Origin: an uncultured Pseudomonadota bacterium
GTDB lineage: Bacteria > Pseudomonadota > Alphaproteobacteria > Rs-D84
Direction: 5' to 3'
Assembly: GCA_902793435.1 (NCBI GenBank)
Contig: CADBDF010000003.1
Location: forward strand, 26,167 to 90,166
Length of the DNA: 64,000 nt
Below, one piece after another: positions 1 to 64,000 of the stretch; the stretch's first letter is position 1, and the number at the start of each line of letters is the position of its first letter. A program made the position numbers and the translations under genes. Under the pieces are notes generated by a model. That model made no database searches and was not told where the DNA came from. It worked only from the letters and a program-made list of their open reading frames with translations.

Positions 1-304
1 ATCTTTACACGAAGATAAAGATGAAACCATTATTGAACCTGTGGCGACCAATTTAGACGAAACAGATTTGACATTGGAAAAATTAGCAAATGAATTTGTC
101 GAAAACCAAGACAAAATTGTCAATACCACGAAAAGTTCTGCGCGTGGTGGCAGAATTGGCAAGTTAAAAAATATTTTACCATTTAAAAAAGTTAAACATA
201 ATGACTCTGGTTTAATGGGTGACTTGTTTGGTTGGGCGGGTGTTGCCGCAAACGATGAAGAATTTGGCATACCTGACTTTTTCCCAACTGCCGCAAAAAA
301 ATAA
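1..304 (+). CDS. C-terminal part of a CDS entering from upstream; hypothetical protein
   Basis: The frame is open from base 2 to the stop at 302-304 (the track lists only 41-304). No motif recognised. Confidence 0.4.
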   Translation, partial: SLHEDKDETIIEPVATNLDETDLTLEKLANEFVENQDKIVNTTKSSARGGRIGKLKNILPFKKVKHNDSGLMGDLFGWAGVAANDEEFGIPDFFPTAAKK

Positions 305-316
305 GGCGAATAAACA

Positions 317-766
317 ATGCAAGACTTGGCTGAAATTGCACGAATATTAACCAAGGCAGGATATATTGTCAAAGACTGTCAGTTAGGTTTTATTTGCATC
401 GTTGATCCAACATGTATTTGGCCACCGTTGATGGATTTTATAAAAAATGCATGGATTGTTTTAACCACTATCACAGGTGTTTTGTTGGCCGGATGGGCAG
501 CGGTTTTATTGCGTGGCGCAACAAACGATTATGCAAAAAATTTAAAAACGTTGGTTTTAATGTTTGGTTTTTTATCATTGGCACTGCCCGCCGTAGATTT
601 TTTGGGTGGTGGCAAATTTGTTGTAAATCAATGTAATACTATGAAAATATCTTTGTCCCAAGTTCAAGAATTATCAAAGGCACGCGAATTTACGCAAAAA
701 CCCGAAGAATACGAAATTTTTGAAGTTATTGATTCTGCAACAGATGATCCAGAATTTAATTTTTAA
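317..766 (+). CDS. hypothetical membrane protein
   Basis: 149 aa with hydrophobic helices (WIVLTTITGVLLAGWAAVLL, LVLMFGFLSLALPAV). Starts 12 nt after the previous stop, so probably co-transcribed. Confidence 0.5.
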   Translation: MQDLAEIARILTKAGYIVKDCQLGFICIVDPTCIWPPLMDFIKNAWIVLTTITGVLLAGWAAVLLRGATNDYAKNLKTLVLMFGFLSLALPAVDFLGGGKFVVNQCNTMKISLSQVQELSKAREFTQKPEEYEIFEVIDSATDDPEFNF

Positions 767-1446
767 AAATGAAATAAAGTTAAATCTTTGGCTGATGAAA
801 CTTTGTTTTTTGTGACCAATAAATGATCACGAACATTTATACCCAATGGTTTTAGTGTATTATATAAATCTTCTGTGGCATCTATGTCTGGGGCTGAAAA
901 ATTACCGATATCATTTGGATGATTATGAACCAGTAAAATATTTGTTGCATTTAATTCCAATGCATGTTTGACAATTTCACGTGTATATATCGATGAAGCA
1001 TCAATGGTACCCACACTATGAACCTCGTCTTGTAACAAACGTAAATCATCGTCCATGTATAAAACATGGAATTCTTCTATATTTTTATTTGCCAACATCC
1101 ACATACAATAATTACGCAATTCTGTATCATTATGAAATATTGGACGTTCAACCAATTCGTTTCTGTATCCGGTCAAAATTATATCATGTATCAATTTTAT
1201 AAATATCGCGATATTGCGACCAACCCCAGGGAACGCAATTAAATCATTATATTGTGCCGTCAATATGTTTGACAATGAACCAAAATGTTCCAACATAGCA
1301 TGCGCCAATGGTCGCATATCACGACGCGGAACAACATAACTCAACATTAATTCTAATTTTTCATATTCGGCAAGTTTGTTGTCTAAAAACTTTTGCCGTA
1401 ATCTTTCCCTGTGTCCATTACGAAATTGCAAATTCAATGTCGCCAT
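763..1446 (-). CDS. radC: RadC-family JAB/MPN domain protein
   Basis: 227 aa. N-terminal helix-hairpin-helix (AFPGVGRNIAIFIKL) and C-terminal JAMM-like motif (LLVHNHPNDIGNFSAPDIDATEDL). Confidence 0.85.
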   Translation of the reverse strand: MATLNLQFRNGHRERLRQKFLDNKLAEYEKLELMLSYVVPRRDMRPLAHAMLEHFGSLSNILTAQYNDLIAFPGVGRNIAIFIKLIHDIILTGYRNELVERPIFHNDTELRNYCMWMLANKNIEEFHVLYMDDDLRLLQDEVHSVGTIDASSIYTREIVKHALELNATNILLVHNHPNDIGNFSAPDIDATEDLYNTLKPLGINVRDHLLVTKNKVSSAKDLTLFHF

Positions 1447-1452
1447 TTGGCT

Positions 1453-2214
1453 TTACACCATCTTTTCTGTAAATATAGTCACACCATCTTCGGTGATTCC
1501 CAATGTGTGTTCCCACTGTGCAGACAATCCACCATCAACAGTACGCGCCGTCCAACCATCTGCATCAATTTTACATTTTGGCGAACCTGTATTTATCATT
1601 GGTTCAATCGTAAATACCAATCCGGGAACCATTTTAACCCTATCCCACATTTTATCGTAAAAATGAAATATTTGTGGGTCATCGTGCATAACTTTACCAA
1701 TACCATGTCCAACAAAATCACGCGATATAGAAAATCCATGTGGTTTAACAACAGCCTCTATGGTTTTTCCAATTTCAGACAAAGGCACCCCGGGGGCACA
1801 TACCGCAATAGCCGCATTTAACGCATCTTGGCATGTTTGCACCAATTCACGAGCCACTGGTGACACATTACCAATCATAAACATACGCGACGCATCACCA
1901 TGAAAACCTTTGAATTCTGCGGTTAAATCAACATTAATAATATCACCATCTTTTAATATTTCATTATCGTTTGGAATACCATGCACAATAACATCATTAA
2001 CCGATGTGCAAATGTTTTTTGGGTATCCTTGGTATCCCAAATCCGAAGAACGCGCGCCATTTGCATGCAAAAATTCTGCAACCAATCTGTCGATTTCACC
2101 GGTTGAAATCCCGGCGCGAATATACGGTGTAATATAATCAAAACAACGCGCCACCAAATCACCAACCACACGCAAACGTTTAAAATCTTTGGGTGCATAT
2201 ACAGATGCCAGCAT
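1453..2214 (-). CDS. map: methionine aminopeptidase, type I
   Basis: 253 aa with canonical MetAP motifs (VHGIPN, GDIINVDL, FHGDASRMF, FVGHGIG, TIEPMIN, QWEHT). Confidence 0.95.
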   Translation of the reverse strand: MLASVYAPKDFKRLRVVGDLVARCFDYITPYIRAGISTGEIDRLVAEFLHANGARSSDLGYQGYPKNICTSVNDVIVHGIPNDNEILKDGDIINVDLTAEFKGFHGDASRMFMIGNVSPVARELVQTCQDALNAAIAVCAPGVPLSEIGKTIEAVVKPHGFSISRDFVGHGIGKVMHDDPQIFHFYDKMWDRVKMVPGLVFTIEPMINTGSPKCKIDADGWTARTVDGGLSAQWEHTLGITEDGVTIFTEKMV

Positions 2215-3203
2215 TATTTCCTCCTCTTTTGAGCCATTCTGGTTGTTTTTAATGCCAATTTTAATGAAAAGTCACGCAATAAAATTTCTGGTGGCATACC
2301 AGTTGTGCGCAACTGACGTTCCAGTTCATTTAACCTGATTAAGACAGAGTCTATATCGGGTTCTGTCCATATTTTTGTGGCACGTTGAAATTTATCAGCA
2401 ACCTTCCAAAACAGGCGTGGAAACTGACCATCAACGACCGCCGTTAATAATCTTTTAAAATGAATATCCAACATACGAATTAACATATTTGGTTCGATGT
2501 TATCATACATTAACCTGTCCAGCGCAGTCATTGTTTGCGAAACATAACCCGCCGTCAAAGAATACAAATAATCATCAATATCCGACCCAGATGTATCAGG
2601 CAAACATTTTTCAACATCTTCCAATTCTACGATTTTTTTATCGCCAACATACAGTGCAATTTTTGTTAAAAAACCACGTGTAATACCGCGATCGCCACCC
2701 ATGTGTGTTGTCATATATTCCATGGCGTCTGGGGTTATTTGATCTATACCAGATGCGGCAGACAATGTTTCGCGTATTAAATTTGCCAATGTGCGTGCAT
2801 CATCAGTATAACATGGCAACGCCGCCAAATTATCATCATTTTCAAATAAAGCACGCAATCCACCGCCGGCACGCAATTCACCCGCACATACGATAACAGT
2901 CGCACACAGACCAGCATGTGTCACCAATTCGCCAATTGTTTTAGCCATTGCATCGCCAGCATTGGAAATAACAACCATTTTTTGACCACCGAACATAGAT
3001 GGACTGCAACTTTCAGCAAATATTGCATCTTGTTTATCACGAAATTCATCGGCGTCCAAAGAAAATAAATTATCCCGGTCAATCTGTAAAATTTCGATTG
3101 CTTTATCGCACAACTCATCAACCTGACCGGCATCAGGTCCATAAATTAAAACTGCGCGAATATTTTTTATTCCGCTTTTAAAATCGGCTTCTTTCCATTT
3201 CAT
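2214..3203 (-). CDS. holA: DNA polymerase III delta subunit
   Basis: 329 aa. N-terminus has AVLIYGPDAGQVDE and the length fits HolA. Overlaps lptE by 4 nt and map by 1 nt, matching the conserved lptE-holA order. Confidence 0.75.
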   Translation of the reverse strand: MKWKEADFKSGIKNIRAVLIYGPDAGQVDELCDKAIEILQIDRDNLFSLDADEFRDKQDAIFAESCSPSMFGGQKMVVISNAGDAMAKTIGELVTHAGLCATVIVCAGELRAGGGLRALFENDDNLAALPCYTDDARTLANLIRETLSAASGIDQITPDAMEYMTTHMGGDRGITRGFLTKIALYVGDKKIVELEDVEKCLPDTSGSDIDDYLYSLTAGYVSQTMTALDRLMYDNIEPNMLIRMLDIHFKRLLTAVVDGQFPRLFWKVADKFQRATKIWTEPDIDSVLIRLNELERQLRTTGMPPEILLRDFSLKLALKTTRMAQKRRK

Positions 3204-3661
3204 TTGTTGGTCTGGCGCCCTTTTGTTTCTGCGATTGCGCGACTGCTGATTTTATCAGCCAACACCGACACCGCGTTTTGAACCGCGTTATTATATGATG
3301 CGTTTGCTGCAACCAAATAACGCACAAATGTATATGATTCACCCGCAGACTCGTTCCCAGATGCAATCAATTCATCACCCGCATATAGTTTATAATGCGC
3401 AGTCAATTTTACCGCCTGCCATGTGGCAGTTCCAGTTGTATCCAAACCTTTATATGTTTTCAAAGGTTCGTCCAAATCCACAACCAATTTATACATAGAA
3501 TTATCAGGATGCGCACCACCAAACTTTGCATTTAACGCATTACGCAATTCTATACCATTTATTCCACTTATTTTATCAACATAAATGTCTGTGTCGTTTC
3601 CAGAAAACATTGGCGTAAAACCACACCCAGACAACAATAAAAATGCAAATAATTTTTTCAT
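3200..3661 (-). CDS. lptE: LPS-assembly lipoprotein LptE-like
   Basis: 153 aa with a canonical lipobox (LLLSGCGF). Sits immediately upstream of and overlapping holA, as in proteobacteria. Confidence 0.6.
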   Translation of the reverse strand: MKKLFAFLLLSGCGFTPMFSGNDTDIYVDKISGINGIELRNALNAKFGGAHPDNSMYKLVVDLDEPLKTYKGLDTTGTATWQAVKLTAHYKLYAGDELIASGNESAGESYTFVRYLVAANASYNNAVQNAVSVLADKISSRAIAETKGRQTNK

Positions 3662-3747
3662 AAATTTTACTTTTGTTTTTTTGAAATGGTTTTCCTGTTG
3701 CTTTTTATGTTTATATTACCTACACTTTTTACAAATCGCAAGGGGGA

Positions 3748-4977
3748 ATGATGAATATTTTTTTAACGCTTTTGGTTGCTTTGTTTCTGGGGGCGTATTA
3801 CATATTTTCTGCGCCATCGGTGCGAACCCCCGCACAAGAGGCCGAATACGCGGTAAAATATGCAGACTTGCGTGCGATTATTGAATGTACCGCGGCGGTG
3901 CATAATGCAAATTTGCATAATACCGTATTCCAAGATGTATGTGTTGAACAAAACGGTATTCAATCTGATATTATCTGTTTAGACAGACGTATGAATATTA
4001 CCGGTTGTGCAGGAAACACAACATATAATTATGTTGTCACAACATCTGGGGTAATACCAAACAGTCAATTCAATAATACAATGACTATATTGGAAAAAAA
4101 TTTTGCCGATGCCGGCAGTTTCGGTATTTTCCAAGATGGATATATTATATCTGGTTCAACCGTCACTAAACGCGCAATACCAAAATCTTTGATAAATCAA
4201 ATGCACATAATGGACGGCCAATTGGTATATGTGACACAATTTGCGCAAACAGACCCCGCCGCACAATTTATCGCACCAAATGTTGATGATGTTGTGTGTC
4301 CGGTTGGAACATCAAAAATATTGCGTTTTGGTCGGTGGCAATGTGTTGGATACAATACAAAAACCAGTTGCCCCGGGGATACGGTATGGGATTATACAAC
4401 AAATTCTTGTGTTGCAGATGATACAACAAAGCCATTATGTAATTCTGTACAGACGGCTATTATGGTTGATGGAATTTGGGAATGTGTTGATCCGTTCCCC
4501 AGTCGCAAATGCGATGCAAATACTATGGCCAAGTTAAATTATACAACAATGACGTGGGAATGTGTGACAGACCCAAATAAAACTGCAACAAACACAAAAT
4601 GTTCGCATGTAAAGATGCCTGTTAGTCCTGGTCGTGGTGGTGCAACGATGAGTTTTAGAAAATTAACATGCACATCGTGTGAAAAAATGATTGTTGATGA
4701 AAACACATGTATCGCACATTGTGTGCCCGATACGACCAAGGTAAATGATGCCAACTGTTATCCAGGTGATGCGACAACATGTGTTGGCGAAAACATGGGA
4801 TTATATTTTGGTTTTCCTGATACAAAATATATTACATTTGTCCCAGATGTTGCTGGCAAAACAATTATTATGGGTACCGAACATTCACAAAACAGAAAGT
4901 TTAATTGTATGGATTGTGGCGAACGCGGTGTGGATACAGAATTATCATTTCCGCCATTTGTGACAGTGTGTAATTAG
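3748..4977 (+). CDS. Cys-rich secreted or membrane-anchored hypothetical protein
   Basis: 409 aa with an N-terminal hydrophobic segment (MMNIFLTLLVALFLGAYYIF) and more than 25 Cys. Motif W-x-C-V occurs three times (GRWQCVGY, GIWECVDP, MTWECVTDP). Confidence 0.6.
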   Translation: MMNIFLTLLVALFLGAYYIFSAPSVRTPAQEAEYAVKYADLRAIIECTAAVHNANLHNTVFQDVCVEQNGIQSDIICLDRRMNITGCAGNTTYNYVVTTSGVIPNSQFNNTMTILEKNFADAGSFGIFQDGYIISGSTVTKRAIPKSLINQMHIMDGQLVYVTQFAQTDPAAQFIAPNVDDVVCPVGTSKILRFGRWQCVGYNTKTSCPGDTVWDYTTNSCVADDTTKPLCNSVQTAIMVDGIWECVDPFPSRKCDANTMAKLNYTTMTWECVTDPNKTATNTKCSHVKMPVSPGRGGATMSFRKLTCTSCEKMIVDENTCIAHCVPDTTKVNDANCYPGDATTCVGENMGLYFGFPDTKYITFVPDVAGKTIIMGTEHSQNRKFNCMDCGERGVDTELSFPPFVTVCN

Positions 4978-5645
4978 TGTTGCCTTGTATTCGCGTCACC
5001 ACGCATTTTGTTTTTGTTATTTTCTGCGATTAACACAGATAAATAATTTTTAAAATCCACAAAACCCAACAGTTGTTCACAACAATTATTCAGCCGAGAA
5101 TTGTACATTTCCAATATGCGGTTATAATCATCAACTTCTTCGTCTTTTTCATACCTGGACATAGATTGATATGCCGCAGACGTTTGCCAACTAATAGCTT
5201 CATTGACTTCATGTATTTTTAATAACAATTGAAAAACCTCTTTTAACAAACCCAAAATAACAGACTGTTGTTGGATATTGTATAAATTTTCAAGTTGGTT
5301 TTGTATGTCTTGGTGTTGTTTAGAAAAATTATCATATTGGTCTGTATAAAACCCAACCAATTTATTATCGCCACGCACAGTATTTAATTCACCATCACCG
5401 TTGAAAACAAATCTGTCATATTCGTGCATAATCTGCATCATTTTGCCAGACAAAAATTCTTTTTTATTTTTCAACGCAGTTATTTTTTTATTAATATCTT
5501 GAATATTTGGAGACACGCGCTTTTCAAAATATTTAATCAAATTTTGCACATTATCAACAATTACGTTTTGTGATAACGCCTTTGTTTTTGTATCATTAAA
5601 TTTGTTTGTATCTGCCACGATTCTTTCCTTTATCACTTTACACAT
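4974..5645 (-). CDS. hypothetical protein (probable coiled coil)
   Basis: 223-aa ORF rich in K/E/Q/N heptad-like stretches. No recognisable domain. Overlaps the convergent gene by 4 nt. Confidence 0.45.
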   Translation of the reverse strand: MCKVIKERIVADTNKFNDTKTKALSQNVIVDNVQNLIKYFEKRVSPNIQDINKKITALKNKKEFLSGKMMQIMHEYDRFVFNGDGELNTVRGDNKLVGFYTDQYDNFSKQHQDIQNQLENLYNIQQQSVILGLLKEVFQLLLKIHEVNEAISWQTSAAYQSMSRYEKDEEVDDYNRILEMYNSRLNNCCEQLLGFVDFKNYLSVLIAENNKNKMRGDANTRQH

Positions 5646-5702
5646 TATATGTAATACATTTTGCGCTTTTTGTCAATATATTATTTCTTTTTATTCTTAG
5701 TT

Positions 5703-5750
5703 TGTCAAGATATAGTGTTTTAACATAAAACCAAACACTACATTTTGTGT
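5703..5750. promoter_or_regulatory. distal pair of NrdR boxes upstream of nrdD
   Basis: tgtcaagatatagtgt (5703-5718) and acactacattttgtgt (5735-5750) match the 16-bp NrdR palindrome acaCwAtATaTwGtgt at 12/16 and 14/16. Their centres are 32 bp apart, the usual tandem-box spacing. Confidence 0.6.
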
Positions 5751-5931
5751 TTTTTTACATATTTCGAATCGTGTTTTTTTATATTTTTTTGTATTTTTAC
5801 ATACAAATACGTGTTTTGTGTCAATTTTATAACGATTCGTAGTAAAAAAAATGGCGGATTTTATGCCTTTTTTTAATGCAAGTAAAAAAATATAAAAAAT
5901 TGTTTTTTTCTGGGTTGAGATTATTTTCTAT

Positions 5932-5979
5932 ATACTATATATTGTTATCAACAAAATCAAAAAACACTATATATAGATT
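5932..5979. promoter_or_regulatory. proximal pair of NrdR boxes upstream of nrdD
   Basis: atactatatattgtta (5932-5947) and acactatatatagatt (5964-5979), centres 32 bp apart, ending 14 nt before the nrdD ATG. Confidence 0.6.
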
Positions 5980-5992
5980 TAAGGAAAGAAAG

Positions 5993-7987
5993 ATGGGTGA
6001 ATTGAATTTTATTACAAAACAAACAAAAATTGTTAAACGTTCTGGCGAAACGGTCGATTTTGATGCCAACAAAATTTATAATGCGGTTTCCAAGGCCGTT
6101 GCTGCAACTGGCGAATTAAATGATGCCCAGGTTTTTACAATTACTCAATTTGTATTGAATAAATTGGATATCGCGTTTGTTGATAAAATTCCAACTGTCG
6201 AACAAATCCAAGATACAGTTGTTCAAACCCTGATGGATTCACGCGCATACAAAACAGCCGAGGCATATGTTATATATCGCCAAAAACGCAGTGAAATTCG
6301 CGATGCGTCCATTGATGCCGTTGATGTTATCGATGGTTATGTGACCGAGGCTGACTGGCGTGTCAAAGAAAACGCAAACATTGGTTATTCTATTGGTGGG
6401 TTAATTTTACGCACCAGCGAACGCGTGACCGCAGAATATTGGTTGCACCTGTACCCCCAAGAAATCGCGGCGGCACACAAACGCGCATCTATACATATTC
6501 ACGATTTAGGTTGGTTGTCTGGTTATTGCGCGGGTTGGTCTTTGCGCGAATTGTTATACGAAGGATTCAATGGGGTCCCAGGTTATTTACAATGTGGTCC
6601 TGCAAAACACATGGCGACAGCTATTTCGCACATGGTGAATTTCTTAGGCACATTACAAAATGAATTCGCAGGTGCTCAGGCGTTTTCATCTGTTGATACA
6701 TATTTGGCACCGTATGTTCGTTTAGACAAGTTGTCATACGAAGATGTTAAAAATTCTATGCAGACATTGATATTTAATTGTGCTGTGCCATGCCGTTGGG
6801 GAACACAAACACCATTTATCAACTTTACATTTGATTGGACATGCCCAACAGATTTGCGCCCACAACGTCCATTTGTCGGTGGCAAACAGGTTGATTTCAC
6901 ATATGGTGATTTGCAGGAAGAAATGGATATGATTAACAAAGCGTTTTTGGAAGTCATGACCGAAGGTGATGCAATGGGTCGTCCATTTACATTCCCTATT
7001 CCAACATACAATATCACACCTGATTTTCCATGGAATCACCCAAATGTAAAACCTTTGTTTGATTTGGCGGCGAAATACGGTATTCCAAACTTTCAAAACT
7101 TCTTGAATTCCGATTTGAACCCAACAGATGTTCGCTCTATGTGTTGCCGGTTGCGTTTGGACGTTCGTGAATTGTTAAAACGTGGTGGCGGTTTATTTGG
7201 TTCGGCGGAAAAAACTGGTTCTATTGGTGTGGTCACAATTAACTTGGCACGTTTGGGTTATTTACACAAAGGCGACCGCGAAGGTTTGTTCCGCGAATTA
7301 CAATCTTTGTTATTCATGGGGCGCGATGCATTGGAAATCAAACGCAAAATTATTTCCAAGAATATGGAACGCGGTTTGTATCCATTTACCAAACGTTATT
7401 TGGGTAATTGGAATCATCACTTTTCTACAATCGGTGTAAATGGCGCAAATGAAATGGTTGCAAACTTTACAAACGGTGCGGAAAATATCGCAACAGTGTT
7501 TGGTAAAAAACTGGTCTTGGACGTTATGGATTTCATCCGTGAAAACTTGGCAAACTTCCAAGAAGAAACTGGCAACCTGTATAATTTAGAGGCTACTCCA
7601 GCCGAGGGATGTTCATATCGTTTCGCAAAAACAGATAAAAAGAACTATCCGGATATTATTACCGCTGGGACCCCAGATGCCCCATACTATACAAATTCAA
7701 CCCAGTTGCCTGTGAATTATACAGACGATCCGTTTGTGGCATTGGAACACCAAGAAGAATTACAACGCAAATATACAGGCGGAACAATGTTGCATCTGTA
7801 TATGGGCGAACCTGTATCAAATGGCGAAGCGGCACAGAAAATCGTACGGACTATATTTGAAAATTATAAAGTGCCATATATGACATTGACACCAACATTT
7901 TCAATATGTCCAAAGCATGGTTATTTGCCTGGACGTCATGAGTTTTGTCCAAAATGCGATGCGGAACGCGGCGCAAACGACAAATAA
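5993..7987 (+). CDS. nrdD: anaerobic ribonucleoside-triphosphate reductase (class III), large part lacking the glycyl-radical domain
   Basis: N-terminal ATP-cone (IVKRSGETVDFDANKIYNAV), then a NrdD core and the first Zn-ribbon Cys pair (FCPKCD) just before the stop. Start placed at ATG 5993 (AAGGAAAG 6 nt upstream), because the track start at 5876 would read through the NrdR boxes. Confidence 0.9.
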   Translation: MGELNFITKQTKIVKRSGETVDFDANKIYNAVSKAVAATGELNDAQVFTITQFVLNKLDIAFVDKIPTVEQIQDTVVQTLMDSRAYKTAEAYVIYRQKRSEIRDASIDAVDVIDGYVTEADWRVKENANIGYSIGGLILRTSERVTAEYWLHLYPQEIAAAHKRASIHIHDLGWLSGYCAGWSLRELLYEGFNGVPGYLQCGPAKHMATAISHMVNFLGTLQNEFAGAQAFSSVDTYLAPYVRLDKLSYEDVKNSMQTLIFNCAVPCRWGTQTPFINFTFDWTCPTDLRPQRPFVGGKQVDFTYGDLQEEMDMINKAFLEVMTEGDAMGRPFTFPIPTYNITPDFPWNHPNVKPLFDLAAKYGIPNFQNFLNSDLNPTDVRSMCCRLRLDVRELLKRGGGLFGSAEKTGSIGVVTINLARLGYLHKGDREGLFRELQSLLFMGRDALEIKRKIISKNMERGLYPFTKRYLGNWNHHFSTIGVNGANEMVANFTNGAENIATVFGKKLVLDVMDFIRENLANFQEETGNLYNLEATPAEGCSYRFAKTDKKNYPDIITAGTPDAPYYTNSTQLPVNYTDDPFVALEHQEELQRKYTGGTMLHLYMGEPVSNGEAAQKIVRTIFENYKVPYMTLTPTFSICPKHGYLPGRHEFCPKCDAERGANDK

Positions 7988-8037
7988 AAACAATCAAAAT
8001 TAACAAAAAAAACACAACCAAAGGAAGGAGGAAAATT

Positions 8038-8229
8038 ATGACTAACACAAACTGCAACTGCGACAGAACAAAATGCGAAGTATTTTCACGTTCTATGGGC
8101 TTTATTCGTCCTGTATCGAACTTTAACATTGGAAAATATAGCGAATTTTGCGAACGCAAGACTTTTACAGAAGCAAACAGTTTGACGGCTGGTCAAAGAC
8201 ACTCTGACCTGATGAAAAGAGCGGCTTAA
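8038..8229 (+). CDS. stand-alone NrdD C-terminal glycyl-radical domain (63 aa)
   Basis: MTNTNCNCDRTKCEVFSRSMGFIRPVSNFNIGKYSEFCERK matches the NrdD C-terminus (second Cys pair plus the SRxxG(Y/F)xRPVxxxNxGKxxEF radical loop). Different frame from nrdD. GGAGG at 8027-8031 lies 6 nt before the ATG. Confidence 0.75.
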   Translation: MTNTNCNCDRTKCEVFSRSMGFIRPVSNFNIGKYSEFCERKTFTEANSLTAGQRHSDLMKRAA

Positions 8230-8233
8230 TATT

Positions 8234-8935
8234 ATGCGCGAAATTCAAATTGGGGGATTGGTTTCTTTTACCACTATCGATTATCCTGACAAATTGGCTG
8301 CTGTGCTGTTTTTGGTTGGGTGCCCGTTAAGATGTGCGTATTGTTCCAATCCTCATTTAATTGATGTTGGCGATGGTCCATACGACCCTGAAAAGATGTT
8401 TGATTGGATTAAATCACGTGTCGGTCGTTTAGAGGCCATCGTTTTTTCTGGTGGCGAGGCATTAATGCAAGGTGATGCCACAATTGGTTATATGCAACGT
8501 GTGCGTGATTTAGGGTTCGCGATTGGATTGCATACAAACGGTTTTTATCCAGATTTGTTAAAACGCGCCGAACCATTGGTCGATTGGATTGGATTGGATT
8601 ACAAGGCCACACGCGAAAAGTATGAATCTTTGGTGGGAAAAGGTATTGCATACGACCAAATGATAAAATCTTTGGATTTTTGGATTGGAACCGGCAAAGA
8701 TTTAGAGGTTCGCGTGACGTGTGACCCACGTTTTATAACACTGGACGATTTGCGTAAAATTATTGACGATTGTGCGGTGCGTGGTGTAAAAAAAATCGCG
8801 ATACAAAAATATCAACCACATTTCGAAGATGCAGAACACGCAACCACCCCAGAAGCACGCGACCAGTTTTTCAAAGATGACGATTTACGCAATTATATAA
8901 ATTCAAAATTTGAATCTGTAATTTGGCGGGAATAA
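8234..8935 (+). CDS. nrdG: anaerobic ribonucleotide reductase activating protein (radical SAM)
   Basis: 233 aa with the CxxxCxxC cluster motif (GCPLRCAYCSNPH) and a GGE motif (FSGGEALMQ). Directly follows nrdD. Confidence 0.85.
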   Translation: MREIQIGGLVSFTTIDYPDKLAAVLFLVGCPLRCAYCSNPHLIDVGDGPYDPEKMFDWIKSRVGRLEAIVFSGGEALMQGDATIGYMQRVRDLGFAIGLHTNGFYPDLLKRAEPLVDWIGLDYKATREKYESLVGKGIAYDQMIKSLDFWIGTGKDLEVRVTCDPRFITLDDLRKIIDDCAVRGVKKIAIQKYQPHFEDAEHATTPEARDQFFKDDDLRNYINSKFESVIWRE

Positions 8936-8938
8936 TAT

Positions 8939-9397
8939 ATGCAAAAAGAAATTAAATTTTGTACACCATCTGGACCTTATTGGTTTTTATCACCGCTGGC
9001 TTTGTTCCCCATCAAAATGCATGTAGATGGCCAGGATTTTGTTTTTCCATCGGTAGAGCATTATTACCAAGCGATGAAATTTTACGCATCTGACCCGCGT
9101 TTTAATACTATTTTACAACTAAAAAACCCTGATGATGCGCGGTTATTGACCAAGACACCAGAATACAAGGTTAATCGTCGGGAAAATTTTGATAATGATA
9201 AATTCGATATTATGGAACGCGGATTGCGTGCAAAGTTTGCACAAAATCCCGACGCCGCAGAATTATTAAAATCCACAGGCGATGCGATTTTAATAAAATC
9301 TTGTCCGGTATGCTATAAATGCGGATTTGGAATCGGCAGTGGCACAAACCGTATTGGGAAAATATTGATGGATATACGCCAAAATTTGCAAAAATAA
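8939..9397 (+). CDS. NADAR (YbiA-like, DUF1768) domain protein
   Basis: 152 aa with FLSPLALFPI, FPSVEHYYQAMKF and RAKFAQNPDAAELLKSTGDAIL, typical of the NADAR family. Starts 4 nt after nrdG. Confidence 0.7.
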   Translation: MQKEIKFCTPSGPYWFLSPLALFPIKMHVDGQDFVFPSVEHYYQAMKFYASDPRFNTILQLKNPDDARLLTKTPEYKVNRRENFDNDKFDIMERGLRAKFAQNPDAAELLKSTGDAILIKSCPVCYKCGFGIGSGTNRIGKILMDIRQNLQK

Positions 9398-9580
9398 TTA
9401 TTTTTTGCGTTCTTTTTCGGCGGCAGCCAATTCCGCCAATAATTGTTCACGTGCAGAAATATTTTTAATTTTATGAAACTGGTTATTATCTGTATCGACT
9501 TTGACTTTGCGTTTTCTCTTTGGACCGCTGACTTTGATAACTCGGCCACTTTGTTTAATGGTTGTTGTGTATCTGCGCAT
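9398..9580 (-). CDS. small basic hypothetical protein
   Basis: 60-aa ORF rich in K/R, without a convincing Shine-Dalgarno. Coding status uncertain. Confidence 0.25.
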   Translation of the reverse strand: MRRYTTTIKQSGRVIKVSGPKRKRKVKVDTDNNQFHKIKNISAREQLLAELAAAEKERKK

Positions 9581-9694
9581 AACAAATACTTTTCAATTTT
9601 TTATATTATCAAACAAATAGATAAAGTCAATATTCGGCAAAAATACTTGACACAAGGAATTTTTTTATATAAAATTTGTCGGCAATAGAGTTTT

Positions 9695-9769
9695 GGCCCC
9701 ATCGTCTAATGGTTAGGACACCGCCCTTTCAAGGCGAGAATCCCGGTTCGAATCCGAGTGGGGCTGCCA
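9695..9769 (+). tRNA. tRNA-Glu (anticodon UUC)
   Basis: GGCCCCATCGTCTAATGGTTAGGACACCGCCCTTTCAAGGCGAGAATCCCGGTTCGAATCCGAGTGGGGCTGCCA is close to E. coli tRNA-Glu. Anticodon loop is CTTTCAA and CCA is encoded. I count a G1-U72 wobble and two stem mismatches (27-43, 50-64). Confidence 0.85.
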
Positions 9770-9779
9770 AAATAAACAA

Positions 9780-9803
9780 ATCGGGTTTTATGCCCGATTT
9801 TTC
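9780..9803 (+). terminator. rho-independent terminator after tRNA-Glu
   Basis: atcggg / cccgat stem followed by a T-run. Confidence 0.7.
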
Positions 9804-9877
9804 TTTGTTTTCCAATACTTTCAGCAGTTCGTAAGTCGGGCATCAAAAAACATACCCGTTTCACACATTTACGAACT
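9803..9877 (+). repeat. A repeat copy 1 (conserved leader plus nested hairpin)
   Basis: ctttgttttccaatactttca, then outer stem agttcgtaagt (9826-9836) / atttacgaact (9867-9877). Inner stem is cggg/cccg, with a 3' bulge tttcacac. Confidence 0.8.
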
Positions 9878-9987
9878 TTTAAAAAGAAAAGGTTAGAAAT
9901 CTAACCTTTTTTTGTATATATTGTTTTTTGCTTGAATTTTTCTGGTTTTTATTTCAATATTTTGTTTGTTGAAAAAGGGGATATTTA

Positions 9988-10698
9988 ATGAAAATCATAG
10001 ATAATATCAATGTGTTTGGTGATTCTTTGTCAAAAGGAATTGTTTTAGATGATGACTCTAAAAAATATAAAATATCAGATAACAATGCCGTAGATGTGTT
10101 TAGTCGTAATATGCCTGTTTCTGTAAAAAATTATTCCAGATTTGGTTGTACAACAGATAAAGCTGTAAAAATAGCAGATGGTGTATTTAATAACGGATTA
10201 GAAAACGATTTGTTTTTGGTTGAATTTGGTGGAAACGATTGCGATTTTAATTGGGATATTGTTGCAGAAAATCCGACCAACAAAGATATTAAACCAAGTG
10301 TTTCATTAGAACAGTTTAAGGTAAATACTCAAACTATCATTGATAAATTACGCAAATTAGGAAAACGTATTGCTATAATGTCTTTGCCACCAATTGATGC
10401 AAATAAATATTTTAAATGGATTTCCAAGGGTGATAAGCAACGTGCCGCAAATATTTTGCAATTCTTGGGGGATGTGAATTTTATATACAGACATCAAGAA
10501 TTGTATGCAGTTGCATTTAAACAAATTGCCATAGATAACAATATTCCTGTGGTGCCTGTTCGTGAAACCTTATTAGGCATTCATAAATTAAGTGATTACA
10601 TTTGTGAAGATGGAATACATCTAAATGAACAAGGGCAAGCGGTTGTAGAGAGTGTTTTTGAAAATACATATTTACAATATCACCCTGAAACAAAGTAA
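9988..10698 (+). CDS. SGNH/GDSL-family hydrolase
   Basis: 236 aa with block I (NVFGDSLSKG), block III (EFGGNDC) and block V (CEDGIHLN). Confidence 0.7.
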   Translation: MKIIDNINVFGDSLSKGIVLDDDSKKYKISDNNAVDVFSRNMPVSVKNYSRFGCTTDKAVKIADGVFNNGLENDLFLVEFGGNDCDFNWDIVAENPTNKDIKPSVSLEQFKVNTQTIIDKLRKLGKRIAIMSLPPIDANKYFKWISKGDKQRAANILQFLGDVNFIYRHQELYAVAFKQIAIDNNIPVVPVRETLLGIHKLSDYICEDGIHLNEQGQAVVESVFENTYLQYHPETK

Positions 10699-10704
10699 TG
10701 TGTA

Positions 10705-10787
10705 TCCAAAAACACCTTAATTTCTTTCCCGAATGACAACAAATCACGCATAAACTCAGTTCGTGAATTGCACAGATGGCCCTGCCA
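10705..10787 (+). repeat. B repeat copy 1 (ends in a tRNA-3'-end mimic)
   Basis: tccaaaaacaccttaatttctttcccgaatgacaacaaatcacgcataaactcagttcgtgaattgcacagatggccctgcca. Its end resembles T-loop + acceptor + CCA (compare ggttcgaatccgagtggggctgcca). Confidence 0.75.
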
Positions 10788-10797
10788 AAAAAACAAA

Positions 10798-10819
10798 ATC
10801 ACCTTTTGGTGATTTTTTT
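10798..10819 (+). terminator. hairpin plus T-run following B1
   Basis: atcacc tttt ggtgat then seven T. Same position relative to TGCCA as the tRNA-Glu terminator, but with a different, still complementary, stem sequence. Confidence 0.6.
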
Positions 10820-11030
10820 ATTTTGCTAAAACCTTTCACGAAGGATTTGAACCGGGATGGGTCAGAGCACCTGGCGCGGATACGCGCCACACGAAAACGA
10901 AGTTTTTGTGAAATATGGGTGCGCATGACCAATACGAGAATACACAATTAGAAAAATCATAAAAACGGAGTTTGTGTCCCCACGAGTTTTTATAGATTTT
11001 TATTATTGCGTATCGAAGAGGCGAGTGAAA

Positions 11031-11055
11031 AATCCGAGTGGGGCTGCCAAAATAA
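11031..11055 (+). repeat. displaced copy of the tRNA-Glu 3' end (att-type direct repeat)
   Basis: aatccgagtggggctgccaaaataa is identical to 9751-9775. It is followed by a hairpin (11060-11081) and A repeat copy 2, as after the intact tRNA. Confidence 0.85.
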
Positions 11056-11082
11056 CAAAACCGCATTTTTGCGGTTTTTTTG

Positions 11083-11156
11083 TTTGTTTTCCAATACTTT
11101 CATGAGTTCGTAAGTTAGGTGTTGAAAACAGACACCATTTCACACATTTACGAACT
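11083..11156 (+). repeat. A repeat copy 2
   Basis: Same leader and outer stem (11105-11115 / 11146-11156) as A1, but the inner stem is ggtgt/acacc instead of cggg/cccg. Confidence 0.8.
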
Positions 11157-11206
11157 TGCGTTTTTCTTAATTCATATTAAAATTTATTCTGAACAAAAGG
11201 AATGCA

Positions 11207-11503
11207 ATGATTATAACAATCTGCGGTAGCATGCGATTCAAACAAGAAATGATGAAAATCACCCAGGACATGACCCTTAACGGGCATTGTGTACTGACAC
11301 CTGTGTTTTCAATTGATGAACAAAGAGATTATACACCAGAACAAAGACAAAAACTAAAATCCGCACATTTAAAAAAGATTGATTTGTCTGATGCGATACT
11401 GGTTGTAAATGTAAATAACTATATCGGCGATTCAACAAATGCGGAAATAGAATACGCAAAACAAAAAAACAAACAGATTTTATATTATACCGATTTAATA
11501 TAG
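11207..11503 (+). CDS. small nucleoside 2-deoxyribosyltransferase-like (DUF4406-like) protein
   Basis: 98 aa. MIITICGSMRF, HLKKIDLSDAILVVN and YIGDSTNAEIEYAKQKNKQILYY resemble the stand-alone NDT-like fold family. AAAGGAA lies 5 nt upstream. Confidence 0.45.
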   Translation: MIITICGSMRFKQEMMKITQDMTLNGHCVLTPVFSIDEQRDYTPEQRQKLKSAHLKKIDLSDAILVVNVNNYIGDSTNAEIEYAKQKNKQILYYTDLI

Positions 11504-11543
11504 ACACTGGAAAAATAAATTTATTTTCTGTGTGGAACATTTC

Positions 11544-11610
11544 TGTAAAAATATTCTTATTTCTTTCCCGAACAACAACAAATCATGTATGTAATTAGTT
11601 CGTGAATTGC
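11544..11610 (+). repeat. B repeat copy 2 (lacks the TGCCA end)
   Basis: tgtaaaaatattcttatttctttcccgaacaacaacaaatcatgtatgtaattagttcgtgaattgc. Confidence 0.7.
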
Positions 11611-11716
11611 TTAAGCGGTGTTTTGATATTGCTTTTTTATGCGATTTATGATATAATATAGGCAATTTGACAGACGGCATTTTGCCGTCTTTTTTATTTA
11701 AACAAAGGAGTTATAA

Positions 11717-12322
11717 ATGGAACCTATCTATATATCCGCATTTCCAGGAATTGGTACAACCAGAATGTATGTTGGAAACGATGGAAATATTTATGAGTTT
11801 AGTGGCGGAAGTCGAGCATGGCGTAATAATAATCCCGGCAATTTGGAATATGGCAAATTTGCACGTGATAATGGAGCGATTGGAACAGACGGCAGATTTG
11901 CAATATTCCCAGATACTGCGACAGGTTTTAATGCTATGGCTGGTTTATTATCAACAAATGCTTATCAAAAACTAACAATAGAAGAAGCAATAAATAGATA
12001 TGCCCCACCAAACGAAAATAATGTTGAAGATTATTTAAAATCTATAGAACGACAGACTGGTTTTTCGCGTTCTACACCAATGAATAACCTTTCCAAAGAT
12101 AATTTATTAAAATTGGCGAAAGCAATGACAAAACATGAAGGAAATATGTCTGGAAAAAAACGTTTGGTTCCTAGAAACGAAAAATATATTTGGGTCACAG
12201 TTGGTGATGATAAAGTTCGACCAGAACATGAAATACTGGACGGAGAGATAAGAACATGGTATGATACACCACATCCAGGAGAAGAATATGGATGCAGGTG
12301 CCATGCAGAAAGCGCTGATTAG
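11717..12322 (+). CDS. hypothetical protein with a C-terminal phage MuF/SPP1-gp7-like motif
   Basis: 201 aa. The C-terminus DDKVRPEHEILDGEI...PHPGEEYGCRCHA resembles the MuF-family signature (D..R..H..LDG ... hP.CRC). The N-terminal part carries WRNNNPGNLEYG, which I cannot assign. Confidence 0.5.
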   Translation: MEPIYISAFPGIGTTRMYVGNDGNIYEFSGGSRAWRNNNPGNLEYGKFARDNGAIGTDGRFAIFPDTATGFNAMAGLLSTNAYQKLTIEEAINRYAPPNENNVEDYLKSIERQTGFSRSTPMNNLSKDNLLKLAKAMTKHEGNMSGKKRLVPRNEKYIWVTVGDDKVRPEHEILDGEIRTWYDTPHPGEEYGCRCHAESAD

Positions 12323-12800
12323 TTTTTTTGTTTTGTTATTATGTACGGCTTGTTCAAGACAAGTTGAATATACTGGTGTTTTTTCTGACGGTCTGCCAAC
12401 ACCAGATAAAACCGAATATTTTGATTTGTCAGACGAATACGGAATAAAACAAATAGATACCTTCTATATTGATGTTAATAATAACGGTATCAAAGACACA
12501 ATTAAACGTGGTCGTTTTGTGACGGGAACTGCGCACTCTTACACTTATTATGATATATATTTGGATAATGGTGAAAAACTTGCACGATTAACAACTCATG
12601 AGGGAGCAGATTGTGTTTTGCGCGCTTATAAATTCCAAATACAACCGTTCGTAATAACAAGTGCATCAAGAAATGTTGGTGCTGATTATACAGAACCCAC
12701 AAAAGCAAAAATTGAAAACCTTGAAATTATAAATAATAAAATAGAATCTGTATCATCCAAAGAACATAAACCAATTTGTGATGTCAGGTATTTATTGTAA
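12288..12800 (+). CDS. secreted protein or possible lipoprotein, hypothetical
   Basis: Start chosen at ATG 12288 (AGGAG 6 nt upstream), overlapping the previous gene by 35 nt. Signal-like N-terminus MDAGAMQKALISFFVLLLCTAC. Confidence 0.5.
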   Translation: MDAGAMQKALISFFVLLLCTACSRQVEYTGVFSDGLPTPDKTEYFDLSDEYGIKQIDTFYIDVNNNGIKDTIKRGRFVTGTAHSYTYYDIYLDNGEKLARLTTHEGADCVLRAYKFQIQPFVITSASRNVGADYTEPTKAKIENLEIINNKIESVSSKEHKPICDVRYLL

Positions 12801-12807
12801 ATAAGTA

Positions 12808-12890
12808 TTCAAAAACACCTTAACATCTTTCCCAAATAACAATAAATCGTGCATAGTATCATCTCGTGAATTGCGCAGATGGCCCTGCCA
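12808..12890 (+). repeat. B repeat copy 3 (with tRNA-3'-end mimic)
   Basis: Roughly four-fifths identical to B1 by eye, ending in the same gcagatggccctgcca. Followed by hairpin 12900-12922 (accggcc/ggtcggt). Confidence 0.75.
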
Positions 12891-12920
12891 AAAATTTAAA
12901 CCGGCCTTTTGGTCGGTTTT

Positions 12921-12996
12921 TTGTTTGTTTTTCAATACTTTCACAAGTTCGTAAGTTAGGTGTTGAAAACAGACACCTTTTTGCTGACTTTCGAAA
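12921..12996 (+). repeat. A repeat copy 3 (3' half degraded)
   Basis: Same leader, 5' outer stem (12946-12956) and ggtgt/acacc inner hairpin as A2. The 3' outer arm is replaced by ctttcgaaat. Confidence 0.7.
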
Positions 12997-12999
12997 TTT

Positions 13000-13266
13000 T
13001 CATTTCATCGTAGACTGCAAACTATCACGATATTGCCTGATTTGTTCTTTTGTTTGTAGATATTCTTTATAATATGGCAAAGCTTGCTCATATTGCTTTA
13101 CTTTATTATCAATAACAGATTGTTTGGCTTTTTCTTTATCTTCTTTTATACCCCTTGGTATTAAAACACCAAATATCATATAAGCACTGAGACCAGATAA
13201 AACAACAATCGCACCAATACCAAAACGATTATATTTTATGTTTCGTTTTTCTTCTTCTGGTGTCAT
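13000..13266 (-). CDS. small single-pass membrane protein, hypothetical
   Basis: 88 aa with one hydrophobic helix (FGIGAIVVLSGLSAYMIFGVLI) and a charged C-terminal tail. Confidence 0.4.
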   Translation of the reverse strand: MTPEEEKRNIKYNRFGIGAIVVLSGLSAYMIFGVLIPRGIKEDKEKAKQSVIDNKVKQYEQALPYYKEYLQTKEQIRQYRDSLQSTMK

Positions 13267-13315
13267 ACGCTATCCTTTTTTGGCATTGTAGCAAGACTTA
13301 TCTGCAATTGCAAGT

Positions 13316-13398
13316 TGTAAAAATATTGTAATATCTTTCCCAAATCGCAACAAATCACGCATAAACTCTACTTGTGAATTGCACGAGTCGCCTTGGCA
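13316..13398 (+). repeat. B repeat copy 4 (degenerate TGGCA end)
   Basis: tgtaaaaatattgtaatatctttcccaaatcgcaacaaatcacgcataaactctacttgtgaattgcacgagtcgccttggca. Overlaps the last ~10 codons of the deaminase gene on the other strand. Confidence 0.7.
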
Positions 13399-13952
13399 AA
13401 ATAATTTCTTTTTGGTTTATAAATTATGTGGCCTTGGGTCACATAATCTTGCAAAACCTGTTCGCCTGCATCCGTTTCGATTTGACCATATACGGTTATA
13501 CCGCGTTTTTTAAATTCATTAAACCAATCTGGTTTAAATCCTTCATCAAATCCGGTAATTTTGGTGACACGTTTAGAAGGCACACCATAATAAACCTCTT
13601 TGATTCCAGACCATATAATCGCCCCCAAACACATCATACATGGTTCCGATGTCACATATATACTTAAATCATACTTTGACAAATCATAAGTCCTCAGTTT
13701 CTTTTCTGCCAATTTTATCGCGTTCATTTCTGCATGATTGTGACTGCAAGATTTATTGACAACACTGTTGGCAGCCTTGGCAATCAAATTACCTTTTGAA
13801 TCATAAATTGCCGCCAAAAATGGACCATGCCCCGTATTAATATATTTTTTTAATTCGTGTTGTAATTCCAATATAATTTTACTGGCATTATCCAATTTAG
13901 ATTTATCGATTTTTTTATTAGCAATCACAGATAATGTTTTACTTTTTTGCAT
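13368..13952 (-). CDS. CDA-superfamily nucleoside/nucleotide deaminase (guanine-deaminase or TadA-like)
   Basis: 194 aa with zinc motifs HAEMNAI and SEPCMMCLGAIIWSGI. Confidence 0.75.
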   Translation of the reverse strand: MQKSKTLSVIANKKIDKSKLDNASKIILELQHELKKYINTGHGPFLAAIYDSKGNLIAKAANSVVNKSCSHNHAEMNAIKLAEKKLRTYDLSKYDLSIYVTSEPCMMCLGAIIWSGIKEVYYGVPSKRVTKITGFDEGFKPDWFNEFKKRGITVYGQIETDAGEQVLQDYVTQGHIIYKPKRNYFAKATRAIHK

Positions 13953-14061
13953 TTTCTTTCCTTTTATAAAATTATGGCATAAATTACATTAAATTGCAAA
14001 ACAAGTATAAAAAAACACCGCCTAATTTGACGGTGTATGTCAAGTATCCTTTGGCAAAAGA

Positions 14062-14310
14062 TTATCTTTCAATTTGTTTGGAATCCGGAAACATATCTGC
14101 AAATTGGTCGGCGGTTGTATGTGTTGCCGTCAAAACTTTGGATATTGTTTCCATGGACAACCAACGTGGCTGACCATATTTAGATGCCCTTTTGGATTTA
14201 TTAAATGTTGTTGGATCTAAACCACTGGCGCGAGCCAGACCACTGCACGTCATATTGTTCTTGCGCGCAAGAATTTCGATAGCATTCCATAAGTCTTCAT
14301 GAGTAAACAT
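14062..14310 (-). CDS. short helix-turn-helix DNA-binding protein (phage-repressor N-terminal-domain-like)
   Basis: 82 aa. NMTCSGLARASGLDPTTFNKSKR...RWLSMETISKVL resembles stand-alone HTH domains of S24/CI-type repressors. Confidence 0.55.
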   Translation of the reverse strand: MFTHEDLWNAIEILARKNNMTCSGLARASGLDPTTFNKSKRASKYGQPRWLSMETISKVLTATHTTADQFADMFPDSKQIER

Positions 14311-14388
14311 ATTTTTATCTCCCTTGGTTATAGCTATCCGTTCACAATAGGTATTTTAACAAAGGGATAAGTATTTATTCAATTAGAC

Positions 14389-14895
14389 CTAAATCCTATT
14401 TTTTATTTCTGGAAAATTTGCTTCAATGTTAAATTTGCGCAACCGTGGCATGTCAAAAAAACGCGTCGATGCGATACATATAACATAATCACCATGACGC
14501 ATAAATTGACGACAACGCGCAAATGCCCCCAACCGAAATATCGCGTTCATAAATGTCCGCGTACGAATTCTTTCTTTTTTATTACGAGCCTCGGGCAAAT
14601 TTATTATGCGCAAATCCCGCGATTCTGGAATTTCACAATCTTGGTTTGCATCGGCAATATCAATACCAACACGTCCATTTGATGCCGCAGCAACCACAAC
14701 AATATCATCACATGTAGCGTGTGATGTATATTTTTTACCAGATGCCACCACCATTAAACGTTCCAAAACAAATTGCGATTTTTGCCGATTATCCCTATAT
14801 TTCAATGCGCGTGCGCGATGGCGCGGCGATAATAATTCCGCATATAAATCTGGATTTTGACTAATCAAATTAATATTGGCTATATAAACTTTCAT
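14389..14895 (-). CDS. degenerate 4'-phosphopantetheinyl transferase-like protein
   Basis: LLSPRHRARALKYRDNRQKSQFVLERL and SHATCDDIVVVAAASNGRVGIDIA resemble Sfp-type PPTase N-terminal motifs. The C-terminal W..KEA..K motif is absent. Start set at ATG 14895 (the track start is TTG). Confidence 0.3.
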   Translation of the reverse strand: MKVYIANINLISQNPDLYAELLSPRHRARALKYRDNRQKSQFVLERLMVVASGKKYTSHATCDDIVVVAAASNGRVGIDIADANQDCEIPESRDLRIINLPEARNKKERIRTRTFMNAIFRLGAFARCRQFMRHGDYVICIASTRFFDMPRLRKFNIEANFPEIKNRI

Positions 14896-14941
14896 GCTGT
14901 GATTATAAAACAAAATTTAACAAAGGCAAATTTTTGACATT

Positions 14942-15685
14942 TTATTTATGATGAGTATATTTACATTTTGGATAATTTGAACAACCAAAAAATTCCCCGT
15001 ATTGTCCTTGGCGTAAAACCAGACGACCGTTGCACACAGGACAAATGTTTGCTGATATTTTTTTATGACGCGCCGCAACCGCATCTTCTACATCGCGAAT
15101 ATGCTGACGATTAGATACCAATTTATATTTTTTTATTTTTTGAATTTGGTCTGCAATTTCATTGGCACGTTTTGCCGATAACTTTATGTCATGATAACAC
15201 TTTATTTTGCCTGCGACCTGGGGGATATATACAACCGACGACGGCAATTGATGAAACATTAATCGACCCCGCGTGGAAAACGCAATTACCGATATAAATT
15301 TTGATGTCGGTATATTTAATTTATGCGACAACGCATTTATATGCCCAGCATTTTGTGTGATTGGATTAAAGAATTCATAGCGACGTCCATTATCAGTCTT
15401 GGTCCAATTTTCACCGTGTTCCGTTCCGGTAATAATGCCAGATATATTTTTAGTTTCCACCACAAAAATACCGTATTGCGACACGACAATATGGTCAATT
15501 TGCACACTGCCCCGCCCTGTTTTTAACATAACATCGTTGAATACGGCGTATTTATTGGACGGCAAAGATTTTAATCGACGCGCGACAGTTCCTTCGCCAA
15601 TATCACCACGAATTGGCGACGCAAAAGCCATCCAAATCAAGAAAACCACAATGGCAACCGCCCAAAAAGTTGTTTCTATATCCAT
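14942..15685 (-). CDS. NERD-domain protein with a C-terminal topoisomerase-type zinc ribbon
   Basis: N-terminal TM, then a NERD-like core (GEGTVARRL...VQIDHIVVSQYGIFVVETKN). C-terminus is CPVCNGRLVLRQGQYGEFFGCSNYPKCKYT. Confidence 0.7.
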   Translation of the reverse strand: MDIETTFWAVAIVVFLIWMAFASPIRGDIGEGTVARRLKSLPSNKYAVFNDVMLKTGRGSVQIDHIVVSQYGIFVVETKNISGIITGTEHGENWTKTDNGRRYEFFNPITQNAGHINALSHKLNIPTSKFISVIAFSTRGRLMFHQLPSSVVYIPQVAGKIKCYHDIKLSAKRANEIADQIQKIKKYKLVSNRQHIRDVEDAVAARHKKISANICPVCNGRLVLRQGQYGEFFGCSNYPKCKYTHHK

Positions 15686-15811
15686 GTCTGGTAATTATAT
15701 CACAAAATTTGATAAAAAGGAATCGTATGATAATTTTACATTTGCGTTGTCAAAAAAATAATATATAATGACAGCATTGTTCGTTTGAGAAAGAACGATT
15801 TATGAGGTTTT

Positions 15812-15901
15812 GGATGGTTGGCAGAGCGGTCGAATGCGACGGTCTTGAAAACCGCTGACGGGGTAACTCGTCCGGGGGTTCGAATCCCTCACCATCCGCC
15901 A
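15812..15901 (+). tRNA. tRNA-Ser (anticodon UGA)
   Basis: 90 nt. Acceptor GGATGGT/ACCATCC, anticodon loop CTTGAAA, long variable arm (TGACGGGGTAACTCGTCC), T-loop TTCGAAT, encoded CCA. Closely parallels E. coli serT. Confidence 0.95.
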
Positions 15902-16183
15902 GTATTCTGGCATGTATGCCGATACAGATGAAACGCCCGCGGTTCTGCGGGATTTTTCATACATTGACTTCGGTATGGGCGAAAATTGCCCTTTTTTACG
16001 CCATAATATCCTGCTTCCTATACACCCCCCATTTTCCGATAGTCAATACCTTGAAAAATAGCCAGAAAACCCTATATAAACACCGTAATAAAATTATAAA
16101 ACACAGGAGAAAAAATCGCTTTTTTTCATTGAAAACACAAGGTTTTTGTATTACATTTTTCATGAAAATTTATGAGGACAATT

Positions 16184-16357
16184 ATGAAAGAAACAGTAAA
16201 AAATCAAATAAACATCAATAAGGTGGGTAAAAACTCTGTTGTCGCAAATGGTGATACTGCAGTTGCTATTGGTAAAACAGAAAAAAACATAAATAAAAAA
16301 TCTTTTTGGGCTTCGTTAATAGAGGCAGTATCACGAGTATTTAAAATATTTTGCTAA
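16184..16357 (+). CDS. small protein sharing an N-terminal motif with the downstream giant protein
   Basis: 57 aa from ATG 16184 (GAGG 8 nt upstream). KNSVVANGDTAVAIGK parallels QDSVVANGELAVAAGR of the next ORF. Stop lies 7 nt before that ORF. Confidence 0.55.
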   Translation: MKETVKNQININKVGKNSVVANGDTAVAIGKTEKNINKKSFWASLIEAVSRVFKIFC

Positions 16358-16364
16358 ATAAAAG

Positions 16365-19300
16365 GTGTGTAATTTGGCACTAGATAAAATCGAAAATCAC
16401 GCAGATGTTCTTCTATCTACCAAAAAGATACAAGATAGTGTAGTGGCCAATGGTGAACTGGCTGTTGCAGCAGGTCGCGATGTCAATATTTACGTACAAA
16501 TGCCGGCAAATCCGACCCCTGCAATCATGGAAGATTCGTCTTCAAGGGATTGTAAATTTAACAAAATTTTGCATAGGAATATAGATGTCGTAAAAGAATT
16601 GTTAAATACTGGTCAACCGGACAAAGCTTTGGATGAAATATTAAAAATTGAAACAATATATGAGGGCGAATTAAAGGAACCTGATGCAAAAAGACGTTTG
16701 TTACTTAATAAAGGGACTGCATTAATTCTATTAAATCGTCCATTAGAGGGTGCAAATTCTTATTTGGAGGGCTATTACTGTTCGCCGGACAATGAACTTT
16801 CTAACGCATTGCGTATAAAAGCATATTTTATCAAAAAAGATATTGCAGGACTAAAAAAAGCAATTTCTGAAGTTCCCGAAATTCATCGTACAAGCAGGGT
16901 AATCGCTGGACGTATACTTGAAGCAATTCAACTTGACATAAAAAACTTCCCCACAATGCCAGCAGAAATAAACGAAGTGTGTTTTGACGATGTTGCAAAC
17001 TGTCTGATAGCAAGCAAATTTTATTCTGTACGTGGAGATGAGACCAATGCCGCGAAATTTTTTAATCAAGCGAAAGATATAAATCCTGACGATTGGCAGA
17101 TTTTGGCTTGGGAAGGTACGCGATATATGGGAGATGAGCCACAAAAACAGCCCATAGGTGCGATTAGATCAGCCAAAGATTCACTAGAAAAAGCATGGAA
17201 TTTAATTAAAAATCAGACCAATGTACCGTTTGCCGAATTGTTATATATCCCCATAAACTTAGCTAGTGCGTACAGATTACTGAACATGCAAAAAGAGGAA
17301 CGCGACCTTATAGAAAATCTATATTCACGTTTCCCTGAAGATCCAGATGTATTGTTAAAAAAAATCCTTAACGCCGATGATTGTGCGGAAGCGGCACAAT
17401 TATCAGACAAACTTGATGTCAATAAAGGCTTTTATTATGCAGGATTGGCAGCGATATCATACATCAATAATAAGCAATATAATAAAGCATTATCTGTGTT
17501 ACAAAAAGCTCCGCACGACGCGAATTACGACCAATTAGAAATCGATTTAAGAACCTGCATATGTTACAAAGAGTTAAATAATATTACAGCGGTTGACAAT
17601 ATTATTAAAAAACAAAAATCGGTCGCTGCAAAGAAATTACTTATGCATATAAAAACTGGCAACGTGCGAGATTTAATTCAAGCACGCCGATTTCTGAAAC
17701 CCACAGATTGTGTATATATCAAAACAGAAATTGCGACAAGATTATATAAGGCACAATTATATACAGAAGCATCACCTGTGTACAAAGAAATAATCAAGAT
17801 TGTTGGTTTACACGATGTCATTTTATCACATTATTTAGATTGTTTACATAGGACATCTGATGTTTCGGGCATGTATAAAGTATTATCATCTGTTCCCAAT
17901 GAATACATTAATAATACTATATTGCAATATTGGGCTTTTTATCATGAGACTATGGGAGACAATGAAAAAGCCACATTATTTTTCAAAAAAGTATTCGACC
18001 AACAACCAGAAAATTCGAGAGTTGCAGTAAATCTGGCTATTATGTATCACCGGAACGATAATGAAGAAGCTTTGTTAAAACTATTGGATAAATTACCATC
18101 AAATTTAAATAAAATGTTTGGTGATGTCAAAGCTAAATGGCAGTTGCTTCACCTTATGTACGAACACAAGTTTGCAATGGAAACTCTCCCACAAAAAGCG
18201 TATGAATTAATAACTGAAAATCTTTATGATGAAGAATCTTGGAAAAACTATTTTACGTGGTTTATGACATGTTTAGCTGATTTCAAAATCGTAAACAATA
18301 AAACAGGTTTTATTTTGCACGACGAAGCAACCAATACCAACGAAATTTATATTATTGAAGATGACCCAAATATAAAAACCAACAAATTCTTTAATGTATT
18401 GCGAAGTTCCGATGTGTTCACAAAAAAATTAATGATGGCGGAAGAAAATTCCAATATCCAACTCGGACAAAATGGAATTGAATGCAAAGTTATTAATATT
18501 AACAATAAATACGTAACTGTAGGATGTATCATTCGCGACCAAATTTTTATACAATTTCCTGACTGTGATATAATTAGAATTGATGGGAAAACACCAGAAG
18601 AAGCCGTAGAAAAATTAAAACGACTGTTTAATTTTCAAAATCAGACACAGGATTTAATTAAAAATTATTATAAAGAAAAATATTTGCCAATATCCACGTT
18701 AGCAAATATGTTGGGAAAAGATGTAATAAGTCTAATGGAATTCCTTGCTACGGAAAAACTGATTGTATCGGAAGGGAGCGTAGTAGAGCAAAAGGATACC
18801 CAAAAACTGGTTAATAAACAAGCCGGATACATTATAGATGCGATTACTATTTTTAATGCATTTTGGTTCCATGTGGAGACCATGTTGGCAAATGTTGTTA
18901 AAGATAATCTTTACGTATCACAAAAAACCATAGATATTTTCAAATCGCTGAAAGAAGAGGAAATGCGATTCTTAAAAATGCGCGGTGGACGGCTTTTCAA
19001 AACTAATTCTGAAGACCAAAAATTGACATTTGCATCGCATGAAGACTTGAAAGACTATCAAAAAAATAAAATTAAAATGTTGGATGATATTCTTACATGG
19101 TTAGGTGAGAACGCAAAGATTATAATTCCATCTGGTGCATCAAAATTGTCTGACAACAAAGAACAGTTGCTTTCATTTTTTCAAGAAAAAGATTTAGAAA
19201 CAGCTTCTGTCATACGGTTAGCTAAGGATAAAAACTTAAACTTGTTGTCTGACGATTATATGCTGCGGGCAATGGCGAAAAAACAATTTGAAATAGATGG

Positions 19301-19721
19301 ACTATGGCTTCAAGGATTATTCATGTACAGCCCTTTTGCCAATAGTAATGAATATGTGGAATACGTTGTAAATTCTATAAAAAATAACCATAGCTTTATA
19401 AGTTTTAACTCTGCCAATCTATTTAAAATTTTTATCAAAGGGGGACCGGACATAAAAACTTTAGTAAACCAAATGAGAGCATGTTCATCAGAAAGCGCTA
19501 TAATAGTCGCAACAGAATTTTATAGTAAATTGATAACATTTGACAAAAACACACCACAAATTGCGTTTATGTTGATAGATGCTGTCTTGAATAGTGGCAC
19601 GCATACAGAATATAATATCAGATTAAGAGGCATGTTGGCAATTGCAAAGCACGATGCAATCTTTGACCGAGCACTACATGATTGGTGTACGGGACACTGT
19701 TTACCATATCCACAGGAATAA
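16365..19721 (+). CDS. 1118-aa TPR-repeat protein with a GreA/B C-terminal-like domain and a PIN-like domain
   Basis: TPR-like repeats over about residues 70-620 (e.g. ATLFFKKVFDQQPENSRVAVNLAIMY). Residues ~650-715 (EIYIIEDDPN...SSDVFTKKLMMAEENSNIQLGQNGIECKVININ) fit the GreA/B C-domain pattern. Residues ~815-1010 (GYIIDAITIFN...ETASVIRLAKDKNLNLLSDDYMLRAMA) look PIN-like. Start codon (GTG 16365 or TTG 16374) is uncertain. Confidence 0.7.
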   Translation: MCNLALDKIENHADVLLSTKKIQDSVVANGELAVAAGRDVNIYVQMPANPTPAIMEDSSSRDCKFNKILHRNIDVVKELLNTGQPDKALDEILKIETIYEGELKEPDAKRRLLLNKGTALILLNRPLEGANSYLEGYYCSPDNELSNALRIKAYFIKKDIAGLKKAISEVPEIHRTSRVIAGRILEAIQLDIKNFPTMPAEINEVCFDDVANCLIASKFYSVRGDETNAAKFFNQAKDINPDDWQILAWEGTRYMGDEPQKQPIGAIRSAKDSLEKAWNLIKNQTNVPFAELLYIPINLASAYRLLNMQKEERDLIENLYSRFPEDPDVLLKKILNADDCAEAAQLSDKLDVNKGFYYAGLAAISYINNKQYNKALSVLQKAPHDANYDQLEIDLRTCICYKELNNITAVDNIIKKQKSVAAKKLLMHIKTGNVRDLIQARRFLKPTDCVYIKTEIATRLYKAQLYTEASPVYKEIIKIVGLHDVILSHYLDCLHRTSDVSGMYKVLSSVPNEYINNTILQYWAFYHETMGDNEKATLFFKKVFDQQPENSRVAVNLAIMYHRNDNEEALLKLLDKLPSNLNKMFGDVKAKWQLLHLMYEHKFAMETLPQKAYELITENLYDEESWKNYFTWFMTCLADFKIVNNKTGFILHDEATNTNEIYIIEDDPNIKTNKFFNVLRSSDVFTKKLMMAEENSNIQLGQNGIECKVININNKYVTVGCIIRDQIFIQFPDCDIIRIDGKTPEEAVEKLKRLFNFQNQTQDLIKNYYKEKYLPISTLANMLGKDVISLMEFLATEKLIVSEGSVVEQKDTQKLVNKQAGYIIDAITIFNAFWFHVETMLANVVKDNLYVSQKTIDIFKSLKEEEMRFLKMRGGRLFKTNSEDQKLTFASHEDLKDYQKNKIKMLDDILTWLGENAKIIIPSGASKLSDNKEQLLSFFQEKDLETASVIRLAKDKNLNLLSDDYMLRAMAKKQFEIDGLWLQGLFMYSPFANSNEYVEYVVNSIKNNHSFISFNSANLFKIFIKGGPDIKTLVNQMRACSSESAIIVATEFYSKLITFDKNTPQIAFMLIDAVLNSGTHTEYNIRLRGMLAIAKHDAIFDRALHDWCTGHCLPYPQE

Positions 19722-19733
19722 TTGCTTTTTGAT

Positions 19734-21362
19734 TTAACATCCATAAAACGCAGATTCTTGTTTATCAAAATCTGCGTATTTTTGTGCGATACCGAACAAG
19801 GTTTGCAGGTTCACGTGTGCAGGTACTTCGCCTTCCAGTATGTCGCCAATTATTTTAGGTGACAGGTATGCCAGGTTCATGTATTTATATACCGTTCTAT
19901 CGGCACGATGTTCTGTGCGTTTAATCTGGTCAACCGGAACACCGGCTTCGTATTGCTTTTTATATTTCCATCCGAATGCCAGTGCCTTGGTCAATATCTG
20001 TGCGTTTTCTGTTTTTGTATGTATTGATACTTCGCCACCATCACATCGGTGGTTTATACAGGTTCGCGTATTCACATAGAACTGTGTTTCCACAACCGCA
20101 TATTTACCATCGTTGGTTATATACATATGCATAGGTTCTACTTTTGAATTTATGGTGTCTGTTTTGAATTGTTCCAGATAACCCATGTCGTCAATCTTGA
20201 TGAATATTGCCAGGGCATTTTTGTTAAACACTATTTTATCAACCATTTGTTGCATCAATTCGTCTGAATAACAAGTTTGTTTGAATTCTAATCGCTTGGC
20301 TTCCGGTATAGCAATCATATCAGAATCCAAGAATCTTTTTATCGTATCTGTAACAATCTGTTCCACATCGCCAGCCGGTAATGATATTTTATCGGCTTTG
20401 TAATAGCGGTATTTTTTCAATCTGTTATCTTTGTTGCTTTGTTGGTTCTTGAATATCTGGCCATCCGGTGTTTGTATCTTATTATGCAACAATGATTTAC
20501 CGATGGTGTAACCCGCATTTTTGTGATTGTTGCCATCGTGCAGTTTCTGTTGCACATCGTTAAATAATTTTTCATCAAGTATCGCTTCATGCAATCCGTT
20601 AAATGTCTCTTTGCTTCGCTTGTTTGCAATCTTGCCAATATATACCGGATTTTTCAGGATTCTGTCCAATGAACTGGTGGCTATGATTGTACCACCTTTT
20701 TGTTGGCCTTTGTTGGTTGTCCATGTCTTTCCGCGTATTCCCATATCAATCAGTCGCAAGCGGCAATCTGACATACCAGTACTTATCATATATGTATTAA
20801 ATATCCGGCGGACTGTTTCGGCTTCGGTTTCATTTACCACCAACTTCCCATCGATAACATCGTACCCAAGCGGTGGTATTCCACCAATCCACATCCCCTT
20901 TGCTTTTGTGGCACGGATTTTATCACGCACACGTTCCCCAGACACTTCGCGTTCAAATTCTGCGAACGATAGTAGCATGTTCAGGGTTAGTTTGCCCATG
21001 GCAGTGCTAGTATCGAATGATTGCGTTATGCTGACCAGATTGCAGTTATGTGGTTCAAAATCTTCCTTCATCATGCGTTTAAAGTCATATATGCTACGCG
21101 ACAATCTGTCGATTTTATAAACCAGAACACATTGTATTCGACCAGCTTTGATATCGGCCAGCATTTCCTGTAAACCTGGACGGGCCATCGTTCCGCCAGA
21201 AATCGCCGCATCACTGTAAGTCTTGTAATATTGCCAACCATTAAACGATTGGGAAGCAATATACGCTTTACAAGACTCTTCTTGGTTTTGCAGAGAATTA
21301 AACTCCTGTTCCAATCCATGTTCAGTTGATTTACGCGTATAAATAGCACATCTAATCGTCAT
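19734..21362 (-). CDS. large serine recombinase
   Basis: 542 aa. N-terminal resolvase catalytic domain (CAIYTRKSTEHGLEQEFNSLQNQ, VLVYKIDRLSRS), a recombinase domain (GGIPPLGYD) and a long C-terminal extension. Confidence 0.9.
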   Translation of the reverse strand: MTIRCAIYTRKSTEHGLEQEFNSLQNQEESCKAYIASQSFNGWQYYKTYSDAAISGGTMARPGLQEMLADIKAGRIQCVLVYKIDRLSRSIYDFKRMMKEDFEPHNCNLVSITQSFDTSTAMGKLTLNMLLSFAEFEREVSGERVRDKIRATKAKGMWIGGIPPLGYDVIDGKLVVNETEAETVRRIFNTYMISTGMSDCRLRLIDMGIRGKTWTTNKGQQKGGTIIATSSLDRILKNPVYIGKIANKRSKETFNGLHEAILDEKLFNDVQQKLHDGNNHKNAGYTIGKSLLHNKIQTPDGQIFKNQQSNKDNRLKKYRYYKADKISLPAGDVEQIVTDTIKRFLDSDMIAIPEAKRLEFKQTCYSDELMQQMVDKIVFNKNALAIFIKIDDMGYLEQFKTDTINSKVEPMHMYITNDGKYAVVETQFYVNTRTCINHRCDGGEVSIHTKTENAQILTKALAFGWKYKKQYEAGVPVDQIKRTEHRADRTVYKYMNLAYLSPKIIGDILEGEVPAHVNLQTLFGIAQKYADFDKQESAFYGC

Positions 21363-21792
21363 GTTTTTTCCTTTTGTTTATACCAAAGAAGAAATTACCA
21401 GACATTTTCATGCCTGCGATTTTAGTTGCAACTGCCGACAATGTTGAATATTTGTCACCGTTATATGAAAAACTGCCATCATCATTGACTAAGATGGTGT
21501 ATTTTATACCCTTGAAATATCGGGTTAAAATTGTGCCTGGGACAAAGTTATATTTATTTGGACATGCATGGTCTAAACATTGTTCTGGATTATCCTTGTA
21601 TTTTCGAATTTTTACCAAATATTTATGTTCAATTCGTAGGTTTAAGCGATCACATTGAATATAATACCAAAGCGACCGCAGTTGCCTTTTAAATGGATAT
21701 TGTGAGTATTTTGCCCATAATCGAACTCGTTCATCAAAAGACAATGCTTTCAACTCATCCATCGTCTTTGGCATGTTATCTTTATATGACAT
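21352..21792 (-). CDS. DUF2924-family protein (usual upstream partner of large serine recombinases)
   Basis: 146 aa. GTILTRYFKGIKYTILVNDDGSFSYNGDKYSTLSAVATKIAGMKMSGNFFFG matches the DUF2924 C-terminal pattern. Overlaps the recombinase gene by 11 nt. Confidence 0.7.
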   Translation of the reverse strand: MSYKDNMPKTMDELKALSFDERVRLWAKYSQYPFKRQLRSLWYYIQCDRLNLRIEHKYLVKIRKYKDNPEQCLDHACPNKYNFVPGTILTRYFKGIKYTILVNDDGSFSYNGDKYSTLSAVATKIAGMKMSGNFFFGINKRKKHDD

Positions 21793-21941
21793 ATCGGCTC
21801 CTTTATAACGTCACGCAATTACCGCTCTAAAGTTGCCGAAAGTCAAGTTAATAAGCCCCTTGTTTTTTATTTTACAAAAATATTTATGTATGATACTATA
21901 CAAGAAAGCGATAAAAATATTAATATAAAGGCTTTGACATT

Positions 21942-22814
21942 ATGGATTATGAAAATATTTTCAAGGATTTTTTGGATTTAATTTATCACAATGACATTTT
22001 GCCAAATGAAATTGTTTGTGTTTTAGAAAAATATAGCAAAAACAGAGATTTTCGGTTAATTTGTGATTTATTGTATTATAAAGAGAAGTATTGTAAAACT
22101 GCTGGCGATCCAAGGACACAACAATTTTATACGGAATTGACTATGCATGCTCGCGCTTTACAGGACATCAATATTTGGCGAGACGCAATGTCGTTAAATA
22201 ATTTAAGCTATTTGAAAGCCGCTCTTAATAATGACGCTCATAATGATACTCATAGGTCGGATCCTGCAATTATTAAACCGATGATGCAACAATTGATAAG
22301 GGCAGCCAACTTAAAACCTGATGGATATCTCATTAATAATATCGATAAAAAATATACGCAAAACACTACAAATCTAAACTCAGATAAAATACTTACACTA
22401 GATAATTTAAAAATTGGTGATGAAGTAGATCATCATTTTTTACGTGATCATTTTAAAATCAATATTCAACGAGGTATGCACTTTAAACAAAAGATAATTT
22501 TAATATCTAAATTTTCTGCTTATGCGGATGAAGAAAGAGACGGCATATTACATTATTTGGGACATAATATTGTAAACGATCATGGAGGTAAATTTAATCA
22601 AACACGAACCGGAGAGAATGAGAGATTTTGTGATGCGATTGATAATTTTAAAAAGGGCGGCCAGGTTTCGTATTTTAAAATTTTTCAAAAAAGAAACAAA
22701 TGGATGTACAAAGGAGAATACGCTCTGATAGATTATAATTATACAGGTTCTAAAAATCCAAATGATATAAATTCTGATAGAAAAGTATATGAATTCTTAT
22801 TACGAAAAAAATAG
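21942..22814 (+). CDS. hypothetical protein; C-terminal half possibly an SRA/PUA-like modified-base reader
   Basis: 290 aa. GILHYLGHNIVNDHGGKFNQTRTGENERFCDAIDNFKKGGQVSYFKIFQKRNKWMYKGEYALIDY loosely follows the Y.G.GG...Q.l..gN.al...g.pv.vf.....y.Y.G.Y pattern of SRA-type readers. Weak call. Confidence 0.3.
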   Translation: MDYENIFKDFLDLIYHNDILPNEIVCVLEKYSKNRDFRLICDLLYYKEKYCKTAGDPRTQQFYTELTMHARALQDINIWRDAMSLNNLSYLKAALNNDAHNDTHRSDPAIIKPMMQQLIRAANLKPDGYLINNIDKKYTQNTTNLNSDKILTLDNLKIGDEVDHHFLRDHFKINIQRGMHFKQKIILISKFSAYADEERDGILHYLGHNIVNDHGGKFNQTRTGENERFCDAIDNFKKGGQVSYFKIFQKRNKWMYKGEYALIDYNYTGSKNPNDINSDRKVYEFLLRKK

Positions 22815-22823
22815 GCAATTTGA

Positions 22824-24107
22824 ATGAAGTTGCAAGAAAAATTAAATAATATTTCAAAAACATCAAAATTATCTTTATTGAAAGACGGCCGGTCGGTTGA
22901 TTTGGATGAGTTTTGGACCACATTTATAGAACCTTTTCTTCCGCCCAAAAAAGCAGTTGAGGGTTGGCATAAAATTTTGAAGAAATATATAAACGAAAAA
23001 AATGCTATTTTTTCGATACGGAAGTTTGGTAGTTATCGTGATAACAAAACAAAAGATCGCAAAACGTTGAGGCGCGGGTTCCTTAACCTAACAAATCTTG
23101 GTATTAACGCATTTTTTATTGATAATTTTTTTACATCGTATTTCTTTTCAATGGCTTATGATGGTTATGTGCCTGATTATAATGATTTCAAAGAAATGAT
23201 GCTCTCTAGAAAATTTCCGTGTGGCTATATTGTTACCAAAACAGAAACTGCACTCGCCGCATTTCATAAAGGAAAAGATCCACGTATTCAATATAAAGGT
23301 TATAAAATAGCACATATTCATGACGCTGGTCGTGATTTTAATATATCAAATATCAAGACAGTTGGTGATTTTTGTAAATTGTTTTTCCCATTAGGAGAAT
23401 ATGATGATTGGAAAGCCATAAAAAAAGATAAAAATGGACCTTATCACTATAGAAATTTATCGATAAAAAAAGACGACCAAAAACTTGTAAAACAGTTTCT
23501 GGTTGCGCATTTTTTACGAACGGTTCATCCCATAAATTATTTCTTGGTTCCTAAACAATTTTGTATTTCCTTTGTTAATGATAAGGGTGAAACCAAATAC
23601 GAAATTGGCGAATACGAACCCCTTATTAAATATGTAAGACAAAAAATCAAACAACGATACGGTGCAATTTATAATCAATATCTTGCATTAATTAAACGTA
23701 TCGATGACGAACAAACAGAGCAAGAAAACATTATTATAAATGCGGTTTATGGTTTAAATGGTTTTAGAAAAAACAAATCTAAAAAAACAACAAAAAAAAT
23801 TAAAACATTGAAAAAATCTAGCGGTTCATCAGGCATAGGGAAAATTGTACGAGAAACACTAATTCCTGGTCTGAACAAAATTCCGTCGGCAGAGATCAAA
23901 AAACTGCAAACTAAACAGTATTCCAAGAATACTTTTGATATAAATTATCCTCTTTTATCTAAAAATAGATTTGATAGCAATGGTCGTCCACGTTATTACG
24001 CTACACCAATACGAATTAATGGTGCTGATTGGTATGTTTGTCAGGAATGGTATGCCAGATGTGAACCCAAATTAAGGGTATGGTTAGCATTACATAACAT
24101 AGGTTAA
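22824..24107 (+). CDS. hypothetical protein; possible His-Me finger (HNH-like) nuclease
   Basis: 427 aa, starting 10 nt after the previous gene. KIAHIHDAGRDFNISNIKTV and LVAHFLRTVHPINYFLVP resemble H-N-H cores lacking Cys ligands. Has a Lys-rich linker and a C-terminal RPRYYATPIRINGADWYVCQEWY module. Weak call. Confidence 0.3.
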   Translation: MKLQEKLNNISKTSKLSLLKDGRSVDLDEFWTTFIEPFLPPKKAVEGWHKILKKYINEKNAIFSIRKFGSYRDNKTKDRKTLRRGFLNLTNLGINAFFIDNFFTSYFFSMAYDGYVPDYNDFKEMMLSRKFPCGYIVTKTETALAAFHKGKDPRIQYKGYKIAHIHDAGRDFNISNIKTVGDFCKLFFPLGEYDDWKAIKKDKNGPYHYRNLSIKKDDQKLVKQFLVAHFLRTVHPINYFLVPKQFCISFVNDKGETKYEIGEYEPLIKYVRQKIKQRYGAIYNQYLALIKRIDDEQTEQENIIINAVYGLNGFRKNKSKKTTKKIKTLKKSSGSSGIGKIVRETLIPGLNKIPSAEIKKLQTKQYSKNTFDINYPLLSKNRFDSNGRPRYYATPIRINGADWYVCQEWYARCEPKLRVWLALHNIG

Positions 24108-24121
24108 CTAATATAATATTA

Positions 24122-24694
24122 TCAGTTGTATTCGCTTGCTAATTTGGTGAAAAAGCATTCGTCGTGGTATATGCCGTCGGGCGTCAATAAATATTGGCGG
24201 TTTATTCCATCAAGGTGATAGCCTGATTTAATTATAGAATTATATGAACGGATGTTGTCTTTGATACATTGGCGGCATATTCTGTTCGCCCCCAGTTGTT
24301 CAAAGGCGATTTTTTCTATTGTTCTGTGGATTTCTTGATTAAACCCGTTTCCCCAGTATTTTCGCGCCAACCAAACAGATGAACATTCAAGTGTTTTATT
24401 ATCCGGACAATAATATATTCTTTGATAGCCAATTAGTTCATTATTAAAAAACACAAACCAATCTATCCCCCTGTTTTGACAACGATTATGATAATATTGC
24501 ATTACATGCAATGTGTCTTCTTGTGATGTTGGTAAAATACTTTCCAGTCTTGAAGAATAAATAAAATCATCTGGATTTTCATTTTTTAATACGTTCCACA
24601 CTAATAGTGCATTTTCTTCATTTGGTTCAAGAATACGCATTTCCAAACGCTCTGTTTTTATATTATGACCAAATAACTCAAAAAACTTTTCCAT
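24122..24694 (-). CDS. GNAT-family N-acetyltransferase (RimJ/RimL-like)
   Basis: 190 aa. WGNGFNQEIHRTIEKIAFEQLGANRICRQCIKDNIRSYNSIIKSGY fits the acetyl-CoA-binding core of the Acetyltransf_3 type. Confidence 0.7.
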   Translation of the reverse strand: MEKFFELFGHNIKTERLEMRILEPNEENALLVWNVLKNENPDDFIYSSRLESILPTSQEDTLHVMQYYHNRCQNRGIDWFVFFNNELIGYQRIYYCPDNKTLECSSVWLARKYWGNGFNQEIHRTIEKIAFEQLGANRICRQCIKDNIRSYNSIIKSGYHLDGINRQYLLTPDGIYHDECFFTKLASEYN

Positions 24695-24705
24695 TTGTGT
24701 TTCCT

Positions 24706-25047
24706 CTATTTTTCAGGAATATCTCTTAATGTATATTCTGGTATATTATTGCCACATTTTTCTTTTAAAATAGCACGAAAATCTGTTGCAAATCTGTCTG
24801 GAATATCTCTATTTACGTTTTCATCATCTGGCATTTCATCAGAAAAAATGTAATCCACTACGCATTTACAAGTTTTTTTGTTGTCTGCCAATTTTATGTC
24901 TTTGAATTCTTGTGCCGCATGTTTTACACAATCTTGGTATTCTTGTTTAGCTATATCATCAATCATTTTATTCCAGGCGTTTTTAGTATCGTTACTGTTA
25001 TCACAAGCACATATAAACAAAGATAATATTATAAATATTTTTTTCAT
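24706..25047 (-). CDS. small secreted protein or possible lipoprotein
   Basis: 113 aa with N-terminus MKKIFIILSLFICACDN. Lies 11 nt upstream of the GNAT gene. Confidence 0.5.
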   Translation of the reverse strand: MKKIFIILSLFICACDNSNDTKNAWNKMIDDIAKQEYQDCVKHAAQEFKDIKLADNKKTCKCVVDYIFSDEMPDDENVNRDIPDRFATDFRAILKEKCGNNIPEYTLRDIPEK

Positions 25048-25082
25048 AACACCCCCTTTTTATTCGGCAATATACCATAAAT

Positions 25083-26552
25083 TTATTTGTTCGTATAGGT
25101 AAATATTACATCCAACAATCGAACCATTGCCAAGGTATCTTGCCCGCAATATTCACGCAGATTTTTCATCATTTCTTCTGTTTCCTGTGGCGTTTGATTT
25201 CTGTTCATAAAATCTAAAAATTGGCTGCTGGCTTCTGTTCCGTTATGAATCCCCAGGGTTTCATAGGACAATTCCGGAACAAACGTGGGCAATGTTTTTT
25301 TGATTGATACACTACCGTTTTGACAAGGACAATACAGACCACGATTTTTAAATGGTTCTTCTAAATCTAAAATGCGTTCATTTATTGATGATAGTTTTTT
25401 GGCAAACTCTGGAAAATCAAAAGCCATTTCACAGTTACGGCCTTTTTCAAATGTTTTGTGATAGACGACTACTGAACCCGTATCACCGATTACATCACAT
25501 AACTTTTTCAATAGTCCTGGTCTAGGGTCTGTTTCTGGGTTGTCGTGTAAATATTCATAATGTTCCAATTTGCCGCCAGGCGTCCTTTGCACATGTAATG
25601 AAAATTGAAAACAAATTTGTTGATAGGCGTGCGAATTATCAAATATCGGCACCGCCGACATAATTGTTTCATAATCAAGAAAGTATAAAGGCCATTGCAA
25701 ATTATTCGTAAATTGTTTCAAGATGTTTAGATTGATTACATCTATATTATCTAAAAACGCTTCTATATCCCCGGAATGCTGTTGTTTATAGTAAATATCG
25801 ACAGGAACATTATGCAAATCAGCACCATATTTTGCATAAATTTCGTCTGCCAATTTTCCTTTGAATGCATCAAAAACTGAATACTGTGGCAAATCTTTCC
25901 AACAATGACATTTATATTCGCATTTATAGAATTTATTGTTACATTTCGTCTTAGAAATAGCGATGCCAAGTTCTGGACCAGACAGAAATGCGCGTATACG
26001 ATTTATTTCCGATTGCACCGTTTCCATATCTTGCATTTTACCGGCTACATCGTGCAAAGCGAACAACTGTGCCAAATCTAAATCACCATGGCGAATATAT
26101 TCTTTATTTAGTGTCATTACAAAGCAATTACGAACCTTGATTCCACAGTGGTTTAATACATACCTCTGAAAAGAAACATCTAAATAGTGATATTCATGTG
26201 GTTCTGGATTCGATTTTACCTCTATAATATCCCATGTTCCGTCATTGTTGTTTTGTAAAATATCAACAGCACAATATTCATCAGTATCGGTGCAAAATGT
26301 CGCTTCATAGATGTATGACGCATTTTGTGTGATGGCTTTTTGGGTTTGTTCTATGGCTTCTGGTTCCCAAGGCTTTGCAGTGATGCGAACGCCTCCAGGG
26401 AATCTGTCACATGCTAATTCACCAACAGCAGTTCCAGCATCCAATATTGCTTGATTTTTGTCGGATTCTATATCTTTACGATATTTTTTGAACCACAACG
26501 CATTCGGGCATTTAATTCCAGTTACATAATCAGACTTTGATATTTTTATCAT
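25083..26552 (-). CDS. DUF2779-family protein (Cas4/PD-(D/E)xK-like N-terminal nuclease plus C-terminal domain)
   Basis: 489 aa. The N-terminus MIKISKSDYVTGIKCPNALWFKKY is the characteristic DUF2779 start. DIIEVKS fits a PD-(D/E)xK core. Cys cluster CNNKFYKCEYKCHC. Confidence 0.6.
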   Translation of the reverse strand: MIKISKSDYVTGIKCPNALWFKKYRKDIESDKNQAILDAGTAVGELACDRFPGGVRITAKPWEPEAIEQTQKAITQNASYIYEATFCTDTDEYCAVDILQNNNDGTWDIIEVKSNPEPHEYHYLDVSFQRYVLNHCGIKVRNCFVMTLNKEYIRHGDLDLAQLFALHDVAGKMQDMETVQSEINRIRAFLSGPELGIAISKTKCNNKFYKCEYKCHCWKDLPQYSVFDAFKGKLADEIYAKYGADLHNVPVDIYYKQQHSGDIEAFLDNIDVINLNILKQFTNNLQWPLYFLDYETIMSAVPIFDNSHAYQQICFQFSLHVQRTPGGKLEHYEYLHDNPETDPRPGLLKKLCDVIGDTGSVVVYHKTFEKGRNCEMAFDFPEFAKKLSSINERILDLEEPFKNRGLYCPCQNGSVSIKKTLPTFVPELSYETLGIHNGTEASSQFLDFMNRNQTPQETEEMMKNLREYCGQDTLAMVRLLDVIFTYTNK

Positions 26553-26563
26553 AATGATTCCGT

Positions 26564-27250
26564 TTATTTTATCTCCAGTTTAATACCTGTTATTCCTTTT
26601 TCACGCCAATTTCCTAAATACCCGGTGTGCAAATTACCGCTTAAACTGGAAGTTGGTTTAAAATTGTTAACTTGCCATACATGTTGGGTTGCTGATTTAT
26701 TCGTATAAAACAAAGTAACAAAAACCGTGCATATGGAGGTGTCGCGCAGATGTTTTTCAAATTCTTTACCAGAACATTCGCGACCGTGTAAAAAGTATTT
26801 TTTGTCTAGAGCTGTTGATTCATGAACATTTTTTATACTGGCCGTTTTTGTTGTGTGTGTTCGTTTTTTTGCATTTTTGATGCTTTCTGCCTTGTATACA
26901 AAAAAACTTTCATCTATTTTGCCATCATCGTATTTTCTGTGGCATTCTTCACATAAAAAATGAAAATTTGCAAGATCCTTTGAAAAATTTACAAAAGATT
27001 CTTCGAATCTATCTAAATCGACATGACAAATATCTCCTTCTTTTGAATATGTTGATTCTTCAAAAAAGTTTCTTACTAAATCCTTTCTTTCAAAGCCATG
27101 TTTGTGTGCGGATTGAATTTCTTTTTCTTTTGTACCACAACATGCACAAATACCAGATTTATATTTTTGTGTTAAATCTCGTGTTTTATTACGTGCATAT
27201 CCATCAAAAAATTTTTTAAACGTTTTATAATCACCTACGAACATATTCAT
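26564..27250 (-). CDS. HNH-motif endonuclease-like protein with an unknown C-terminal domain
   Basis: 228 aa with ICACCGTKEKEIQSAHKHG and FHFLCEECHRKYD (CxxC...H...CxxCH). Confidence 0.55.
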   Translation of the reverse strand: MNMFVGDYKTFKKFFDGYARNKTRDLTQKYKSGICACCGTKEKEIQSAHKHGFERKDLVRNFFEESTYSKEGDICHVDLDRFEESFVNFSKDLANFHFLCEECHRKYDDGKIDESFFVYKAESIKNAKKRTHTTKTASIKNVHESTALDKKYFLHGRECSGKEFEKHLRDTSICTVFVTLFYTNKSATQHVWQVNNFKPTSSLSGNLHTGYLGNWREKGITGIKLEIK

Positions 27251-27273
27251 TATGCATCCTTTTATTTAAAAAA

Positions 27274-27444
27274 CTAATTTCCTATTTGTCCTGTTTCATT
27301 ATCATACAATACTATGCGGCCGAAACTTGCGCAATTTGTTTCTTCTAATTTACGCAATTGCTCTTTGGCTGCGTCATACGAAAAATAAATTTCAGGTAAA
27401 ACACAGTTGTTAAATATAATTTTCCATGCTGTACAAGTTGCCAT
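27274..27444 (-). CDS. 56-aa hypothetical protein (below the ORF-track cutoff)
   Basis: My translation is MATCTAWKIIFNNCVLPEIYFSYDAAKEQLRKLEETNCASFGRIVLYDNETGQIGN. AAGGGGA lies 6 nt before the ATG. About 23 nt gaps to both neighbours. Confidence 0.45.
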   Translation of the reverse strand: MATCTAWKIIFNNCVLPEIYFSYDAAKEQLRKLEETNCASFGRIVLYDNETGQIGN

Positions 27445-27467
27445 TGTTTTCCCCTTTGGTTGTTAAT

Positions 27468-28915
27468 TTAAAAACCTATTTTTGTTTGTTTTTTATGTAA
27501 ATCTTTGACCTGTTGTTCCTGACGTAATCTGGATAACAGTTCAGATTTATCTGTAATTCCTAGTAAATCTGCTTGTTTTTTTACAACAGCAAAATCACCA
27601 GGTGCTAAATTCGTTAAATCAGCAATTTCTTCCTTGGAAATTTGTTGATTAAAAAAATCTTGAAAAGCCATAATGACTTGGTCAGGTTTTAAGAATTCGT
27701 ATTTAACCTTGAACGAAAACCTGCGAAGCGCGGCTTTATCTATATTGTCCATCAAATTAGTCGTGCAAACAAACGGATAGTCCGCATTTTCCATCTGAGC
27801 CAACATTTCGTTTACAGAACAGACTTCCCAAGAACGCGCTGCTCGGGTTCTGTCCATAAGGAAACTGTCTGCTTCATCGAAAACCAGCATTACTTTTTTT
27901 GCACGTGCTTCCGCAAACGCACGGGCAATATTCTTTTCTGTTTGACCTACATACATACCGTTTATATCGCTGGCACGTTTTTTTATTATGTTTATGCCCA
28001 ACAAATCAGCCAGATGTTCACAAAATGCGGTTTTCCCTGTTCCTGGTTTGCCGTATAACAAAATGTTTATACCAGTTTTTTTGAGTTAATACCACCCGTT
28101 AAAATATCTGATATCTTGTCAAAATCATCGACCATATAATCAAAATTGTCGCGTTTTAAATTCGCGGATAAAGAGGCACCAATCAAGACATCGCGAACGT
28201 CCTTGCACTTGTCAAAATTCATGGTTAGTAAATTCAAAAACATTGAACTGAATGAATTATCACCATAGCGATGTTTTTATATCCCCGATTCTGCCAATAC
28301 GCCAGTTTGAGACATGATTTCTTTGACTTTTTCCGACGGTATTTTACATATTGCAGATACAAAATCTGCATTTATATCGTCCATAAAATCATTACTGATT
28401 CCATCATTGAAACAACAAAGTAATCTGCGTAATTGAGAATTTTTTTTAATAAACACCAAAAATTGCAATAAAATTCGACTATCGTTCGGCAAATCAAAAG
28501 TATCACAAATTATGGTAAAATTTTTATCAAAATCTGGATTGGTAATATCGGTGTCAAAATCTGATTTGCGGACATCAAAAATATTAGACACACGTTCATA
28601 CAAAGCATCTTCGGCTAGTAAACTGTTCCGACATAATTTGCCATTTAGTAAATTTATAAGGAATTCAGCCTTTTCGTTTGCAGAAACACGTTTTTCACCA
28701 CTATTAATCAGGTCACGCAAATTAAACCCAAACAAATCGGTCGAATGCCTTGACAGATGATGAAAGAACATATCTGTATCATCTGGTTCGTATTCGCTAC
28801 TCGTTACATTTTTCAAATAATGCATCGCCAGTTGTCTGTCTTTTATATTCATATTTACGCCTTTTTTCGGGGTTCGTGGGTAATATAAATACCATGCTGG
28901 ACAAAAACGGTCCAT
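27468..28915 (-). pseudogene. AAA+ ATPase gene interrupted by one nonsense codon and one frameshift
   Basis: The 28277-28915 ORF ends at TAA (28277-28279), but the same frame stays open for 69 more codons. At the A7 run (28076-28082) adding one A joins ...TGGINSKK to TGINILLYGKPGTGKT (Walker A), with VMLVFDEAD (Walker B) and the rest of an AAA+ core following. Confidence 0.7.
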
Positions 28916-28926
28916 TTTTTCCTTGC

Positions 28927-28946
28927 GTATAGAAAAATTTTGATAC
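28927..28946. promoter_or_regulatory. imperfect palindrome between the AAA+ operon and the WYL remnant (candidate operator)
   Basis: gtatagaaaaattttgatac (GTAT-N12-ATAC). A related site, gtataaaaaaattttttgatag, lies at 31080-31101 upstream of the intact WYL gene. Confidence 0.45.
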
Positions 28947-28989
28947 TGTTATAATAAATCAATATAAAAAGCCTAAATCGGGAGTAAAT

Positions 28990-29133
28990 ATGCCAGAATC
29001 ACGCAATAGTTATAAAAAATCAGATATTCATTTAGAACTTATCAATGAATTACGCAAAAGATATATGACACTTACAGATATTCGTGACTTTTTATTTGTT
29101 AATATTTTAAATTTGGCATTGTTTTTTTATTAA
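28990..29133 (+). pseudogene. truncated N-terminal remnant of a WYL-type regulator
   Basis: MPESRNSYKKSDIHLELINELRKRYMTLTDIRDFL aligns with MAEARDNYKKTDLKLELINELRSRSMTRNDIKTFL of the 31125 gene (about 20 of 35 identical). Similarity is lost after ~35 codons, where the convergent 29099-29833 gene begins. Confidence 0.65.
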
Positions 29134-29833
29134 GTTCAACTTTATGTGACAATAATTTATCAACTGTTGATAACATGTCCATTTTTATGACCTTTATACA
29201 ATTTTTACAAAAGTATGTTTTATACATATCGATACTTTTGGGGTCATTTGAATCTTTTGTGTTTACAACTATTGTTATTTCATAACCAGGTATTTTCAAA
29301 CAATATGCATATTTTCCAGCAAATCTACCTGGGGACATACCGGTTGCATAATTTGATGGGTGTTCTACCTCTTTTTTACAAATTATTGGCAAAAACAAGT
29401 CTGGTTGTATTTGTACTTTATCTGTTAATATATCGAATGCAATTTGTTGATATTTTTTTAAATCGACTCTTTTAGAAGAAATGCCACAACGCCATAAAAC
29501 AGACACAAAGAATTTATAAAGTTTTTCATAATCAAATTTATCGGACTGAATATTATATATATTAAATCCATCGCTTATATCTGTTGATGCATTTGGTATA
29601 ATATCGTAAAAGAATTTTTTGGCATAATTATCAAAAACACCGAGTTTGTTATCACAATCTGCACATAAAAGACATTCTTTATAACCATTTTGTGCATTAG
29701 GGTTCATATCAAATTTTGTGGTTGCATTTATCCCAACCATTCTACCTTGGTTTGTTGCATGTAAACACTTTGGTATAATGTGTGATTGTACCAATTGTTT
29801 TTCTTCGCCACAAAATTTACAAATTCCTAACAT
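29099..29833 (-). CDS. hypothetical protein with N-terminal CxxC...SHIIPK motif
   Basis: 244 aa. MLGICKFCGEEKQLVQSHIIPKCL plus a second Cys pair (CLLCADCDNKLG). No family assigned. Confidence 0.5.
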   Translation of the reverse strand: MLGICKFCGEEKQLVQSHIIPKCLHATNQGRMVGINATTKFDMNPNAQNGYKECLLCADCDNKLGVFDNYAKKFFYDIIPNASTDISDGFNIYNIQSDKFDYEKLYKFFVSVLWRCGISSKRVDLKKYQQIAFDILTDKVQIQPDLFLPIICKKEVEHPSNYATGMSPGRFAGKYAYCLKIPGYEITIVVNTKDSNDPKSIDMYKTYFCKNCIKVIKMDMLSTVDKLLSHKVELNKKTMPNLKY

Positions 29834-30245
29834 TTTGGTATCTGCCTTGCCTAAATAACATGATATTTCAAATTAAAAAAGAAAGTCAAATATAATAGTG
29901 GCAAATTCCCTGTTAATATAAAATAATTCTCTGCTTTTTGAATAGGGAATTTTGAATAAAAGTGGCGTGTTACAAGCCTTGCAGTAGCATGATTTACGGC
30001 AAAACAACATATTTTTCATAAAAATTCCCTGTAAATACCCTGTAAATTGGATATCTAACACCGTCAAATATTACAACACCGCCATAAAAATTAAATGCCC
30101 GCTTGGGCATTTTATTTTTATCGTGATTGGCATTGGGTTGGACACTGCAACAAAGTTGCCGGTTGGGTTCGACAACAAGTAGATTTCACAAATGTTAATG
30201 CTGTGAAATCGTTACGGTTGCAACGCGGGCACAAAGAGCCAAGAT

Positions 30246-30265
30246 AATCCCTCACCATCCGCCAG
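30246..30265 (+). repeat. right-hand direct repeat of the tRNA-Ser 3' end
   Basis: aatccctcaccatccgccag is identical to 15883-15902. Confidence 0.9.
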
Positions 30266-30352
30266 ATTAAAATTTAAAAAAATTGCCAAGGGTGTTTTTT
30301 TATTTTATTTTTCTTTCTGTTTTATTATCATATACCGGGCAAAGGAGATTTT

Positions 30353-30958
30353 ATGGAATATCTTGATATTTATGACGAATATATGAATAAAATCGGCACC
30401 GAGACCCGAGACATAGTTCATCAAAATGGTTTATGGCACAAGACTGTTCATTGTTGGATGTATGACGATGATGGAAATGTATATTTTCAAATTCGTGCAG
30501 ATTCTGGTAAGCTATATACTACCGCATCTGGGCATGTATTGGCGGGGGAAACAGTGCGAGATGCTTTCCGTCGCGAAATATTCGAAGAAATCGGTATTAA
30601 CACCGATGCATCAAATGCTGTCGCATTAGATATCGTATTTTGGCGTCAAGATAAACCACAAAAAAACTGGCACGATCGTGCATTTGCGCATATTTATGCA
30701 AATAAACTGCCGATTGACTTTACAGATTTTCATTTTCAGCCCGATGAAGTTGCTGGATTGGTTCGTATAAACGCAAAAGATTGTCTTGATTTGTTAATGG
30801 ATAAACATACTTCTGTCCGTGCAATAAAAATTACAGCCGATAAATCAACAGATATCGATATTACAAAAAACGATTTTCTGGCTGCGTCTAATGAAACACC
30901 TATTGTAAAATATGGTTTTGTATTGCAAAGCATCATCCAACAAAATTCGCATATTTAG
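30353..30958 (+). CDS. NUDIX hydrolase
   Basis: 201 aa with the Nudix box GHVLAGETVRDAFRREIFEEIGI. Confidence 0.85.
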   Translation: MEYLDIYDEYMNKIGTETRDIVHQNGLWHKTVHCWMYDDDGNVYFQIRADSGKLYTTASGHVLAGETVRDAFRREIFEEIGINTDASNAVALDIVFWRQDKPQKNWHDRAFAHIYANKLPIDFTDFHFQPDEVAGLVRINAKDCLDLLMDKHTSVRAIKITADKSTDIDITKNDFLAASNETPIVKYGFVLQSIIQQNSHI

Positions 30959-31079
30959 GTATGGAAATTTGTGCAACAGAATTATAGTCCGCCAGAAAAA
31001 TCAAATGTCCTTTTGGGGCATTTTTTTGTTTTATTATTTTTGAATTTATTTGGACAAAATTGGTCCAGATACAACTTGT

Positions 31080-31101
31080 GTATAAAAAAATTTTTTGATA
31101 G
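31080..31101. promoter_or_regulatory. AT-rich near-palindrome upstream of the WYL gene (candidate operator)
   Basis: gtataaaaaaattttttgatag, related to 28927-28946. Confidence 0.4.
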
Positions 31102-31124
31102 CATATCTTTTAAAAGAGGCAATT

Positions 31125-32186
31125 ATGGCAGAGGCACGCGATAACTATAAAAAAACAGATTTAAAACTGGAACTTATTAACGAATTACGTTCCAGAAGTA
31201 TGACACGTAATGATATTAAAACATTCTTGTCAAACCAACGCAAGATGTTAGGCAAAGTTCCTGTGACATGTATGAATCCTGAAAAATACAAAGTTAGCGA
31301 TAAAACCGTAAAACGCATAATTGATTCTATTGATGAATTGTATGGTGACCAATTAGATTTTAACCCTGAATTTAAAACATACAAATTGGATTTACACGAT
31401 TTTCCAGACACTATCAATGAAACAGAAATTCAGGCTTTGGATGTTGCTTTACAAAAAATGAAAAACAACACAAATGCACGCAAATCATTAGAAAATTTAA
31501 AAGCAAAATTATCAACCAGGTTATACCGAAAAATAAAACACACCGAACCCACCAGTGCAATCCGTAAAATATATGATGCCGAACAAAATATAAATTCGAA
31601 CTATGCAATTGTTGGTCCGCAATTAATTGTAAAATTTGACGAAAGCGTTAAAACTTTGTTAGATAATGCCATTTCTAAACGACACGAGGTTCAATTTAAA
31701 TATTACAACAAAAATGTCACTGTTCAGCCCGTAGGAATTATACACAGTTCAAACAATGTATATTTAATCGCATTTGAAAAAAACGCAAAAAAAGATATAG
31801 ACAAACCGCGACATTATAAACTGGCCGAAATTTCCAATTTAATTGATACAAAACAATGGTTCCCAGATGACCGTCATTTTTCATTACAAGAATATGCAAA
31901 TTCTATGTTTGGGGTGTATAATGATGGGAAAACATATGATATAGACTGGTTAATCACAGACCCACAAATCATTAGTGTTGCAAAACAATATATGTTTCAC
32001 CCGACACAACAATTTATCGAAAATCCAGATGGCAGTTTAACAATTAAAATGCATACCGGCGGATTGCGGGAAATCAGTTGGTTTTTGATAACATGGAACG
32101 GAAAAATTGTCCCAACCGCACCCACAGAATTAATTGATGAATATAAAAAAATATTATCCAGTTGTTGGGACAGTGTAAAAAAATAA
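31125..32186 (+). CDS. WYL-domain transcriptional regulator (HTH-WYL-WCX architecture, CapW/BrxR/PafBC-like)
   Basis: 353 aa from ATG 31125 (AAGAGG 7 nt upstream). N-terminal HTH-like segment. Central VQFKYYNKNVTVQPVGIIHSSNNVYLIAFEK...PRHYKLAEISNLI fits the WYL pattern. C-terminal DGSLTIKMHTGGLREISWFLITWNGKIVPTAPTELI fits WCX. Confidence 0.75.
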   Translation: MAEARDNYKKTDLKLELINELRSRSMTRNDIKTFLSNQRKMLGKVPVTCMNPEKYKVSDKTVKRIIDSIDELYGDQLDFNPEFKTYKLDLHDFPDTINETEIQALDVALQKMKNNTNARKSLENLKAKLSTRLYRKIKHTEPTSAIRKIYDAEQNINSNYAIVGPQLIVKFDESVKTLLDNAISKRHEVQFKYYNKNVTVQPVGIIHSSNNVYLIAFEKNAKKDIDKPRHYKLAEISNLIDTKQWFPDDRHFSLQEYANSMFGVYNDGKTYDIDWLITDPQIISVAKQYMFHPTQQFIENPDGSLTIKMHTGGLREISWFLITWNGKIVPTAPTELIDEYKKILSSCWDSVKK

Positions 32187-32532
32187 TCCGCATAAAGCGG
32201 ACTATTTTTTATCAGGATTCAATGGGAGTTGTATTCGGGGCCAAAACCTTAAAAAGCCTTTACAAAAAAGAATCCCTATAATTTGGTAGTCAAAGCATAC
32301 TTACTTTGTCCATTAATCATTATTTCATAATTCTGTATGGGATTCTGTAAGACTGTTTTCGTATATTTTTATCGTGATTGTGTTTATTTTCTTGGCAACA
32401 TCTGCATCAGTTTTAGTTTTGGCAAAATCATTTAATTTTATACGTAGCCTTTCAGTCAATATTGATACATCGCCATCAACAAACATGCGAATATTAAATT
32501 CCCCAGATTCAATTGATGGAATAATTTTTGTT

Positions 32533-33360
32533 TTAAAAATGCGATTTATGTTTGTTTTGGTTATATAAAAATATTGAATAAATAAATATAGCCAAACCAA
32601 CCATAAACAACACCCCAGAGAGCAATTGTCCCATGGTTAATCCCCACGATGTCAAAAATCCAATTTGTGCATCAGGCGCCCGGAAAAATTCGCAAACAAC
32701 GCGTATAATCGCATACAGCATGCCCATTATACCGGCAATTGCGCCAGGACGTTTTTTTAAGTTTGTATATTTATACAACAACAACATCGTTGTAAATAAA
32801 ACTATGCCTTCGCCAAAGGCCTCGTATAACGGACTGGGGTGACGGGGCGCAATTTCGTTTTGTCCGTTAAAAACAACTCCCCATGGCATATTGGTTTCGC
32901 GACCCATGACCTCCATATTTATAAAATTTGCAATACGACCAAAAAATAGTCCCATTGGCGCAACCACGGCCGCCAAATCCAGCATGCGTAAAAAACTGAC
33001 TTTTTCATGATATGCAAACAGTAATGTGACCAATATAACACCAGTTAGCCCGCCATGAAAACTCATACCGCCATGCCACAGCGCAAATATTTCCAATGGA
33101 TGTGCAATAAAAAATGGCAAATTATAAAATAAAACATAACCTAACCTGCCCCCTAAAACAACACCCAAAATCACCCATGTCATATAATCGTCATATTGTT
33201 TTTTGGATAATTTCAACCCAGAATCTGGGGCGCGTGCCAATTTTGCAAACAACCAAAACACCAATATAAATGAAACGATATATGCCAGCGCATACCAACG
33301 AACATCAATACCAAATACAGAAAACGCGACCGGCGATATAGGATTTATAACGATTGCCAT
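32533..33360 (-). CDS. lgt: prolipoprotein diacylglyceryl transferase
   Basis: 275 aa polytopic membrane protein with WHGGMSFHGGLTGVIL and GRIANFINMEVMGRETNMPWGVVF. Confidence 0.9.
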   Translation of the reverse strand: MAIVINPISPVAFSVFGIDVRWYALAYIVSFILVFWLFAKLARAPDSGLKLSKKQYDDYMTWVILGVVLGGRLGYVLFYNLPFFIAHPLEIFALWHGGMSFHGGLTGVILVTLLFAYHEKVSFLRMLDLAAVVAPMGLFFGRIANFINMEVMGRETNMPWGVVFNGQNEIAPRHPSPLYEAFGEGIVLFTTMLLLYKYTNLKKRPGAIAGIMGMLYAIIRVVCEFFRAPDAQIGFLTSWGLTMGQLLSGVLFMVGLAIFIYSIFLYNQNKHKSHF

Positions 33361-33457
33361 TTTTTATTTCCTTTCTTGCCACAAGTGTAAAAATATACAG
33401 ATAAAAACACAATAAAAAAACACCGAAAAAATTCGGTGTTTTTTTATAAATCATATT

Positions 33458-33742
33458 TTACATATATTGTTTATAGTTGATACCCAAACGCACCAATTCA
33501 TCACGAGCACGACGTGCGGATTCGACCCAGCCCAACACGCGACTTTCATAATCTTTGGCCTTTTGTGTGTCGCCGGATTTCCTGATTTCGTTCCATTTTG
33601 CGTGAAATGCAGATACGCATTCCATTGCATCACAAAATTGGCGGATTCTGTCCCCAGATGTATGCGTATGAATATTTTCTTTTAATGTATTCAACGGTGT
33701 CACCGGAGTTATCCCCCTAAACTTTCTTGCATCTTTTGCCAT
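33458..33742 (-). CDS. hypothetical protein
   Basis: 94-aa ORF with AAGAGGGAAATAA directly before the ATG and a bidirectional terminator downstream (33413-33445). No recognised domain. Confidence 0.45.
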   Translation of the reverse strand: MAKDARKFRGITPVTPLNTLKENIHTHTSGDRIRQFCDAMECVSAFHAKWNEIRKSGDTQKAKDYESRVLGWVESARRARDELVRLGINYKQYM

Positions 33743-34003
33743 TTATTTCCCTCTTGGTTTTTGTTATTACATAGCGTAATATAATACAAAATATTTGTTT
33801 TGTCAAGCATTAGTTGAATAAAAAATTTTTCAATATGCCTTTGCCGACAAAAAAAGCCAGAAACACAAACAATACCGAGCCACAGTATTAAAATTTCTTA
33901 GTTATGCAATTCGTGTGCAATAACTAAATTTTGTGTTTTATTCTTGAATTTTTGGGGTAATTGTATTATATATCACACGATATAAACAAAGGAGAAAAAA
34001 AAC

Positions 34004-34693
34004 ATGAAACAGGCTGTAAATAATATGGACCGGTATTTAAAGAAAATATTTGCATTAATGTTTGGTGCGGTTGCTTTGACCGCGGTTGCAACATATTTAA
34101 CAATATGGGGTGGCGGATTGCGCTATTTAATCAGTGATGGTGGTTTTTCGGTTTTATATTATGTGTTGCTGTTTGGTGGTTTGGCTTTTTCAATTTGGGC
34201 CCAGGTGCGTGCATTTTCGATGAAGCCTGCAACGGCGGCATTGATGCTGATGATTTATGCGGCAATTATTGGAATTACAATGACACCATTGATTGCGGTT
34301 AGTTTGGCAATTCACCCTGCGGCGATTTTATATGCGTTTATATTGGCATCTGCTATGTTTGCATGTATGGCATTGTTTGGATATAAAACCGTCAAGAATT
34401 TATCTGGATTGGGTATATTCTTGTTCATGGGAATGATTGGTTTGATTTTGGTTGGTATTGCATCAATGATTTGGCCATTGGGTTCGACATTTTCTATGAT
34501 TGTATGCTATATCGGCGTTTTGGTATTCGCGTTATTCACTGCGTATGATATGCAAAATTTAAAGAACGCATACAACACATTGGGTAATGATGAAACACAA
34601 AAAAATCAGTTGGCTGTGTTGGGGGCTTTACATTTATACATTTCGTTTATTGCGATGTTCCAATATCTGCTGAGTTTATTTAACCGCGATTAA
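34004..34693 (+). CDS. BAX inhibitor-1/YccA-family membrane protein
   Basis: 229 aa with seven hydrophobic helices and the family-typical FTAYDMQNLK near the C-terminus. Confidence 0.8.
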   Translation: MKQAVNNMDRYLKKIFALMFGAVALTAVATYLTIWGGGLRYLISDGGFSVLYYVLLFGGLAFSIWAQVRAFSMKPATAALMLMIYAAIIGITMTPLIAVSLAIHPAAILYAFILASAMFACMALFGYKTVKNLSGLGIFLFMGMIGLILVGIASMIWPLGSTFSMIVCYIGVLVFALFTAYDMQNLKNAYNTLGNDETQKNQLAVLGALHLYISFIAMFQYLLSLFNRD

Positions 34694-34711
34694 AAACAAA
34701 AGGATTATATA

Positions 34712-34894
34712 ATGGCTTATAAAATTGATTCATCAAAATGCATTGGTTGTCATACATGTATGGGTATGTGCCCAGCGGGTGCGATTTCCACAAGTGCAGA
34801 CGGCAAATGCGTAATTGATACAGCAAAATGTATGTCGTGCGGAACATGTGCATCTGTTTGCCCAATGGGTGCGATTGTTCCAGAAAACAAATAA
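34712..34894 (+). CDS. 2x[4Fe-4S] ferredoxin
   Basis: 60 aa with two CxxCxxCxxxCP motifs (CIGCHTCMGMCP, CMSCGTCASVCP). Confidence 0.85.
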   Translation: MAYKIDSSKCIGCHTCMGMCPAGAISTSADGKCVIDTAKCMSCGTCASVCPMGAIVPENK

Positions 34895-34923
34895 TTAAAA
34901 TTATAATTACAAGGGAATAAAAA

Positions 34924-36285
34924 ATGTCAAATGTCACCATTAACGATATTGTTGCACTGTGTAAGCGACGCGGTTTTATTTTTACAGGGTCCGAAATTTA
35001 TGGGGGATTGCCTGGTGCGTATGATTACGGTCCATACGGTGTGGAATTGATGCGCAATATTCGCAATGCGTGGTGGAACACTATGATTTATTCCCGCGAT
35101 GATATCGAAGGATTGGATGCGGCGGTTATTACAAATCGCATGATGTGGAAATATTCTGGACACGAGGCGAATTTTTCCGACCCATTGGTCGAATGTAAAA
35201 AATGTGGTGCCCGCATGCGCCAGGATAAAATGCGCGATGCAACAAAATGTGATAATTGTGGTTCCACAGATTTAACCGAACCACGCGCATATCAGTTGAT
35301 GATGGGGTTGTCCATTGGGGCGGTTGCCGGTGGCGAAATAAACGCCTATCTGCGCCCGGAAACCGCAACAACTACATATATCAATTTCAAAAATGTGTTA
35401 GACGCAAAACCACACAAATTGCCATTTGGAATCGCACAAATTGGCAAGGCTTTTCGTAACGAAATTTCCCCACGCGGATTTGTTTTTCGTATGCGCGAAT
35501 TTGAACAGGCGGAAATGCAATATTTTGTAAATCCTGATGAAGATGAAAAATACTTTGAAATGTGGAAAGAACAACGCATGGCTTGGTGGGTAAATGTTTT
35601 GGGAATACCGGCAGAAAAATTACGTTTCAAACCACATGATAAATTGGCGCACTATGCCAAGGCCGCATGTGATATTGAATACGAATTCCCTGACGGTTTT
35701 GACGAGGTCGAAGGTATCCACAATCGCCAAGACTTTGATTTGGGTTCGCATACAAAATCACAAAACGAATTCAAATTACATGCCAATGTTTTGGAAAATA
35801 AAGATAGTGTCATAAAACTGTCTTACAGCGACCCCCAAGCAGGAACAAATTTCATTCCATATGTTATTGAAACCGCAATGGGCGTAAATCGAACAATGTT
35901 AGCAGTTATGTTAAACGCATATACTGTCGAAGATTTAGGGGACGGCAAAACACGTATTGTGTTAAAATTAAAGCCATGGTTATCACCGGTCAAAGCGGCA
36001 GTTATCCCATTGGCACGAAACGTCCCGGAATTACAAGATATCGCATCACAGGTTGAAAATTCTTTGCGCAAATTGGCAATTGGACGAATTGAAATGGAAA
36101 ATTCTGGAAATATCGGTAAAAGTTATCGCCGTCACGATGAGATTGGAACCCCGGTATGTATCACGATTGACCATCAAACATTAGAAGATAATACCGTCAC
36201 GTTGCGCTATCGCGACACAATGGAACAAGAACGCATACCTGTCGCGGATGTCCCAATGAAATTGCGACAAATTGTGAGCATGTAA
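34924..36285 (+). CDS. glyQS: glycine--tRNA ligase (homodimeric class II type)
   Basis: 453 aa with GFIFTGSEIYGGL, LRPETA, FRNEISPR and FEQAEMQYF, plus an anticodon-binding C-terminus. Confidence 0.95.
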   Translation: MSNVTINDIVALCKRRGFIFTGSEIYGGLPGAYDYGPYGVELMRNIRNAWWNTMIYSRDDIEGLDAAVITNRMMWKYSGHEANFSDPLVECKKCGARMRQDKMRDATKCDNCGSTDLTEPRAYQLMMGLSIGAVAGGEINAYLRPETATTTYINFKNVLDAKPHKLPFGIAQIGKAFRNEISPRGFVFRMREFEQAEMQYFVNPDEDEKYFEMWKEQRMAWWVNVLGIPAEKLRFKPHDKLAHYAKAACDIEYEFPDGFDEVEGIHNRQDFDLGSHTKSQNEFKLHANVLENKDSVIKLSYSDPQAGTNFIPYVIETAMGVNRTMLAVMLNAYTVEDLGDGKTRIVLKLKPWLSPVKAAVIPLARNVPELQDIASQVENSLRKLAIGRIEMENSGNIGKSYRRHDEIGTPVCITIDHQTLEDNTVTLRYRDTMEQERIPVADVPMKLRQIVSM

Positions 36286-36316
36286 TAAAAAAACACCGTC
36301 CAAACGGACGGTATTT

Positions 36317-38047
36317 TTATTGATTTTCCTTGACCACAGACATATTTGGAATAATCACAGGGTCATTATATTTTGATAAAAAGCGCTGTCCCGTTTCACA
36401 TACAACGTTATTCAAAGAATCTTCGTATTCACGAGATGCCGCAATCCAACGATTTTGAATTTCCGCATTGGCACCACTAACCCCCGACAAAGCGCCCAAT
36501 GCCGCACCACCGCCCGCACCAATCAAAGTTGATTTTGCGCGCGCACGATTTGAAAAATCAACCATATCGCCATCTTCGGCACTTTGTGCAGACGGATAGA
36601 AATTATCTATATTTATTTTAACTTCTTCGCCATCTTTGTTGGTCAAAGGTTTGCCCTGGATATCATATATGCGAGCTTCCGCATATTTTGAACTAAATTT
36701 TGCCGTCCAATCCAAATGTTTAATACCAAACATCCCCTGGGAATCTTTAAATTCTATCATCGCAGGAACATGACGACCAACCTTTTGTGCAGACGATATC
36801 TTAACCAAATCACCCACACCATTACCACGTGTTATCTTTTTATCTTCATATCTGTATTTTGTTACACTTTCTGCCTTTAAAACTTTCGTTTCGCAATCGT
36901 CCGAAACAGTTTGTTTTGGTTCGCATGTTTTATTGGAACTATCAACATCAGTGAATTGTATTTGTGTTAATGATATTGTTGTACAACCTGTCCAAGTATT
37001 CTCGCTTTGGTCTGTACATTTGTATGATTGATGAGTTTTGTAATCATAAAACACATTATCCGTCACAGTGTTATCAATACCATCATCGCCACCAATATCA
37101 TACGCACCATACAAACACACCGTTTCATTACCAGTTTGAACAGGTGTTTTTGTGTTTTCACCAGATTCACCAGATTTACTATCTGTATTATCGCTTGATT
37201 GGTTTGTATTTTGTGAATTCAATGGTTTTAATATACATTTATCTATTTTTAATACATCATCGCCAGATGCCATTAAATTTCCCGCAACCGCACCCGCCGC
37301 CGCATTTATACCAGTTGACATAATTGTTGAGCCAACTTTGTAATTATTACTTTGTGTGCTGGCGGTCATCAATGCCGCACCACCCGCCGCACCAATTGCA
37401 GTTGAAACCAATTTTTCTTTATTTGTTCCCAATGGAGAATCAGAACCGGCATCAGCCTTGCCAACCAAATTTCCACCAATACCACCAACCACAGCCGCTG
37501 CCAAAATCTTCATTCCGGCATTTGCTTTTTGTTCTTGCGCCATTACTTTTTCAACATCTTCAACTGTTGGTGCCGCATCTGCTGGGTACGTGAAAGATTT
37601 ACCATTAGGTGTAAAATCATGGAAATTATCCACATTACATTTAATACTGTCACCTGCCGCCAAATATGCAGATGCCAAAACATTATAATCAGTGTTTTTG
37701 TATGACCGTAATTCAACCAATGCCGCGCATGTCGCAGGCCCACCACGTTTTGAGCCCGTTGTTGGTTTTATCCAATCAAATACACCATTTGGATAAATTG
37801 CACTGCATGCGTCCATATCAGAGGCTGATATAGTTTGAACATCACCATTATCATTTGTGATAACGCGCGCCGGTTGTGGTTCATATGCCTGCATGGCGCT
37901 ACGCGCCGCCGATGCCGCCGCTGCAGATTGCGATTGCATCAAAGAAGAATTATTTATGCGCAATGCCGCAACCGCCGGACTTCCATGAAAAACAGTCGCC
38001 AACGCCGGTAAAGACAAAATTAAATAATTCAGTTTCGATGTTTTCAT
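36317..38047 (-). CDS. secreted hypothetical protein with glycine-zipper-like segments
   Basis: 576 aa. Signal peptide (LILSLPALATVFHGSPAVAA) and four Gly/Ala-rich segments (AAAVVGGIGGNLVG, AIGAAGGAALM, GINAAAGAVAGNLM, LIGAGGGAALGALSG). Confidence 0.55.
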   Translation of the reverse strand: MKTSKLNYLILSLPALATVFHGSPAVAALRINNSSLMQSQSAAAASAARSAMQAYEPQPARVITNDNGDVQTISASDMDACSAIYPNGVFDWIKPTTGSKRGGPATCAALVELRSYKNTDYNVLASAYLAAGDSIKCNVDNFHDFTPNGKSFTYPADAAPTVEDVEKVMAQEQKANAGMKILAAAVVGGIGGNLVGKADAGSDSPLGTNKEKLVSTAIGAAGGAALMTASTQSNNYKVGSTIMSTGINAAAGAVAGNLMASGDDVLKIDKCILKPLNSQNTNQSSDNTDSKSGESGENTKTPVQTGNETVCLYGAYDIGGDDGIDNTVTDNVFYDYKTHQSYKCTDQSENTWTGCTTISLTQIQFTDVDSSNKTCEPKQTVSDDCETKVLKAESVTKYRYEDKKITRGNGVGDLVKISSAQKVGRHVPAMIEFKDSQGMFGIKHLDWTAKFSSKYAEARIYDIQGKPLTNKDGEEVKINIDNFYPSAQSAEDGDMVDFSNRARAKSTLIGAGGGAALGALSGVSGANAEIQNRWIAASREYEDSLNNVVCETGQRFLSKYNDPVIIPNMSVVKENQ

Positions 38048-38065
38048 TATTCATAAACCATTGTT

Positions 38066-39148
38066 TTAGAATTGCAAACGCAACCGCGCACCAACATCAA
38101 CGGTGCTGAGATTCGCGCTTTCTGTCCAATTTGTATAATGTGCAACCGATGGATACGCATTTTCACCACCCAAACCGTCCGCAATCCATTCGTCTTGGGT
38201 TAAAACGATACTGCCAGATGACTGAACTTTACCCAGGTGCATATAACGGACAAACAAATCCAATTTCATGCCATTACCCAATTCTGTACTGACACCACCT
38301 TCCAAAGCCAAAGCCAAACGTTCCGATGTTCCGCCATTATGATATGCGTTTATGTTCGATACCGCGGTTGGATCGCCTTGGTTTGATGTTGATGGGTCGG
38401 CTTCGGAATAAAATGTTGAATCCAAAACATTATAATCACTGACCGTATTTAACGAAATACCAATACCGGCACCAATATATGGACGCAACGAACCGCCCGC
38501 CATATATCCAGTATAAGAATCAATATTATAATACAAATTTAACATCGCCGCATTTGCCGTCACCGCACCACCGGTCGCACGCGCGGTCACAAAACCACCG
38601 GCACCGTCCGCCGTTTGAACACTTTGTGGGTATGAAATGTTGCTGTAACGGGTATAAGAAAAGTCTATGCGCAAATCACTGTTGATTGTGGCACCCAATG
38701 ATAATTGCAACGGAATAACTGTATCCGATTCAAAACCAGAAAACTGGAACGAACCAGGAACCAAATATGCACCATCTTCCCCGGAATAATCCGCAGAAAA
38801 TTCGCCCATAATACTGACCGAATATGCGGCAGACAAACCGATGTACAAACCGCTGTCGGCAAGCCTGTCAAAATCCGCCGATTGATAATAACGGCGACCC
38901 GCATTAACCGCAGAATTTCCAACACGTGGCAATGCCCCCGTCACACGCGTTGGCGCAGATGCCGCCACAGAATTCGTCATAACAACCCCACCATTTGCGG
39001 TCGGCAATAATATTGCACGATTGGCATTGGCAGCCCCCAGACTCGGTTGGCCATTATAACCAGAATATACAGGATATGCGGCATGGCCGGATATCGACAA
39101 TCCCGCAAACAAAGTGGCAAAAAGCCCAAAAACCTTGAATTTTTTCAT
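38066..39148 (-). CDS. outer-membrane beta-barrel protein
   Basis: 360 aa with a signal peptide, alternating beta-strand pattern and C-terminal ...GARLRLQF. Confidence 0.7.
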   Translation of the reverse strand: MKKFKVFGLFATLFAGLSISGHAAYPVYSGYNGQPSLGAANANRAILLPTANGGVVMTNSVAASAPTRVTGALPRVGNSAVNAGRRYYQSADFDRLADSGLYIGLSAAYSVSIMGEFSADYSGEDGAYLVPGSFQFSGFESDTVIPLQLSLGATINSDLRIDFSYTRYSNISYPQSVQTADGAGGFVTARATGGAVTANAAMLNLYYNIDSYTGYMAGGSLRPYIGAGIGISLNTVSDYNVLDSTFYSEADPSTSNQGDPTAVSNINAYHNGGTSERLALALEGGVSTELGNGMKLDLFVRYMHLGKVQSSGSIVLTQDEWIADGLGGENAYPSVAHYTNWTESANLSTVDVGARLRLQF

Positions 39149-39283
39149 TCTCTGTCCATATTTATTTTATATTATTATACCATAAAAAAGCCCCATAAAA
39201 AAGTATTTATTGTAATAAAAAAATCCCCCCGACATATTGCCGGGGGAAATGTCCAATATAAAGTTTATTTTCTGTTTCAGTTT

Positions 39284-40318
39284 TTAGAAGCGAACGTTCG
39301 CACGAACACCCATTTCTAATTTCGCATCTGTACCATTTTGAGAATTTGGATGCGATTTATCAAATGTGTATTCTGTAACCAACGATAATTGTACAGATTC
39401 TGTAATTTGATTAGAAACCACAGCCGTCAAAACATATTCTTGCCAGCCATCGTCCATATCTGCGGTTTGAGCCAACAAGCCGTCAATAACCTGTTGTCTT
39501 TGCGCTTGTTGTGCAGCAGGCAATTGAACCATTGGGGTATGAATGGATTTTACACCATTGTCAGAGTGTTCTACGAATTTGAATGTTCCACCAAATGACC
39601 ATCTGTCGTTTGCCTCATAGAAACCAGACAAACCAATAGTTGTTTCGTTTGTAGATTTTAAATCAACAGAAATCAATTTTGGAAATCCTAAGTCTGTGGC
39701 ATTTACCGCACCAACACCTGGAATATCAAATCTGTTTAATTCGATTTCATTGTTGTGATTGCCGATTGTTTGTAAATATTCAGCAAACATAGATGCAGTG
39801 AATTTATCCCATGTTTTACCAAAACGTGTTCCAGCGATACCGCCCCAACGACCGTTAGAGAAGTTTTTGTATGTAAAACCATCAACGTCATACGAACCTC
39901 TCATTGGGGAAACACCCGACATATACAATTCGCCATAGATGTCCCAAACAAAATCGGTTGCGTCTTCAAAAATACGATAACCAAAACCTAAACGACCACG
40001 ATGCATACCCCTGCGGTCAATATCGCCGTTATACGTATAACCCAAAGACAAATATGTTACTAATCTGTCTGTGATACCATAACCAAAATCTTCGGTTGCA
40101 CGCCATACAGGGAATTCATCAAAACCATCATGATTTTTCAGTTTTAACGCATCTGTATGATCCGCACGTTTATACATCAAAGCCGCGCCAGTTTTTGAAA
40201 AATATTCGCCAGATTTTGGCGCAAACAATGGATTTTCCATGTTCGTTGTTCCAGCAATCGCCCCAGTCGTAATCATTGACGCTGTTGCAATCGCCAAAGT
40301 TTTCAAAGTTTTTTTCAT
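39284..40318 (-). CDS. outer-membrane beta-barrel protein
   Basis: 344 aa with a signal peptide (LAIATASMITTGAIAG) and C-terminal ...MGVRANVRF. Confidence 0.7.
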   Translation of the reverse strand: MKKTLKTLAIATASMITTGAIAGTTNMENPLFAPKSGEYFSKTGAALMYKRADHTDALKLKNHDGFDEFPVWRATEDFGYGITDRLVTYLSLGYTYNGDIDRRGMHRGRLGFGYRIFEDATDFVWDIYGELYMSGVSPMRGSYDVDGFTYKNFSNGRWGGIAGTRFGKTWDKFTASMFAEYLQTIGNHNNEIELNRFDIPGVGAVNATDLGFPKLISVDLKSTNETTIGLSGFYEANDRWSFGGTFKFVEHSDNGVKSIHTPMVQLPAAQQAQRQQVIDGLLAQTADMDDGWQEYVLTAVVSNQITESVQLSLVTEYTFDKSHPNSQNGTDAKLEMGVRANVRF

Positions 40319-40356
40319 CGAATACTCCTTATATTTTTTTGATGAAATTACTGACC

Positions 40357-40406
40357 CCCATTATTGGCAAGATCAGCGTTATACCCGTACCACCCATTAT
40401 TGGCAA
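40357..40406. repeat. two direct copies of cccattattggcaa in a divergent intergenic region
   Basis: Copies at 40357-40370 and 40393-40406, spaced 36 bp start to start, upstream of the OMP gene. Confidence 0.6.
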
Positions 40407-40561
40407 TAGCACGCTTTGTGGTATAACAAACGAATTATGTTATATACATTAACCGATGTCAAAATAATCTTTTACTTGACAGGTGGGTTGAAAATTAAAT
40501 TTTGTTTCCTATATATACTGTGTGATGGGTAATAAGCCCAATAAAACCAAAGGGGGCGACG

Positions 40562-41092
40562 ATGGAACAAACAAACACCTTTGATAAAAAATATAATCCT
40601 GAAAAATGGTTATTAAATGCAATGCCACTGACCGAAAAGCAAAAACAAAATATCAAAACACAAATCGAATTGATGTATAAAGGTTTGACTTTGGTAAATT
40701 GGGCAAAACGCGGTACAAAGTTAGGGACCGCAAAATTAAAAGCATTGGAACAAGTCGAAACTTTTGCACAAACATTGGACGATAACAAAAAACAAAACAA
40801 CAACAATGCGGTGGTTGCAGAAATATCTAGAACTGTGGCGGAATTAAAAAAGAAAATTTCAAAACAGATTATGGAATCAAAAACCTCCGAAATGACTGTG
40901 CCTGAAAAGTTGGCTGAAAAATACAAAGAACATGGCACAGGTTTGGCGGAAACAAATATGCGAGATTTACGTAAATTGGTTATGCAAGATTCCAAACGCG
41001 TTCAAACAAACGAAAAACAGGCAAACAAATTTGCAAAACCAAATCAAATACTACTGATGCAAATTATGGCACTGCGTGCCAAAGCGGCATAA
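40562..41092 (+). CDS. hypothetical protein (Lys/Gln-rich, probably helical)
   Basis: 176 aa with AAAGGGGG 6 nt before the ATG. The overlapping antisense ORF (40495-40995) is low-complexity. Confidence 0.5.
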   Translation: MEQTNTFDKKYNPEKWLLNAMPLTEKQKQNIKTQIELMYKGLTLVNWAKRGTKLGTAKLKALEQVETFAQTLDDNKKQNNNNAVVAEISRTVAELKKKISKQIMESKTSEMTVPEKLAEKYKEHGTGLAETNMRDLRKLVMQDSKRVQTNEKQANKFAKPNQILLMQIMALRAKAA

Positions 41093-41125
41093 TCAAAAAA
41101 ATCGCCCATGTATTTGGGCAATTTT

Positions 41126-42382
41126 TTATTTATGTTTGTATGCCAAAATATATTTTTCCATTTGTGGTAAATACTGTGCAGGTATTAATTCACGCGATAT
41201 AAGGCATGCATTTCCCTGGCCTGCGGACATTTTGGGCATTTCTGTACCGTTTTTAGCATTGATGATTTTATCTAATTTTAATGTAAATTTATCGCGTGGT
41301 AATAAAAACGTTATTTCATCACCTGCACGAATTTCGTTACGCAATTCAAATGCGATATTTTTATCATCAATATCCGTCACCACACCGGCGGCATGGTACA
41401 TCGAATCCGATTTTGTCGTTTCATAATTATGTGCCGTCGCAGGCAACCCACCATCAAAGAACGCCGTTGTATAACCGCGGGTTTCCAACACATTTAAATC
41501 CGCCATAAATTCATCAGGATTAAAGTGTTTTGGGTCACGCGCCCACGCGTCGATTGCATTGCGATATGCACGAACCACAGAACCAACATAATATTCACTG
41601 CGGTTACGACCTTCTATCTTTAATGAATCCGGCGATGATTCCAAGACTTCGCCCAAACGTGGCATCAAACACAAATCTTTGGAATTCATAATATACGCAC
41701 CATGTTCGTCTTCATCAATTGGCATTTCAATACCTGATTCAACCTCGCGCAAGATTACATCATATTTCCACCGGCACAGTTGCGCACACGCACCACGATT
41801 TGATGGACGACCGGTTATATAATTCGATAACAAACAACGGCCAGAATACGCCATGCACATTGCGCCATGGACAAAGATTTCCAATTTTATGTCTGGGCAT
41901 GCGGCGCGGATTTTACAAAATTCAGGATGTGAAACCTCACGCGCAAGGACACACAGCGATGCGCCCGCGTTTTGCCAAAACTTTACAGATGCCGCCGAAC
42001 AAATATTCGCCTGGGTCGAAACATGAATTGGCATATTTGGAAAATTATCGCGCACCCACATCATGACCCCGGCATCCGCCACAATCAGCGCGTCAGGTTT
42101 CAAATATTCGATAATTTCACGAACACGTGGCATATTTTGAAAATCCCGGTCATGTGCAAACAGGTTAAAAGCCAAATAAACCTTTTTGCCATGCTCATGA
42201 GCAAATTCAATACCCTGCTTCACGCCCTCTATATCGATTTTGGCACGTGCGCGCATAGAAAAACCCGGCAGTCCAGCATAAATCGCATCTGCACCATATA
42301 AAATTGCCGTTTTAAAAGCATCCAAAGTGCCCGCCGGCGCCAACAATTCAGGTATTTTTTTCGTATTCATAATATTTTCCAT
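41126..42382 (-). CDS. peptidase U32 family protein
   Basis: 418 aa with PELLAPAGTLDAFKTAILYGADAIY and the U32 core (EIFVHGAMCMAYSGRCLLSNY). Confidence 0.85.
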   Translation of the reverse strand: MENIMNTKKIPELLAPAGTLDAFKTAILYGADAIYAGLPGFSMRARAKIDIEGVKQGIEFAHEHGKKVYLAFNLFAHDRDFQNMPRVREIIEYLKPDALIVADAGVMMWVRDNFPNMPIHVSTQANICSAASVKFWQNAGASLCVLAREVSHPEFCKIRAACPDIKLEIFVHGAMCMAYSGRCLLSNYITGRPSNRGACAQLCRWKYDVILREVESGIEMPIDEDEHGAYIMNSKDLCLMPRLGEVLESSPDSLKIEGRNRSEYYVGSVVRAYRNAIDAWARDPKHFNPDEFMADLNVLETRGYTTAFFDGGLPATAHNYETTKSDSMYHAAGVVTDIDDKNIAFELRNEIRAGDEITFLLPRDKFTLKLDKIINAKNGTEMPKMSAGQGNACLISRELIPAQYLPQMEKYILAYKHK

Positions 42383-42451
42383 ATAAATTTTACCAAATTA
42401 TAATTTTATACTTGAAATTATCAAATAAAAAATATATTATTGACTCACATT

Positions 42452-42527
42452 GCCAGTTTAGCTCAGCTGGTAGAGCATCTGATTTGTAATCAGAGGGTCG
42501 TTGGTTCAAGTCCGACAACTGGCACCA
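42452..42527 (+). tRNA. tRNA-Thr (anticodon UGU)
   Basis: 76 nt. Acceptor GCCAGTT/AACTGGC, anticodon arm TCTGA-TTTGTAA-TCAGA, T-loop TTCAAGT, encoded CCA. Confidence 0.95.
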
Positions 42528-42532
42528 GAATT

Positions 42533-42556
42533 TCGCGGGAATCCCGCGATTTTTTA
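42533..42556 (+). terminator. rho-independent terminator after tRNA-Thr
   Basis: tcgcggg aat cccgcga followed by a T-run. Confidence 0.75.
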
Positions 42557-42636
42557 TTTGTTTTTATGCAAAAAATAATTGACAAATTGTATTTTTAGTA
42601 TTACTATTATACCATAATAAAAACTAAGAGGATATC

Positions 42637-44955
42637 ATGGGTGATTCAAAAGAATTGTTACAGGATATAAGTTTATTGGGGTTACCAAGCAACGAGGAAA
42701 TTACAAACCTTGTCACAAAAACCTTAGAACGAATTATACAGATAAAAACCGCTATTAAATTTACTGACGATATTGAATCAATTGATGACGCGGTTAAATT
42801 TTTAATCGACACCGACGCTGTGATTTGCGGTCCTGGGAATTTACCATATTCCAACGGACAAAAAAATACCGACTTTGTTTTTATTGCTGATGCAGAACAA
42901 ATATATTCCGTATTAAAAAATTCCGATCCAAAAATTACCAACCATATAAAATTGTTTGATTACAGTTTGAGACATACGGACCATTTTAAAAAAATGCACC
43001 ATGATGCACAAATGGATAACAAATTGGTATTGGAAGATTTTACTTTGATACGCGATAAAATCAATTTTATTTATTCGTTGGCTGCAAATGATATAAATAC
43101 TGTGTCCCAAGACCCCTGGGTAAAATTATCTTACAAAATATTCCAAAAATTTATTTTAACCAAAATAAAAGACATCGAATCACAATCTGGTCCAGAATTA
43201 CAAAATCAAATGATTGATAATTTGATGAATCACACCATTATTTTGGATAAAATATTAAAAGAAAAACATGATTCTTTTTTTGAAGATTTAGGAAAACCAA
43301 GACAAACCATACCTGCAACTTGCAAAGTTTTGTTAAGTGATTGCACATATGCTGATTTGTTTGGCTTAAACAAAGACAAACATTACAAAATTATGCATTC
43401 CATAGATGCTTCAAAATTAAGACAAGATTTTGATTTTTCCACGTTTGATATAAATGGTGATTTTATTTGTATAAATTCCAAAAAAGCAACCATCAAATTT
43501 CCTAAGCAAATTAATGGCGCGTTCGATTTAACAGGTTGCAAATTTACTTTGAATCGTATTCCAAATGGCGCAACAACCGTTAATTTATCACATACAACAA
43601 TTAAAAACTTTATCGATTTACAGACAATCAATTTTCCTGATACAACCACAGAAGTGGTTTTGGATACGGCAATAATAAAAAATATATTAAAGTTATTAGA
43701 AAACAAAAATAATACAGACCCAGAAATTATCGCTTACAAAAAGTTCATCCAAAAACATCCAAAAATACAGGTTGTAAATCATGGACGTAATTTAATTTTA
43801 CAACAAGAATTGGAAAACAAACAAAGCGCATTGCCACAGGTAAAAGATACTACACAAAATGTATCTGTGCCTGCACAGGTAGTAATACCTGAAAAAACAG
43901 ATGATTGGTTGGCACCCGAAGAATTAAAAGAAATATTGTTGGCATTATATCCTGAATTAGAATCTGTTGATGATTTGGACAGACTGATTCAACGCGCACG
44001 CAATTTAAACAGCAAAGTTCAAAAAAGCACAATGAAATACAATGGCATACAGGTTATTTGTGTTCATAAAAATTCTGTTCATCAAGTAATGGAAAATATT
44101 CGCGATATTAATGCAAAAACACCTAAACATATAATACATGTCCAGAAAAAACAATCGGTCGAAAAGGCCGAACCAAAACAGGCAACTGTAAAAAAATTAA
44201 AAGGTATTAAATATAAAAAATATATACCGACATCTGTTTATAAACAAATTAAATCTGCATGTGGCGACAGTATGCAGTTATTTATCTCTGTGTTGGAACG
44301 GATTTCCATGATAAACACAAATTATTCAACAACGCAAAACAATATTCCATTACAATACATTGATAAAGACGGTCAAACACACAACATACCAAATACAACA
44401 CATAAACTTTACAAGGCCGCAACAACATCTATTACAAGTTTGGATAACAGACGAATTGTTTTGACCATCAACCCAGATGATAAAATCATAGTCGCAACGG
44501 CTTTCTTTGCCGACCATGTTAATAACAGCAAAAACGATAAAAAATATAATGACATCGCAATTCCTAATGCGGCATCGGGTTTATTGATGGACGGAAAAAC
44601 ACCTGTGACACGCGATTTAATAAAATCTGGGGATTTTATTGATATTGATGCAAAGTTAAAAGAGTTAAAAGTAAAAGATAATGTCGTTGTTAAAACAACC
44701 GAAGTTATAAAAACAAAAACTATCACAACAACAACTGTTATCACAGAAACCGTTAAACAACATCGCCCACGCAAACGCATAAACGCCGGTTATGTTGATG
44801 TGAAATTAACTGCAAATATTTTAGAAAATGCAATTACAGAAATATACGCACAGTTAGATAAAATATCCAAAACCACAAAAATACAAGGGACAAAAAAAGA
44901 TTTGCGTTTGGCTGCATTGGAAATTGTAAAACACAGATTAGAAAAAGGAATGTAA
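42637..44955 (+). CDS. large hypothetical protein (772 aa)
   Basis: Long uninterrupted ORF with AAGAGG 6 nt before the ATG and a terminator at 44959-44985. Asn/Lys/Ile-rich. No domain recognised. Confidence 0.6.
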   Translation: MGDSKELLQDISLLGLPSNEEITNLVTKTLERIIQIKTAIKFTDDIESIDDAVKFLIDTDAVICGPGNLPYSNGQKNTDFVFIADAEQIYSVLKNSDPKITNHIKLFDYSLRHTDHFKKMHHDAQMDNKLVLEDFTLIRDKINFIYSLAANDINTVSQDPWVKLSYKIFQKFILTKIKDIESQSGPELQNQMIDNLMNHTIILDKILKEKHDSFFEDLGKPRQTIPATCKVLLSDCTYADLFGLNKDKHYKIMHSIDASKLRQDFDFSTFDINGDFICINSKKATIKFPKQINGAFDLTGCKFTLNRIPNGATTVNLSHTTIKNFIDLQTINFPDTTTEVVLDTAIIKNILKLLENKNNTDPEIIAYKKFIQKHPKIQVVNHGRNLILQQELENKQSALPQVKDTTQNVSVPAQVVIPEKTDDWLAPEELKEILLALYPELESVDDLDRLIQRARNLNSKVQKSTMKYNGIQVICVHKNSVHQVMENIRDINAKTPKHIIHVQKKQSVEKAEPKQATVKKLKGIKYKKYIPTSVYKQIKSACGDSMQLFISVLERISMINTNYSTTQNNIPLQYIDKDGQTHNIPNTTHKLYKAATTSITSLDNRRIVLTINPDDKIIVATAFFADHVNNSKNDKKYNDIAIPNAASGLLMDGKTPVTRDLIKSGDFIDIDAKLKELKVKDNVVVKTTEVIKTKTITTTTVITETVKQHRPRKRINAGYVDVKLTANILENAITEIYAQLDKISKTTKIQGTKKDLRLAALEIVKHRLEKGM

Positions 44956-44958
44956 AAA

Positions 44959-44985
44959 ATCGCCCATAACCATGGGCGATTTTTG
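44959..44985. terminator. bidirectional hairpin terminator
   Basis: tcgcccat aacc atgggcga flanked by an A-run and a T-run, between convergent genes. Confidence 0.7.
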
Positions 44986-44998
44986 TTTGGCAAAACAA

Positions 44999-45457
44999 TT
45001 ATTTTTTACGTTTTCTTTTTCGGTTAGATTTTGAATCTTCGGTTTCCCAATCTGTGACTTCTGGAAACATTTCACGCAACAATTCTTTTAACTTTGGGTT
45101 TTTAGATATATAATACCGCACGCCATACAATGATAATATTGTTATATAACGTTCTATGTCATCACGTGTCATTTTTTCAGCCAATTTTTCACGCAGATGC
45201 CCCCACGCATCATGAACCGCCCCACGCGCACGATTAAAAAATCTGTTGCGATACATTGATATAATTGTTTCTATCCACATCCATATCAACGACAATACAC
45301 CTGGAATAACTATACATGCAACAAAATAACGAAACCAATCTTGGCATGCCGTCATTCCAAACATAGATTCGCATGTATATTCACAATGCAATAACATTAC
45401 AGCAATAATTTCATATAAAAAAACAACTGTGATATAAATTTTTGGTTTTAATAACAT
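44999..45457 (-). CDS. hypothetical membrane protein
   Basis: Start set at ATG 45457 (AAAGGA 8 nt upstream); the track start is TTG. Three hydrophobic helices and a charged C-terminal tail. Confidence 0.5.
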   Translation of the reverse strand: MLLKPKIYITVVFLYEIIAVMLLHCEYTCESMFGMTACQDWFRYFVACIVIPGVLSLIWMWIETIISMYRNRFFNRARGAVHDAWGHLREKLAEKMTRDDIERYITILSLYGVRYYISKNPKLKELLREMFPEVTDWETEDSKSNRKRKRKK

Positions 45458-45562
45458 TTGTGTATCCTTTGGTTTATTTGATTTTATTTTGACACAAATG
45501 TTATAAATACGCACCAAGAACAAAAACCTAAACAAAAAAACCGAATTAAATCGGTTTTTTGT

Positions 45563-46330
45563 TTATTCTTTATCAGCCGCACGTGCCGATGTTTCAATTT
45601 GCAACAACTGGTTTTCCAGCGCAGTTCGTTCCGATGATTTATAACCGGTACTGTCATCGGTCCGCGGACTTGATGTTTTTGTGACGGTTGCCTGTGTCAC
45701 ATTTTTATCATCTGGCTTGCGCGGTTCTCCTGTTTTTATATCATTTACAGCCGATACCGCCGGATTAATTAAATTTTTATAAATCTCATCGGCCTGTTTG
45801 GTTCCGGCTATATCACGCGCCAACAATTTATTTTCGGGTCCAGGCACAAACCATGAATCCAATTTTGCGGCTGTCAATTGCATTATTGGACGCGTGCGCG
45901 CGTTTTCCATCCAACGTGGCATACGTGGCATATCCGAAAAATACCACAAAGATACCCAATACACAATTCCCATAACCACGATTCCACGTATTATACCGAA
46001 TATAACCCCCAGTGTATGATCTGTGACGTTCATCATAGATTCTTGGATTTTATCGCGCAGTTTTTGATTCACAAAACTGACCAACAATAATATACAGAAA
46101 AATACCACAAAGTATGACGCAACCAATGTGACAACCGTTGAATCAGGTAATTTAAACCATGATTGAAACATACTGTCCAGCCAAGGCGATGTAAAACGCG
46201 CCGCGATTGCCGCCACAACCCACGACAAAGTCGCAATTGTTTCATATACACCACCGCGAATTGTCGCCCACACAGTTGATGCCAACAACACGATGATATA
46301 GACATAATCTAAACTTGTTAAATCAAACAT
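45563..46330 (-). CDS. cvpA: CvpA (colicin V production) family membrane protein
   Basis: 255 aa. The N-terminus MFDLTSLDYVYIIVLLASTVWATIRGGVYE and four helices are typical of CvpA. Has a hydrophilic C-terminal extension. Confidence 0.7.
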   Translation of the reverse strand: MFDLTSLDYVYIIVLLASTVWATIRGGVYETIATLSWVVAAIAARFTSPWLDSMFQSWFKLPDSTVVTLVASYFVVFFCILLLVSFVNQKLRDKIQESMMNVTDHTLGVIFGIIRGIVVMGIVYWVSLWYFSDMPRMPRWMENARTRPIMQLTAAKLDSWFVPGPENKLLARDIAGTKQADEIYKNLINPAVSAVNDIKTGEPRKPDDKNVTQATVTKTSSPRTDDSTGYKSSERTALENQLLQIETSARAADKE

Positions 46331-46351
46331 AATTTAAAAGCCTTTATCAAT

Positions 46352-46933
46352 TTATTTTCTAGAATTCTTACGTGCTGATGAAATGCTGAATCCAACAATT
46401 ATCAAGCCTAAAACTATCAAAATCCATGATGCTAATTTATTGTCAGATGCATTAGTTTTTTTTTCATCTGTTGCATCATCGCCAGTGGCAGAATATTCCG
46501 TCACCGTCGCAACAGGTGTTGGATGTTCAGCACGATACGCGTCACCATTTTCTGCAATAGATTTTTTCACATCAGCCGCAGATTGTTTTGCCGCATCGTC
46601 CATATCAACCTCTATCGCGGAACGCATATCGTCCGCCATACTTTCTGCGAAGCCCTGGAAACATTTGTCGCCAATTTTTATCACAGGCACGCCACCAGAT
46701 GCAAAATCACATTGTTTTAACACATCAATAAACATCGCACGATGCGCCGGTTCGACCACATTTACAAATGTCACATTGATTGTTGGATATTCATAAATAA
46801 AATTATTTTTTGTGTAATCTTGGGCATGATGACAATGCGGACATGTTGGTGAATAATAAATTGTGATGTCCGCCGCATTTGCCATACCAATAAAACCAAA
46901 AGCCGCAATCGCAGATAAAAATATTTTTTTCAT
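46352..46933 (-). CDS. periplasmic thioredoxin-fold thiol:disulfide oxidoreductase with a C-terminal membrane anchor
   Basis: Start set at the internal ATG (MKKIFLSAIAAFGFIGMANA signal peptide). Has a CPHC active site (YYSPTCPHCHHAQ) and a terminal helix ILIVLGLIIVGF. Confidence 0.6.
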   Translation of the reverse strand: MKKIFLSAIAAFGFIGMANAADITIYYSPTCPHCHHAQDYTKNNFIYEYPTINVTFVNVVEPAHRAMFIDVLKQCDFASGGVPVIKIGDKCFQGFAESMADDMRSAIEVDMDDAAKQSAADVKKSIAENGDAYRAEHPTPVATVTEYSATGDDATDEKKTNASDNKLASWILIVLGLIIVGFSISSARKNSRK

Positions 46934-47026
46934 AAATAATCTCCTTTCATACAAATTTAATGATTTGATTATAGAAAAACATATATATTTTTCGCAAGAT
47001 AATTTTATGAAAATTTGCATTTATTT

Positions 47027-47323
47027 TTATCGCGAATTCATCAAACGAACATCATCAAATTCAGGGTGTCCCGCAAATACATTTAATGTTGATGGACAAA
47101 TAGATAAAATTTTTCTGTGTTGTTCGCGTGCCAAATTTACAACCATACTGACCAACCGAAATTCAATTGGTAATCGTTGATATGCAACATCTATAAAAGT
47201 ATGGTCAATCATCAGTTTATCCAGACCGATTTTTATAAAAGTTATTTCGCCTATATTTTTGCCATTAAACTTCGCACAGAATCCGCACCCGCCTGGCAGA
47301 CTTTCGTATTCAATGTTGTTCAT
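47027..47323 (-). CDS. small GNAT-like N-acetyltransferase (YjdJ type)
   Basis: 98 aa. MIDHTFIDVAYQRLPIEFRLVSMVVNLAREQHRKILSICP fits the short GNAT_acetyltran family. Confidence 0.6.
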   Translation of the reverse strand: MNNIEYESLPGGCGFCAKFNGKNIGEITFIKIGLDKLMIDHTFIDVAYQRLPIEFRLVSMVVNLAREQHRKILSICPSTLNVFAGHPEFDDVRLMNSR

Positions 47324-47391
47324 AGTGTTGCCCTTTGTTTTAACATCACTATAAACAACCGATAATCGTTAATAAATACGATTAAAATCCA

Positions 47392-48315
47392 TTAAATATT
47401 GTTATAATTCTTTTTTATTATACGGCCACTTTGTCGCAATGCCACAGTTTCCATGGACGACAAACGAGGGGTTAAAACCTGTATCGCACCGTCCATACCG
47501 ACAATTGTCGGCAAAGACATCGCCAGGTTTGTTTTCGGCGCACATGTTGATACTGTTAAAATTCTTTTTTCATCGTTGATTATGCAACGCAGTAAATCAT
47601 TTACAGCCGCCGCAATTCCGTCCCATGTTGCACCGCGACCTTGGATTATTTCATACGCGGCCGTTTGCACGCGATGTTCAATTGTGCGACGCGTTGTTTG
47701 TGGTAATGGTAATTTTGTAGATTTACAAAAATCGTTTAATGGAATCGCACCAACACTTACAGATTCCCAATTTACCACAGATGAATCACCATGTTCGCCC
47801 AATACATACGCATTTATCGATAATGGCGACACGTCCAAATGACGCGACAAAATTGTACGCAGGCGTGCAGAATCCAACATTGTACCGGTTCCAATTACAC
47901 GATTTGCCGGCAACCCAGATAATTCGCGTGCCAACATTACCATTACGTCCAAAGGATTGGTGACGACAATTATTTTGACGCGCTTGGGGTCTGTATTTGC
48001 CATGACACGCGGTATAATATCGCGAATAACACTCGCGTTTGCCGATAATAAATCTGTGCGTGTTTGCCCAGGTTTTTGATTTGCCCCTGCGGCAACAATT
48101 ACTATTTCAGAGCCTTTGATTTCACGATAATTACTGGCGGCTGTAATCTTGACATCAAAAGAAAAGACAGATGCATGCCCCAAATCTAATGCTGCGGCTT
48201 GACTTCTTACTGCATCGCGGTCAAACAATACAATTTCATGAACCAAACCTGAATTTTTAATTGCGGTCGCCACAGCCGCACCAACCGTCCCAACACCAAT
48301 AATTGCAACTTTCAT
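47392..48315 (-). CDS. ldh: L-lactate/malate dehydrogenase family enzyme (LDH-like)
   Basis: 307 aa with the Rossmann motif MKVAIIGVGTVGAAVA, plus VVTNPLD and LGEHGDS. Confidence 0.8.
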   Translation of the reverse strand: MKVAIIGVGTVGAAVATAIKNSGLVHEIVLFDRDAVRSQAAALDLGHASVFSFDVKITAASNYREIKGSEIVIVAAGANQKPGQTRTDLLSANASVIRDIIPRVMANTDPKRVKIIVVTNPLDVMVMLARELSGLPANRVIGTGTMLDSARLRTILSRHLDVSPLSINAYVLGEHGDSSVVNWESVSVGAIPLNDFCKSTKLPLPQTTRRTIEHRVQTAAYEIIQGRGATWDGIAAAVNDLLRCIINDEKRILTVSTCAPKTNLAMSLPTIVGMDGAIQVLTPRLSSMETVALRQSGRIIKKNYNNI

Positions 48316-48409
48316 TAAAATCCCCCTATCTCGTTTTTTATTATTATTATATCATATTTCAGTGGGATTTATTTAATAAAAAAACAGGGGATAATTCCCC
48401 TGTGTGTTT

Positions 48410-49846
48410 TTAATATGATTTTGCGACATACACAAATGTTGGGTCATCTTTATCCAAACATCTGCGAGAGATTTTATATTTTTCAATCAAGCCATCAAAT
48501 TCCGCATTTAATGTTAAATCATATTTGATACGGAAAAATCCAGTTGTGCCGCGTTCCAGTTCGCGTTCCAAATCCGCCAATGTTGCAACATCATGCATTT
48601 GTGCATTTTGACGTGCCAATGCACGTTCGTACATTTCAACTTGGATTTTTTTCATTAAATCAGGCGCCATATTCAACAATTCATCAACAGATACAGTTTG
48701 TTTAGAATCTTTGCCCAAATCACGACGGGTAATTGTGACAGTGCCGTTTTCCATTTCGCGACCACCTATTTCGACACGCAACGGCACACCACGTTTAATC
48801 CATTTCCACATTTTGTCAGGGGCGCGCATATCGGTTGTATCAACCAATACACGTAAATCCAACGCACGCAATTTTTCGCCTAATTTTTCAGCGTATTCAT
48901 TTAAAGTGTTTGTGTTTTCTTCACGAACAATTGGTATAATCACAATTTGATACGGTGCAACCGCCGGAGGCAAAACCAAACCGTCATCGTCACTGTGAAT
49001 CATAAACAAACCACCCATCATACGTGTTGATGTTCCCCAAGATGTCGTCCATGCATATTGCAATTTTCCATCGGTTCCTAAATATTTAATATCAAAAGAT
49101 TTTGCAAAATGTTGTCCCAAATCGTGCGATGTACCAGCCTGTAATGCCTTGCCGTCTTGCATAATTTGTTCAACGGTGTATGTGTGGTCGGCACCGGCAA
49201 ATCTTTCCTCGGGTGTTTTTTCCCCGGCAATCACAGGCGCCGCCAAAACATTCTTCATATATTCTGCATAAACGGCATGCATTTTTTTCGCATCAGCATT
49301 TGCTTCTTCGTGGGTTGCAAAAACATTATGACCTTCTTGCCAATTAAATTCCGATGTGCGCAAAAACATACGCGGCCGCATTTCCCAGCGCATAACATTT
49401 ACCCACTGATTCAACTTCATCGGTAAATCACGCCAAGATTGCACCCAACGCGACATAGCCTCGCCAATGATGGTTTCAGATGTTGGACGAATAACATAAG
49501 GGTCTGTTAATTCGGCATCTGGGTCCGGTTGTAATTTACCGTCAATCATTTTCAAACGATAATGTGTGACAACGGCAGCCTCTTTTGCAAAACCGGCAAC
49601 ATGTTCTGCTTCTTTGTTAAAATATGCAATAGGTATCAGCAATGGAAAGTTTGCGTTTTGCACACCATTGGCCTTAATCCGTTTATCCATTTGGTCGCGC
49701 ATCAGTTCCCATATTGCCCAACCATACGGTTTAATTGTCATGCAACCACGCACAGGTGCATTTTCAGCCAAATCGGCTGCAACAATTAAGTTTTGATACC
49801 ATTCGCTAAAATTTTCTTCACGTGTTGGTGTTATTGCTGTTTTCAT
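48410..49846 (-). CDS. proS: proline--tRNA ligase (short archaeal/eukaryote-like type ending in Tyr)
   Basis: 478 aa with class II motifs (FRLRPTSE-like IRPTSET, WEMRPRMFLRTSEFNWQEGH, GTSHDLG). No bacterial INS editing insertion. C-terminus is ...VAKSY. Confidence 0.9.
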   Translation of the reverse strand: MKTAITPTREENFSEWYQNLIVAADLAENAPVRGCMTIKPYGWAIWELMRDQMDKRIKANGVQNANFPLLIPIAYFNKEAEHVAGFAKEAAVVTHYRLKMIDGKLQPDPDAELTDPYVIRPTSETIIGEAMSRWVQSWRDLPMKLNQWVNVMRWEMRPRMFLRTSEFNWQEGHNVFATHEEANADAKKMHAVYAEYMKNVLAAPVIAGEKTPEERFAGADHTYTVEQIMQDGKALQAGTSHDLGQHFAKSFDIKYLGTDGKLQYAWTTSWGTSTRMMGGLFMIHSDDDGLVLPPAVAPYQIVIIPIVREENTNTLNEYAEKLGEKLRALDLRVLVDTTDMRAPDKMWKWIKRGVPLRVEIGGREMENGTVTITRRDLGKDSKQTVSVDELLNMAPDLMKKIQVEMYERALARQNAQMHDVATLADLERELERGTTGFFRIKYDLTLNAEFDGLIEKYKISRRCLDKDDPTFVYVAKSY

Positions 49847-50685
49847 CTCGTTATCTCTTTATCTTTTAATTCCATATATTTGTTCGATACTATTTCATGC
49901 AATTTTGTTGCAATTTCTTTACGATTCATACCAGATACAGAAACGGGTTCCAATGCCCATATATGCACCGTCATTCCACCCAGTTGCGCGATATGAAATA
50001 TTTGACCAAACGCACTGCGTTCGACCTCGCACTTTGGACCCTGGGTCTGTTTCACATTATCAAAGTATGCATAATCGTTTGCCAAAACCTGGTCATTAAC
50101 GCATTTATTGCGACGCGTGCGATATGTAATGACCATCGGTTGAATTGTTAAATTATCAATTTCTTCGACCATATTAAACATTGCAGATTTAAATTCACGA
50201 ACATACGCACCATTGGTGGTTGTTCCTTCGGGGAAAATCACAACGGGATATGATGCAGAATTCATTTGTTTTGTCATTGCATCAATCGCCTCGATGGCAT
50301 GCGATGGACGTCTATCCACAAAAACCACACCGAATTTTTTTGCAATCCAACCAACCAAAGGGTAAGATGCGATATCAATTTTTCCAACAAACGAACAACC
50401 ATACGCCACAGGCATTGTCATTAATTCAAATACAGAAATATGATTACAGATGCACAACAACGGACGGTTTTTCGATAATTTACCATGCCGACGAATACGC
50501 AGACCTGTGGTGGCACTCAAACTCCACATGAAAAAGCGCATATATTTTACAGAAAAACGTCCGCGTGGAATTAAAAAAATTATTGGAACCTGGATTAAAA
50601 CAACAAATACGAATAATATCGCACGAACCAGCGCAATTGCAGTATCAAAAATATTAACCCGACATTTATCCGCCATTATTTTCAT
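49843..50685 (-). CDS. olsA: lysophospholipid / lyso-ornithine-lipid acyltransferase (PlsC family)
   Basis: 280 aa with an N-terminal TM, NHISVFE (variant of HxxxxD) and FPEGTTTNG. Overlaps the upstream OlsB-like gene by 1 nt. The olsA assignment is by context. Confidence 0.6.
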   Translation of the reverse strand: MKIMADKCRVNIFDTAIALVRAILFVFVVLIQVPIIFLIPRGRFSVKYMRFFMWSLSATTGLRIRRHGKLSKNRPLLCICNHISVFELMTMPVAYGCSFVGKIDIASYPLVGWIAKKFGVVFVDRRPSHAIEAIDAMTKQMNSASYPVVIFPEGTTTNGAYVREFKSAMFNMVEEIDNLTIQPMVITYRTRRNKCVNDQVLANDYAYFDNVKQTQGPKCEVERSAFGQIFHIAQLGGMTVHIWALEPVSVSGMNRKEIATKLHEIVSNKYMELKDKEITR

Positions 50686-51656
50686 TATTCTTGCCTTTCG
50701 TCTTCGTCTGTTTTATCTGGGTCTTGGATTAATTCCGCATCAGCCGCATCTTCGCGTAATAAAAATGCAAATACAGAACGCATTACACGCATTGCGCCCT
50801 TGGCAGGTGACGCAATAATTTTACCCAATGTTTGAATAAAGTTAGATGGCAATTCAAAATCTTCGCCTTCGAAACTTTCATTTGTACCAAAGAAATGTTT
50901 TCTGTAAAGTGCGTCCATATCTTTTGTGCGCAACATCACAAATACGTCGTATGAATTAAATGGCTTATCAATAAATACACCACGTCCAAACGTTGCATTT
51001 ATACGCAAATACCCCTTTACCAATGGTGTCATTTGACGACGCGCAATATTCGCATCAACAAAAACCTCGGGCAAGATATTCATGCGTGTCAATTTTGGAT
51101 TTACCCCAGGTACCAATTTTGTTGATTCAACCGTTGCACGCAAACTGAGTGGTGATAAATGATTATAATACAAATATGAAATCGCCTGTGCCGATTCCGC
51201 CGGATTTGTCCCCGTCCATGACGCAACCCCAAACACTATACCGATTTTATGACGCATAATATATTCGCCCAATCCCGCCCATAACAGACGCATAACCAGC
51301 GCATTTTCACGATATTCCGGTGCCACACATGCGCGTGACATTTCCACAATATTTGCACCAGATTTTTTTATTTTTGAAATATCAAATTCGGTTTCTGTAT
51401 AAAATCCGCCCATTTTTTCCGCTGCATCACGGTTGATAATGCGATATGTACCAACAACGCGACCTTCGTGAAAAACGCCCAGATATTCAGCAAATCTGTC
51501 ATAAGAATCATACTCTTCGCGTAAATTTTTTTGTTCTTCGGTTGCAGATGCACCCTCTTCTTCGACAAAAACACGATAACGAAGTGCGCGCACCTGGCGA
51601 CGTTCTTCTTTGGTACGAGTCATACGCACCTCGAAATCACGAACTTTTATACTCAT
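50685..51656 (-). CDS. olsB: OlsB-like N-acyltransferase (hemolysin-like GNAT, Acetyltransf_5 type)
   Basis: 323 aa. RALRYRVFVEEEGA...DSYDRFAEYLGVF...GTYRI and MSRACVAPEYRE are typical of ornithine-lipid OlsB homologues. Confidence 0.65.
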   Translation of the reverse strand: MSIKVRDFEVRMTRTKEERRQVRALRYRVFVEEEGASATEEQKNLREEYDSYDRFAEYLGVFHEGRVVGTYRIINRDAAEKMGGFYTETEFDISKIKKSGANIVEMSRACVAPEYRENALVMRLLWAGLGEYIMRHKIGIVFGVASWTGTNPAESAQAISYLYYNHLSPLSLRATVESTKLVPGVNPKLTRMNILPEVFVDANIARRQMTPLVKGYLRINATFGRGVFIDKPFNSYDVFVMLRTKDMDALYRKHFFGTNESFEGEDFELPSNFIQTLGKIIASPAKGAMRVMRSVFAFLLREDAADAELIQDPDKTDEDERQE

Positions 51657-51721
51657 TTCTGTTTTATCCTTTTATATACTGGGGTTAAGGATAACAAAGA
51701 AAAACCACTATATCAACAGAT

Positions 51722-52756
51722 TTATTTTAATTTACCAGATAATTCACCAATGGCGATTGCATACCAATTTGAATTATTCCACTTTTTGATTCTATAAAAA
51801 TTTGGATATGTTAAATACGCAATGCGAACCATCGTCATATCAATATCTGCATCGGGAGATATTGCATATACCGTATCCGCTTTATCATCCGTATCAGCAA
51901 CTAAGCCAACAACCGTATCATCAGTCATCAAAGGCGTGCCATCAGCATTTAAGACCCCCAAGGTTGCCCAATATGATACAGGATATTTTTTATCGCCATT
52001 TATTAAATCATCGTCTATGTCCGATGGAATTAAAACACGTGTGACAATTTTTTCGTCCGGGCGCCAACCCAATTTATTCAAATAATTCCCCGCACTGAAC
52101 ATTGCATCACTGATATTATTTATTATATCAATTTTTCCGTCACCATTGCCGTCTGCACCATATGATGCCAATGTTGTTGGGATAAATTGAAAATGCCCCA
52201 TTGCACCAGCCCAACTGCCGTAAATACTGTTTATATCCAGATTATTTTTATCTGCAATTTTCATCAATGCCAATAACTGGTTAGTGAAAAATTTTTCACG
52301 ACGCCCGTCATACATTAATGTAAAAAACGCGTCTTTTAATTTATATGCCTTTTTGACAGTTCCATAATTTGATTCCATACCCCAAAACGCCAAAATCACA
52401 TGACGCGGAACACCATATTTTGTTTCGGTTTTTCCCAACAAAGTTGGATATTTACGTGCCATATTTTGACCACTGCGCACACGTTCGGTATTCACCGTTC
52501 GCGACAAATAATCACGCAAAGTTAATTTAAATTCCGATTGATTTTTATCGTTATAAACTATACGCGGAATAAACACAGAATTTTTCAAAGTTGCATCAAT
52601 TGTTGCATTTGAAATACCGTCCGCCATTGCGGTTGCACGTACAGATGATTGTATTGCGTTCCAACGTTCAAAATCAAATTCACCACGCGATGCAAATGCC
52701 ATATTGGACACAACCGAAAACAATGCGCACGAAACCATTACGCCAAAATGTTTCAT
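51722..52756 (-). CDS. lytic murein transglycosylase (MltB/SLT_2 family)
   Basis: 344 aa with a signal peptide, then ILAFWGMESNYG and GAMGHFQFIPTT. Confidence 0.85.
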   Translation of the reverse strand: MKHFGVMVSCALFSVVSNMAFASRGEFDFERWNAIQSSVRATAMADGISNATIDATLKNSVFIPRIVYNDKNQSEFKLTLRDYLSRTVNTERVRSGQNMARKYPTLLGKTETKYGVPRHVILAFWGMESNYGTVKKAYKLKDAFFTLMYDGRREKFFTNQLLALMKIADKNNLDINSIYGSWAGAMGHFQFIPTTLASYGADGNGDGKIDIINNISDAMFSAGNYLNKLGWRPDEKIVTRVLIPSDIDDDLINGDKKYPVSYWATLGVLNADGTPLMTDDTVVGLVADTDDKADTVYAISPDADIDMTMVRIAYLTYPNFYRIKKWNNSNWYAIAIGELSGKLK

Positions 52757-52782
52757 ACCATAACCCCATTATTTTATTAAAT

Positions 52783-54255
52783 TTAAAACGCGTATTTTAA
52801 TCCCAAATGCAAACTAAATGATTGCCATGTTGCCTCTTTCAAAGCATCTGTCACACGTTCAGTATATGCCGGATATGTTTTTGCGACATAATCAAATGCA
52901 TTGGGATCAACATTGCTGGGAACCTCGGTATATTCGGTGTATTCAGCCCAATAAATTTCACCACCGATTTTACCCACATGGAAATAATTTGTGTCCGCCT
53001 TTAACGATAATTGCAAACGGTCAGATAAACGCATCGAATATTCCATTTCCAATTCATACGCAAAGGCATCATTATCACCCTCGTCCAAGAAACTGGGGTG
53101 TTGTTGCCAATCTGTCCGGTTTGGCCATATACCTTCGGACGAATATTTCGGCATACTGACCTGGCCATAAAAGCGCAATTTATCAGTTAATGTTAATTGT
53201 TTTTCAATTTCCAATCCAATATAAAATCCAGACCATGTTGTATTATATTCATGTGTTTTGCCAGACACCAATATTGGGCCATCGCCGCCAATTATAACAC
53301 ATTCATCATAGCCAACACCCCATGGTGCATATGGATTTGCCGCATCATAAACATAATCATTTATCGACAATGCACCTGTTAATGGATCAACCGAACCAAC
53401 ATTGATTTGTTCGGGCGACACACATACCTGGTACCATTTTTCAGCAGCCGCTTCGGCCTGATCAATAGGAACATCATAGTAAATTCCTAAATCTTCGGGG
53501 TCACCAAAAACATAATCGCCGTCCTGGGTCATTAATGGAATATATACACCCTGGTTTGGATAATAATGGTCGGCCATTTGCAAATTATGTTTAAATATTT
53601 CATAACCAAATACAGGTGTTAATTTCCAACCCGCAATATCCCATATATTGTGCGCACCGATTCCAAACTTCATGTGATTTGTGTCACCAGATTGGTCACC
53701 AACAGATATCGTGAAAATTCCTTCGTATGGACGCGCAACATCATACGGCAACAAATCATAATCCATGGACAGACCGCCACTTTCCATTTTACCGTATGTA
53801 AATTCACCAAATGCCATCATATCAAAGTTGCGCAATGTAAAATTATAACGCGCACCAGCCTTTAATTCATTAAACACCATATCGTCCCATTCCAAAACGG
53901 AATTTACAGATGTTGTAAATTGGAAATCTGCAAAACGACGACCATACCCGCCATAGATATAAAAACCATTTTCATCAGCCGTTGGTATTGACACACCGTT
54001 TGCCGTCATTGTTCCAGGATATGATGCAACCTGGGGCGCCGCAGGCACACGATATGTATATGTGTTTGACGAAACAACTTGTTTAGAACCAGACCCAACA
54101 TAATTTTGATAACCACGATTTTGATACGAACCGTATGCGGCACGATTCATCGATGTGGATTGTTGTTGATAGTATGATGGAACACCTTCGTTGCTGGCCC
54201 AAGCCGGCAGCGACACGCAGATTCCAAGCAAAATCGTGATTTTATCCTTCCTCAT
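52783..54255 (-). CDS. outer-membrane beta-barrel protein, hypothetical
   Basis: 490 aa with a signal peptide (ILLGICVSLPAWA), Tyr/Gly-rich strands and C-terminal ...HLGLKYAF. Confidence 0.65.
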   Translation of the reverse strand: MRKDKITILLGICVSLPAWASNEGVPSYYQQQSTSMNRAAYGSYQNRGYQNYVGSGSKQVVSSNTYTYRVPAAPQVASYPGTMTANGVSIPTADENGFYIYGGYGRRFADFQFTTSVNSVLEWDDMVFNELKAGARYNFTLRNFDMMAFGEFTYGKMESGGLSMDYDLLPYDVARPYEGIFTISVGDQSGDTNHMKFGIGAHNIWDIAGWKLTPVFGYEIFKHNLQMADHYYPNQGVYIPLMTQDGDYVFGDPEDLGIYYDVPIDQAEAAAEKWYQVCVSPEQINVGSVDPLTGALSINDYVYDAANPYAPWGVGYDECVIIGGDGPILVSGKTHEYNTTWSGFYIGLEIEKQLTLTDKLRFYGQVSMPKYSSEGIWPNRTDWQQHPSFLDEGDNDAFAYELEMEYSMRLSDRLQLSLKADTNYFHVGKIGGEIYWAEYTEYTEVPSNVDPNAFDYVAKTYPAYTERVTDALKEATWQSFSLHLGLKYAF

Positions 54256-54338
54256 TTGGTTTTATTATGAAACAATTTCAATATTTAATGCAACTAAAAA
54301 AAAATGATTTACTGGATTTTTTTATTCTTTGTTTTAAT

Positions 54339-55400
54339 ATGACCCGTATGATTGCGCCACACAACATTTATATTCATGTTCCGTATTGCATTTCCAAGTG
54401 CAATTATTGTGCTTTTTTTTCACGTGCAATTTCACCAGATTGGGATTCATATTGTAATCAAATTTGTAATGAAATAGATTATTGGTTTAATAAACTGGGA
54501 CACATAAATGTTCCAACTGTTTTTTTTGGTGGCGGCACCCCCAGTTTAATGCCAATAAATGTTTTCCAAAAAATCATACAACATTTAAACCACAATTTTG
54601 ATTTATCACATTGCGATGAAATCACACTTGAATCAAATCCTGGGACAATCACATACGATAAATTACAAGAATTTGTTGCAAATGGCATGACACGTTTATC
54701 AATCGGCGTGCAATCGTTTGATGATGACGAACTGCAATTCTTGGGACGCAAACACAACGCACAAACAGCAATAGATTTGATAAACGATGCACAAAAATCT
54801 GGTATCAGGGTCAGTGCAGATTTTATATATGGACTGCCAAATCACAATGTAAAAAATGTAATCAATTTATGCACACAAATAAATGATATTGGATTACAAC
54901 ACGCATCTTTGTACGAATTAACCATCGAACCAAACACTCCGTTTGGACATATGAATTTAAATATGCCGTCCAATGATGAAATGGCAGAAATGTATTTAAC
55001 CATACAAAGTCATTTAAATTTATCACGATACGAGGTTTCTAATTATTCCGCACCCAATCAACAATGCAGACACAATCAAAACGTATGGGACGGTGATGCC
55101 TATATTGGTTTGGGCAACGGTGCAATGGGACGCGTATTGATTGACGGCGATTGGTTTGAACAATCTGGGGGAGATATAAAAACAACCAAGATAGATACAA
55201 ATACGCGTGCCACAGAACGCATTATTACAGGATTGCGCACAACACGTGGTGTGTTAATTGATGATACAATAAAAAATATAGTTGATATAGATTTTATAAA
55301 TTCTAATAATGAATTGGTCCAAATCAAAGATAATCACATAATCGCAACACCAAAAGGATTATTGACATTAGACAATTTAATTTTACATATAATAAAGTAA
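54339..55400 (+). CDS. hemW: HemW/HemN-like radical SAM protein (heme chaperone, oxygen-independent coproporphyrinogen oxidase family)
   Basis: IHVPYCISKCNYCAFFS (CxxxCxxC) and FFGGGTPS. Start set at the internal ATG 54339, because the track start adds 24 non-conserved codons. Confidence 0.8.
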   Translation: MTRMIAPHNIYIHVPYCISKCNYCAFFSRAISPDWDSYCNQICNEIDYWFNKLGHINVPTVFFGGGTPSLMPINVFQKIIQHLNHNFDLSHCDEITLESNPGTITYDKLQEFVANGMTRLSIGVQSFDDDELQFLGRKHNAQTAIDLINDAQKSGIRVSADFIYGLPNHNVKNVINLCTQINDIGLQHASLYELTIEPNTPFGHMNLNMPSNDEMAEMYLTIQSHLNLSRYEVSNYSAPNQQCRHNQNVWDGDAYIGLGNGAMGRVLIDGDWFEQSGGDIKTTKIDTNTRATERIITGLRTTRGVLIDDTIKNIVDIDFINSNNELVQIKDNHIIATPKGLLTLDNLILHIIK

Positions 55401-55407
55401 AGAATAA

Positions 55408-57390
55408 ATGGAACACAAACTTTTAAACATAATTGGAATCTGTGCAGTTGCCATCACTTTGGCATTGGCCGGTTTTATACACAAGGAGAACAGCATGACA
55501 ATAGGTTTAGATATTAAAAATATGGACACCAGGATTGCCCCCGGGACAGATTTTTATGATTACGCAACACGTGGCTGGCGCGTGGCCCACCCTATTCCAA
55601 ACGACTATGCAAGATATGGGACATTTGAATTACTGGCCGAACAAAACGATAAACGCGTTCGTGAAATCGCCGAAACAGACACCGGTAAAGTTGGTAAATT
55701 GTTTAGAATTGCTATGAACGAAAGACAATTAAACACCGAAACTGTGCGTCCTGTGCGTCCATATTTGGCAGATATCAGCGAAATAACATCTGTTGCCGAT
55801 TTGCCAAGTGCGTTGGGAAAATTGCACAGTTTTGTTGATGGATTTTTTGCCGATACTGTTGAGTTAGACGAAAAAGACAGTTCATATTATTTATATCACA
55901 TTGTGCAATCTGGCACCGGTTTGTCACGTGATTATTATTTTGACAAAGATGAAAAATCCGAACAGGTTCGCGAAAAATATATTGAATACTTGGATAAATT
56001 GATGACCGCATTTGGTGTGTCTGGCGATGCACAAAAAATATTTAATCTGGAAAAAAAATTAGCCAAGGCTTTTTATAGAAAAGAAGATTTGCGCAATCCA
56101 TTGAAAAATTACCACAAAATGTCAATCCAAGAATTCAACGATACTTTTGTTGGTTTTGATTGGGATAAATATTTTGCAGCACGCGAAATCAACCCGAAAT
56201 CAATTAGTGTTGCACAGCCCGAGGCTTTGACAGAGGCTATTAACATTATAAACAATACAGATATAGATTTATTAAAAACTTATTTAAAGGTTCGTATGAT
56301 TTCTGGGGCAACATCATATCTGGACGACAGAACATACGATATTGCATTTGAATTTAACAAGGTTTTAACCGGTCAAAACGACAAGAAACCACGTTGGAAA
56401 CGCGCCATTGGTATTGTCGATGGTTCTTTGGGTGATTTGGTTGGTAAAATATTCACAGAAAGATTTTTCCATGCAGATGCAAAACACCGCATGCAAGATT
56501 TGGTAAAAAATTTACAATCTGCATTAAAGATGCGAATTGAAAAACTGGATTGGATGTCCGCCGACACAAAACAAGAAGCTTTGAAAAAATTAAGCACTTT
56601 CCATGCAAAAATTGGTTATCCAGATGTATGGCGCGATTATTCAAATCTGGAAATATCAAACAACGATTCGCTGTATGATAACATGGTTCGTATTTGGAAA
56701 TTTCATGACAGATTCTGGTTGGATAAAATCGACAAACCACGCGACCCAAACATTTGGTATATGAACGCACACGAGGTTAATGCATATTACGACCCATCAA
56801 CAAATGAAATATGTTTTCCAGCCGGTATTTTGCAATACCCGTTCTTTGATATGCGGGCAGATGACGCATTTAATTATGGCGCAATCGGTAGCATAATCGG
56901 TCATGAAATGACACATGGGTTTGACGACAGTGGTCGTCACTTTGACGCAGACGGCAATATGCGCGATTGGTGGAATGCCGATGACACACGCGAATTTAAC
57001 AAAAGAACAAATGTATTACGCGAGTTCTTTAACAATATAACGGTTGCAACAGACACACGTGCAAACGGAACATTTACATTGGGCGAAAATTTAGCCGACT
57101 ATGGTGGTGTGACTGTTTCATTTACCGCATTTACCCAATTTGGTAATCGCACAGAACCAATCAATGGATTGACTGATGCACAAAGATTCTTTATTGCATA
57201 CGCAATGGGATTCACACAGAATATTCGTGATGCCGAGGTTTTACGATTAACCAAAACAAACGAACATTCTTTGGGACGTTGGCGCGTAAATGGAATATTG
57301 CCACATATTGACGCGTGGTATGATGCTTTTAAAATAAACGATAAATCGAAAATGTATATTGCACCGAATAAACGCGTAAAGATTTGGTAA
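55408..57390 (+). CDS. pepO: M13-family zinc metalloendopeptidase (PepO/neprilysin-like)
   Basis: 660 aa with an N-terminal anchor, HEMTHGFD (HExxH), ENLADYGG and NAYY motifs. Confidence 0.9.
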   Translation: MEHKLLNIIGICAVAITLALAGFIHKENSMTIGLDIKNMDTRIAPGTDFYDYATRGWRVAHPIPNDYARYGTFELLAEQNDKRVREIAETDTGKVGKLFRIAMNERQLNTETVRPVRPYLADISEITSVADLPSALGKLHSFVDGFFADTVELDEKDSSYYLYHIVQSGTGLSRDYYFDKDEKSEQVREKYIEYLDKLMTAFGVSGDAQKIFNLEKKLAKAFYRKEDLRNPLKNYHKMSIQEFNDTFVGFDWDKYFAAREINPKSISVAQPEALTEAINIINNTDIDLLKTYLKVRMISGATSYLDDRTYDIAFEFNKVLTGQNDKKPRWKRAIGIVDGSLGDLVGKIFTERFFHADAKHRMQDLVKNLQSALKMRIEKLDWMSADTKQEALKKLSTFHAKIGYPDVWRDYSNLEISNNDSLYDNMVRIWKFHDRFWLDKIDKPRDPNIWYMNAHEVNAYYDPSTNEICFPAGILQYPFFDMRADDAFNYGAIGSIIGHEMTHGFDDSGRHFDADGNMRDWWNADDTREFNKRTNVLREFFNNITVATDTRANGTFTLGENLADYGGVTVSFTAFTQFGNRTEPINGLTDAQRFFIAYAMGFTQNIRDAEVLRLTKTNEHSLGRWRVNGILPHIDAWYDAFKINDKSKMYIAPNKRVKIW

Positions 57391-57416
57391 AAACACCCGC
57401 AAATGCGGGTGTTTTT

Positions 57417-57707
57417 TTAATCTTTATTTCCAACACGCTGTCTAAATTCTGTACTTGGACGAAATGTTGCAACACGACGCGCAGAAATAACCGCAGGAAC
57501 ACCTGTTTTAGGATTACGACCAATACGCGCCGGTTTTGTCAAAATTTTGAAAGTTCCAAAACCAGAAAATTTGACATCATTTCCATTAACCAACGATTCA
57601 CCAATTTCTGCAAAAATAACATCTATCATTTTATATGCATCGGTTGCGGTTAAACCAAATTTATCACGCAAGCGAGTTGCCAAATCATTTCGTGTAATTG
57701 TTGCCAT
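57417..57707 (-). CDS. HU/IHF-family DNA-binding protein (IHF alpha-like)
   Basis: 96 aa with FGTFKILTKPARIGRNPKTGVPAVISARRVATFRPS, characteristic of IHF/HU arms. Confidence 0.85.
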   Translation of the reverse strand: MATITRNDLATRLRDKFGLTATDAYKMIDVIFAEIGESLVNGNDVKFSGFGTFKILTKPARIGRNPKTGVPAVISARRVATFRPSTEFRQRVGNKD

Positions 57708-57829
57708 TTTTTAATTTCCCTTTGTTTTTCCTTGATTATTATATCGACGCGCAATAAAAAAGCAACATTTATTTGTTTTTTTGCAAAATATTGATTTTGT
57801 GTTTTAATTTGTTTAAAATGTTTGTGTAT

Positions 57830-57905
57830 GTCCCCATAGTTCAACTGGATAGAACGGGGGTTTCCTAAACCTCTGATGCTGGTTCGATTCCTGCTGGGGA
57901 TACCA
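57830..57905 (+). tRNA. tRNA-Arg (anticodon CCU)
   Basis: 76 nt. Acceptor GTCCCCA/TGGGGAT (G1-U72), anticodon arm GGGGT-TTCCTAA-ACCTC, T-loop TTCGATT, encoded CCA. One U-U mismatch in the T stem. Confidence 0.85.
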
Positions 57906-57916
57906 AACAAAGTTTA

Positions 57917-58264
57917 ATGAAGAAGAATAGTATGAAAAACAAGGCTGTTAAATTTGGGATTATCGCAACATTATTACCACATCTGTTTTGTTGCGTATTA
58001 CCGATTGTGTTGGCTATTTTAAGTTTATTCGCACCAGAGGTTGCACATTCATCGTATTTTATGCCAGATTGGTTGGAACCATGGCTGTTTGTGATTTCGG
58101 CTTTGATGTTGGGGTTGTCTTGGGTGTTTGTTATACGCGATTGTCATTGCGATTGTGACATGTGCCACACGCACGAAAAACACACCCCACAAAAAATCAT
58201 TTTATCTGTTATAACGATTTTATTTATTGTTAGTGTTGTTTTGCACATTATCGCACATCATTAA
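57917..58264 (+). CDS. small membrane protein with Cys/His-rich motifs (possibly MerC-like metal-binding)
   Basis: 115 aa with four helices, LPHLFCCVLP and RDCHCDCDMCHTHEKH. Confidence 0.45.
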   Translation: MKKNSMKNKAVKFGIIATLLPHLFCCVLPIVLAILSLFAPEVAHSSYFMPDWLEPWLFVISALMLGLSWVFVIRDCHCDCDMCHTHEKHTPQKIILSVITILFIVSVVLHIIAHH

Positions 58265-58421
58265 CAACGTTCAATTTTCAGTGTGCAAAGTTCAGTTGAT
58301 ACGTCGGTATGTGACCAACAACTTTTTACCACCCTATACAGATGTCAATATGACTTATTTTTTATTTGTTTTATGCCACCGAATATGATAAAATAAATCA
58401 TAAAAGGTAGGAGTGATATTG

Positions 58422-60653
58422 ATGAAAAGATTAGTCGTTGTTTTAAGCAGTTTGTTGGTTTTACCCGCATTTGCCGAGGTTTCACCGTCGCAAATTGATA
58501 CAGAAAATATGTTTTCTGGGGTTGAATTTGACGATGCGACAACTGGTGCGGTCGAAGAAATTGTTGCAGACGAAGAAGTATCTGCACCGGTTGCAAAACC
58601 ACAGGCAAACACATCTGGCCGTATGATTGGAACAGGTACCGCGGGACGTGTGGCGGCGGGTCGTTCGGGCATCAGTCGCGCCAGCAATGTGGCCAGTCCC
58701 AGAACAAATTCTGTGCGGTCACGCAGTATTTCTGTCCGCAGTGCAACGACACCTGTGCGCACAACATCGGTGACAACACGTCGCGCCGACAGCATTGGAA
58801 CCACCCAACGTCAAGGTGTTGCGGCACGTGCATCAACATTGAATTCCACCCAAACAGTTTATAATCCCAATACAACCAGTGGTGTTCGCGCATCTGTGAC
58901 ATCACGTGGCATGCGTGCGGCAACAATTGTTCCCGCCACAACAACAGTTCCAACAGCGGAATCTGCGGTGGAAACAACGGCTGAATTGAACGCAATTAAA
59001 TCTTTGACCGAATATTGCCAAGCACAATATGCGTCTTGTATGGATAATTATTGTAATGTTTTGGACGACAACCAAGGTCGTTGCACATGTTCCAAAAACA
59101 TTTCTAACTATGAAAAGACCGAGGCTGCATTAGCAAACGCGACCGAGGCTTTACAAGATGTCGCACGCAGTATTCAATACATTGGTTTGCCTGCGGATCA
59201 AATTAATACATTATTCACAGAAACCGAGGCAGAATTAACAATGAAAGATTCCAAAGATAATTCTGCAATTCGTTCAAGTTTGGATAAAGTAAAACGTATG
59301 ATTGTCGATGTTAAAACTGGCACGGCATCTGCGGTTGAAACAAACAGTACGATGAATTTTGATTTGTCGGGATTGTTGAATTTTGATATCGGCAGCACAG
59401 GATTTGATTTGTCCAGCTTTATGGGAACAACATCAAACACTAACAGTATTTCAAATCAACGCGGTGAATCATTGTATAAAACAGCGACCGCACGTTGCAA
59501 GGCATCAGTATTGAATTCTTGCACCGCCCAAGGTGTTGATGCCGCGGTCGTGACAAATTCATACGATTTGGAAATCGATAAATCATGTTTGGCATACGAA
59601 CGCGCTTTGACAGATTCAAACGCACAAATGGCACAAACAGTTGCAAACGCCAAAGAAGTTTTGAAAAAGGCACGTTTGATGGTTGCGCAAAACAAAAATT
59701 CTTATGATTTGCGCGGTTGCGTCAGTGCGTTGGAATCATGTATGCAAGACGATTATGTTTGTGGTAACAGTTACGAAAGCTGTCTGGATCCAACCGGCCA
59801 ATATATCGTAAATGGTTCGGTTGTTATCGGCAGTATGCCTGGTAATAATACCGAGGGATCCGATATCAGCTCTACATATTCACATGAAAATTTGTTCAGC
59901 ACATGGACCGCACCTGATGGAACCAAAAATCCATGGGCGACTTCAAATTCTAGTGATCCTAAATACATAACATTGGTTGATTATATCGATGCCACGGTGA
60001 CAAATTCTGCGGCCAAAAACGCTTCGGACAAAATGTCACAATATTTGCAGAACAAAATTGGCTATCATGATAACAGCACAAATAAAGACTTTGGTATGTG
60101 CATGTCTATCTTGAATAAATGTCAAAACTATACATACGATAAAAAAGGCAAATACGACCCAGAAAACGAGGTTGTAAAGCAATTCTTGCAACGTGCATTG
60201 GTTCAAATTAAAACGGCCCAAGATGAATTGTTGGCATCGTATGCAGAAAGTTGCATCAGTGATGTTTCCAGTTGTTTGGCATCCAATAACTATGATTCTG
60301 CAAACCCAGAGGGTACAAAATCCAGAACAGCAATCAATGCTTGTTATTCACAAATCAAAACATGTTTGTCTGTGAATGGTAACATTTATGGTTCTGTGAC
60401 ACCTGCGGTATTGCAAAGTTGGGTGACGGGTAATTATGGTTCGGTTGAAACATATACATCTACGAATGAAATTATCAACGACTGTGCCCAGATTACTGAC
60501 CCCACAGAATGCGGACAAAAATGGGGTTATTGCCTCAGCTCTAATGGTTCACCCAGAACGACATTGTCCGCGGGTATGTGCACATGGACAACAAATTCCA
60601 ACCTGCCTAATGGCGGAACTTGTGGCAGATCAGGCAGTGTGTCATGCAACTAA
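58422..60653 (+). CDS. large secreted Cys-rich hypothetical protein
   Basis: Start at ATG 58422 (GGAG upstream). Signal peptide MKRLVVVLSSLLVLPAFA, then a ~150-aa Ser/Thr/Arg/Val-rich low-complexity region. A Cys-rich body follows (YCQAQYASCMDNYCNVLDDNQGRCTCS). Confidence 0.6.
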   Translation: MKRLVVVLSSLLVLPAFAEVSPSQIDTENMFSGVEFDDATTGAVEEIVADEEVSAPVAKPQANTSGRMIGTGTAGRVAAGRSGISRASNVASPRTNSVRSRSISVRSATTPVRTTSVTTRRADSIGTTQRQGVAARASTLNSTQTVYNPNTTSGVRASVTSRGMRAATIVPATTTVPTAESAVETTAELNAIKSLTEYCQAQYASCMDNYCNVLDDNQGRCTCSKNISNYEKTEAALANATEALQDVARSIQYIGLPADQINTLFTETEAELTMKDSKDNSAIRSSLDKVKRMIVDVKTGTASAVETNSTMNFDLSGLLNFDIGSTGFDLSSFMGTTSNTNSISNQRGESLYKTATARCKASVLNSCTAQGVDAAVVTNSYDLEIDKSCLAYERALTDSNAQMAQTVANAKEVLKKARLMVAQNKNSYDLRGCVSALESCMQDDYVCGNSYESCLDPTGQYIVNGSVVIGSMPGNNTEGSDISSTYSHENLFSTWTAPDGTKNPWATSNSSDPKYITLVDYIDATVTNSAAKNASDKMSQYLQNKIGYHDNSTNKDFGMCMSILNKCQNYTYDKKGKYDPENEVVKQFLQRALVQIKTAQDELLASYAESCISDVSSCLASNNYDSANPEGTKSRTAINACYSQIKTCLSVNGNIYGSVTPAVLQSWVTGNYGSVETYTSTNEIINDCAQITDPTECGQKWGYCLSSNGSPRTTLSAGMCTWTTNSNLPNGGTCGRSGSVSCN

Positions 60654-60751
60654 AATAAAATATTTGCAAAAAAAAATCCCCGAAAAAATCGGGGATTTTT
60701 TTTATTCCGCCCCGGCCAAGGTGACGGCGCAACCTTGGGGTTTGGCAAATA

Positions 60752-61195
60752 TTATATGATTAAATTTGGACGGGTTGCACGCAGGTTTTCCAAAGATTTT
60801 TCTTGTGCCACACGAAAATCCGCCGGATTCCAAATTTGAAAAGAATTACCACGACCGACAAACAATGCCGTATCCCCTATTCCCGCATGCGCCAATAAAT
60901 CCGCCGGGATAATAATGCGTCCGGTCACATCAAATTGCAATGGACGCGCATCTGCAAACAGCATAGCAGATAAATCGTCCAAATTACCGTCAAAAACACC
61001 CATTTTATCGGTTGCAGACGCTAATTGTTCCATACGTGACATAGATAGCCCTTCGATACATTTATTTGTAAAAGAACGGTAAAGAACCACACCAGCAAAT
61101 TTTTCATTATTTAGTGCGGCACGAAAAGAAGCCGGCACAGAAATACGCCCTTTGGTATCCAAACGATTTTCATAAGACGAGAGAAACAATGACAT
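60752..61195 (-). CDS. mraZ: transcriptional regulator MraZ
   Basis: 147 aa with duplicated SpoVT/AbrB-like halves (LDTKGRISVPASFR and FDVTGRIIIPADL). Confidence 0.9.
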   Translation of the reverse strand: MSLFLSSYENRLDTKGRISVPASFRAALNNEKFAGVVLYRSFTNKCIEGLSMSRMEQLASATDKMGVFDGNLDDLSAMLFADARPLQFDVTGRIIIPADLLAHAGIGDTALFVGRGNSFQIWNPADFRVAQEKSLENLRATRPNLII

Positions 61196-61572
61196 TTTAT
61201 CCTTTGAATTTTTTGGGGTTTTACCGGCATCAACCGCACCACGAAAATCAGTCTAGCACGTGATTTTTTATATGTCAATGACATTTCATAATCAATTTAT
61301 GGGATTTTATGGTTTTACAAGACAAATTGCACTTTTTTTAAATAAATTTAAAATATTTTATTTTTTCTCTTGACCTGCGATTCGTTTTTGTTTTAAGATG
61401 TTTGTATAGACAAAAGGCACCCGTCTAAAATTACCAAAATCGCCCGGATTTCTGGTAAAAAACAAACAAAAAACAACCAAACGATGGCCGACTTTTTGTA
61501 AATACGATTGTAAATACAGGAAAAAGTCATCAAAACACACACAACAAACCCAAGAAAGGAGGGACCCACACA

Positions 61573-61905
61573 ATGCAAAAGAATATCAAACAGATAATGA
61601 TTGCACTGGACCAGGTTTTGAGCACAACCGTTTGGGTAAATCAAGATAGACAAATCATTTCATTAAGTGATGAATTGCATGTTGGCAACAACAATGCACC
61701 ACGTTCTATCGAAGATTTGCCACGCGCATCATTGGTCGGCGCATATGTATCATTACAAATTAGAACAGACAATTTTGATGTTGCGGCTGAAACATTGGAA
61801 ACACATGATTTGGCATTAAAGGTCAAAGAAATGGTGTTTGCCGAGGCTAAGAAAATCATGGATAACGATACAGAATCCATGGAACGTCATGTAAAGGCTG
61901 CATAA
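61573..61905 (+). CDS. hypothetical protein
   Basis: 110 aa with AAGGAGGG 8 nt before the ATG and a terminator hairpin at about 61937-61976. No domain recognised. Confidence 0.5.
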   Translation: MQKNIKQIMIALDQVLSTTVWVNQDRQIISLSDELHVGNNNAPRSIEDLPRASLVGAYVSLQIRTDNFDVAAETLETHDLALKVKEMVFAEAKKIMDNDTESMERHVKAA

Positions 61906-61976
61906 AAAAACACAGTTTCCGGATTACCGGAAGGAGAGGAGAAACCGCCAACAAGTAATTGTTGGCGGTTCGTTTT

Positions 61977-62177
61977 TTACCGGTCACGACTGCGCGGCAA
62001 CATTTTTATATTGTTTTCTGGGGTTATTCCCGCAGATTCCATAATTTTTACCAATTTAGCCTGGGACACAACCCAATGCTTTGCGTTTGCAATTTTCTTA
62101 GATTCTTGTTTTTCTGTGCGCGTTTTGTGTGGCGCAGTTTTGTTTTTATGCCATGTAGATTTCTTTTTTTGAATCAT
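61977..62177 (-). CDS. small basic hypothetical protein
   Basis: 66 aa, Lys-rich, with AAAGGACG upstream of the ATG. Coding status uncertain. Confidence 0.3.
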   Translation of the reverse strand: MIQKKKSTWHKNKTAPHKTRTEKQESKKIANAKHWVVSQAKLVKIMESAGITPENNIKMLPRSRDR

Positions 62178-62271
62178 ATTTTCGTCCTTTGGTTATACAT
62201 ATAAATATTATAAATTTTGGGCGCAACATTTTGTATCTGTATGAATTCCCTTTTGACAACAAAAAATACCC

Positions 62272-62543
62272 TTGCATAAAAAATTAATATCGTGATATAA
62301 TAATTTTGTCAGTGGGTGTTCCACTGATGAGGTGTCAAGACCTGCCAATAAAACAGCGTTCGTAATTATGCGAACGAAATACTCCAACCGTAAAATTGGT
62401 TGGAGGGTTGCGAATAATACCCCGACCGGTAAAATAAGCACACAATTTTCTGTTTTAAATTGTCTTGAACCTCCAACCGCCTATGTAATTTGGTGGTTTT
62501 TTTCATTTTGTGCGTAGCACAAAATGAAAAAACAAGGGGGAGT
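62272..62543 (+). promoter_or_regulatory. promoter plus ~235-nt structured leader with terminator/antiterminator alternatives
   Basis: TTGCAT (62272-62277), 18 nt, TATAAT (62296-62301). Four leader segments follow: S1 ctccaacc (62382-62389), S2 ggttggagg (62398-62406), S3 cctccaacc (62470-62478) and S4 ggtggtt (62492-62498). Confidence 0.6.
62475..62503 (+). terminator. intrinsic terminator inside the leader
   Basis: aaccgcc / ggtggtt stem (one G-U), 10-nt loop, then seven T. Lies 40 nt upstream of the start codon. Confidence 0.6.
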
Positions 62544-63776
62544 ATGAAAAAGTTTTTATCATCTTTACTGCTTGCGTTTACGACAATGTGCGCCCTGCCC
62601 GCGTTTGCCGATGATTTGTGCAAAAATTTATTTGATAAAAACACCATAGCAACTGGTGGTTATATTGATAGCACTAGCGGTTCTTGGGTCCCTTCTAATT
62701 ATAATGAAAGTGATTTTATACCTGTGATTCCTGGCGCAACATATGTAAAACAAGGCGATATGTTTGCTGGTGAAAACTCGTGTGTGTTTTATGATGCAAA
62801 TAAAAATTGGATTTCAAGTCGTTATTGGTTTTCTTCTAGGGGTATAGTTACTGTACCATCTGGTGCCGCATATATGCGTATGTTGGTACGTAATGAATTT
62901 TTGAACACAACCCAACTGGAACGTGGTTCCACAGCAACCAGTTATGTTCCGTACAATCCACTCTGTGCGACATGCCAGGGGATAATAAAAACATACGAAT
63001 CGGCGGTGGGGACAGTTTCACAAAACGGCACACCAACCCCAACGAATCCGGTTGAGCCAACTTTTTATCAACAAGGTGATATGATATTACGCAAAGTCGG
63101 CAACTATGCCGACAGTTATGATGCGACAACAGGCAAGATTACACGAAGAGTGGGTGTGAAAGTGTTGAATAGTACGGCTAATTATACGTTTGATGAAGTT
63201 GGTGATTATTATAGAACTACAGTTAGCACCGGTGACTCAAAATATTCTAATGATTCACAGACTGGGCTAAGTACACACTTTCCGTACAGATGGCAATGGA
63301 GTCCTGTGAGGGCGGAAGCATTTCATAATGGGGTAAGTATCACCAGTGCTAGAAATTTATTTTTCTTTGAATTTTTAAAAACAACATTTGAAAGCCCGGA
63401 AGATTGGAAAACATGGCTTGCCGAACAGGAGGCCAATGGAACACCGGTGACGGTTTATTATCCTTTGGCGACGGAAACCACAGAAGACATTGGAACAACA
63501 TATTGCGCACCGAATATAAAAATCGCGACGACGGCATACAATTCGGCGCGATTTAACCCGGTGAAAACAGATTTAGATAGCGCGGTGGCAACTATACGTG
63601 AAATCGTCACAAAAACGATAAATCAAACCGCCGCAATCGCCAGTTTGCAAGCGGACAAGCAGACCCGTCCGGAAGATGCTTGTCCTGCGGGCAAAAAATG
63701 TTTATTGGTTGAAACCGAAGAAAACGGTGTTATTGTTCCACACTGGTTCCCGATAATTGAGGCACCAGAAGAATAA
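62544..63776 (+). CDS. secreted protein with tail-fibre or carbohydrate-binding-module-like features
   Basis: 410 aa from ATG 62544 (AAGGGGGAG upstream). Signal peptide MKKFLSSLLLAFTTMCALPAFA. ...NTTQLERGSTATSYVPY is a phrase common in phage receptor-binding proteins. Confidence 0.6.
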   Translation: MKKFLSSLLLAFTTMCALPAFADDLCKNLFDKNTIATGGYIDSTSGSWVPSNYNESDFIPVIPGATYVKQGDMFAGENSCVFYDANKNWISSRYWFSSRGIVTVPSGAAYMRMLVRNEFLNTTQLERGSTATSYVPYNPLCATCQGIIKTYESAVGTVSQNGTPTPTNPVEPTFYQQGDMILRKVGNYADSYDATTGKITRRVGVKVLNSTANYTFDEVGDYYRTTVSTGDSKYSNDSQTGLSTHFPYRWQWSPVRAEAFHNGVSITSARNLFFFEFLKTTFESPEDWKTWLAEQEANGTPVTVYYPLATETTEDIGTTYCAPNIKIATTAYNSARFNPVKTDLDSAVATIREIVTKTINQTAAIASLQADKQTRPEDACPAGKKCLLVETEENGVIVPHWFPIIEAPEE

Positions 63777-63900
63777 AAAATCACCTATATATTTTGTTTG
63801 GTTAAAAAATTAAAAACAATAAATATTTCAATGCGTTTTTTACTTGCGTATATGTTTTTTATTTTTATACAATCATTATAATAAAAGGGGGAGATATCCT

Positions 63901-64000
63901 GTGCAAGACCGCATAGAACCGCCAATTTTAATGTCGCGTTTAATGACCTTTGTATTGGCCACTTCGTTGGTCGTGCTGGCTGTGTTGGTTTGGACATTGG
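63901..64000 (+). CDS. 5' end of a membrane protein CDS running off the window
   Basis: GTG 63901 preceded by AAGGGGGAG. VQDRIEPPILMSRLMTFVLATSLVVLAVLVWTL contains a TM helix. The antisense ORF 63785-63997 looks spurious. Confidence 0.4.
   Translation, partial: MQDRIEPPILMSRLMTFVLATSLVVLAVLVWTL

Follow-up and report, generated by a model that had tools for sequence, protein, structure and literature searches.

TPR-GreA/B-C-PIN (TGP) proteins combine a constant core of TPR, GreA/B-C and PIN domains with a rapidly evolving, variable N-terminal module; in the TGPs described, this module is EAD10 or one of 13 enzymatic effector domains, and most are encoded by standalone genes (Kaur, Iyer, Burroughs, Aravind, eLife 2021, PMC8195603). 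The sequence-only reading of the present locus took this architecture to be known from computational surveys only, which is outdated: Bab/Agp of E. coli ECOR25 has been tested and is an abortive-infection system that operates through a shared amyloid motif (Ibarlosa et al., 10.1101/2024.11.07.622273). There, Agp is the TGP protein, Bab is a Bell-domain effector and the common motif is BASS11; T5 resistance is lost when beta-breaker mutations are placed in the motif of Agp or of Bab, and also when the GreA/B-C domain of Agp is mutated. Bab has 109 aa; its ~80-residue Babybell domain of five helices, four of which sheath an N-terminal pore helix, precedes the C-terminal motif (10.1101/2024.11.07.622273). 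In the fungal HET-S/NWD2 and bacterial Bell/NLR BASS pairs, too, the N-terminal motif of the receptor is that of the effector, and motifs vary between families and match within a pair (Dyrka et al. 2020, 10.1101/2020.01.06.895854).

The locus analysed here lies in a 64-kb stretch of DNA (the window) and follows the same two-gene logic. As in Bab/Agp, the N-terminal position that an effector domain would occupy is taken in its TGP by a short motif, the product of the adjacent small gene (the mini-partner) carries the same motif, the setting is that of mobile defence islands or prophages, and the partner is presumed to be membrane-targeting. Unlike E. coli, the host is a gut alphaproteobacterium and not an enterobacterium. 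A repeat search delimited a tRNA-Ser-inserted island of ~14.4 kb with 20-nt direct repeats at both ends (Table 1). The small and the large ORF are the first genes inside it, and the coordinates originally proposed for both genes, like the position of attL, were confirmed. For the mini-partner an in-frame ATG at 16172 is a possible alternative start (61 aa); we preferred 16184 because of the Shine-Dalgarno sequence GAGGA at 16174-16178 and because public gene calls contain an identical 57-aa protein (P0017). For the large gene, translation could begin just as plausibly from TTG at 16374. In the consensus scan that returned the promoter-like site, the count of such sites in the region was not above shuffle expectation.

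Table 1 Features of the two-gene module and of the island that carries it (positions in the window).
Feature	Position (nt)	Strand	Basis or remark
tRNA-Ser(UGA)	15812..15901	+	Island integration target; ARAGORN
attL, 20-nt repeat AATCCCTCACCATCCGCCAG over the tRNA-Ser 3' end	15883..15902	+	Repeat family D2
Promoter-like site TTGAAA-17-TACATT, 5' of the two-gene operon	16129..16157	+	Consensus scan, 9/12 positions; weak
Mini-partner gene, 57 aa, net charge +6	16184..16357	+	Shine-Dalgarno GAGGA
Mini-partner motif KNQININKVGKNSVVANGDTAVAIGK, residues 6-31	16199..16276	+	Conserved in partner family (A2)
Mini-partner predicted amphipathic helix SFWASLIEAVSRVFKIFC, residues 40-57	16301..16354	+	Hydrophobic moment 0.53-0.57
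Large TGP gene, 1118 aa, GTG start	16365..19721	+	7 nt past small-ORF stop
Large-protein motif, residues 10-43; core QDSVVANGELAVAAGR at 23-38	16392..16493	+	Inside disordered tail
TPR-like alpha-solenoid, residues 58-638	16536..18278	+	Pfam TPR_14, TPR_19; AF2 helices; Foldseek
GreA/B C-terminal-like (FKBP-like) domain, residues 647-713	18303..18503	+	Profile, hhalign, AF2 model
PIN-like domain, alpha/beta core residues 819-990	18819..19334	+	Pfam PF20698; AF2 topology
C-terminal helical extension, residues 994-1110	19344..19694	+	W1107..GH motif, conserved in TGP family
Large serine recombinase	19734..21362	-	Pfam Resolvase, Recombinase
DUF2924 protein	21352..21792	-	Pfam DUF2924
attR, second AATCCCTCACCATCCGCCAG copy, closing the ~14.4-kb island	30246..30265	+	100% identical to attL copy

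The large protein belongs to the TGP family described by Kaur et al. and has its TPR, GreA/B-C and PIN core. An AF2 model built on a 76-sequence alignment had a mean pLDDT of 88.6 (54.7 with an earlier alignment, A1, of 15 close homologues) and runs from the TPR solenoid through a beta-rich domain to an alpha/beta PIN. TPR-like repeats, initially estimated at ~550 aa, were located by Pfam, where TPR_14 and TPR_19 both exceeded their cut-offs, and by AF2, with a solenoid pLDDT of ~90; when the whole model was compared with PDB and BFVD by Foldseek, all matches were TPR proteins. The GreA/B-C segment, expected at nt 18315-18525, was recovered with slightly shifted borders. When a family profile (A4) covering residues 640-722 was compared with PDB, the top three matches were GreA (1grj, E=6.7e-6), GreB (7.6e-4) and Gfh1 (0.015), hhalign of the region against residues 90-154 of E. 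coli GreA gave a probability of 94.4%, and the model displays a beta-rich fold of beta-beta-beta-alpha-beta-beta topology at residues 648-713.

The PIN-like region had been placed at nt 18810-19400, around the core in Table 1. Residues 848-972 matched PF20698, the Pfam 'PIN domain associated with the TPR-GreAB-C-PIN system', with 42.9 bits (E=7.3e-11, curated cut-off 27.8). The core includes YIIDAITIF (822-830) and LLSDDYMLR (960-968), and its conserved acidic residues are D825, D857, D943 and D963/D964, with D825 and D964 conserved at a level of at least 90% across 76 diverse TGPs. In the comparison of the PIN-region profile with PDB there was no significant PIN match, and the PIN-like HARP RNase P appeared at E~0.2-1. 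Thus, of the two folds predicted by the sequence-only reading, GreA/B-C was recovered by both PDB profile and hhalign, and the putative PIN assignment is supported by the Pfam model and by neither the PDB profile nor Foldseek.

Where the TGPs described by Kaur et al. have an effector module, the window protein has a tail of ~58 residues (residues 1-58, nt 16365-16538) that is disordered in the model (pLDDT <50), together with a conserved partner gene. The receptors of the HET-S/NWD2 and Bell/NLR pairs are STAND NTPases (NB-ARC or NACHT), whereas Pfam, NCBIfam and PADLOC scans of the TGP found no NTPase domain. No PADLOC model matched either the small or the large protein.

Both proteins had been said to carry the same motif near their N-termini, at nt 16229-16276 and 16431-16478. 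These segments, residues 16-31 of the small protein and 23-38 of the large one, agree at 10 of 16 positions, with a local BLOSUM62 score of 50. Shuffled versions of the small protein reached this score in none of 5000 trials when compared with residues 1-60 of the large protein and in 8 of 2000 trials when compared with all 1118 residues, and a loose regular expression for the motif core, run over the six frames of the window, matched twice, both times in this pair. As judged from these comparisons, the shared motif is real; its composition and pattern, and the analogy with the systems above, indicate that it is probably an amyloid-forming signalling motif. In five of six close orthologues, ~90% identical elsewhere, tail residues 10-45 were 39-47% identical (97% in the sixth, P0001), and the mini-partner was 63% identical in the same comparison. 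Tail and partner diverge together, and both change far more rapidly than the remainder of the sensor.

A similarity arising by coincidence between low-complexity segments, the small ORF being spurious or an unrelated leader ORF, would fit the shortness of the motif and its abundance of G, N, A and V, as well as the eight whole-protein shuffles. It is poorly compatible with the shuffles restricted to the N-terminus and with the confinement of the motif to these two places. Moreover, the mini-partner has dN/dS values of 0.16-0.42 against its orthologues and is under purifying selection, and the ORF is kept beside all homologues: a 55-61-aa partner was present directly upstream in every homologue examined (L001-L014, in two groups with 87-93% and ~45% identity to the large protein). 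Within the Enterousia clade, cognate pairs are sometimes not the best-matching pairs, and the similarity of the L001 pair is weak (score 32). Among more distant short-tailed TGPs, with 19-33% identity, the four lineages L015, L017, L018 and L019 each have a 48-61-aa upstream partner composed of a motif and one helix. The motif sequence varies by lineage, and in each of the four the cognate pair is the best match both ways. These comparative data effectively refute chance similarity, which we hold to be extremely improbable. The proposal that the motif is an interaction or oligomerisation tag is supported by the strict co-occurrence and by the cognate matching in independent lineages.

The mini-partner consists of the motif, a Lys-rich linker (TEKNINKK) and a C-terminal segment whose helicity we infer from sequence. 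The best 19-residue Kyte-Doolittle mean of this predicted helix is 0.87; it is amphipathic, with no clear transmembrane segment, and we propose it as the membrane-active element. No family match was obtained in Pfam or PADLOC, and the single NCBIfam match was far below threshold. Compared with Bab, the partner is 57 aa long, bears its motif at the N-terminus and ends in a single amphipathic helix; it has no Bell domain, for which its length would not suffice. Mini-partners in general usually have motif and helix in the order opposite to that of Bab. The effectors of HET-S/NWD2 and Bell/NLR pairs likewise differ from it, being folded domains (HeLo, Bell, hydrolase, TIR, CHAT) with a C-terminal motif. 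It is this make-up of motif plus amphipathic helix, overlooked in the sequence-only reading, that sets the locus apart from Bab/Agp, of which it looks like a pared-down version. A folded 'sheath' like Babybell, which would hold the helix harmless before activation, is missing from the mini-partner.

The mini-partner has a general likeness to membrane-active cationic peptides such as type I toxins, holin-like peptides and amphipathic antimicrobial peptides, in its size of ~50-60 aa, its net positive charge and its single helix, amphipathic or transmembrane. Such peptides are regulated by antisense RNA or timing and not by a protein sensor, and are not known to have a templating motif in common with a neighbouring sensor.

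A wider search gave 429 cluster representatives of TGP relatives at E<1e-10, most of which have an N-terminal domain in place of the short tail; by eye, the alignment consensus of this domain resembles a restriction-endonuclease motif. No E. coli entry occurred by name among the clusters. The tblastn search for Bab/Agp gave no phage match, and from plasmids only all-in-one TGPs of Burkholderia and Agrobacterium. In the Burkholderia all-in-one TGP used as negative control (1500 aa, L020), no motif-bearing mini-ORF was evident upstream. Searching with the full-length diverse alignment recovered, besides generic TPR proteins, a short-tailed TGP (P0179) of Myxococcus sp. SDU36 (L021, CP077414.1) whose upstream partner shares the tail motif (RIDAEKVVVAQSIHTINM and EVNAKTAVVAASIHNLSL), as in the window. 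This partner, of 103 aa, opens with a hydrophobic helix ('MDPVT...'), continues with a helical region and carries its motif at the C-terminus, which is a layout of Bell/Bab type rather than the mini layout; a PDB search with the Bell-like partner as query did not recover 9H9V. Since a Bell-type partner can be recognized beside the Myxococcus TGP, the difference between the window partner and Bab is real. In the L019 and L018 partners the corresponding helix is truly transmembrane, and in that of L018 the order is reversed, the helix preceding the motif. With somewhat less than even confidence, we suggest that short-tailed TGPs in several bacterial lineages use a hitherto undescribed class of minimal amyloid-triggered toxins of 48-61 aa, which are basic and consist solely of a templating motif and a single membrane-active helix, whichever of the two comes first.

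On the analogy of E. coli Bab/Agp and fungal HET-S/NWD2, from which we infer amyloid formation, the direction of signalling, membrane killing and phage defence, we consider it fairly probable that the two genes constitute an abortive-infection module of the TGP/amyloid-signalling kind, in which amyloid templating would activate a minimal membrane toxin. The large protein would be the sensor, with its TPR solenoid and GreA/B-C domain monitoring the cell for phage takeover; in GreA, the C-terminal domain docks at the secondary channel of RNA polymerase. Its PIN nuclease may cut transcripts. The disordered tail would present a G/N/V/A-rich motif of ~25-30 residues, and the partner the same motif ahead of its linker and cationic helix. 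Upon infection the sensor would oligomerise, its tails would nucleate a cross-beta fold and the partner motif would be templated onto it. The resulting polymer would gather the amphipathic helices and permeabilise the inner membrane, so that the infected cell dies.

An opposite assignment, which takes up the decoy named in the sequence-only reading, gives the small protein a restraining role: as a cap or antitoxin-like decoy it would pair with the sensor's tail and hold the TGP monomeric and inactive, while the PIN domain does the killing. The small gene directly precedes the large one, with which it is probably co-translated across the 7-nt spacer, the two products have a motif in common, the acidic residues D825 and D964 are intact, and the PIN domain was proposed as the primary effector by Kaur et al. 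(PMC8195603). For a soluble cap, the membrane-type helix found in all partners of five lineages, in some of them bona fide transmembrane, would be superfluous, and in the sole tested relative the motif-sharing Bab is the executioner and no activity of Agp independent of Bab was observed. Because the partner always bears a membrane-type helix, a decoy is less likely than an effector, and we regard negative regulation as unlikely.

The helix, transmembrane or amphipathic, next to the shared motif could instead belong to a membrane anchor or adaptor that tethers the TGP to the inner membrane by beta-strand pairing of the motifs, for example near the site of phage DNA entry, without being a killer itself; the basic character of the partner and its Lys-rich juxtamembrane linker are typical of membrane-associated peptides. 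Yet the predicted target of the GreA/B-C domain, RNA polymerase, is cytoplasmic and calls for no membrane tether, a stable 1:1 tether would not account for a G/N-rich motif that lacks order in the monomer and diversifies rapidly in both proteins, and the Bab/Agp analogy favours an effector. A mere anchor thus seems quite improbable, and we retain the minimal membrane toxin as the preferred reading.

For amyloid signalling in anti-phage defence, Bab/Agp is so far the one tested example, and there the effector is a folded domain of Bell type. The present locus and its relatives suggest that TGP sensors also work with effectors pared down to a tag and one helix. If this is true, amyloid-controlled cell death requires no folded execution domain of the Bell/HeLo type, and the pair would be the smallest known receptor-effector pair of its kind as well as a natural two-part engineering scaffold (~25-residue tag, ~18-residue helix). 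The system bears on the minimal requirements for amyloid-controlled membrane killing, on how a tag-helix peptide stays harmless until triggered, and on receptor-effector co-evolution of tag specificity. With it, the range of TGP/amyloid systems would come to include uncultured gut Alphaproteobacteria (Candidatus Enterousia and relatives), together with the prophages and islands of these bacteria.

The genomic contexts point to a defence role. Other defence-like genes accompany the module in its tRNA island, and the module and its relatives are also located at prophage ends; in relatives, the neighbours include DpnII/Mrr, KAP NTPase and UvrD genes. The serine recombinase and the DUF2924 protein are probably the mobility genes of the island.

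The large protein (1118 aa) matched the Pfam family PF20698 ('PIN domain associated with the TPR-GreAB-C-PIN system') at 42.9 bits (cut-off 27.8), as well as TPR_14 and TPR_19; a PADLOC scan of the same protein gave no model matches. The AF2 model, built on a 76-sequence alignment, had a mean pLDDT of 88.6 and a pTM of 0.79, and its segments are listed in the table below. When the family profile of residues 640–722 was searched against the PDB, the top three hits were GreA (1grj, E = 6.7e-6), GreB (7.6e-4) and Gfh1 (0.015), and hhalign aligned this profile to GreA residues 90–154 with a probability of 94.4%. Hence, the Pfam, AF2, PDB-profile and hhalign results together support the TPR, GreA/B-C and PIN regions proposed in the sequence-only reading, at approximately the coordinates assigned there. 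Searching 1.84 billion cluster representatives with HMMER yielded 911 relatives, 429 of them with E < 1e-10. Most relatives are ~1300 aa long and carry an additional N-terminal domain; of 131 full-length representatives, only 18 are without any N-terminal domain. The consensus of the additional domain, GRxGQxQxGVD...QCK, resembles a restriction-endonuclease motif, as judged by eye from the alignment. Short G/N-rich N-terminal tails were seen in the TPR-GreA/B-C-PIN (TGP) representatives P0090, P0099 and P0115.

The TPR-GreA/B-C-PIN core, combined with variable N-terminal effectors or EAD10, was defined by Kaur et al. (PMC8195603), who proposed RNAP-directed cleavage of transcripts, with an apoptotic effector as back-up. 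In E. coli, Agp (OWC60848.1), a TGP of 1094 aa, works with its neighbor Bab (OWC60847.1) as an abortive-infection system that confers resistance to T5 (Ibarlosa et al., bioRxiv 10.1101/2024.11.07.622273). Bab has 109 aa and consists of a helical Babybell domain followed by a C-terminal BASS11 motif, and protection requires both the amyloid motif shared by the two proteins and the GreA/B-C domain (10.1101/2024.11.07.622273). The architecture has therefore already been tested, contrary to what the sequence-only reading stated, and it is understood in principle what a terminal motif common to two such proteins means.

In the window, the small protein lies directly upstream of the large one. Its 57-aa form is preferred, because GAGGA (16174–16178) is spaced 5 nt ahead of ATG 16184 and an identical 57-aa protein (P0017) exists in public data. 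The GTG 16365 start of the large ORF lies 7 nt past the stop of the small ORF. AAAGGTG (16361–16367) is better positioned for TTG 16374, and in a close relative gene callers place the start at the corresponding Leu; the conclusions are the same whichever start holds. Residues 16–31 of the small protein pair with residues 23–38 of the large protein with a score of 50, which was reached by none of 5000 shuffles against the N-terminal 60 residues of the large protein, so that the motif noticed near both N-termini is indeed common to the pair. Every homologue examined, in groups of ~87–93% and ~45% identity, had a 55–61-aa ORF immediately upstream, and the small ORF is thus conserved beside its large neighbor. 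The mini-partner family has just 14 members among 5.8 billion proteins and is under purifying selection (dN/dS 0.16–0.42). Its layout is constant, with a KNQININK.GK..V[VI]ANGD.A[VI]A.GK motif, a Lys-rich linker and a hydrophobic or amphipathic helix, and its net charge is +5 to +8 (+2 in the exception, L019).

The best-supported interpretation of this locus is a Bab/Agp-like amyloid-signalling Abi module, in which the executioner would be cut down to a tag and a helix. The rival readings considered were that the mini-partner is an inhibitor or cap, that it is a membrane tether, and that the similarity arose by chance. An effector role is favored by the conservation of the membrane-type helix and by the example of Bab. 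On this analysis, the architecture and the shared interaction tag of the sequence-only reading stand, and its view of the system as experimentally unexplored is outdated by Bab/Agp. The BASS-associated effectors described to date are Bell, alpha/beta-hydrolase, TIR, CHAT and guanylate cyclase, with BASS11 additionally found on EAD7, NACHT and NB-ARC proteins; these effectors carry the motif at the C-terminus, and no description of single-helix mini-effectors was found in the literature. The locus is noteworthy for this putative minimal effector and for its recurrence across independent lineages. Four far more distant short-tailed TGPs (19–33% identity) each had a 48–61-aa partner upstream. The motif differs among these four lineages, each partner matching the tail of its own sensor, and an all-against-all comparison ranked the cognate pair first both ways in 4 of 4. 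The L019 partner has a clear transmembrane helix. In the L018 partner the order is reversed, with the helix first and the motif last; its start is loosely like the 'MEPIS'-type N-terminus of Bell/Hell domains, much as in a Bab without the sheath helices. In Myxococcus sp. SDU36 (L021:2187-5974, CP077414.1), a 103-aa Bell/Bab-like partner accompanies a TGP with a common motif, and therefore Bell-type and mini layouts both occur in the TGP family. The myxobacterial host is culturable, making this pair a possible experimental comparison system.

Over residues 10–45, the sensor tails of five of six close orthologues were only 39–47% identical, compared with ~90% over the remaining protein; in the sixth (P0001) tail identity was 97%. 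The mini-partner is also more diverged than the sensor (63% identity). The pattern suggests diversifying selection on the tail (16365–16538 in the window), or swapping of the tag along with the partner gene. The homologues examined came from gut alphaproteobacterial assemblies, including Candidatus Enterousia, or unlabelled gut metagenome assemblies, with the single exception of P0014, whose source is labelled Muribaculaceae (Bacteroidota; locus L005, JAMPEH010000001.1). This label could be a binning error or reflect phage-borne transfer. The L005 pair adjoins phage terminase, ParB and methyltransferase genes, and all remaining named records belong to alphaproteobacterial or 'uncultured proteobacterium' assemblies. 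At L001, L005 and L011, a ParB_N/N6_N4 methyltransferase, DUF5681 and terminase block is conserved upstream of the pair, which lies at a prophage end.

In the window, the sequence AATCCCTCACCATCCGCCAG, comprising the last 19 nt of tRNA-Ser and one extra base, has an exact second copy at 30246–30265, which makes the pair the first operon within an island of ~14.4 kb. No tyrosine integrase was found within the island. At 20 nt, the repeat is longer than expected of a serine-recombinase site. Given the prophage-end setting in relatives versus a serine-recombinase island here, the module moves between different mobile elements. Further island genes encode a Cas4/DUF2779 nuclease, a GNAT protein and an IetA-like AAA fragment, which is possibly incomplete or was assigned a wrong start.

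Features of the two-gene operon, its proteins and the surrounding island
Feature	Position	Strand	Basis or remark
Small ORF	start ATG 16184 (57 aa) or ATG 16172 (61 aa), end 16357		ORF scan
Large ORF, 1118 aa	16365-19721		ORF scan
Disordered, pLDDT below 50	large residues 1-58		AF2
Helical repeats	large residues 58-638		AF2
Beta-beta-beta-alpha-beta-beta unit	large residues 648-713		AF2
Helical linker	large residues 715-818		AF2
Alpha/beta domain	large residues 822-975		AF2
Helical C-terminal end	large residues 982-1110		AF2
Mini-partner of distant TGP P0113	L018:190-336		N-terminal transmembrane helix MTTSDWISLVSLLVSILSAG, C-terminal motif
tRNA-Ser(UGA)	15812-15901		
Island	15883-30265		perfect 20-nt direct repeat of tRNA-Ser 3' end at both borders
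Large serine recombinase	19734-21362		island's sole recognisable recombinase; DUF2924 protein as partner
Two neighbouring proteins (290 and 427 aa), candidate defence cargo	21942-24107	+	no family hits
Cas4/DUF2779 nuclease, candidate defence cargo	25083-26552	-	
AAA ATPase, candidate defence cargo	27468-28061	-	PADLOC IetA match at profile positions ~120-263 only

Just beyond attL, a 247-aa protein (14942–15685, minus strand) weakly matched the PADLOC profile of PglW over its N-terminal region and has a Cys-rich C-terminal end, CPVCNG...CSNYPKC.

Follow-up and report, generated by a model that had tools for sequence, protein, structure and literature searches.

Domains of the SRA fold recognise 5-methyl- or 5-hydroxymethyl-cytosine by flipping it out, and enzymes based on this fold are useful reagents in 5mC/5hmC mapping. 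The type IV enzymes of this class, such as TagI, ScoMcrA (SRA plus HNH), MspJI and AspBHI (SRA-like plus PD-(D/E)XK) and SauUSI, unite reader and nuclease in a single chain, the nuclease being recognisable as an HNH, PD-(D/E)XK or PLD domain. In McrBC the reading and cleaving subunits (the reader/motor McrB and the nuclease McrC) come from adjacent co-transcribed genes, an arrangement that we tentatively propose also for the gene pair described here. This pair, A and B, was found in a window of 64,000 nucleotides (the whole stretch of DNA that was analysed) from a gut bacterium with a 0.9-Mb genome, where it sits within a 14.4-kb tRNA-Ser island (ARAGORN and repeat search):

15812-15901, tRNA-Ser (ARAGORN)
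15883..15902, plus strand, left 20-bp direct repeat at the tRNA-Ser 3' end, the left island boundary (repeat family D2)
19734-21362, minus strand, large serine recombinase gene (Pfam)
21352-21792, minus strand, DUF2924 gene (Pfam)
21871..21899, plus strand, promoter-like site upstream of ORF A, TTTACA-17-TACTAT with TG (consensus scan)
21942..22814, plus strand, ORF A (290 aa), helical N-module, linker and SRA domain
22824..24107, plus strand, ORF B (427 aa), B-core, disordered basic linker and tail-1
30246..30265, plus strand, right 20-bp direct repeat, the right island boundary (repeat family D2)

The two repeat copies are 100% identical. Other defence-type genes on the island encode TPR-GreAB-C-PIN, IetA-like AAA+, HNH and Cas4-like DUF2779 proteins. 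No methyltransferase gene adjoins the pair (ORF list and Pfam), and a search of the whole 0.9-Mb host genome with PF00145, which covers C5 cytosine methyltransferases, gave no match (a control search was positive in 9 of 14 genomes). Since the host has no C5 cytosine methyltransferase of this family, its own DNA would be spared by the pair.

Both ORFs start with ATG and lie exactly where the preliminary description of this DNA had placed them, and every peptide it cited can be found: HYLGHN...WMYKGEYALIDY at residues 204-265 of ORF A, and KIAHIHDAGRDFNISNIKTV (161-180), VAHFLRTVHPINYFLVP (227-243) and RPRYYATPIRINGADWYVCQEWY (386-408) in ORF B. The genes are indeed co-oriented and close, although the gap between them is 9 nt (GCAATTTGA) and not 10, and they diverge, as was claimed, from the recombinase and DUF2924 genes across an intergenic region of 149 nt. 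The promoter-like site in this region is a consensus-scan match, and such matches are not evidence of function; a sequence scan found no terminator-like site between A and B. Judged from the sequence, the layout (9-nt gap, terminator-free, promoter-like site upstream) appears operon-like. Copies in other samples are near-identical (99% for P0001, 98% for P0056). In a sister sample with a reduced copy of the island (L048) the two genes overlap by 4 nt, the pair is intact at 98.2% identity and the divergent promoter-like region is kept at 98% (homology block 21728-24461), with the adjacent recombinase, DUF2924 and GNAT genes decayed. Given these near-identical copies, the homologous clusters of B (about 55) and the homologues for both modules of A, we take A and B to be real genes.

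The proteins divide into the following modules, of which two are missing from a natural allele:

21942..22361, plus strand, N-module of ORF A, aa 1-140 (family alignment, AF2 secondary structure)
22389..22811, plus strand, SRA domain of ORF A, aa ~150-290 (Foldseek, Pfam SAD_SRA matches of the family, SUVH9 alignment)
22824..23759, plus strand, B-core, aa 1-312, alpha/beta (family alignment, model)
23832..24104, plus strand, tail-1 of ORF B, aa 337-427, three short helices, a beta-hairpin and a helix (model)
22354..23810, plus strand, segment (SRA of A plus B-core) absent from the natural in-frame deletion allele P0040

An SRA-type reader had been suspected in the C-terminal half of ORF A, and both structure and family evidence bear this out. 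When the predicted structure of aa ~150-290 (AF2, pLDDT mostly 77-94) is compared with the PDB using Foldseek, SRA domains fill the first 24 ranks without exception (the top 22 with probability 1.00), among them ScoMcrA (7.5e-6) and the SRA of SUVH5 (1.3e-5, target TM 0.65), next to TagI, MspJI, AspBHI, UHRF2 and SauUSI; five of these (ScoMcrA, TagI, MspJI, AspBHI and SauUSI) are type IV enzymes. ORF A itself does not match Pfam SAD_SRA (PF02182) at E<=1. Its sequence membership is transitive, since 5 of 9 members of its C-module family do match, with E down to 1.2e-6 (the homologue P0069 scores 35.9 bits at a cut-off of 30.7). ORF A also aligns in register with the SRA of SUVH9: AY195-A-D197, H-Y205-LGHN, Q220...N226 and W-x-YKG-x-Y fall on the SRA motifs GYxDD/YTGxGG/DQ..GN/YDG. 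The C-terminal domain of ORF A is thus a genuine SRA domain. We predict that it is a base-flipping reader of the 5mC/5hmC type, with Y195/D197, Y205, Q220, N226 and Y257-K-G as candidate pocket residues (of these, the first Tyr/Asp pair varies within the family).

The N-module of ORF A has eight predicted helices (AF2) and the invariant residues D36-F37-R38, W79, N96 and H100 (family alignment). No relatives are found in Pfam or by sequence and profile searches of the PDB, and the N-terminal regions of other SRA proteins are unrelated. An assignment to HEPN (N-x3-H) was rejected, the Arg of the Rx4-6H motif not being conserved in the family alignment. Both modules of ORF A have separate homologues; the N-module family counts about 10 clusters and is fused elsewhere to HNH plus tail-1 (P0054/55), to HNH plus an X domain (P0059/65) or to the X domain alone (P0061/68).

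The family of ORF B is rare and scattered horizontally, and the predicted fold of the protein has no solved relatives. The family is unannotated, with about 60 clusters in at least 7 phyla, from gut and rumen MAGs, and only 24 loci among 185,579 species genomes. Its architecture consists of an invariant-rich core of ~310 aa followed by exchangeable C-terminal tails. About twenty residues of the core are invariant: R66, R83-R84-G85, D100-N101, P132, E141, G159-x-K161-x-A163-H164, F230, R232, P236, N238-Y239, P243, I261 and E263. The model of ORF B is confident (pLDDT 90 overall, mostly >90 in B-core). Searches of Pfam, NCBIfam, PADLOC and PHROGs give no matches for A, B, the N-module or B-core, nor for any of 35 B-family members, and PDB sequence searches (with the single sequence and with the B-family profile) find nothing significant. 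The earlier impression that neither protein fits a nameable family therefore stands at the sequence level (family libraries and PDB sequences). In Foldseek the best matches of the B model to PDB and BFVD have E-values of 3.0 and 1.1 with TM <=0.11; scattered HNH and homing-endonuclease names among the BFVD matches were rejected as noise-level. When distant annotated relatives were sought with a profile, only the same family came back.

Known enzyme classes were also compared with B-core by eye, using the invariant residues and the predicted secondary structure. Spacing and conservation appear to misfit PD-(D/E)XK, PLD (HxK), HUH and GIY-YIG nucleases, and likewise UDG, ADP-ribosyltransferase (H-Y-E) and tyrosine recombinase (HxxR...Y). 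CMoRE (PMC12923530), the END nucleases (PMC12191111) and DUF2779 (PMC13621843) were considered as relatives of B and are unrelated.

The tails point to a wider network. Tail-1 (invariant I-G, F, P-L, R-Y-Y, C-x-E-W and W-L) forms a family of ~13 clusters, and its profile finds no relative among PDB sequences. It is also C-terminal in the N-module plus HNH proteins P0054/55 and in the coiled-coil protein P0053, and is probably a DNA-binding or targeting module. In P0054/P0055 N-module, HNH and tail-1 stand in one chain; this tail-1 is 47% identical to that of B, and the preceding HNH domain (Pfam-confirmed) is 34% identical to HNH228, an HNH protein of the window. The second tail of the B family, tail-2, matches residues 161-226 of HNH228 (HMM, 21.4-23.8 bits). 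In other proteins both tails follow bona fide HNH domains, so that B-core takes the place of a nuclease within a common modular plan. The two modules of A are promiscuous, as are the two tails of B. The deletion allele P0040, present on 6 contigs, encodes 234 aa (A 1-137 joined to B ~331-427) with a 7-nt overlap at the junction. Since it removes exactly the SRA and B-core, this module is dispensable, which weighs against the reading preferred below.

Our preferred reading, which we put forward as possible and hold tentatively, is that A and B, on their tRNA-Ser integrative island, form a defence module that is modification-dependent (type IV-like), co-transcribed and specific to this lineage. 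The SRA of A would locate phage or plasmid DNA with modified cytosines, and B would act on the DNA so located while host DNA is spared. B-core would be the effector, an enzyme that most likely cleaves DNA or damages it in another way. Cooperation of the two proteins is suggested by P0054/P0055, where N-module and tail-1 flank an HNH domain within one chain: the window pair would follow this plan, with 'SRA / B-core' in place of 'HNH' and the whole divided between two genes. For the N-module and B-core no nuclease family or fold was matched in family libraries, PDB searches, Foldseek or hhalign, so that the activity proposed for B-core draws purely on architectural analogy. The preliminary description had suggested a split type IV-like system. 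The reader and the absence of a cognate methyltransferase agree with this, but a recognisable nuclease and co-occurrence of the subunits do not appear. The idea is partly rescued by the finding that the N-module of A and tail-1 of B flank HNH in a single polypeptide.

Co-occurrence across genomes had been named as a test, and here the outcome was negative: the pairing is confined to the window genome and near-identical strains (L048). At 29 other B loci the modules of A are absent (tblastn and HMM), and among 200 genomes of the same order no further one has both A and B. Clustering of the neighbours at 27 loci gave no recurrent partner of B, merely small synteny groups in related Clostridia, plus four loci in which guaA lies upstream. 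Where neighbours are annotated, B homologues mostly stand alone amid housekeeping genes (guaA, ABC transporters), with no obvious defence islands, and A-type proteins are solitary too (the relatives P0059, P0060 and P0055 have no B-like neighbour). As B functions without A elsewhere, A is best understood as an extra subunit for specificity or recruitment and not as an obligatory partner.

The same observations lend weight to the thought that two independent single-gene functions merely abut in a patchwork island, with incidental co-transcription. B would then be a self-sufficient effector, found solitary across phyla, and A a separate SRA protein whose output comes from its own N-module or which has none; the meeting of N-module and tail-1 in P0054/55 would reflect a shared module pool recombining in these genomes, which suits the promiscuity of the modules and the unrelated cassettes on the island. 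We regard this as only slightly less likely than the preferred reading. Against it, the 9-nt gap (or 4-nt overlap) is terminator-free, L048 keeps the pair together and intact where the flanks have decayed, and it seems unlikely to be chance that two small and rare families, N-module and tail-1, come together in this pair as well as in a single polypeptide.

A more specific form of the preferred defence reading, which we consider rather unlikely as it stands, holds that B-core is a new-fold DNA-targeting effector, a so far undescribed class of nuclease that is interchangeable with HNH ahead of these small targeting tails, and that the separate SRA subunit aims it at DNA with modified cytosines through docking of N-module and tail-1. 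If true, the pair would be a type IV system divided between two proteins, and three of its modules (N-module, B-core and tail-1) would be ones that had not been described before.

It might also be argued that the pair, or at least B, has no part in defence, B-core being an enzyme or binding protein (an enzyme that acts on nucleotides or modifies DNA, for example) in the service of the mobile element or of host metabolism, and A a methyl-DNA-binding regulator. B indeed has no nuclease signature, several homologues directly follow guaA or are surrounded by housekeeping genes, and the many invariant Arg/Lys/His residues would suit nucleotide binding as well. Sporadic spread, shared tails, a defence-island context and strain-level presence/absence are typical of defence genes, and each of these is seen here: the family is rare and extremely scattered, its exchangeable tails are common to HNH nucleases, the island holds other defence-type genes, and close strains differ in presence/absence and carry deletion alleles. 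This makes a non-defence role improbable in our view.

The suggestion that ORF B is a His-Me finger nuclease is not supported. Such an HNH-type enzyme having lost its Cys ligands, with H164 at the end of a beta-strand as general base, N238 as structural Asn and E263/H235 as metal ligand, would fit the position of B-core in the shared architecture, the likeness of 'KIAH' to 'AAH' and of 'PINYFLVP' to 'NFHFLCxxCH' in the tail-sharing HNH domains (read from the sequences), and the model, where H164 closes strand 160-164 before a second strand and a helix, but it is very improbable given an hhalign probability of 0.2% for B-core against a Pfam-verified HNH alignment, no Pfam HNH match in 35 family members, no Foldseek match to HNH proteins above noise, no conserved metal ligand (Asn/His/Asp) in the helix 180-186 after the KIAH strand/hairpin (family alignment), and a distance of 74 residues between H164 and N238 with several secondary-structure elements intervening.

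Whatever the role of A, the family of B offers a clean discovery target (pLDDT 90, no neighbour in the PDB or among predicted viral structures, tails shared with HNH proteins), and its activity, once solved, could define a new nucleic-acid enzyme fold. The network of N-module, SRA, HNH, B-core, tail-1, tail-2 and X domain shows by example how parts are combined into defence proteins, and the natural deletion allele joins the two outer ones in frame.

Compared with the known systems, the locus shares with the SRA type IV enzymes the fold of ORF A's reader, the lack of a cognate methyltransferase, a mobile/defence island and the modular logic of reader plus effector. In contrast to these enzymes, ORF A carries only a novel helical N-module besides its SRA, and the candidate effector is separate and SRA-free elsewhere. 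The eukaryotic SRA/SAD proteins (UHRF1/2, SUVH5/6/9) resemble ORF A in fold (TM 0.65 to SUVH5) and in the motifs YxD, YxGxG, Q...N and a YDG-like YKG, whereas ORF A stays below the Pfam SAD_SRA threshold that its relatives pass, and the N-terminal partners are unrelated. Unlike McrBC, the pair lacks a GTPase/AAA+ motor and a PD-(D/E)XK nuclease of the McrC type, which B-core is not, and the pairing is not conserved. The unannotated P0054/P0055, from similar small-genome gut bacteria, share the N-module of A (~33% identity) and tail-1 of B (~47%), but are single chains with a canonical CxxC...CxxCH HNH between the modules and have neither SRA nor B-core. Genes of this type are followed by a DUF2779/solo-Cas4-like gene. 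If A and B restrict modified DNA, they would represent a new type IV architecture, in which the SRA reader is a protein apart from the effector and the latter is other than HNH, PD-(D/E)XK, PLD or GIY-YIG.

ORFs A and B lie on the plus strand where the preliminary description had placed them, and all peptide motifs quoted there are present. The two are 9 nt apart, a scan of the intergenic sequence found no terminator-like site, and the layout is operon-like. The features concerned are:

21942-22814, plus strand: ORF A, 290 aa
22824-24107, plus strand: ORF B, 427 aa
21871-21899: promoter-like site, in the 149-nt region between A and the divergent DUF2924 and large serine recombinase genes
15883-15902 (3' end of tRNA-Ser) and 30246-30265: 20-bp direct repeats, a perfect match, bounding the 14.4-kb island that contains A and B

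Other genes in the island encode a TPR-GreAB-C-PIN protein, a fragment of an IetA-like AAA+ protein, an HNH protein and a DUF2779 protein resembling Cas4. The genome of the host is small, at 0.9 Mb. The most likely reading, though a tentative one, is that A and B form a co-transcribed, lineage-specific type IV-like module. Here the SRA domain of A would recognise incoming DNA by its modified cytosine, and B would supply a catalytic effector activity with DNA as its substrate, guided by its C-terminal module (tail-1). Any contact between the two proteins might run through tail-1 and the N-terminal module of A (N-module), which may couple them.

ORF A matches no family in any of the curated libraries, and searching 1.84 billion representatives exhaustively with HMMER yields 15 relatives. 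A is modular, as their alignment (A2) shows: residues 1 to ~135 also occur in proteins with different C-terminal parts, residues ~150-290 also occur behind different N-terminal parts, and one relative (P0057) has both modules. Five of the nine members of the C-module family match Pfam SAD_SRA (E down to 1.2e-6), and the C-module relative P0069 scores 35.9 bits at a cut-off of 30.7. In PDB the C-module profile reaches a single sequence, the SUVH9 SRA domain, with the alignment in register. With the AlphaFold2 model of A (mean pLDDT 77, C-domain mostly 77-94), Foldseek returns SRA domains at all ranks 1-24 (ScoMcrA, 7.5e-6; SUVH5, 1.3e-5, TM 0.65; further SUVH6/9, KRYPTONITE, TagI, MspJI, AspBHI, UHRF2 and SauUSI), and therefore the SRA/PUA-like reader proposed earlier is correct. 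PF00145, the C5 cytosine methyltransferase family, is absent from the whole genome, so a 5mC-directed system would spare its own DNA.

The N-module consists of eight helices with invariant DFR36-38, W79, N96 and H100 (alignment A4). No relatives were found in Pfam or PDB, and hhalign (0.2%) shows no relationship between it and the N-terminal region of other SRA-module proteins. In four proteins (P0059, P0061, P0065, P0068) the N-module is followed, with or without HNH, by an undescribed C-terminal 'X domain' of ~125 aa with the pattern YAS..K...YWANP...W.IILND...H.F.IPANTF...F.PYLVK.I.Y; hhalign relates it neither to SRA nor to the tails, and it is possibly another DNA-reading module. The SRA-module protein P0060 shares its locus (L034 197-2281) with a 694-aa double-AAA+ protein resembling the decayed AAA+ module of the island, suggesting that islands in related genomes are similar in content.

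Among 5.8 billion proteins, about 55-60 clusters are homologous to ORF B. None of them is annotated, and a profile search adds no more distant relatives. Scanning 185,579 species genomes gave 24 B loci, all in gut or rumen MAGs (Firmicutes, Verrucomicrobia, Bacteroidota, Fibrobacter, Treponema, Proteobacteria and Elusimicrobia). The conserved core (B-core) is ~310 aa long, and about twenty of its residues are invariant (alignment A1): R66, R83, R84, G85, D100, N101, P132, E141, G159, K161, A163, H164, F230, R232, P236, N238, Y239, P243, I261 and E263. Behind it come a disordered linker and one of several alternative C-terminal modules, among them tail-1, the beta-rich tail-2 of ~70 aa and helical tails of Phage_int_SAM_5-like type. 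B-core is unrelated by comparison to every other module found here. The family is undescribed, its fold could not be related to anything, and there is a real chance that B-core is categorically new.

The main rival, a serious possibility, is that A and B have independent single-gene functions and merely abut. It is favoured by the neighbourhoods. In the 29 loci with B homologues, tblastn with ORF A finds nothing (best E 0.22) and HMMs of the N-module and SRA-module match no ORF outside the window's lineage; clustering of neighbours across B loci reveals no recurrent partner. Where neighbours are annotated, B is usually a single gene, either surrounded by housekeeping genes or at the edge of a prophage, and relatives of A are likewise solitary. 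Among 200 genomes of the same order, two have A-module relatives, a third has a B relative and none has both. This lack of co-occurrence, named as a counter-argument in the preliminary description itself, counts against a dedicated two-gene system. In favour of the split type IV-like system proposed there speak the SRA fold, the links of N-module and tail-1 to HNH, the operon-like layout and the missing methyltransferase, but the pair is not conserved. At four loci, from Oscillospirales and an Elusimicrobiales MAG, the gene directly downstream of guaA (GMP synthase) encodes a B homologue, which could be an insertion hot-spot or coincidence:

L004/L008 920-3347
L010 4917-7317
L026 4445-7215
L047 5910-8326

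Against independent functions stands the sharing of modules. P0054/P0055 (400 aa) join in single chains an N-module (about 33% identity to that of A), an HNH domain (34% identical to the HNH protein of the island, 26564-27250, minus strand) and a tail-1 (47% identity to that of B). Although each of these two families, N-module and tail-1, has few members, they come together in this chain and again in the A-B pair. The island's HNH protein carries at its C-terminus (residues 161-226) the tail-2 module with which many B homologues end (HMM 21-24 bits, E about 1e-8 to 7e-6). Since tail-1 and tail-2 both follow HNH nucleases elsewhere, B-core would, by analogy, take the place of the nuclease in a modular scheme common to these proteins. 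The island's HNH gene is followed after 11 nt by a DUF2779/solo-Cas4-like gene (25083-26552, minus strand), as is P0055 after 4 nt in two loci (L044 7001-9671, L045 3534-6204), a recurrence that suggests a two-gene module of HNH(+tail) and DUF2779. L006 has a B homologue, two genes upstream of a DUF2779 gene.

A locus from another sample also argues against independent functions. It conserves 21728-24461 at 98.2%, within a reduced island:

L048 5880-8940: tRNA gene, about 300 bp, DUF2924 5' stub, intact A-B, GNAT 3' stub

A-B is intact directly behind the tRNA, while DUF2924 and GNAT are reduced to stubs and the recombinase and TPR-PIN genes are absent. In the window, ORF A has an A7 homopolymer at its 3' end (22803-22823), against A6 in L048 (7280-7310), because of which the latter's ORF A has 294 aa (ending …RKNRHFE) and its stop overlaps the start of B by 4 nt (ATGA); either the length truly varies here or an assembly is at fault. 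In P0040 (234 aa, 6 contigs; L031 8001-8705) the segment 22354-23810 is deleted in frame, which fuses residues 1-137 of A to residues ~331-427 of B and joins N-module to tail-1; where the two sides meet they overlap by 7 nt. P0040 is a deletion derivative, because B-core with tail-1 is the ancestral unit in distant phyla. The serine recombinase of this island copy is truncated too (272 aa). The deletion shows that the A-B module is dispensable and turning over, as is typical of defence genes; a non-defence role is rather unlikely, being less probable than either a cooperating module or independent genes.

Still further behind these two readings, and improbable, is B as a His-Me finger nuclease: its 'KIAH' and 'PINYFLVP' superficially resemble 'AAH' and 'NFHFLCxxCH' of five HNH domains sharing its tails (alignment A6; HNH confirmed by Pfam, 2e-5), but hhalign against this set gives a probability of 0.2% with no motif aligned and the helix that follows the H164 hairpin lacks a conserved metal ligand (A1), and therefore this earlier assignment is not supported.

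Regarding known systems, the B family is not covered in the work on CMoRE (PMC12923530), END nucleases (PMC12191111) or DUF2779 (PMC13621843), nor in the available text of a screen for PUA-nuclease fusions (PMC6765204). ORF A belongs to a class already known from type IV systems, that of SRA-domain proteins, and represents a new architecture within it. The SRA domain is biology as expected; it is the B family and the network of modules that merit experiments.

Follow-up and report, generated by a model that had tools for sequence, protein, structure and literature searches.

Six co-oriented genes were found on the minus strand of the window, the 64,000-nt stretch of an uncultured Pseudomonadota bacterium that was analysed here. 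The gaps between these genes in the ORF list were 11, 35, 11, 23, and 23 nt, and ORF positions agreed with the tight cluster (gaps of 11–35 nt) described in an initial annotation. The whole cluster was located within a 14.4-kb tRNA-Ser island, which is bounded by a 20-nt direct repeat and carries a large serine recombinase. Features of the cluster and the island boundaries were as follows:

15883–15902, plus strand: left copy of the 20-nt direct repeat, 3' end of tRNA-Ser (left island boundary)
24122–24694, minus strand: GNAT acetyltransferase, RimJ/RimL-type, 190 aa (Pfam Acetyltransf_3)
24706–25047, minus strand: predicted lipoprotein, 113 aa (signal with Cys, read by eye)
25083–26552, minus strand: DUF2779 protein, 489 aa, intact (Pfam DUF2779 and Cas_Cas4)
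26564–27250, minus strand: HNH-motif protein, 228 aa (motif conserved in the family alignment)
27274–27444, minus strand: 56-aa protein-coding gene (RBS and purifying selection)
27468–28852, minus strand: AAA2 pseudogene, tandem AAA+ ATPase (BLASTP, nucleotide alignment; Pfam AAA)
30246–30265, plus strand: right copy of the 20-nt direct repeat (right island boundary)

Intact genes of the cluster

Only five genes of the cluster are still intact in the window, namely those for the 56-aa protein, the HNH protein, DUF2779, the lipoprotein, and GNAT. Pfam searches confirmed the earlier assignments of DUF2779 (PF11074, 151 bits; PF01930, 29.2 bits) and GNAT (PF13302, 47.9 bits vs. a cut-off of 25.4). 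In a 16-sequence alignment of DUF2779 proteins, residues D97, E111, K113, C15/C204/C211/C217, D293, E295, and D472 were invariant. Based on these residues and on published domain assignments (PMC3985635; PMC13621843), the protein is predicted to combine an N-terminal Cas4-like PD-(D/E)xK nuclease with four Cys and a C-terminal DEDD-type 3'-5' exonuclease. This architecture is as described in both papers, and the D..ExK motif, the four Cys, and the DEDD-type residues are shared with solo Cas4/PF11074 proteins such as MMSYN1_0389. The PF11074 family, of which the protein in the window is a true member, is functionally uncharacterised, and the window protein has no CRISPR context. Its RecB/Cas4-family nuclease domain is also shared with RecBCD and AddAB, from which it differs by lacking a helicase domain and by pairing, within one 489-aa protein, two exonuclease domains that have opposite polarity.

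The 56-aa ORF, for which a strong RBS had been noted before, is preceded by the sequence AAGGGG and proved to be under purifying selection (pN/pS 0.08–0.38 at pS 0.45–0.8). Its homologues (26 clusters in all, each 42–80 aa) are limited to one AAA2 subclade, in which the gene follows AAA2 at L004, L007, L008, L011, L012, L015, L090, L189, and L194. It is a real, clade-restricted partner of AAA2. For the 228-aa protein, which had been described as carrying an HNH motif, a CxxC...H...N..H..CxxCH motif was conserved in the family alignment, but no Pfam HNH match was obtained. The ~100-aa C-terminal domain of this protein is common to P0013, which has a different N-terminus. The search returned only 13 homologues, and short HNH homologues occurred in unrelated contexts. 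Since the gene is replaced in L090 and L189, absent in L014 and L017–L019, and broken in L197 and L198, it occupies a variable slot.

The 113-aa protein starts with MKKIFIILSLFICAC, which by eye reads as a lipoprotein signal, and had no family match in profile searches. Its membership of the cluster holds in close relatives only: homologues were located downstream of DUF2779 solely in L001, L004, L007, L090, and L193–L197. The lipoprotein is a clade-specific passenger. GNAT is likewise a passenger gene, syntenic in close relatives only; L193 and L194 have it in intact form, whereas the copies in L001, L007, and L090 are truncated.

The AAA2 ATPase and its WYL regulator

The name AAA2 is used here for a family of ~690-aa tandem AAA+ proteins, to which the first gene of the cluster belongs. 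Comparison by BLASTP with an intact member, the 689-aa P0014, and nucleotide alignment with the L007 gene (94.9% identity) showed that this gene has decayed to a pseudogene split into three fragments. An AAA+ gene with a Pfam AAA match is present, as initially annotated, but it is dead. Three lesions were mapped in it, and further features were identified upstream:

28029–28052, minus strand: junction of a 684-nt in-frame deletion between the Walker-A-coding repeats of D1 and D2
28076–28082, minus strand: A7 run (A8 in L007), in which a 1-nt deletion causes a frameshift
28277–28279, minus strand: in-frame TAA nonsense codon in AAA2 (Leu in homologues)
28882–28887, minus strand: TATATT, candidate -10 hexamer in the promoter of the AAA2 operon (15-locus alignment)
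28898–28914, no strand assigned: palindromic operator TGGACCGTTTTTGTCCA, TGGAC-N7-GTCCA (conserved between divergent WYL and AAA2 genes in 15 loci)
28990–29094, plus strand: cis WYL regulator, reduced to the first 35 wHTH codons (tblastn)
31051–31067, no strand assigned: second operator copy TGGACAAAATTGGTCCA, outside the island, with its AAA2 partner missing
31125–32186, plus strand: WYL363, an intact paralogous wHTH-WYL-WCX regulator (PF13280, 33.8 bits)

The 684-nt deletion, near 28034, joins the D1 Walker A directly to D2, so that the N-domain and one chimeric AAA domain remain. Because the broken state is 100% identical in two independent assemblies (L193 and L196), the lesions are not an assembly error. 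The ATG at 28915 is spurious and sits within the operator; the true start codon is 28852–28850.

The intact relatives, which the initial annotation had proposed to look for, belong to the tandem (type II, Cdc48/p97-like) class of AAA+ proteins and have a novel N-domain. An AlphaFold2 model of an intact homologue (pLDDT 83.5) matched Cdc48, p97, Rix7, and AFG2 in Foldseek over ~520 columns (E ~1e-17, probability 1.0), and profile matches to Cdc48 and VAT reached E ~1e-22. In the family alignment, Walker A and B were invariant in both domains and a YVG aromatic pore loop was conserved in D2, which predicts that both ATPase sites are competent in intact family members. With Cdc48, p97, VAT, Rix7, and AFG2, AAA2 shares tandem D1–D2 classic-clade AAA domains. 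However, its N-domain has a helical fold with a winged-helix-like hairpin, without a match in the PDB by sequence or fold (best E 0.76), whereas the Cdc48-type N-domain is a double-psi barrel. In addition, AAA2 scored 61 bits against the curated CDC48 cut-off of 803 and, unlike the Cdc48 group, is bacterial, WYL-linked, and encoded with nucleases. The CDC48-like SpoVK-family ATPases of extended Type III-A CoCoNuT loci (PMC11090510) are also tandem p97/CDC48-like AAA+ proteins from predicted prokaryotic defence neighbourhoods, with nuclease-fold proteins nearby. These ATPases end in LRR and beta-barrel domains and keep company with McrBC-type GTPases, whereas AAA2 is extended at the N-terminus, retains its two ATPase sites, and occurs with WYL regulators.

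The ORF of the WYL remnant extends to 29133 through unrelated sequence. In 17 other loci a WYL gene lies divergent to the AAA+ gene, and the remnant matched the first 35 residues of the encoded proteins (54–86% identity, tblastn), which bears out the regulator remnant proposed earlier. The palindrome between operon and regulator also stood: in 15 divergent loci, TGGAC-N7-GTCCA occupies the -35 position of the AAA2 promoter, and TATATT is conserved 10 nt downstream of it. By reading, no good -35 hexamer was seen in the AAA2 operon promoter. Two exact copies of the operator core occur within the window. In the clade of the window the WYL gene is divergent from AAA2, while in distant clades it lies within the operon, downstream of AAA2.

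Control of the CapW/BrxR type, as initially suggested, was not supported, since the regulator is most similar to DriD, which acts as an activator. The best solved relatives of WYL363 were DriD entries (8tp8 and 9pfq; E 6e-18), with the same wHTH-WYL-(WCX) architecture; CapW, BrxR, and PafBC are WYL regulators related to DriD. WYL regulators of this class sense ssDNA (PMC9186387; PMC11662680), and DriD covers the -35 position and activates a divergent operon, not its own gene (PMC13004042). As in the window, the DriD palindrome lies over the -35 of a divergent operon (CCNA_03891) with a poor -35. The DriD site ATACGTCCGTTTCTGGCGCA differs in sequence from TGGAC-N7-GTCCA, and the regulated genes differ as well. 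Furthermore, the cis copy in the window is cut to 35 codons. The closest characterised relative of the regulator controls a DNA-damage response, an observation that speaks against a role of the cluster in defence. The window copy has lost both the ATPase and the cis regulator. WYL363, which is 47–63% identical to the WYL genes adjoining AAA2 in L004–L019, may regulate the residual operon in trans.

Co-localisation of AAA2, WYL regulators, and partner genes

A DriD-like WYL regulator adjoined AAA2 in 64 of 84 AAA2 loci, as counted with gene calls from a crude ORF picker and in loci many of which are phylogenetically related. AAA2, WYL, and DUF2779 genes were found together in other loci, in line with the expected co-localisation of the core genes. 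However, an AAA+/56-aa/HNH/DUF2779 combination, as initially put forward, was not what these loci had in common. The conserved unit is WYL plus AAA2 plus a swappable effector, a role that several partners can fill and that DUF2779 fills most often. In a set of 80 loci selected by AAA2 in species-representative genomes, DUF2779 occurred within 8 kb of AAA2 in 15, and it was seen as the third partner of the pair in at least six distinct gene orders in Alpha-, Beta-, and Deltaproteobacteria, Elusimicrobia, and environmental metagenomes. Conversely, among 80 DUF2779-selected metagenome loci, WYL was adjacent in ~19 and AAA2 in 6–7. A plasmid of the cultured Rhodoferax antarcticus carries an intact AAA2-DUF2779-WYL triad beside McrBC-like, macro, and PLD genes. 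No description of the recurrent linkage of DUF2779 to WYL regulators and AAA2 was found in the searchable literature, and PADLOC and NCBIfam profile searches placed the module in no known system, so that its earlier designation as uncharacterised holds.

Other partners included PDDEXK_4 (candidate PDC-S26 in PADLOC), a NERD-like protein (PDC-S11), MBL, HNH_3, GIY-YIG, RecCBD, ADP-ribosylglycohydrolase, HEPN, and AddAB-like genes. One WYL-AAA2-SIR2 locus adjoined a BREX-2 system, and in one arrangement an SNF2-related gene followed AAA2-WYL. RecCBD or AddAB-like genes fill the position downstream of AAA2(-WYL) that DUF2779 takes here: AAA2 was tightly spaced and co-oriented with recC-recB-recD in L005, L010, L011, and L189, and AddAB-like genes followed the pair in plasmid loci. 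Only a minority of one-off neighbours matched PADLOC models and some were housekeeping genes. In many MAGs the AAA2-WYL pair lies between lgt and nrdDG, a conserved chromosomal position that suggests vertical inheritance. This position, the copies directly upstream of housekeeping recCBD, and the small share of PADLOC matches all weigh against a defence role.

Module copies were also found on conjugative or mobilizable plasmids, and a serine recombinase and DUF2924 pair was located near DUF2779 in L002, L097, and L157. Decay is recurrent (L001, L004, L008, L197, and the window). AAA2 matched the PHROG family phrog_10401 (E 1e-87).

Proposed role of the module and alternative explanations

With moderate confidence, we interpret the cluster as a copy, carried by the island and in decay, of an undescribed but conserved WYL/AAA2 module, whose most likely role is anti-phage or anti-plasmid defence. 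The initial proposal of an uncharacterised defence operon under a WYL regulator is thereby supported in part, with a different conserved unit and a different type of regulator. In the proposed mechanism, the WYL domain would sense ssDNA arising from phage or plasmid replication or from DNA damage, and the regulator would turn the operon on, with a geometry as in the activator DriD. A hexameric AAA2 unfoldase would then strip or remodel proteins, probably on the effector or at DNA ends. The co-encoded effector, here DUF2779 with its predicted Cas4-like 5'-3' nuclease and DEDD 3'-5' exonuclease, would resect or degrade DNA; elsewhere, RecBCD, AddAB-like, PDDEXK_4, SIR2, or SNF2-linked genes take its position. 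That AAA2 contacts an effector, and which substrate it unfolds, are purely inferred. In the window, the residual genes might still be driven by WYL363 from the intact operator and promoter.

Less probable, although deserving serious consideration, is a DriD/PafBC-type WYL unit for DNA-damage repair or tolerance instead of immunity, in which ssDNA would induce both a Cdc48-like extractor, to remove proteins from damaged DNA, and an end-processing nuclease (DUF2779, RecBCD, or AddAB), to mend breaks. The affinity of WYL363 to DriD and the shared promoter geometry agree with this idea, as do the tight spacing of AAA2 with recC-recB-recD, the AddAB-like genes after the pair on plasmids, and the synteny near lgt and nrdDG across species. 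A DUF2779 protein is, moreover, quasi-essential in the minimal Mycoplasma JCVI-syn3.0 (PMC13621843), which also counts against defence, and in its C-terminal domain DUF2779 is similar to MrfB, an exonuclease of DNA repair. However, the partners swap among unrelated effectors (SIR2, HEPN, and PDDEXK_4 [PDC-S26], with McrBC-like neighbours and a BREX-adjacent locus), distribution is patchy across gut-associated phyla, copies reside on plasmids and in the tRNA island, and pseudogenisation is frequent. All of this is seen more typically in conflict systems than in repair pathways.

It is improbable that the genes form no functional unit and are independent island cargo whose tight spacing reflects genome compaction only. 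HNH homologues do occur in unrelated contexts, lipoprotein and GNAT are syntenic among close relatives only, DUF2779 and AAA2-WYL are often found without each other, and in the window, L001, and L004 some parts have outlasted the loss of others. Against this stand the frequent AAA2-WYL adjacency (64/84), the combination of DUF2779 with both genes in at least six gene orders across several phyla, and the 56-aa gene, which always follows AAA2.

Still less credible is a module that serves the mobile element and not the host, with a function in establishment or anti-defence that would be triggered by the entry of ssDNA into the cell. Plasmid copies, the serine recombinase of the island, the recombinase-DUF2924 pairs near DUF2779, and the phrog_10401 match would fit this explanation, but most loci are chromosomal and syntenic, conjugation genes are unlinked in most of them, and 2.9 million viral contigs yielded only 12 AAA2 and 7 DUF2779 matches, plus one phage record. 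A divergent IetAS (Gao_Iet) or other catalogued ATPase-based defence system is effectively refuted: IetA/IteA, likewise of the classic AAA+ clade, was the best PADLOC and NCBIfam match of the AAA domain (E 6e-19 to 9e-32), but at 98 bits this match reached about one fifth of the NCBIfam cut-off of 510 and spanned the generic AAA core only, IetA has one AAA domain and AAA2 two, and the IetS serine protease that IetAS requires is absent from the window and the surveyed loci.

The WYL/AAA2 module is widespread and most likely represents a novel type of system against phages or plasmids.

The cluster in the window and its decayed ATPase gene

ORF calls bore out the initial annotation of six co-oriented, tightly spaced genes on the minus strand (gaps of 11, 35, 11, 23, and 23 nt), and a terminator scan reported no minus-strand terminator-like site between them.

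Features of the cluster and copies of its predicted operator
24122-24694, minus strand: GNAT protein, Acetyltransf_3 by Pfam
24706-25047, minus strand: 113-aa protein (predicted lipoprotein), no Pfam match
25083-26552, minus strand: DUF2779 protein, 489 aa, Pfam DUF2779 and Cas_Cas4
26564-27250, minus strand: HNH-motif protein, 228 aa, no Pfam match
27274-27444, minus strand: 56-aa ORF, no Pfam match
from 27468 upward, minus strand: AAA+ fragments, Pfam AAA
28898-28914: operator copy 1, conserved in a 15-locus alignment
31051-31067: operator copy 2, exact core, upstream of the gene for WYL363, an intact WYL regulator

The AAA+ gene is a pseudogenised relic. Three-frame reading placed ORFs 28915-28277 and 28243-28067 in one frame, separated by a TAA (28279-28277), and the AAA domain in a different frame. 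The nearest intact homologues have 689 residues and two AAA domains (D1 and D2); the window gene aligns to their residues 1-275 and then skips to 491-689. Compared with the homologous gene of L007 (handles of this type denote surveyed loci in other genomes), to which it is 94.9% identical at the nucleotide level, an A8 run is one base short (28082-28076) and a 684-nt in-frame deletion near 28034, between two Walker-A-coding repeats, leaves one chimeric AAA domain in place of the tandem D1-D2 arrangement. The true start codon lies at 28852-28850; the ATG at 28915 was ruled out as AAA+ start, as it lies inside the operator. Two assemblies from different samples contain the same broken sequence at 100% identity, L193 across 9.4 kb and L196 across 4.45 kb. 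The lesions are therefore biological, and sequencing or assembly error was ruled out.

Decay was also observed at related loci: L001 lacks the ATPase gene and most of the 56-aa gene, L004 lacks the HNH gene and most of the DUF2779 gene, L008 retains just a DUF2779 fragment, and the HNH gene is broken in L197 and L198. Since the 3' end of the 56-aa gene persists in L001, this locus represents a truncation of the same arrangement, and it was ruled out as proof that HNH-DUF2779 is independent of the AAA+ gene. A search for an intact AAA+ version succeeded: the full cluster arrangement, plus one extra 132-aa gene, is intact in L194 and L195.

A pN/pS of 0.08-0.38 argues that the 56-aa ORF is a real gene. 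Its family is narrow (26 clusters) and always encoded 3' of the ATPase gene, also where HNH and DUF2779 genes are missing (L011, L015, L189). The slot 3' of it is variable and, in some loci, empty. P0013, the protein encoded at this place in L189 (2285-3256), shares its C-terminal domain with the window HNH protein but has a non-HNH N-terminus, and a 346-aa protein of L090 (2222-3262) joins a P0013-like N-terminus to yet another C-terminus; judged from these sequences, domains in this slot are shuffled among L189, L090, and the window (26564-27250).

The proposed HNH motif was retained in an alignment of 15 sequences, in which C35, C38, H49, C100, C103, and H104 were invariant or nearly so, although no curated HNH model in Pfam, NCBIfam, or PHROG matched the protein. 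Its family motif, CxxC/H/N/H/CxxCH, is conserved, with the Asn and His of NFHF in most rows (alignment blocks read by eye); PADLOC gave a weak 'Effector Endonuclease' match (E 0.0026), and a homologue search yielded 13 homologues only. Short HNH homologues without the ATPase or DUF2779 adjoin an R-M system or an ADP-ribosylglycohydrolase gene, or lie in an lgt-proximal variable region. In each of L190-L192, the gene for P0009, a 252-aa relative of the HNH protein, has an ADP-ribosylglycohydrolase gene 3' of it. The lipoprotein and GNAT genes occur 3' of DUF2779 in close relatives only.

Pfam matched the DUF2779 protein to both DUF2779 and Cas4 (PF11074, 151 bits, cut-off 23.3; PF01930, 29.2 bits, cut-off 22.7), in line with the earlier description of a Cas4-like PD-(D/E)xK N-terminus. 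None of the invariant positions of a 16-sequence alignment is altered in the window protein; mapped to motifs by eye, they include the nuclease motif D97/E111/K113 (D..ExK), the Cys ligands C15, C204, C211, and C217, and the DEDD exonuclease residues D293, E295, and D472. In this family, whose function is uncharacterised, a Cas4-like PD-(D/E)xK domain is joined to a 3'-5' exonuclease of DEDD type (PMC3985635; PMC13621843). Whereas CRISPR-associated Cas4 is linked to cas1/cas2 and a CRISPR array, the DUF2779 cluster has no such linkage: cas genes were absent from the surveyed neighbourhoods, and within the window cluster the DUF2779 protein alone matched Cas models.

The AAA2 ATPase and its recurrent neighbours

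The intact ATPase (AAA2) was studied through its homologues, of which 4034 of 8000 scored candidates passed E <= 1e-10, the best-scoring being 650-720 aa long. PF00004 matches them twice, and both domains could be aligned with Foldseek. Each domain has Walker A and B motifs that vary little or not at all, and a YVG pore loop is conserved in D2. In an AlphaFold2 model (pLDDT 83.5) both domains match Cdc48, p97, Rix7, NVL, and AFG2 (E about 1e-17 over ~520 columns against Cdc48-type proteins), and the best matches of the sequence profile are Cdc48 and VAT. The modelled fold of AAA2 is thus Cdc48-like, although membership of the CDC48 family by sequence was ruled out on the curated score (TIGR01243, 61.1 bits, cut-off 802.65). 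Whereas Cdc48/p97 has a double-psi-barrel N-domain, the confidently modelled 255-aa N-domain of AAA2 (pLDDT 89.6) lacks one and is helical, with one winged-helix-like beta-hairpin. Neither its fold (best E 0.76) nor its sequence (E up to 10) matched a PDB entry, and its family comprises ~110 clusters at 50% identity (E <= 1e-10). On the basis of the model, this N-domain appears to be a new fold. PHROG 10401 also matches AAA2. A phage origin was rejected; viral contigs contained only 12 AAA2 and 7 DUF2779 matches, to which one phage record is added. Three tandem AAA2 paralogues were observed in a deltaproteobacterial MAG (L074, 8001-14500) and two in L083.

A profile search against known defence systems, by which the proposal of an uncharacterised operon could be refuted, matched the cluster to no catalogued system in PADLOC-DB v2.0; its models hit generic AAA (IetA, TRIP13) and Cas4 domains only. 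The IteA/IetA model NF042959 scored 97.9 bits (cut-off 510) on the AAA core of AAA2 only (residues 489-631), and PADLOC IetA 109 bits over the same stretch. Domain searches found no IetS subtilisin-like protease in the window cluster or among recurrent and one-off neighbours. Membership of IetAS (Gao_Iet) was therefore ruled out by score, domain number, and the missing protease. The literature searched on DUF2779, on WYL proteins with AAA+, Cas4-like, or SpoVK proteins, and on Cdc48-like anti-phage proteins did not describe the module.

Neighbourhoods were surveyed by context look-ups and a clustered 80-locus scan of species-representative genomes. These were mostly gut and rumen alphaproteobacterial MAGs, including 'Candidatus Enterousia', with others from Planctomycetes, Elusimicrobia, Deltaproteobacteria, and further phyla. 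WYL genes co-occur with AAA2 in 64 of 84 AAA2 loci, many of which are interrelated and whose genes were called with a simple ORF picker and BLAST clustering. They are divergent and upstream of AAA2 in the close clade, and co-oriented and downstream in distant clades. DUF2779 is the third commonest neighbour. The two genes of the annotated cluster do co-localise elsewhere, AAA2 and DUF2779 occurring together in 15 of 80 loci and in multiple gene orders: DUF2779 lies directly 3' of AAA2 (L014, L017-L020, L027), 3' of the 56-aa and HNH genes (L007, L012), last in the order AAA2-WYL-PDDEXK_4-DUF2779 (L046, L058, L067), or in further orders (L043, L053, L062, L071). In a reverse scan of 80 DUF2779-selected metagenome loci, WYL was adjacent in ~19 and full-length AAA2 in 6-7. 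A plasmid of Rhodoferax antarcticus DSM 24876 (NZ_CP019242.1, 55735-60349) carries AAA2-DUF2779-WYL (WP_076072477.1, WP_076072480.1, WP_076072483.1) adjoining McrBC-like, macro-domain, and PLD genes. From the survey counts, the varied gene orders, and this triad, the AAA2-WYL-DUF2779 association is therefore real across distant lineages. Each pair of the three genes also occurs without the third.

Other partners were found in the same position. These were PDDEXK_4 nucleases (matching PADLOC candidate PDC-S26), a NERD-like protein (PDC-S11), MBL/RMMBL, HNH_3, GIY-YIG, and DUF6994 proteins, recC-recB-recD, an SNF2-related operon in Pantoea and, on Leisingera, Fuscovulum, and Novosphingobium plasmids (PLSDB annotation of plasmids being incomplete), ADP-ribosylglycohydrolase, HEPN, and AddAB-like genes. 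The ADP-ribosylglycohydrolases 3' of AAA2-WYL in Leisingera and Fuscovulum belong to the family observed next to P0009. On plasmid NZ_CP035707.1 of Sphaerotilus sulfidivorans (L214, 30490-34651), the order is WYL-AAA2-SIR2; SIR2 and the AAA2 stop codon overlap, and BREX-2 pglZ and brxD lie ~2 kb upstream of the locus. The 45 one-off neighbours were mixed (McrBC, PIF1, PDDEXK_9, and also housekeeping genes), with no universal third component among them. The pattern suggests, with room for doubt, a conserved two-gene core of AAA2 and WYL with interchangeable effectors.

The WYL regulator, its predicted operator and the island

The first 35 residues of a 47-aa ORF (28990-29133) match the N-termini of WYL proteins whose genes diverge from AAA2 in 17 loci. 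This remnant (28990-29094) comprises those residues only and has no WYL domain. WYL363 (31125-32186) has a WYL domain above threshold (PF13280, 33.8 bits, cut-off 21.8); its candidate C-terminal WCX domain scored 22.6 bits (PF25583, cut-off 23.9), and its alignment with DriD reaches residue 338. Its best solved relatives are the DriD entries 8tp8 and 9pfq (E about 6e-18).

The palindromic site noted between the divergent WYL remnant and AAA+ gene proved to be conserved. Alignment of 15 divergent WYL/AAA2 intergenic regions revealed a nearly invariant TGGACC..TTTTGTCCA, i.e., TGGAC-N7-GTCCA, 10 nt upstream of a conserved TATATT; an inverted-repeat tool run on the intergenic region did not report the operator, which emerged from the multi-locus alignment. 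A terminator scan flagged the hairpin of this site, but a terminator is unlikely given its sequence conservation and its position between divergent genes. The AAA2 promoter, read by eye, has no good -35 hexamer. The palindrome bound by DriD covers the -35 position in promoters whose -35 element is poor (PMC13004042; PMC9186387); at its own bidirectional promoter, DriD activates the divergent operon and not its own gene (PMC13004042). Promoter geometry is the same here, whereas the site sequence differs. By analogy, the WYL protein would sense single-stranded DNA and probably acts as an activator at the predicted operator. WYL363 could drive the residual window operon through the intact operator.

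A perfect 20-nt direct repeat, AATCCCTCACCATCCGCCAG, occurs at 15883-15902, the 3' end of tRNA-Ser, and at 30246-30265, with no similarity flanking the two copies. The 14.4-kb interval between them holds the whole cluster, the WYL remnant, orf244, a TPR-GreAB-C-PIN gene, a large serine recombinase gene with a DUF2924 gene, and two uncharacterised genes. The large serine recombinase is the sole recombinase in the island, an unusual situation given a tRNA-end repeat this long. It adjoins the first large gene of the island, whose 1118-aa TPR product has a PIN domain (TPR-GreAB-C-PIN type, PF20698; 16365-19721). Between DUF2924 and GNAT, two co-oriented genes 9 nt apart (21942-24107) encode 290-aa and 427-aa products without Pfam, NCBIfam, or PHROG matches; both genes are identical in L193. 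The product of orf244 (29099-29833) has weak PHROG matches, and its gene abuts with its 3' end the exact point where homology of the WYL remnant stops. In the window it lies ~8 kb from the serine recombinase, and a 40% identical homologue (L002 and L003, 3956-4684) directly adjoins one. A serine recombinase and DUF2924 pair was observed within a few kb of DUF2779 at four independent loci (L002/L003, L097, L157, and window 19734-21792); elements of this family may often carry DUF2779.

The genes nrdD and nrdG (5876-8935) and those for NUDIX, WYL363, and lgt are situated outside the island. In other genomes, AAA2-WYL is kept in the lgt/nrdDG neighbourhood. In the window, the 3' end of the NUDIX gene takes the place of AAA2, ~95 nt from the operator at 31051-31067, and the segment 31051-32186 looks like a resident module copy that lost AAA2. 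From the synteny elsewhere, the genome would therefore hold a resident copy without AAA2 and an island-borne copy with a dead AAA2 and a dead WYL gene. Upstream of tRNA-Ser, just outside the island, genes encode a MafB19-like or cytidine-type deaminase (13368-13952) and a protein with NERD and topoisomerase-type zinc-ribbon domains (14942-15685). A NADAR-domain protein is encoded directly 3' of nrdG (8939-9397), with a phage Mu protein F-like fragment nearby (11717-12322).

Possible roles of the module

Genomic context led us to lean slightly towards a role of the module in defence. By homology, AAA2 would be a hexameric unfoldase, and its context suggests that it remodels a protein so that a co-encoded effector can act on DNA. 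A DNA repair unit is a somewhat unlikely alternative, based on four observations: the regulator resembles DriD, recBCD and AddAB genes occur as neighbours, synteny is conserved, and in a minimal cell a DUF2779 gene is quasi-essential.

A more specific form of the defence reading, which we regard as improbable, is that a new class of immune system is built around AAA2 and WYL: a Cdc48-like unfoldase induced by single-stranded DNA would license nucleases or other effectors. The licensed effectors would be the end-processing DUF2779 protein, RecBCD, AddAB, or others such as SIR2. Licensing might proceed by stripping of phage-encoded end-protection or anti-RecBCD proteins, or of an auto-inhibitory partner such as the 56-aa protein. 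If true, this would be a prokaryotic counterpart, in defence, of the p97-driven extraction of proteins from chromatin.

The value of the window copy lies in pointing to the AAA2 family and in exemplifying rapid decay of the module. Should the module serve in defence, it would contribute a family centred on a type II, Cdc48/p97-like unfoldase, which was a core component of no system in the defence libraries searched, with effectors swapped among nucleases, SIR2, and helicase-nuclease machines. As a cultured carrier, R. antarcticus DSM 24876 makes the module directly testable. DUF2779, a large, uncharacterised family, gains in WYL and AAA2 its first reproducible genomic partners, and with them a testable putative input to regulation: single-stranded DNA, whose effect would be exerted at a defined operator.
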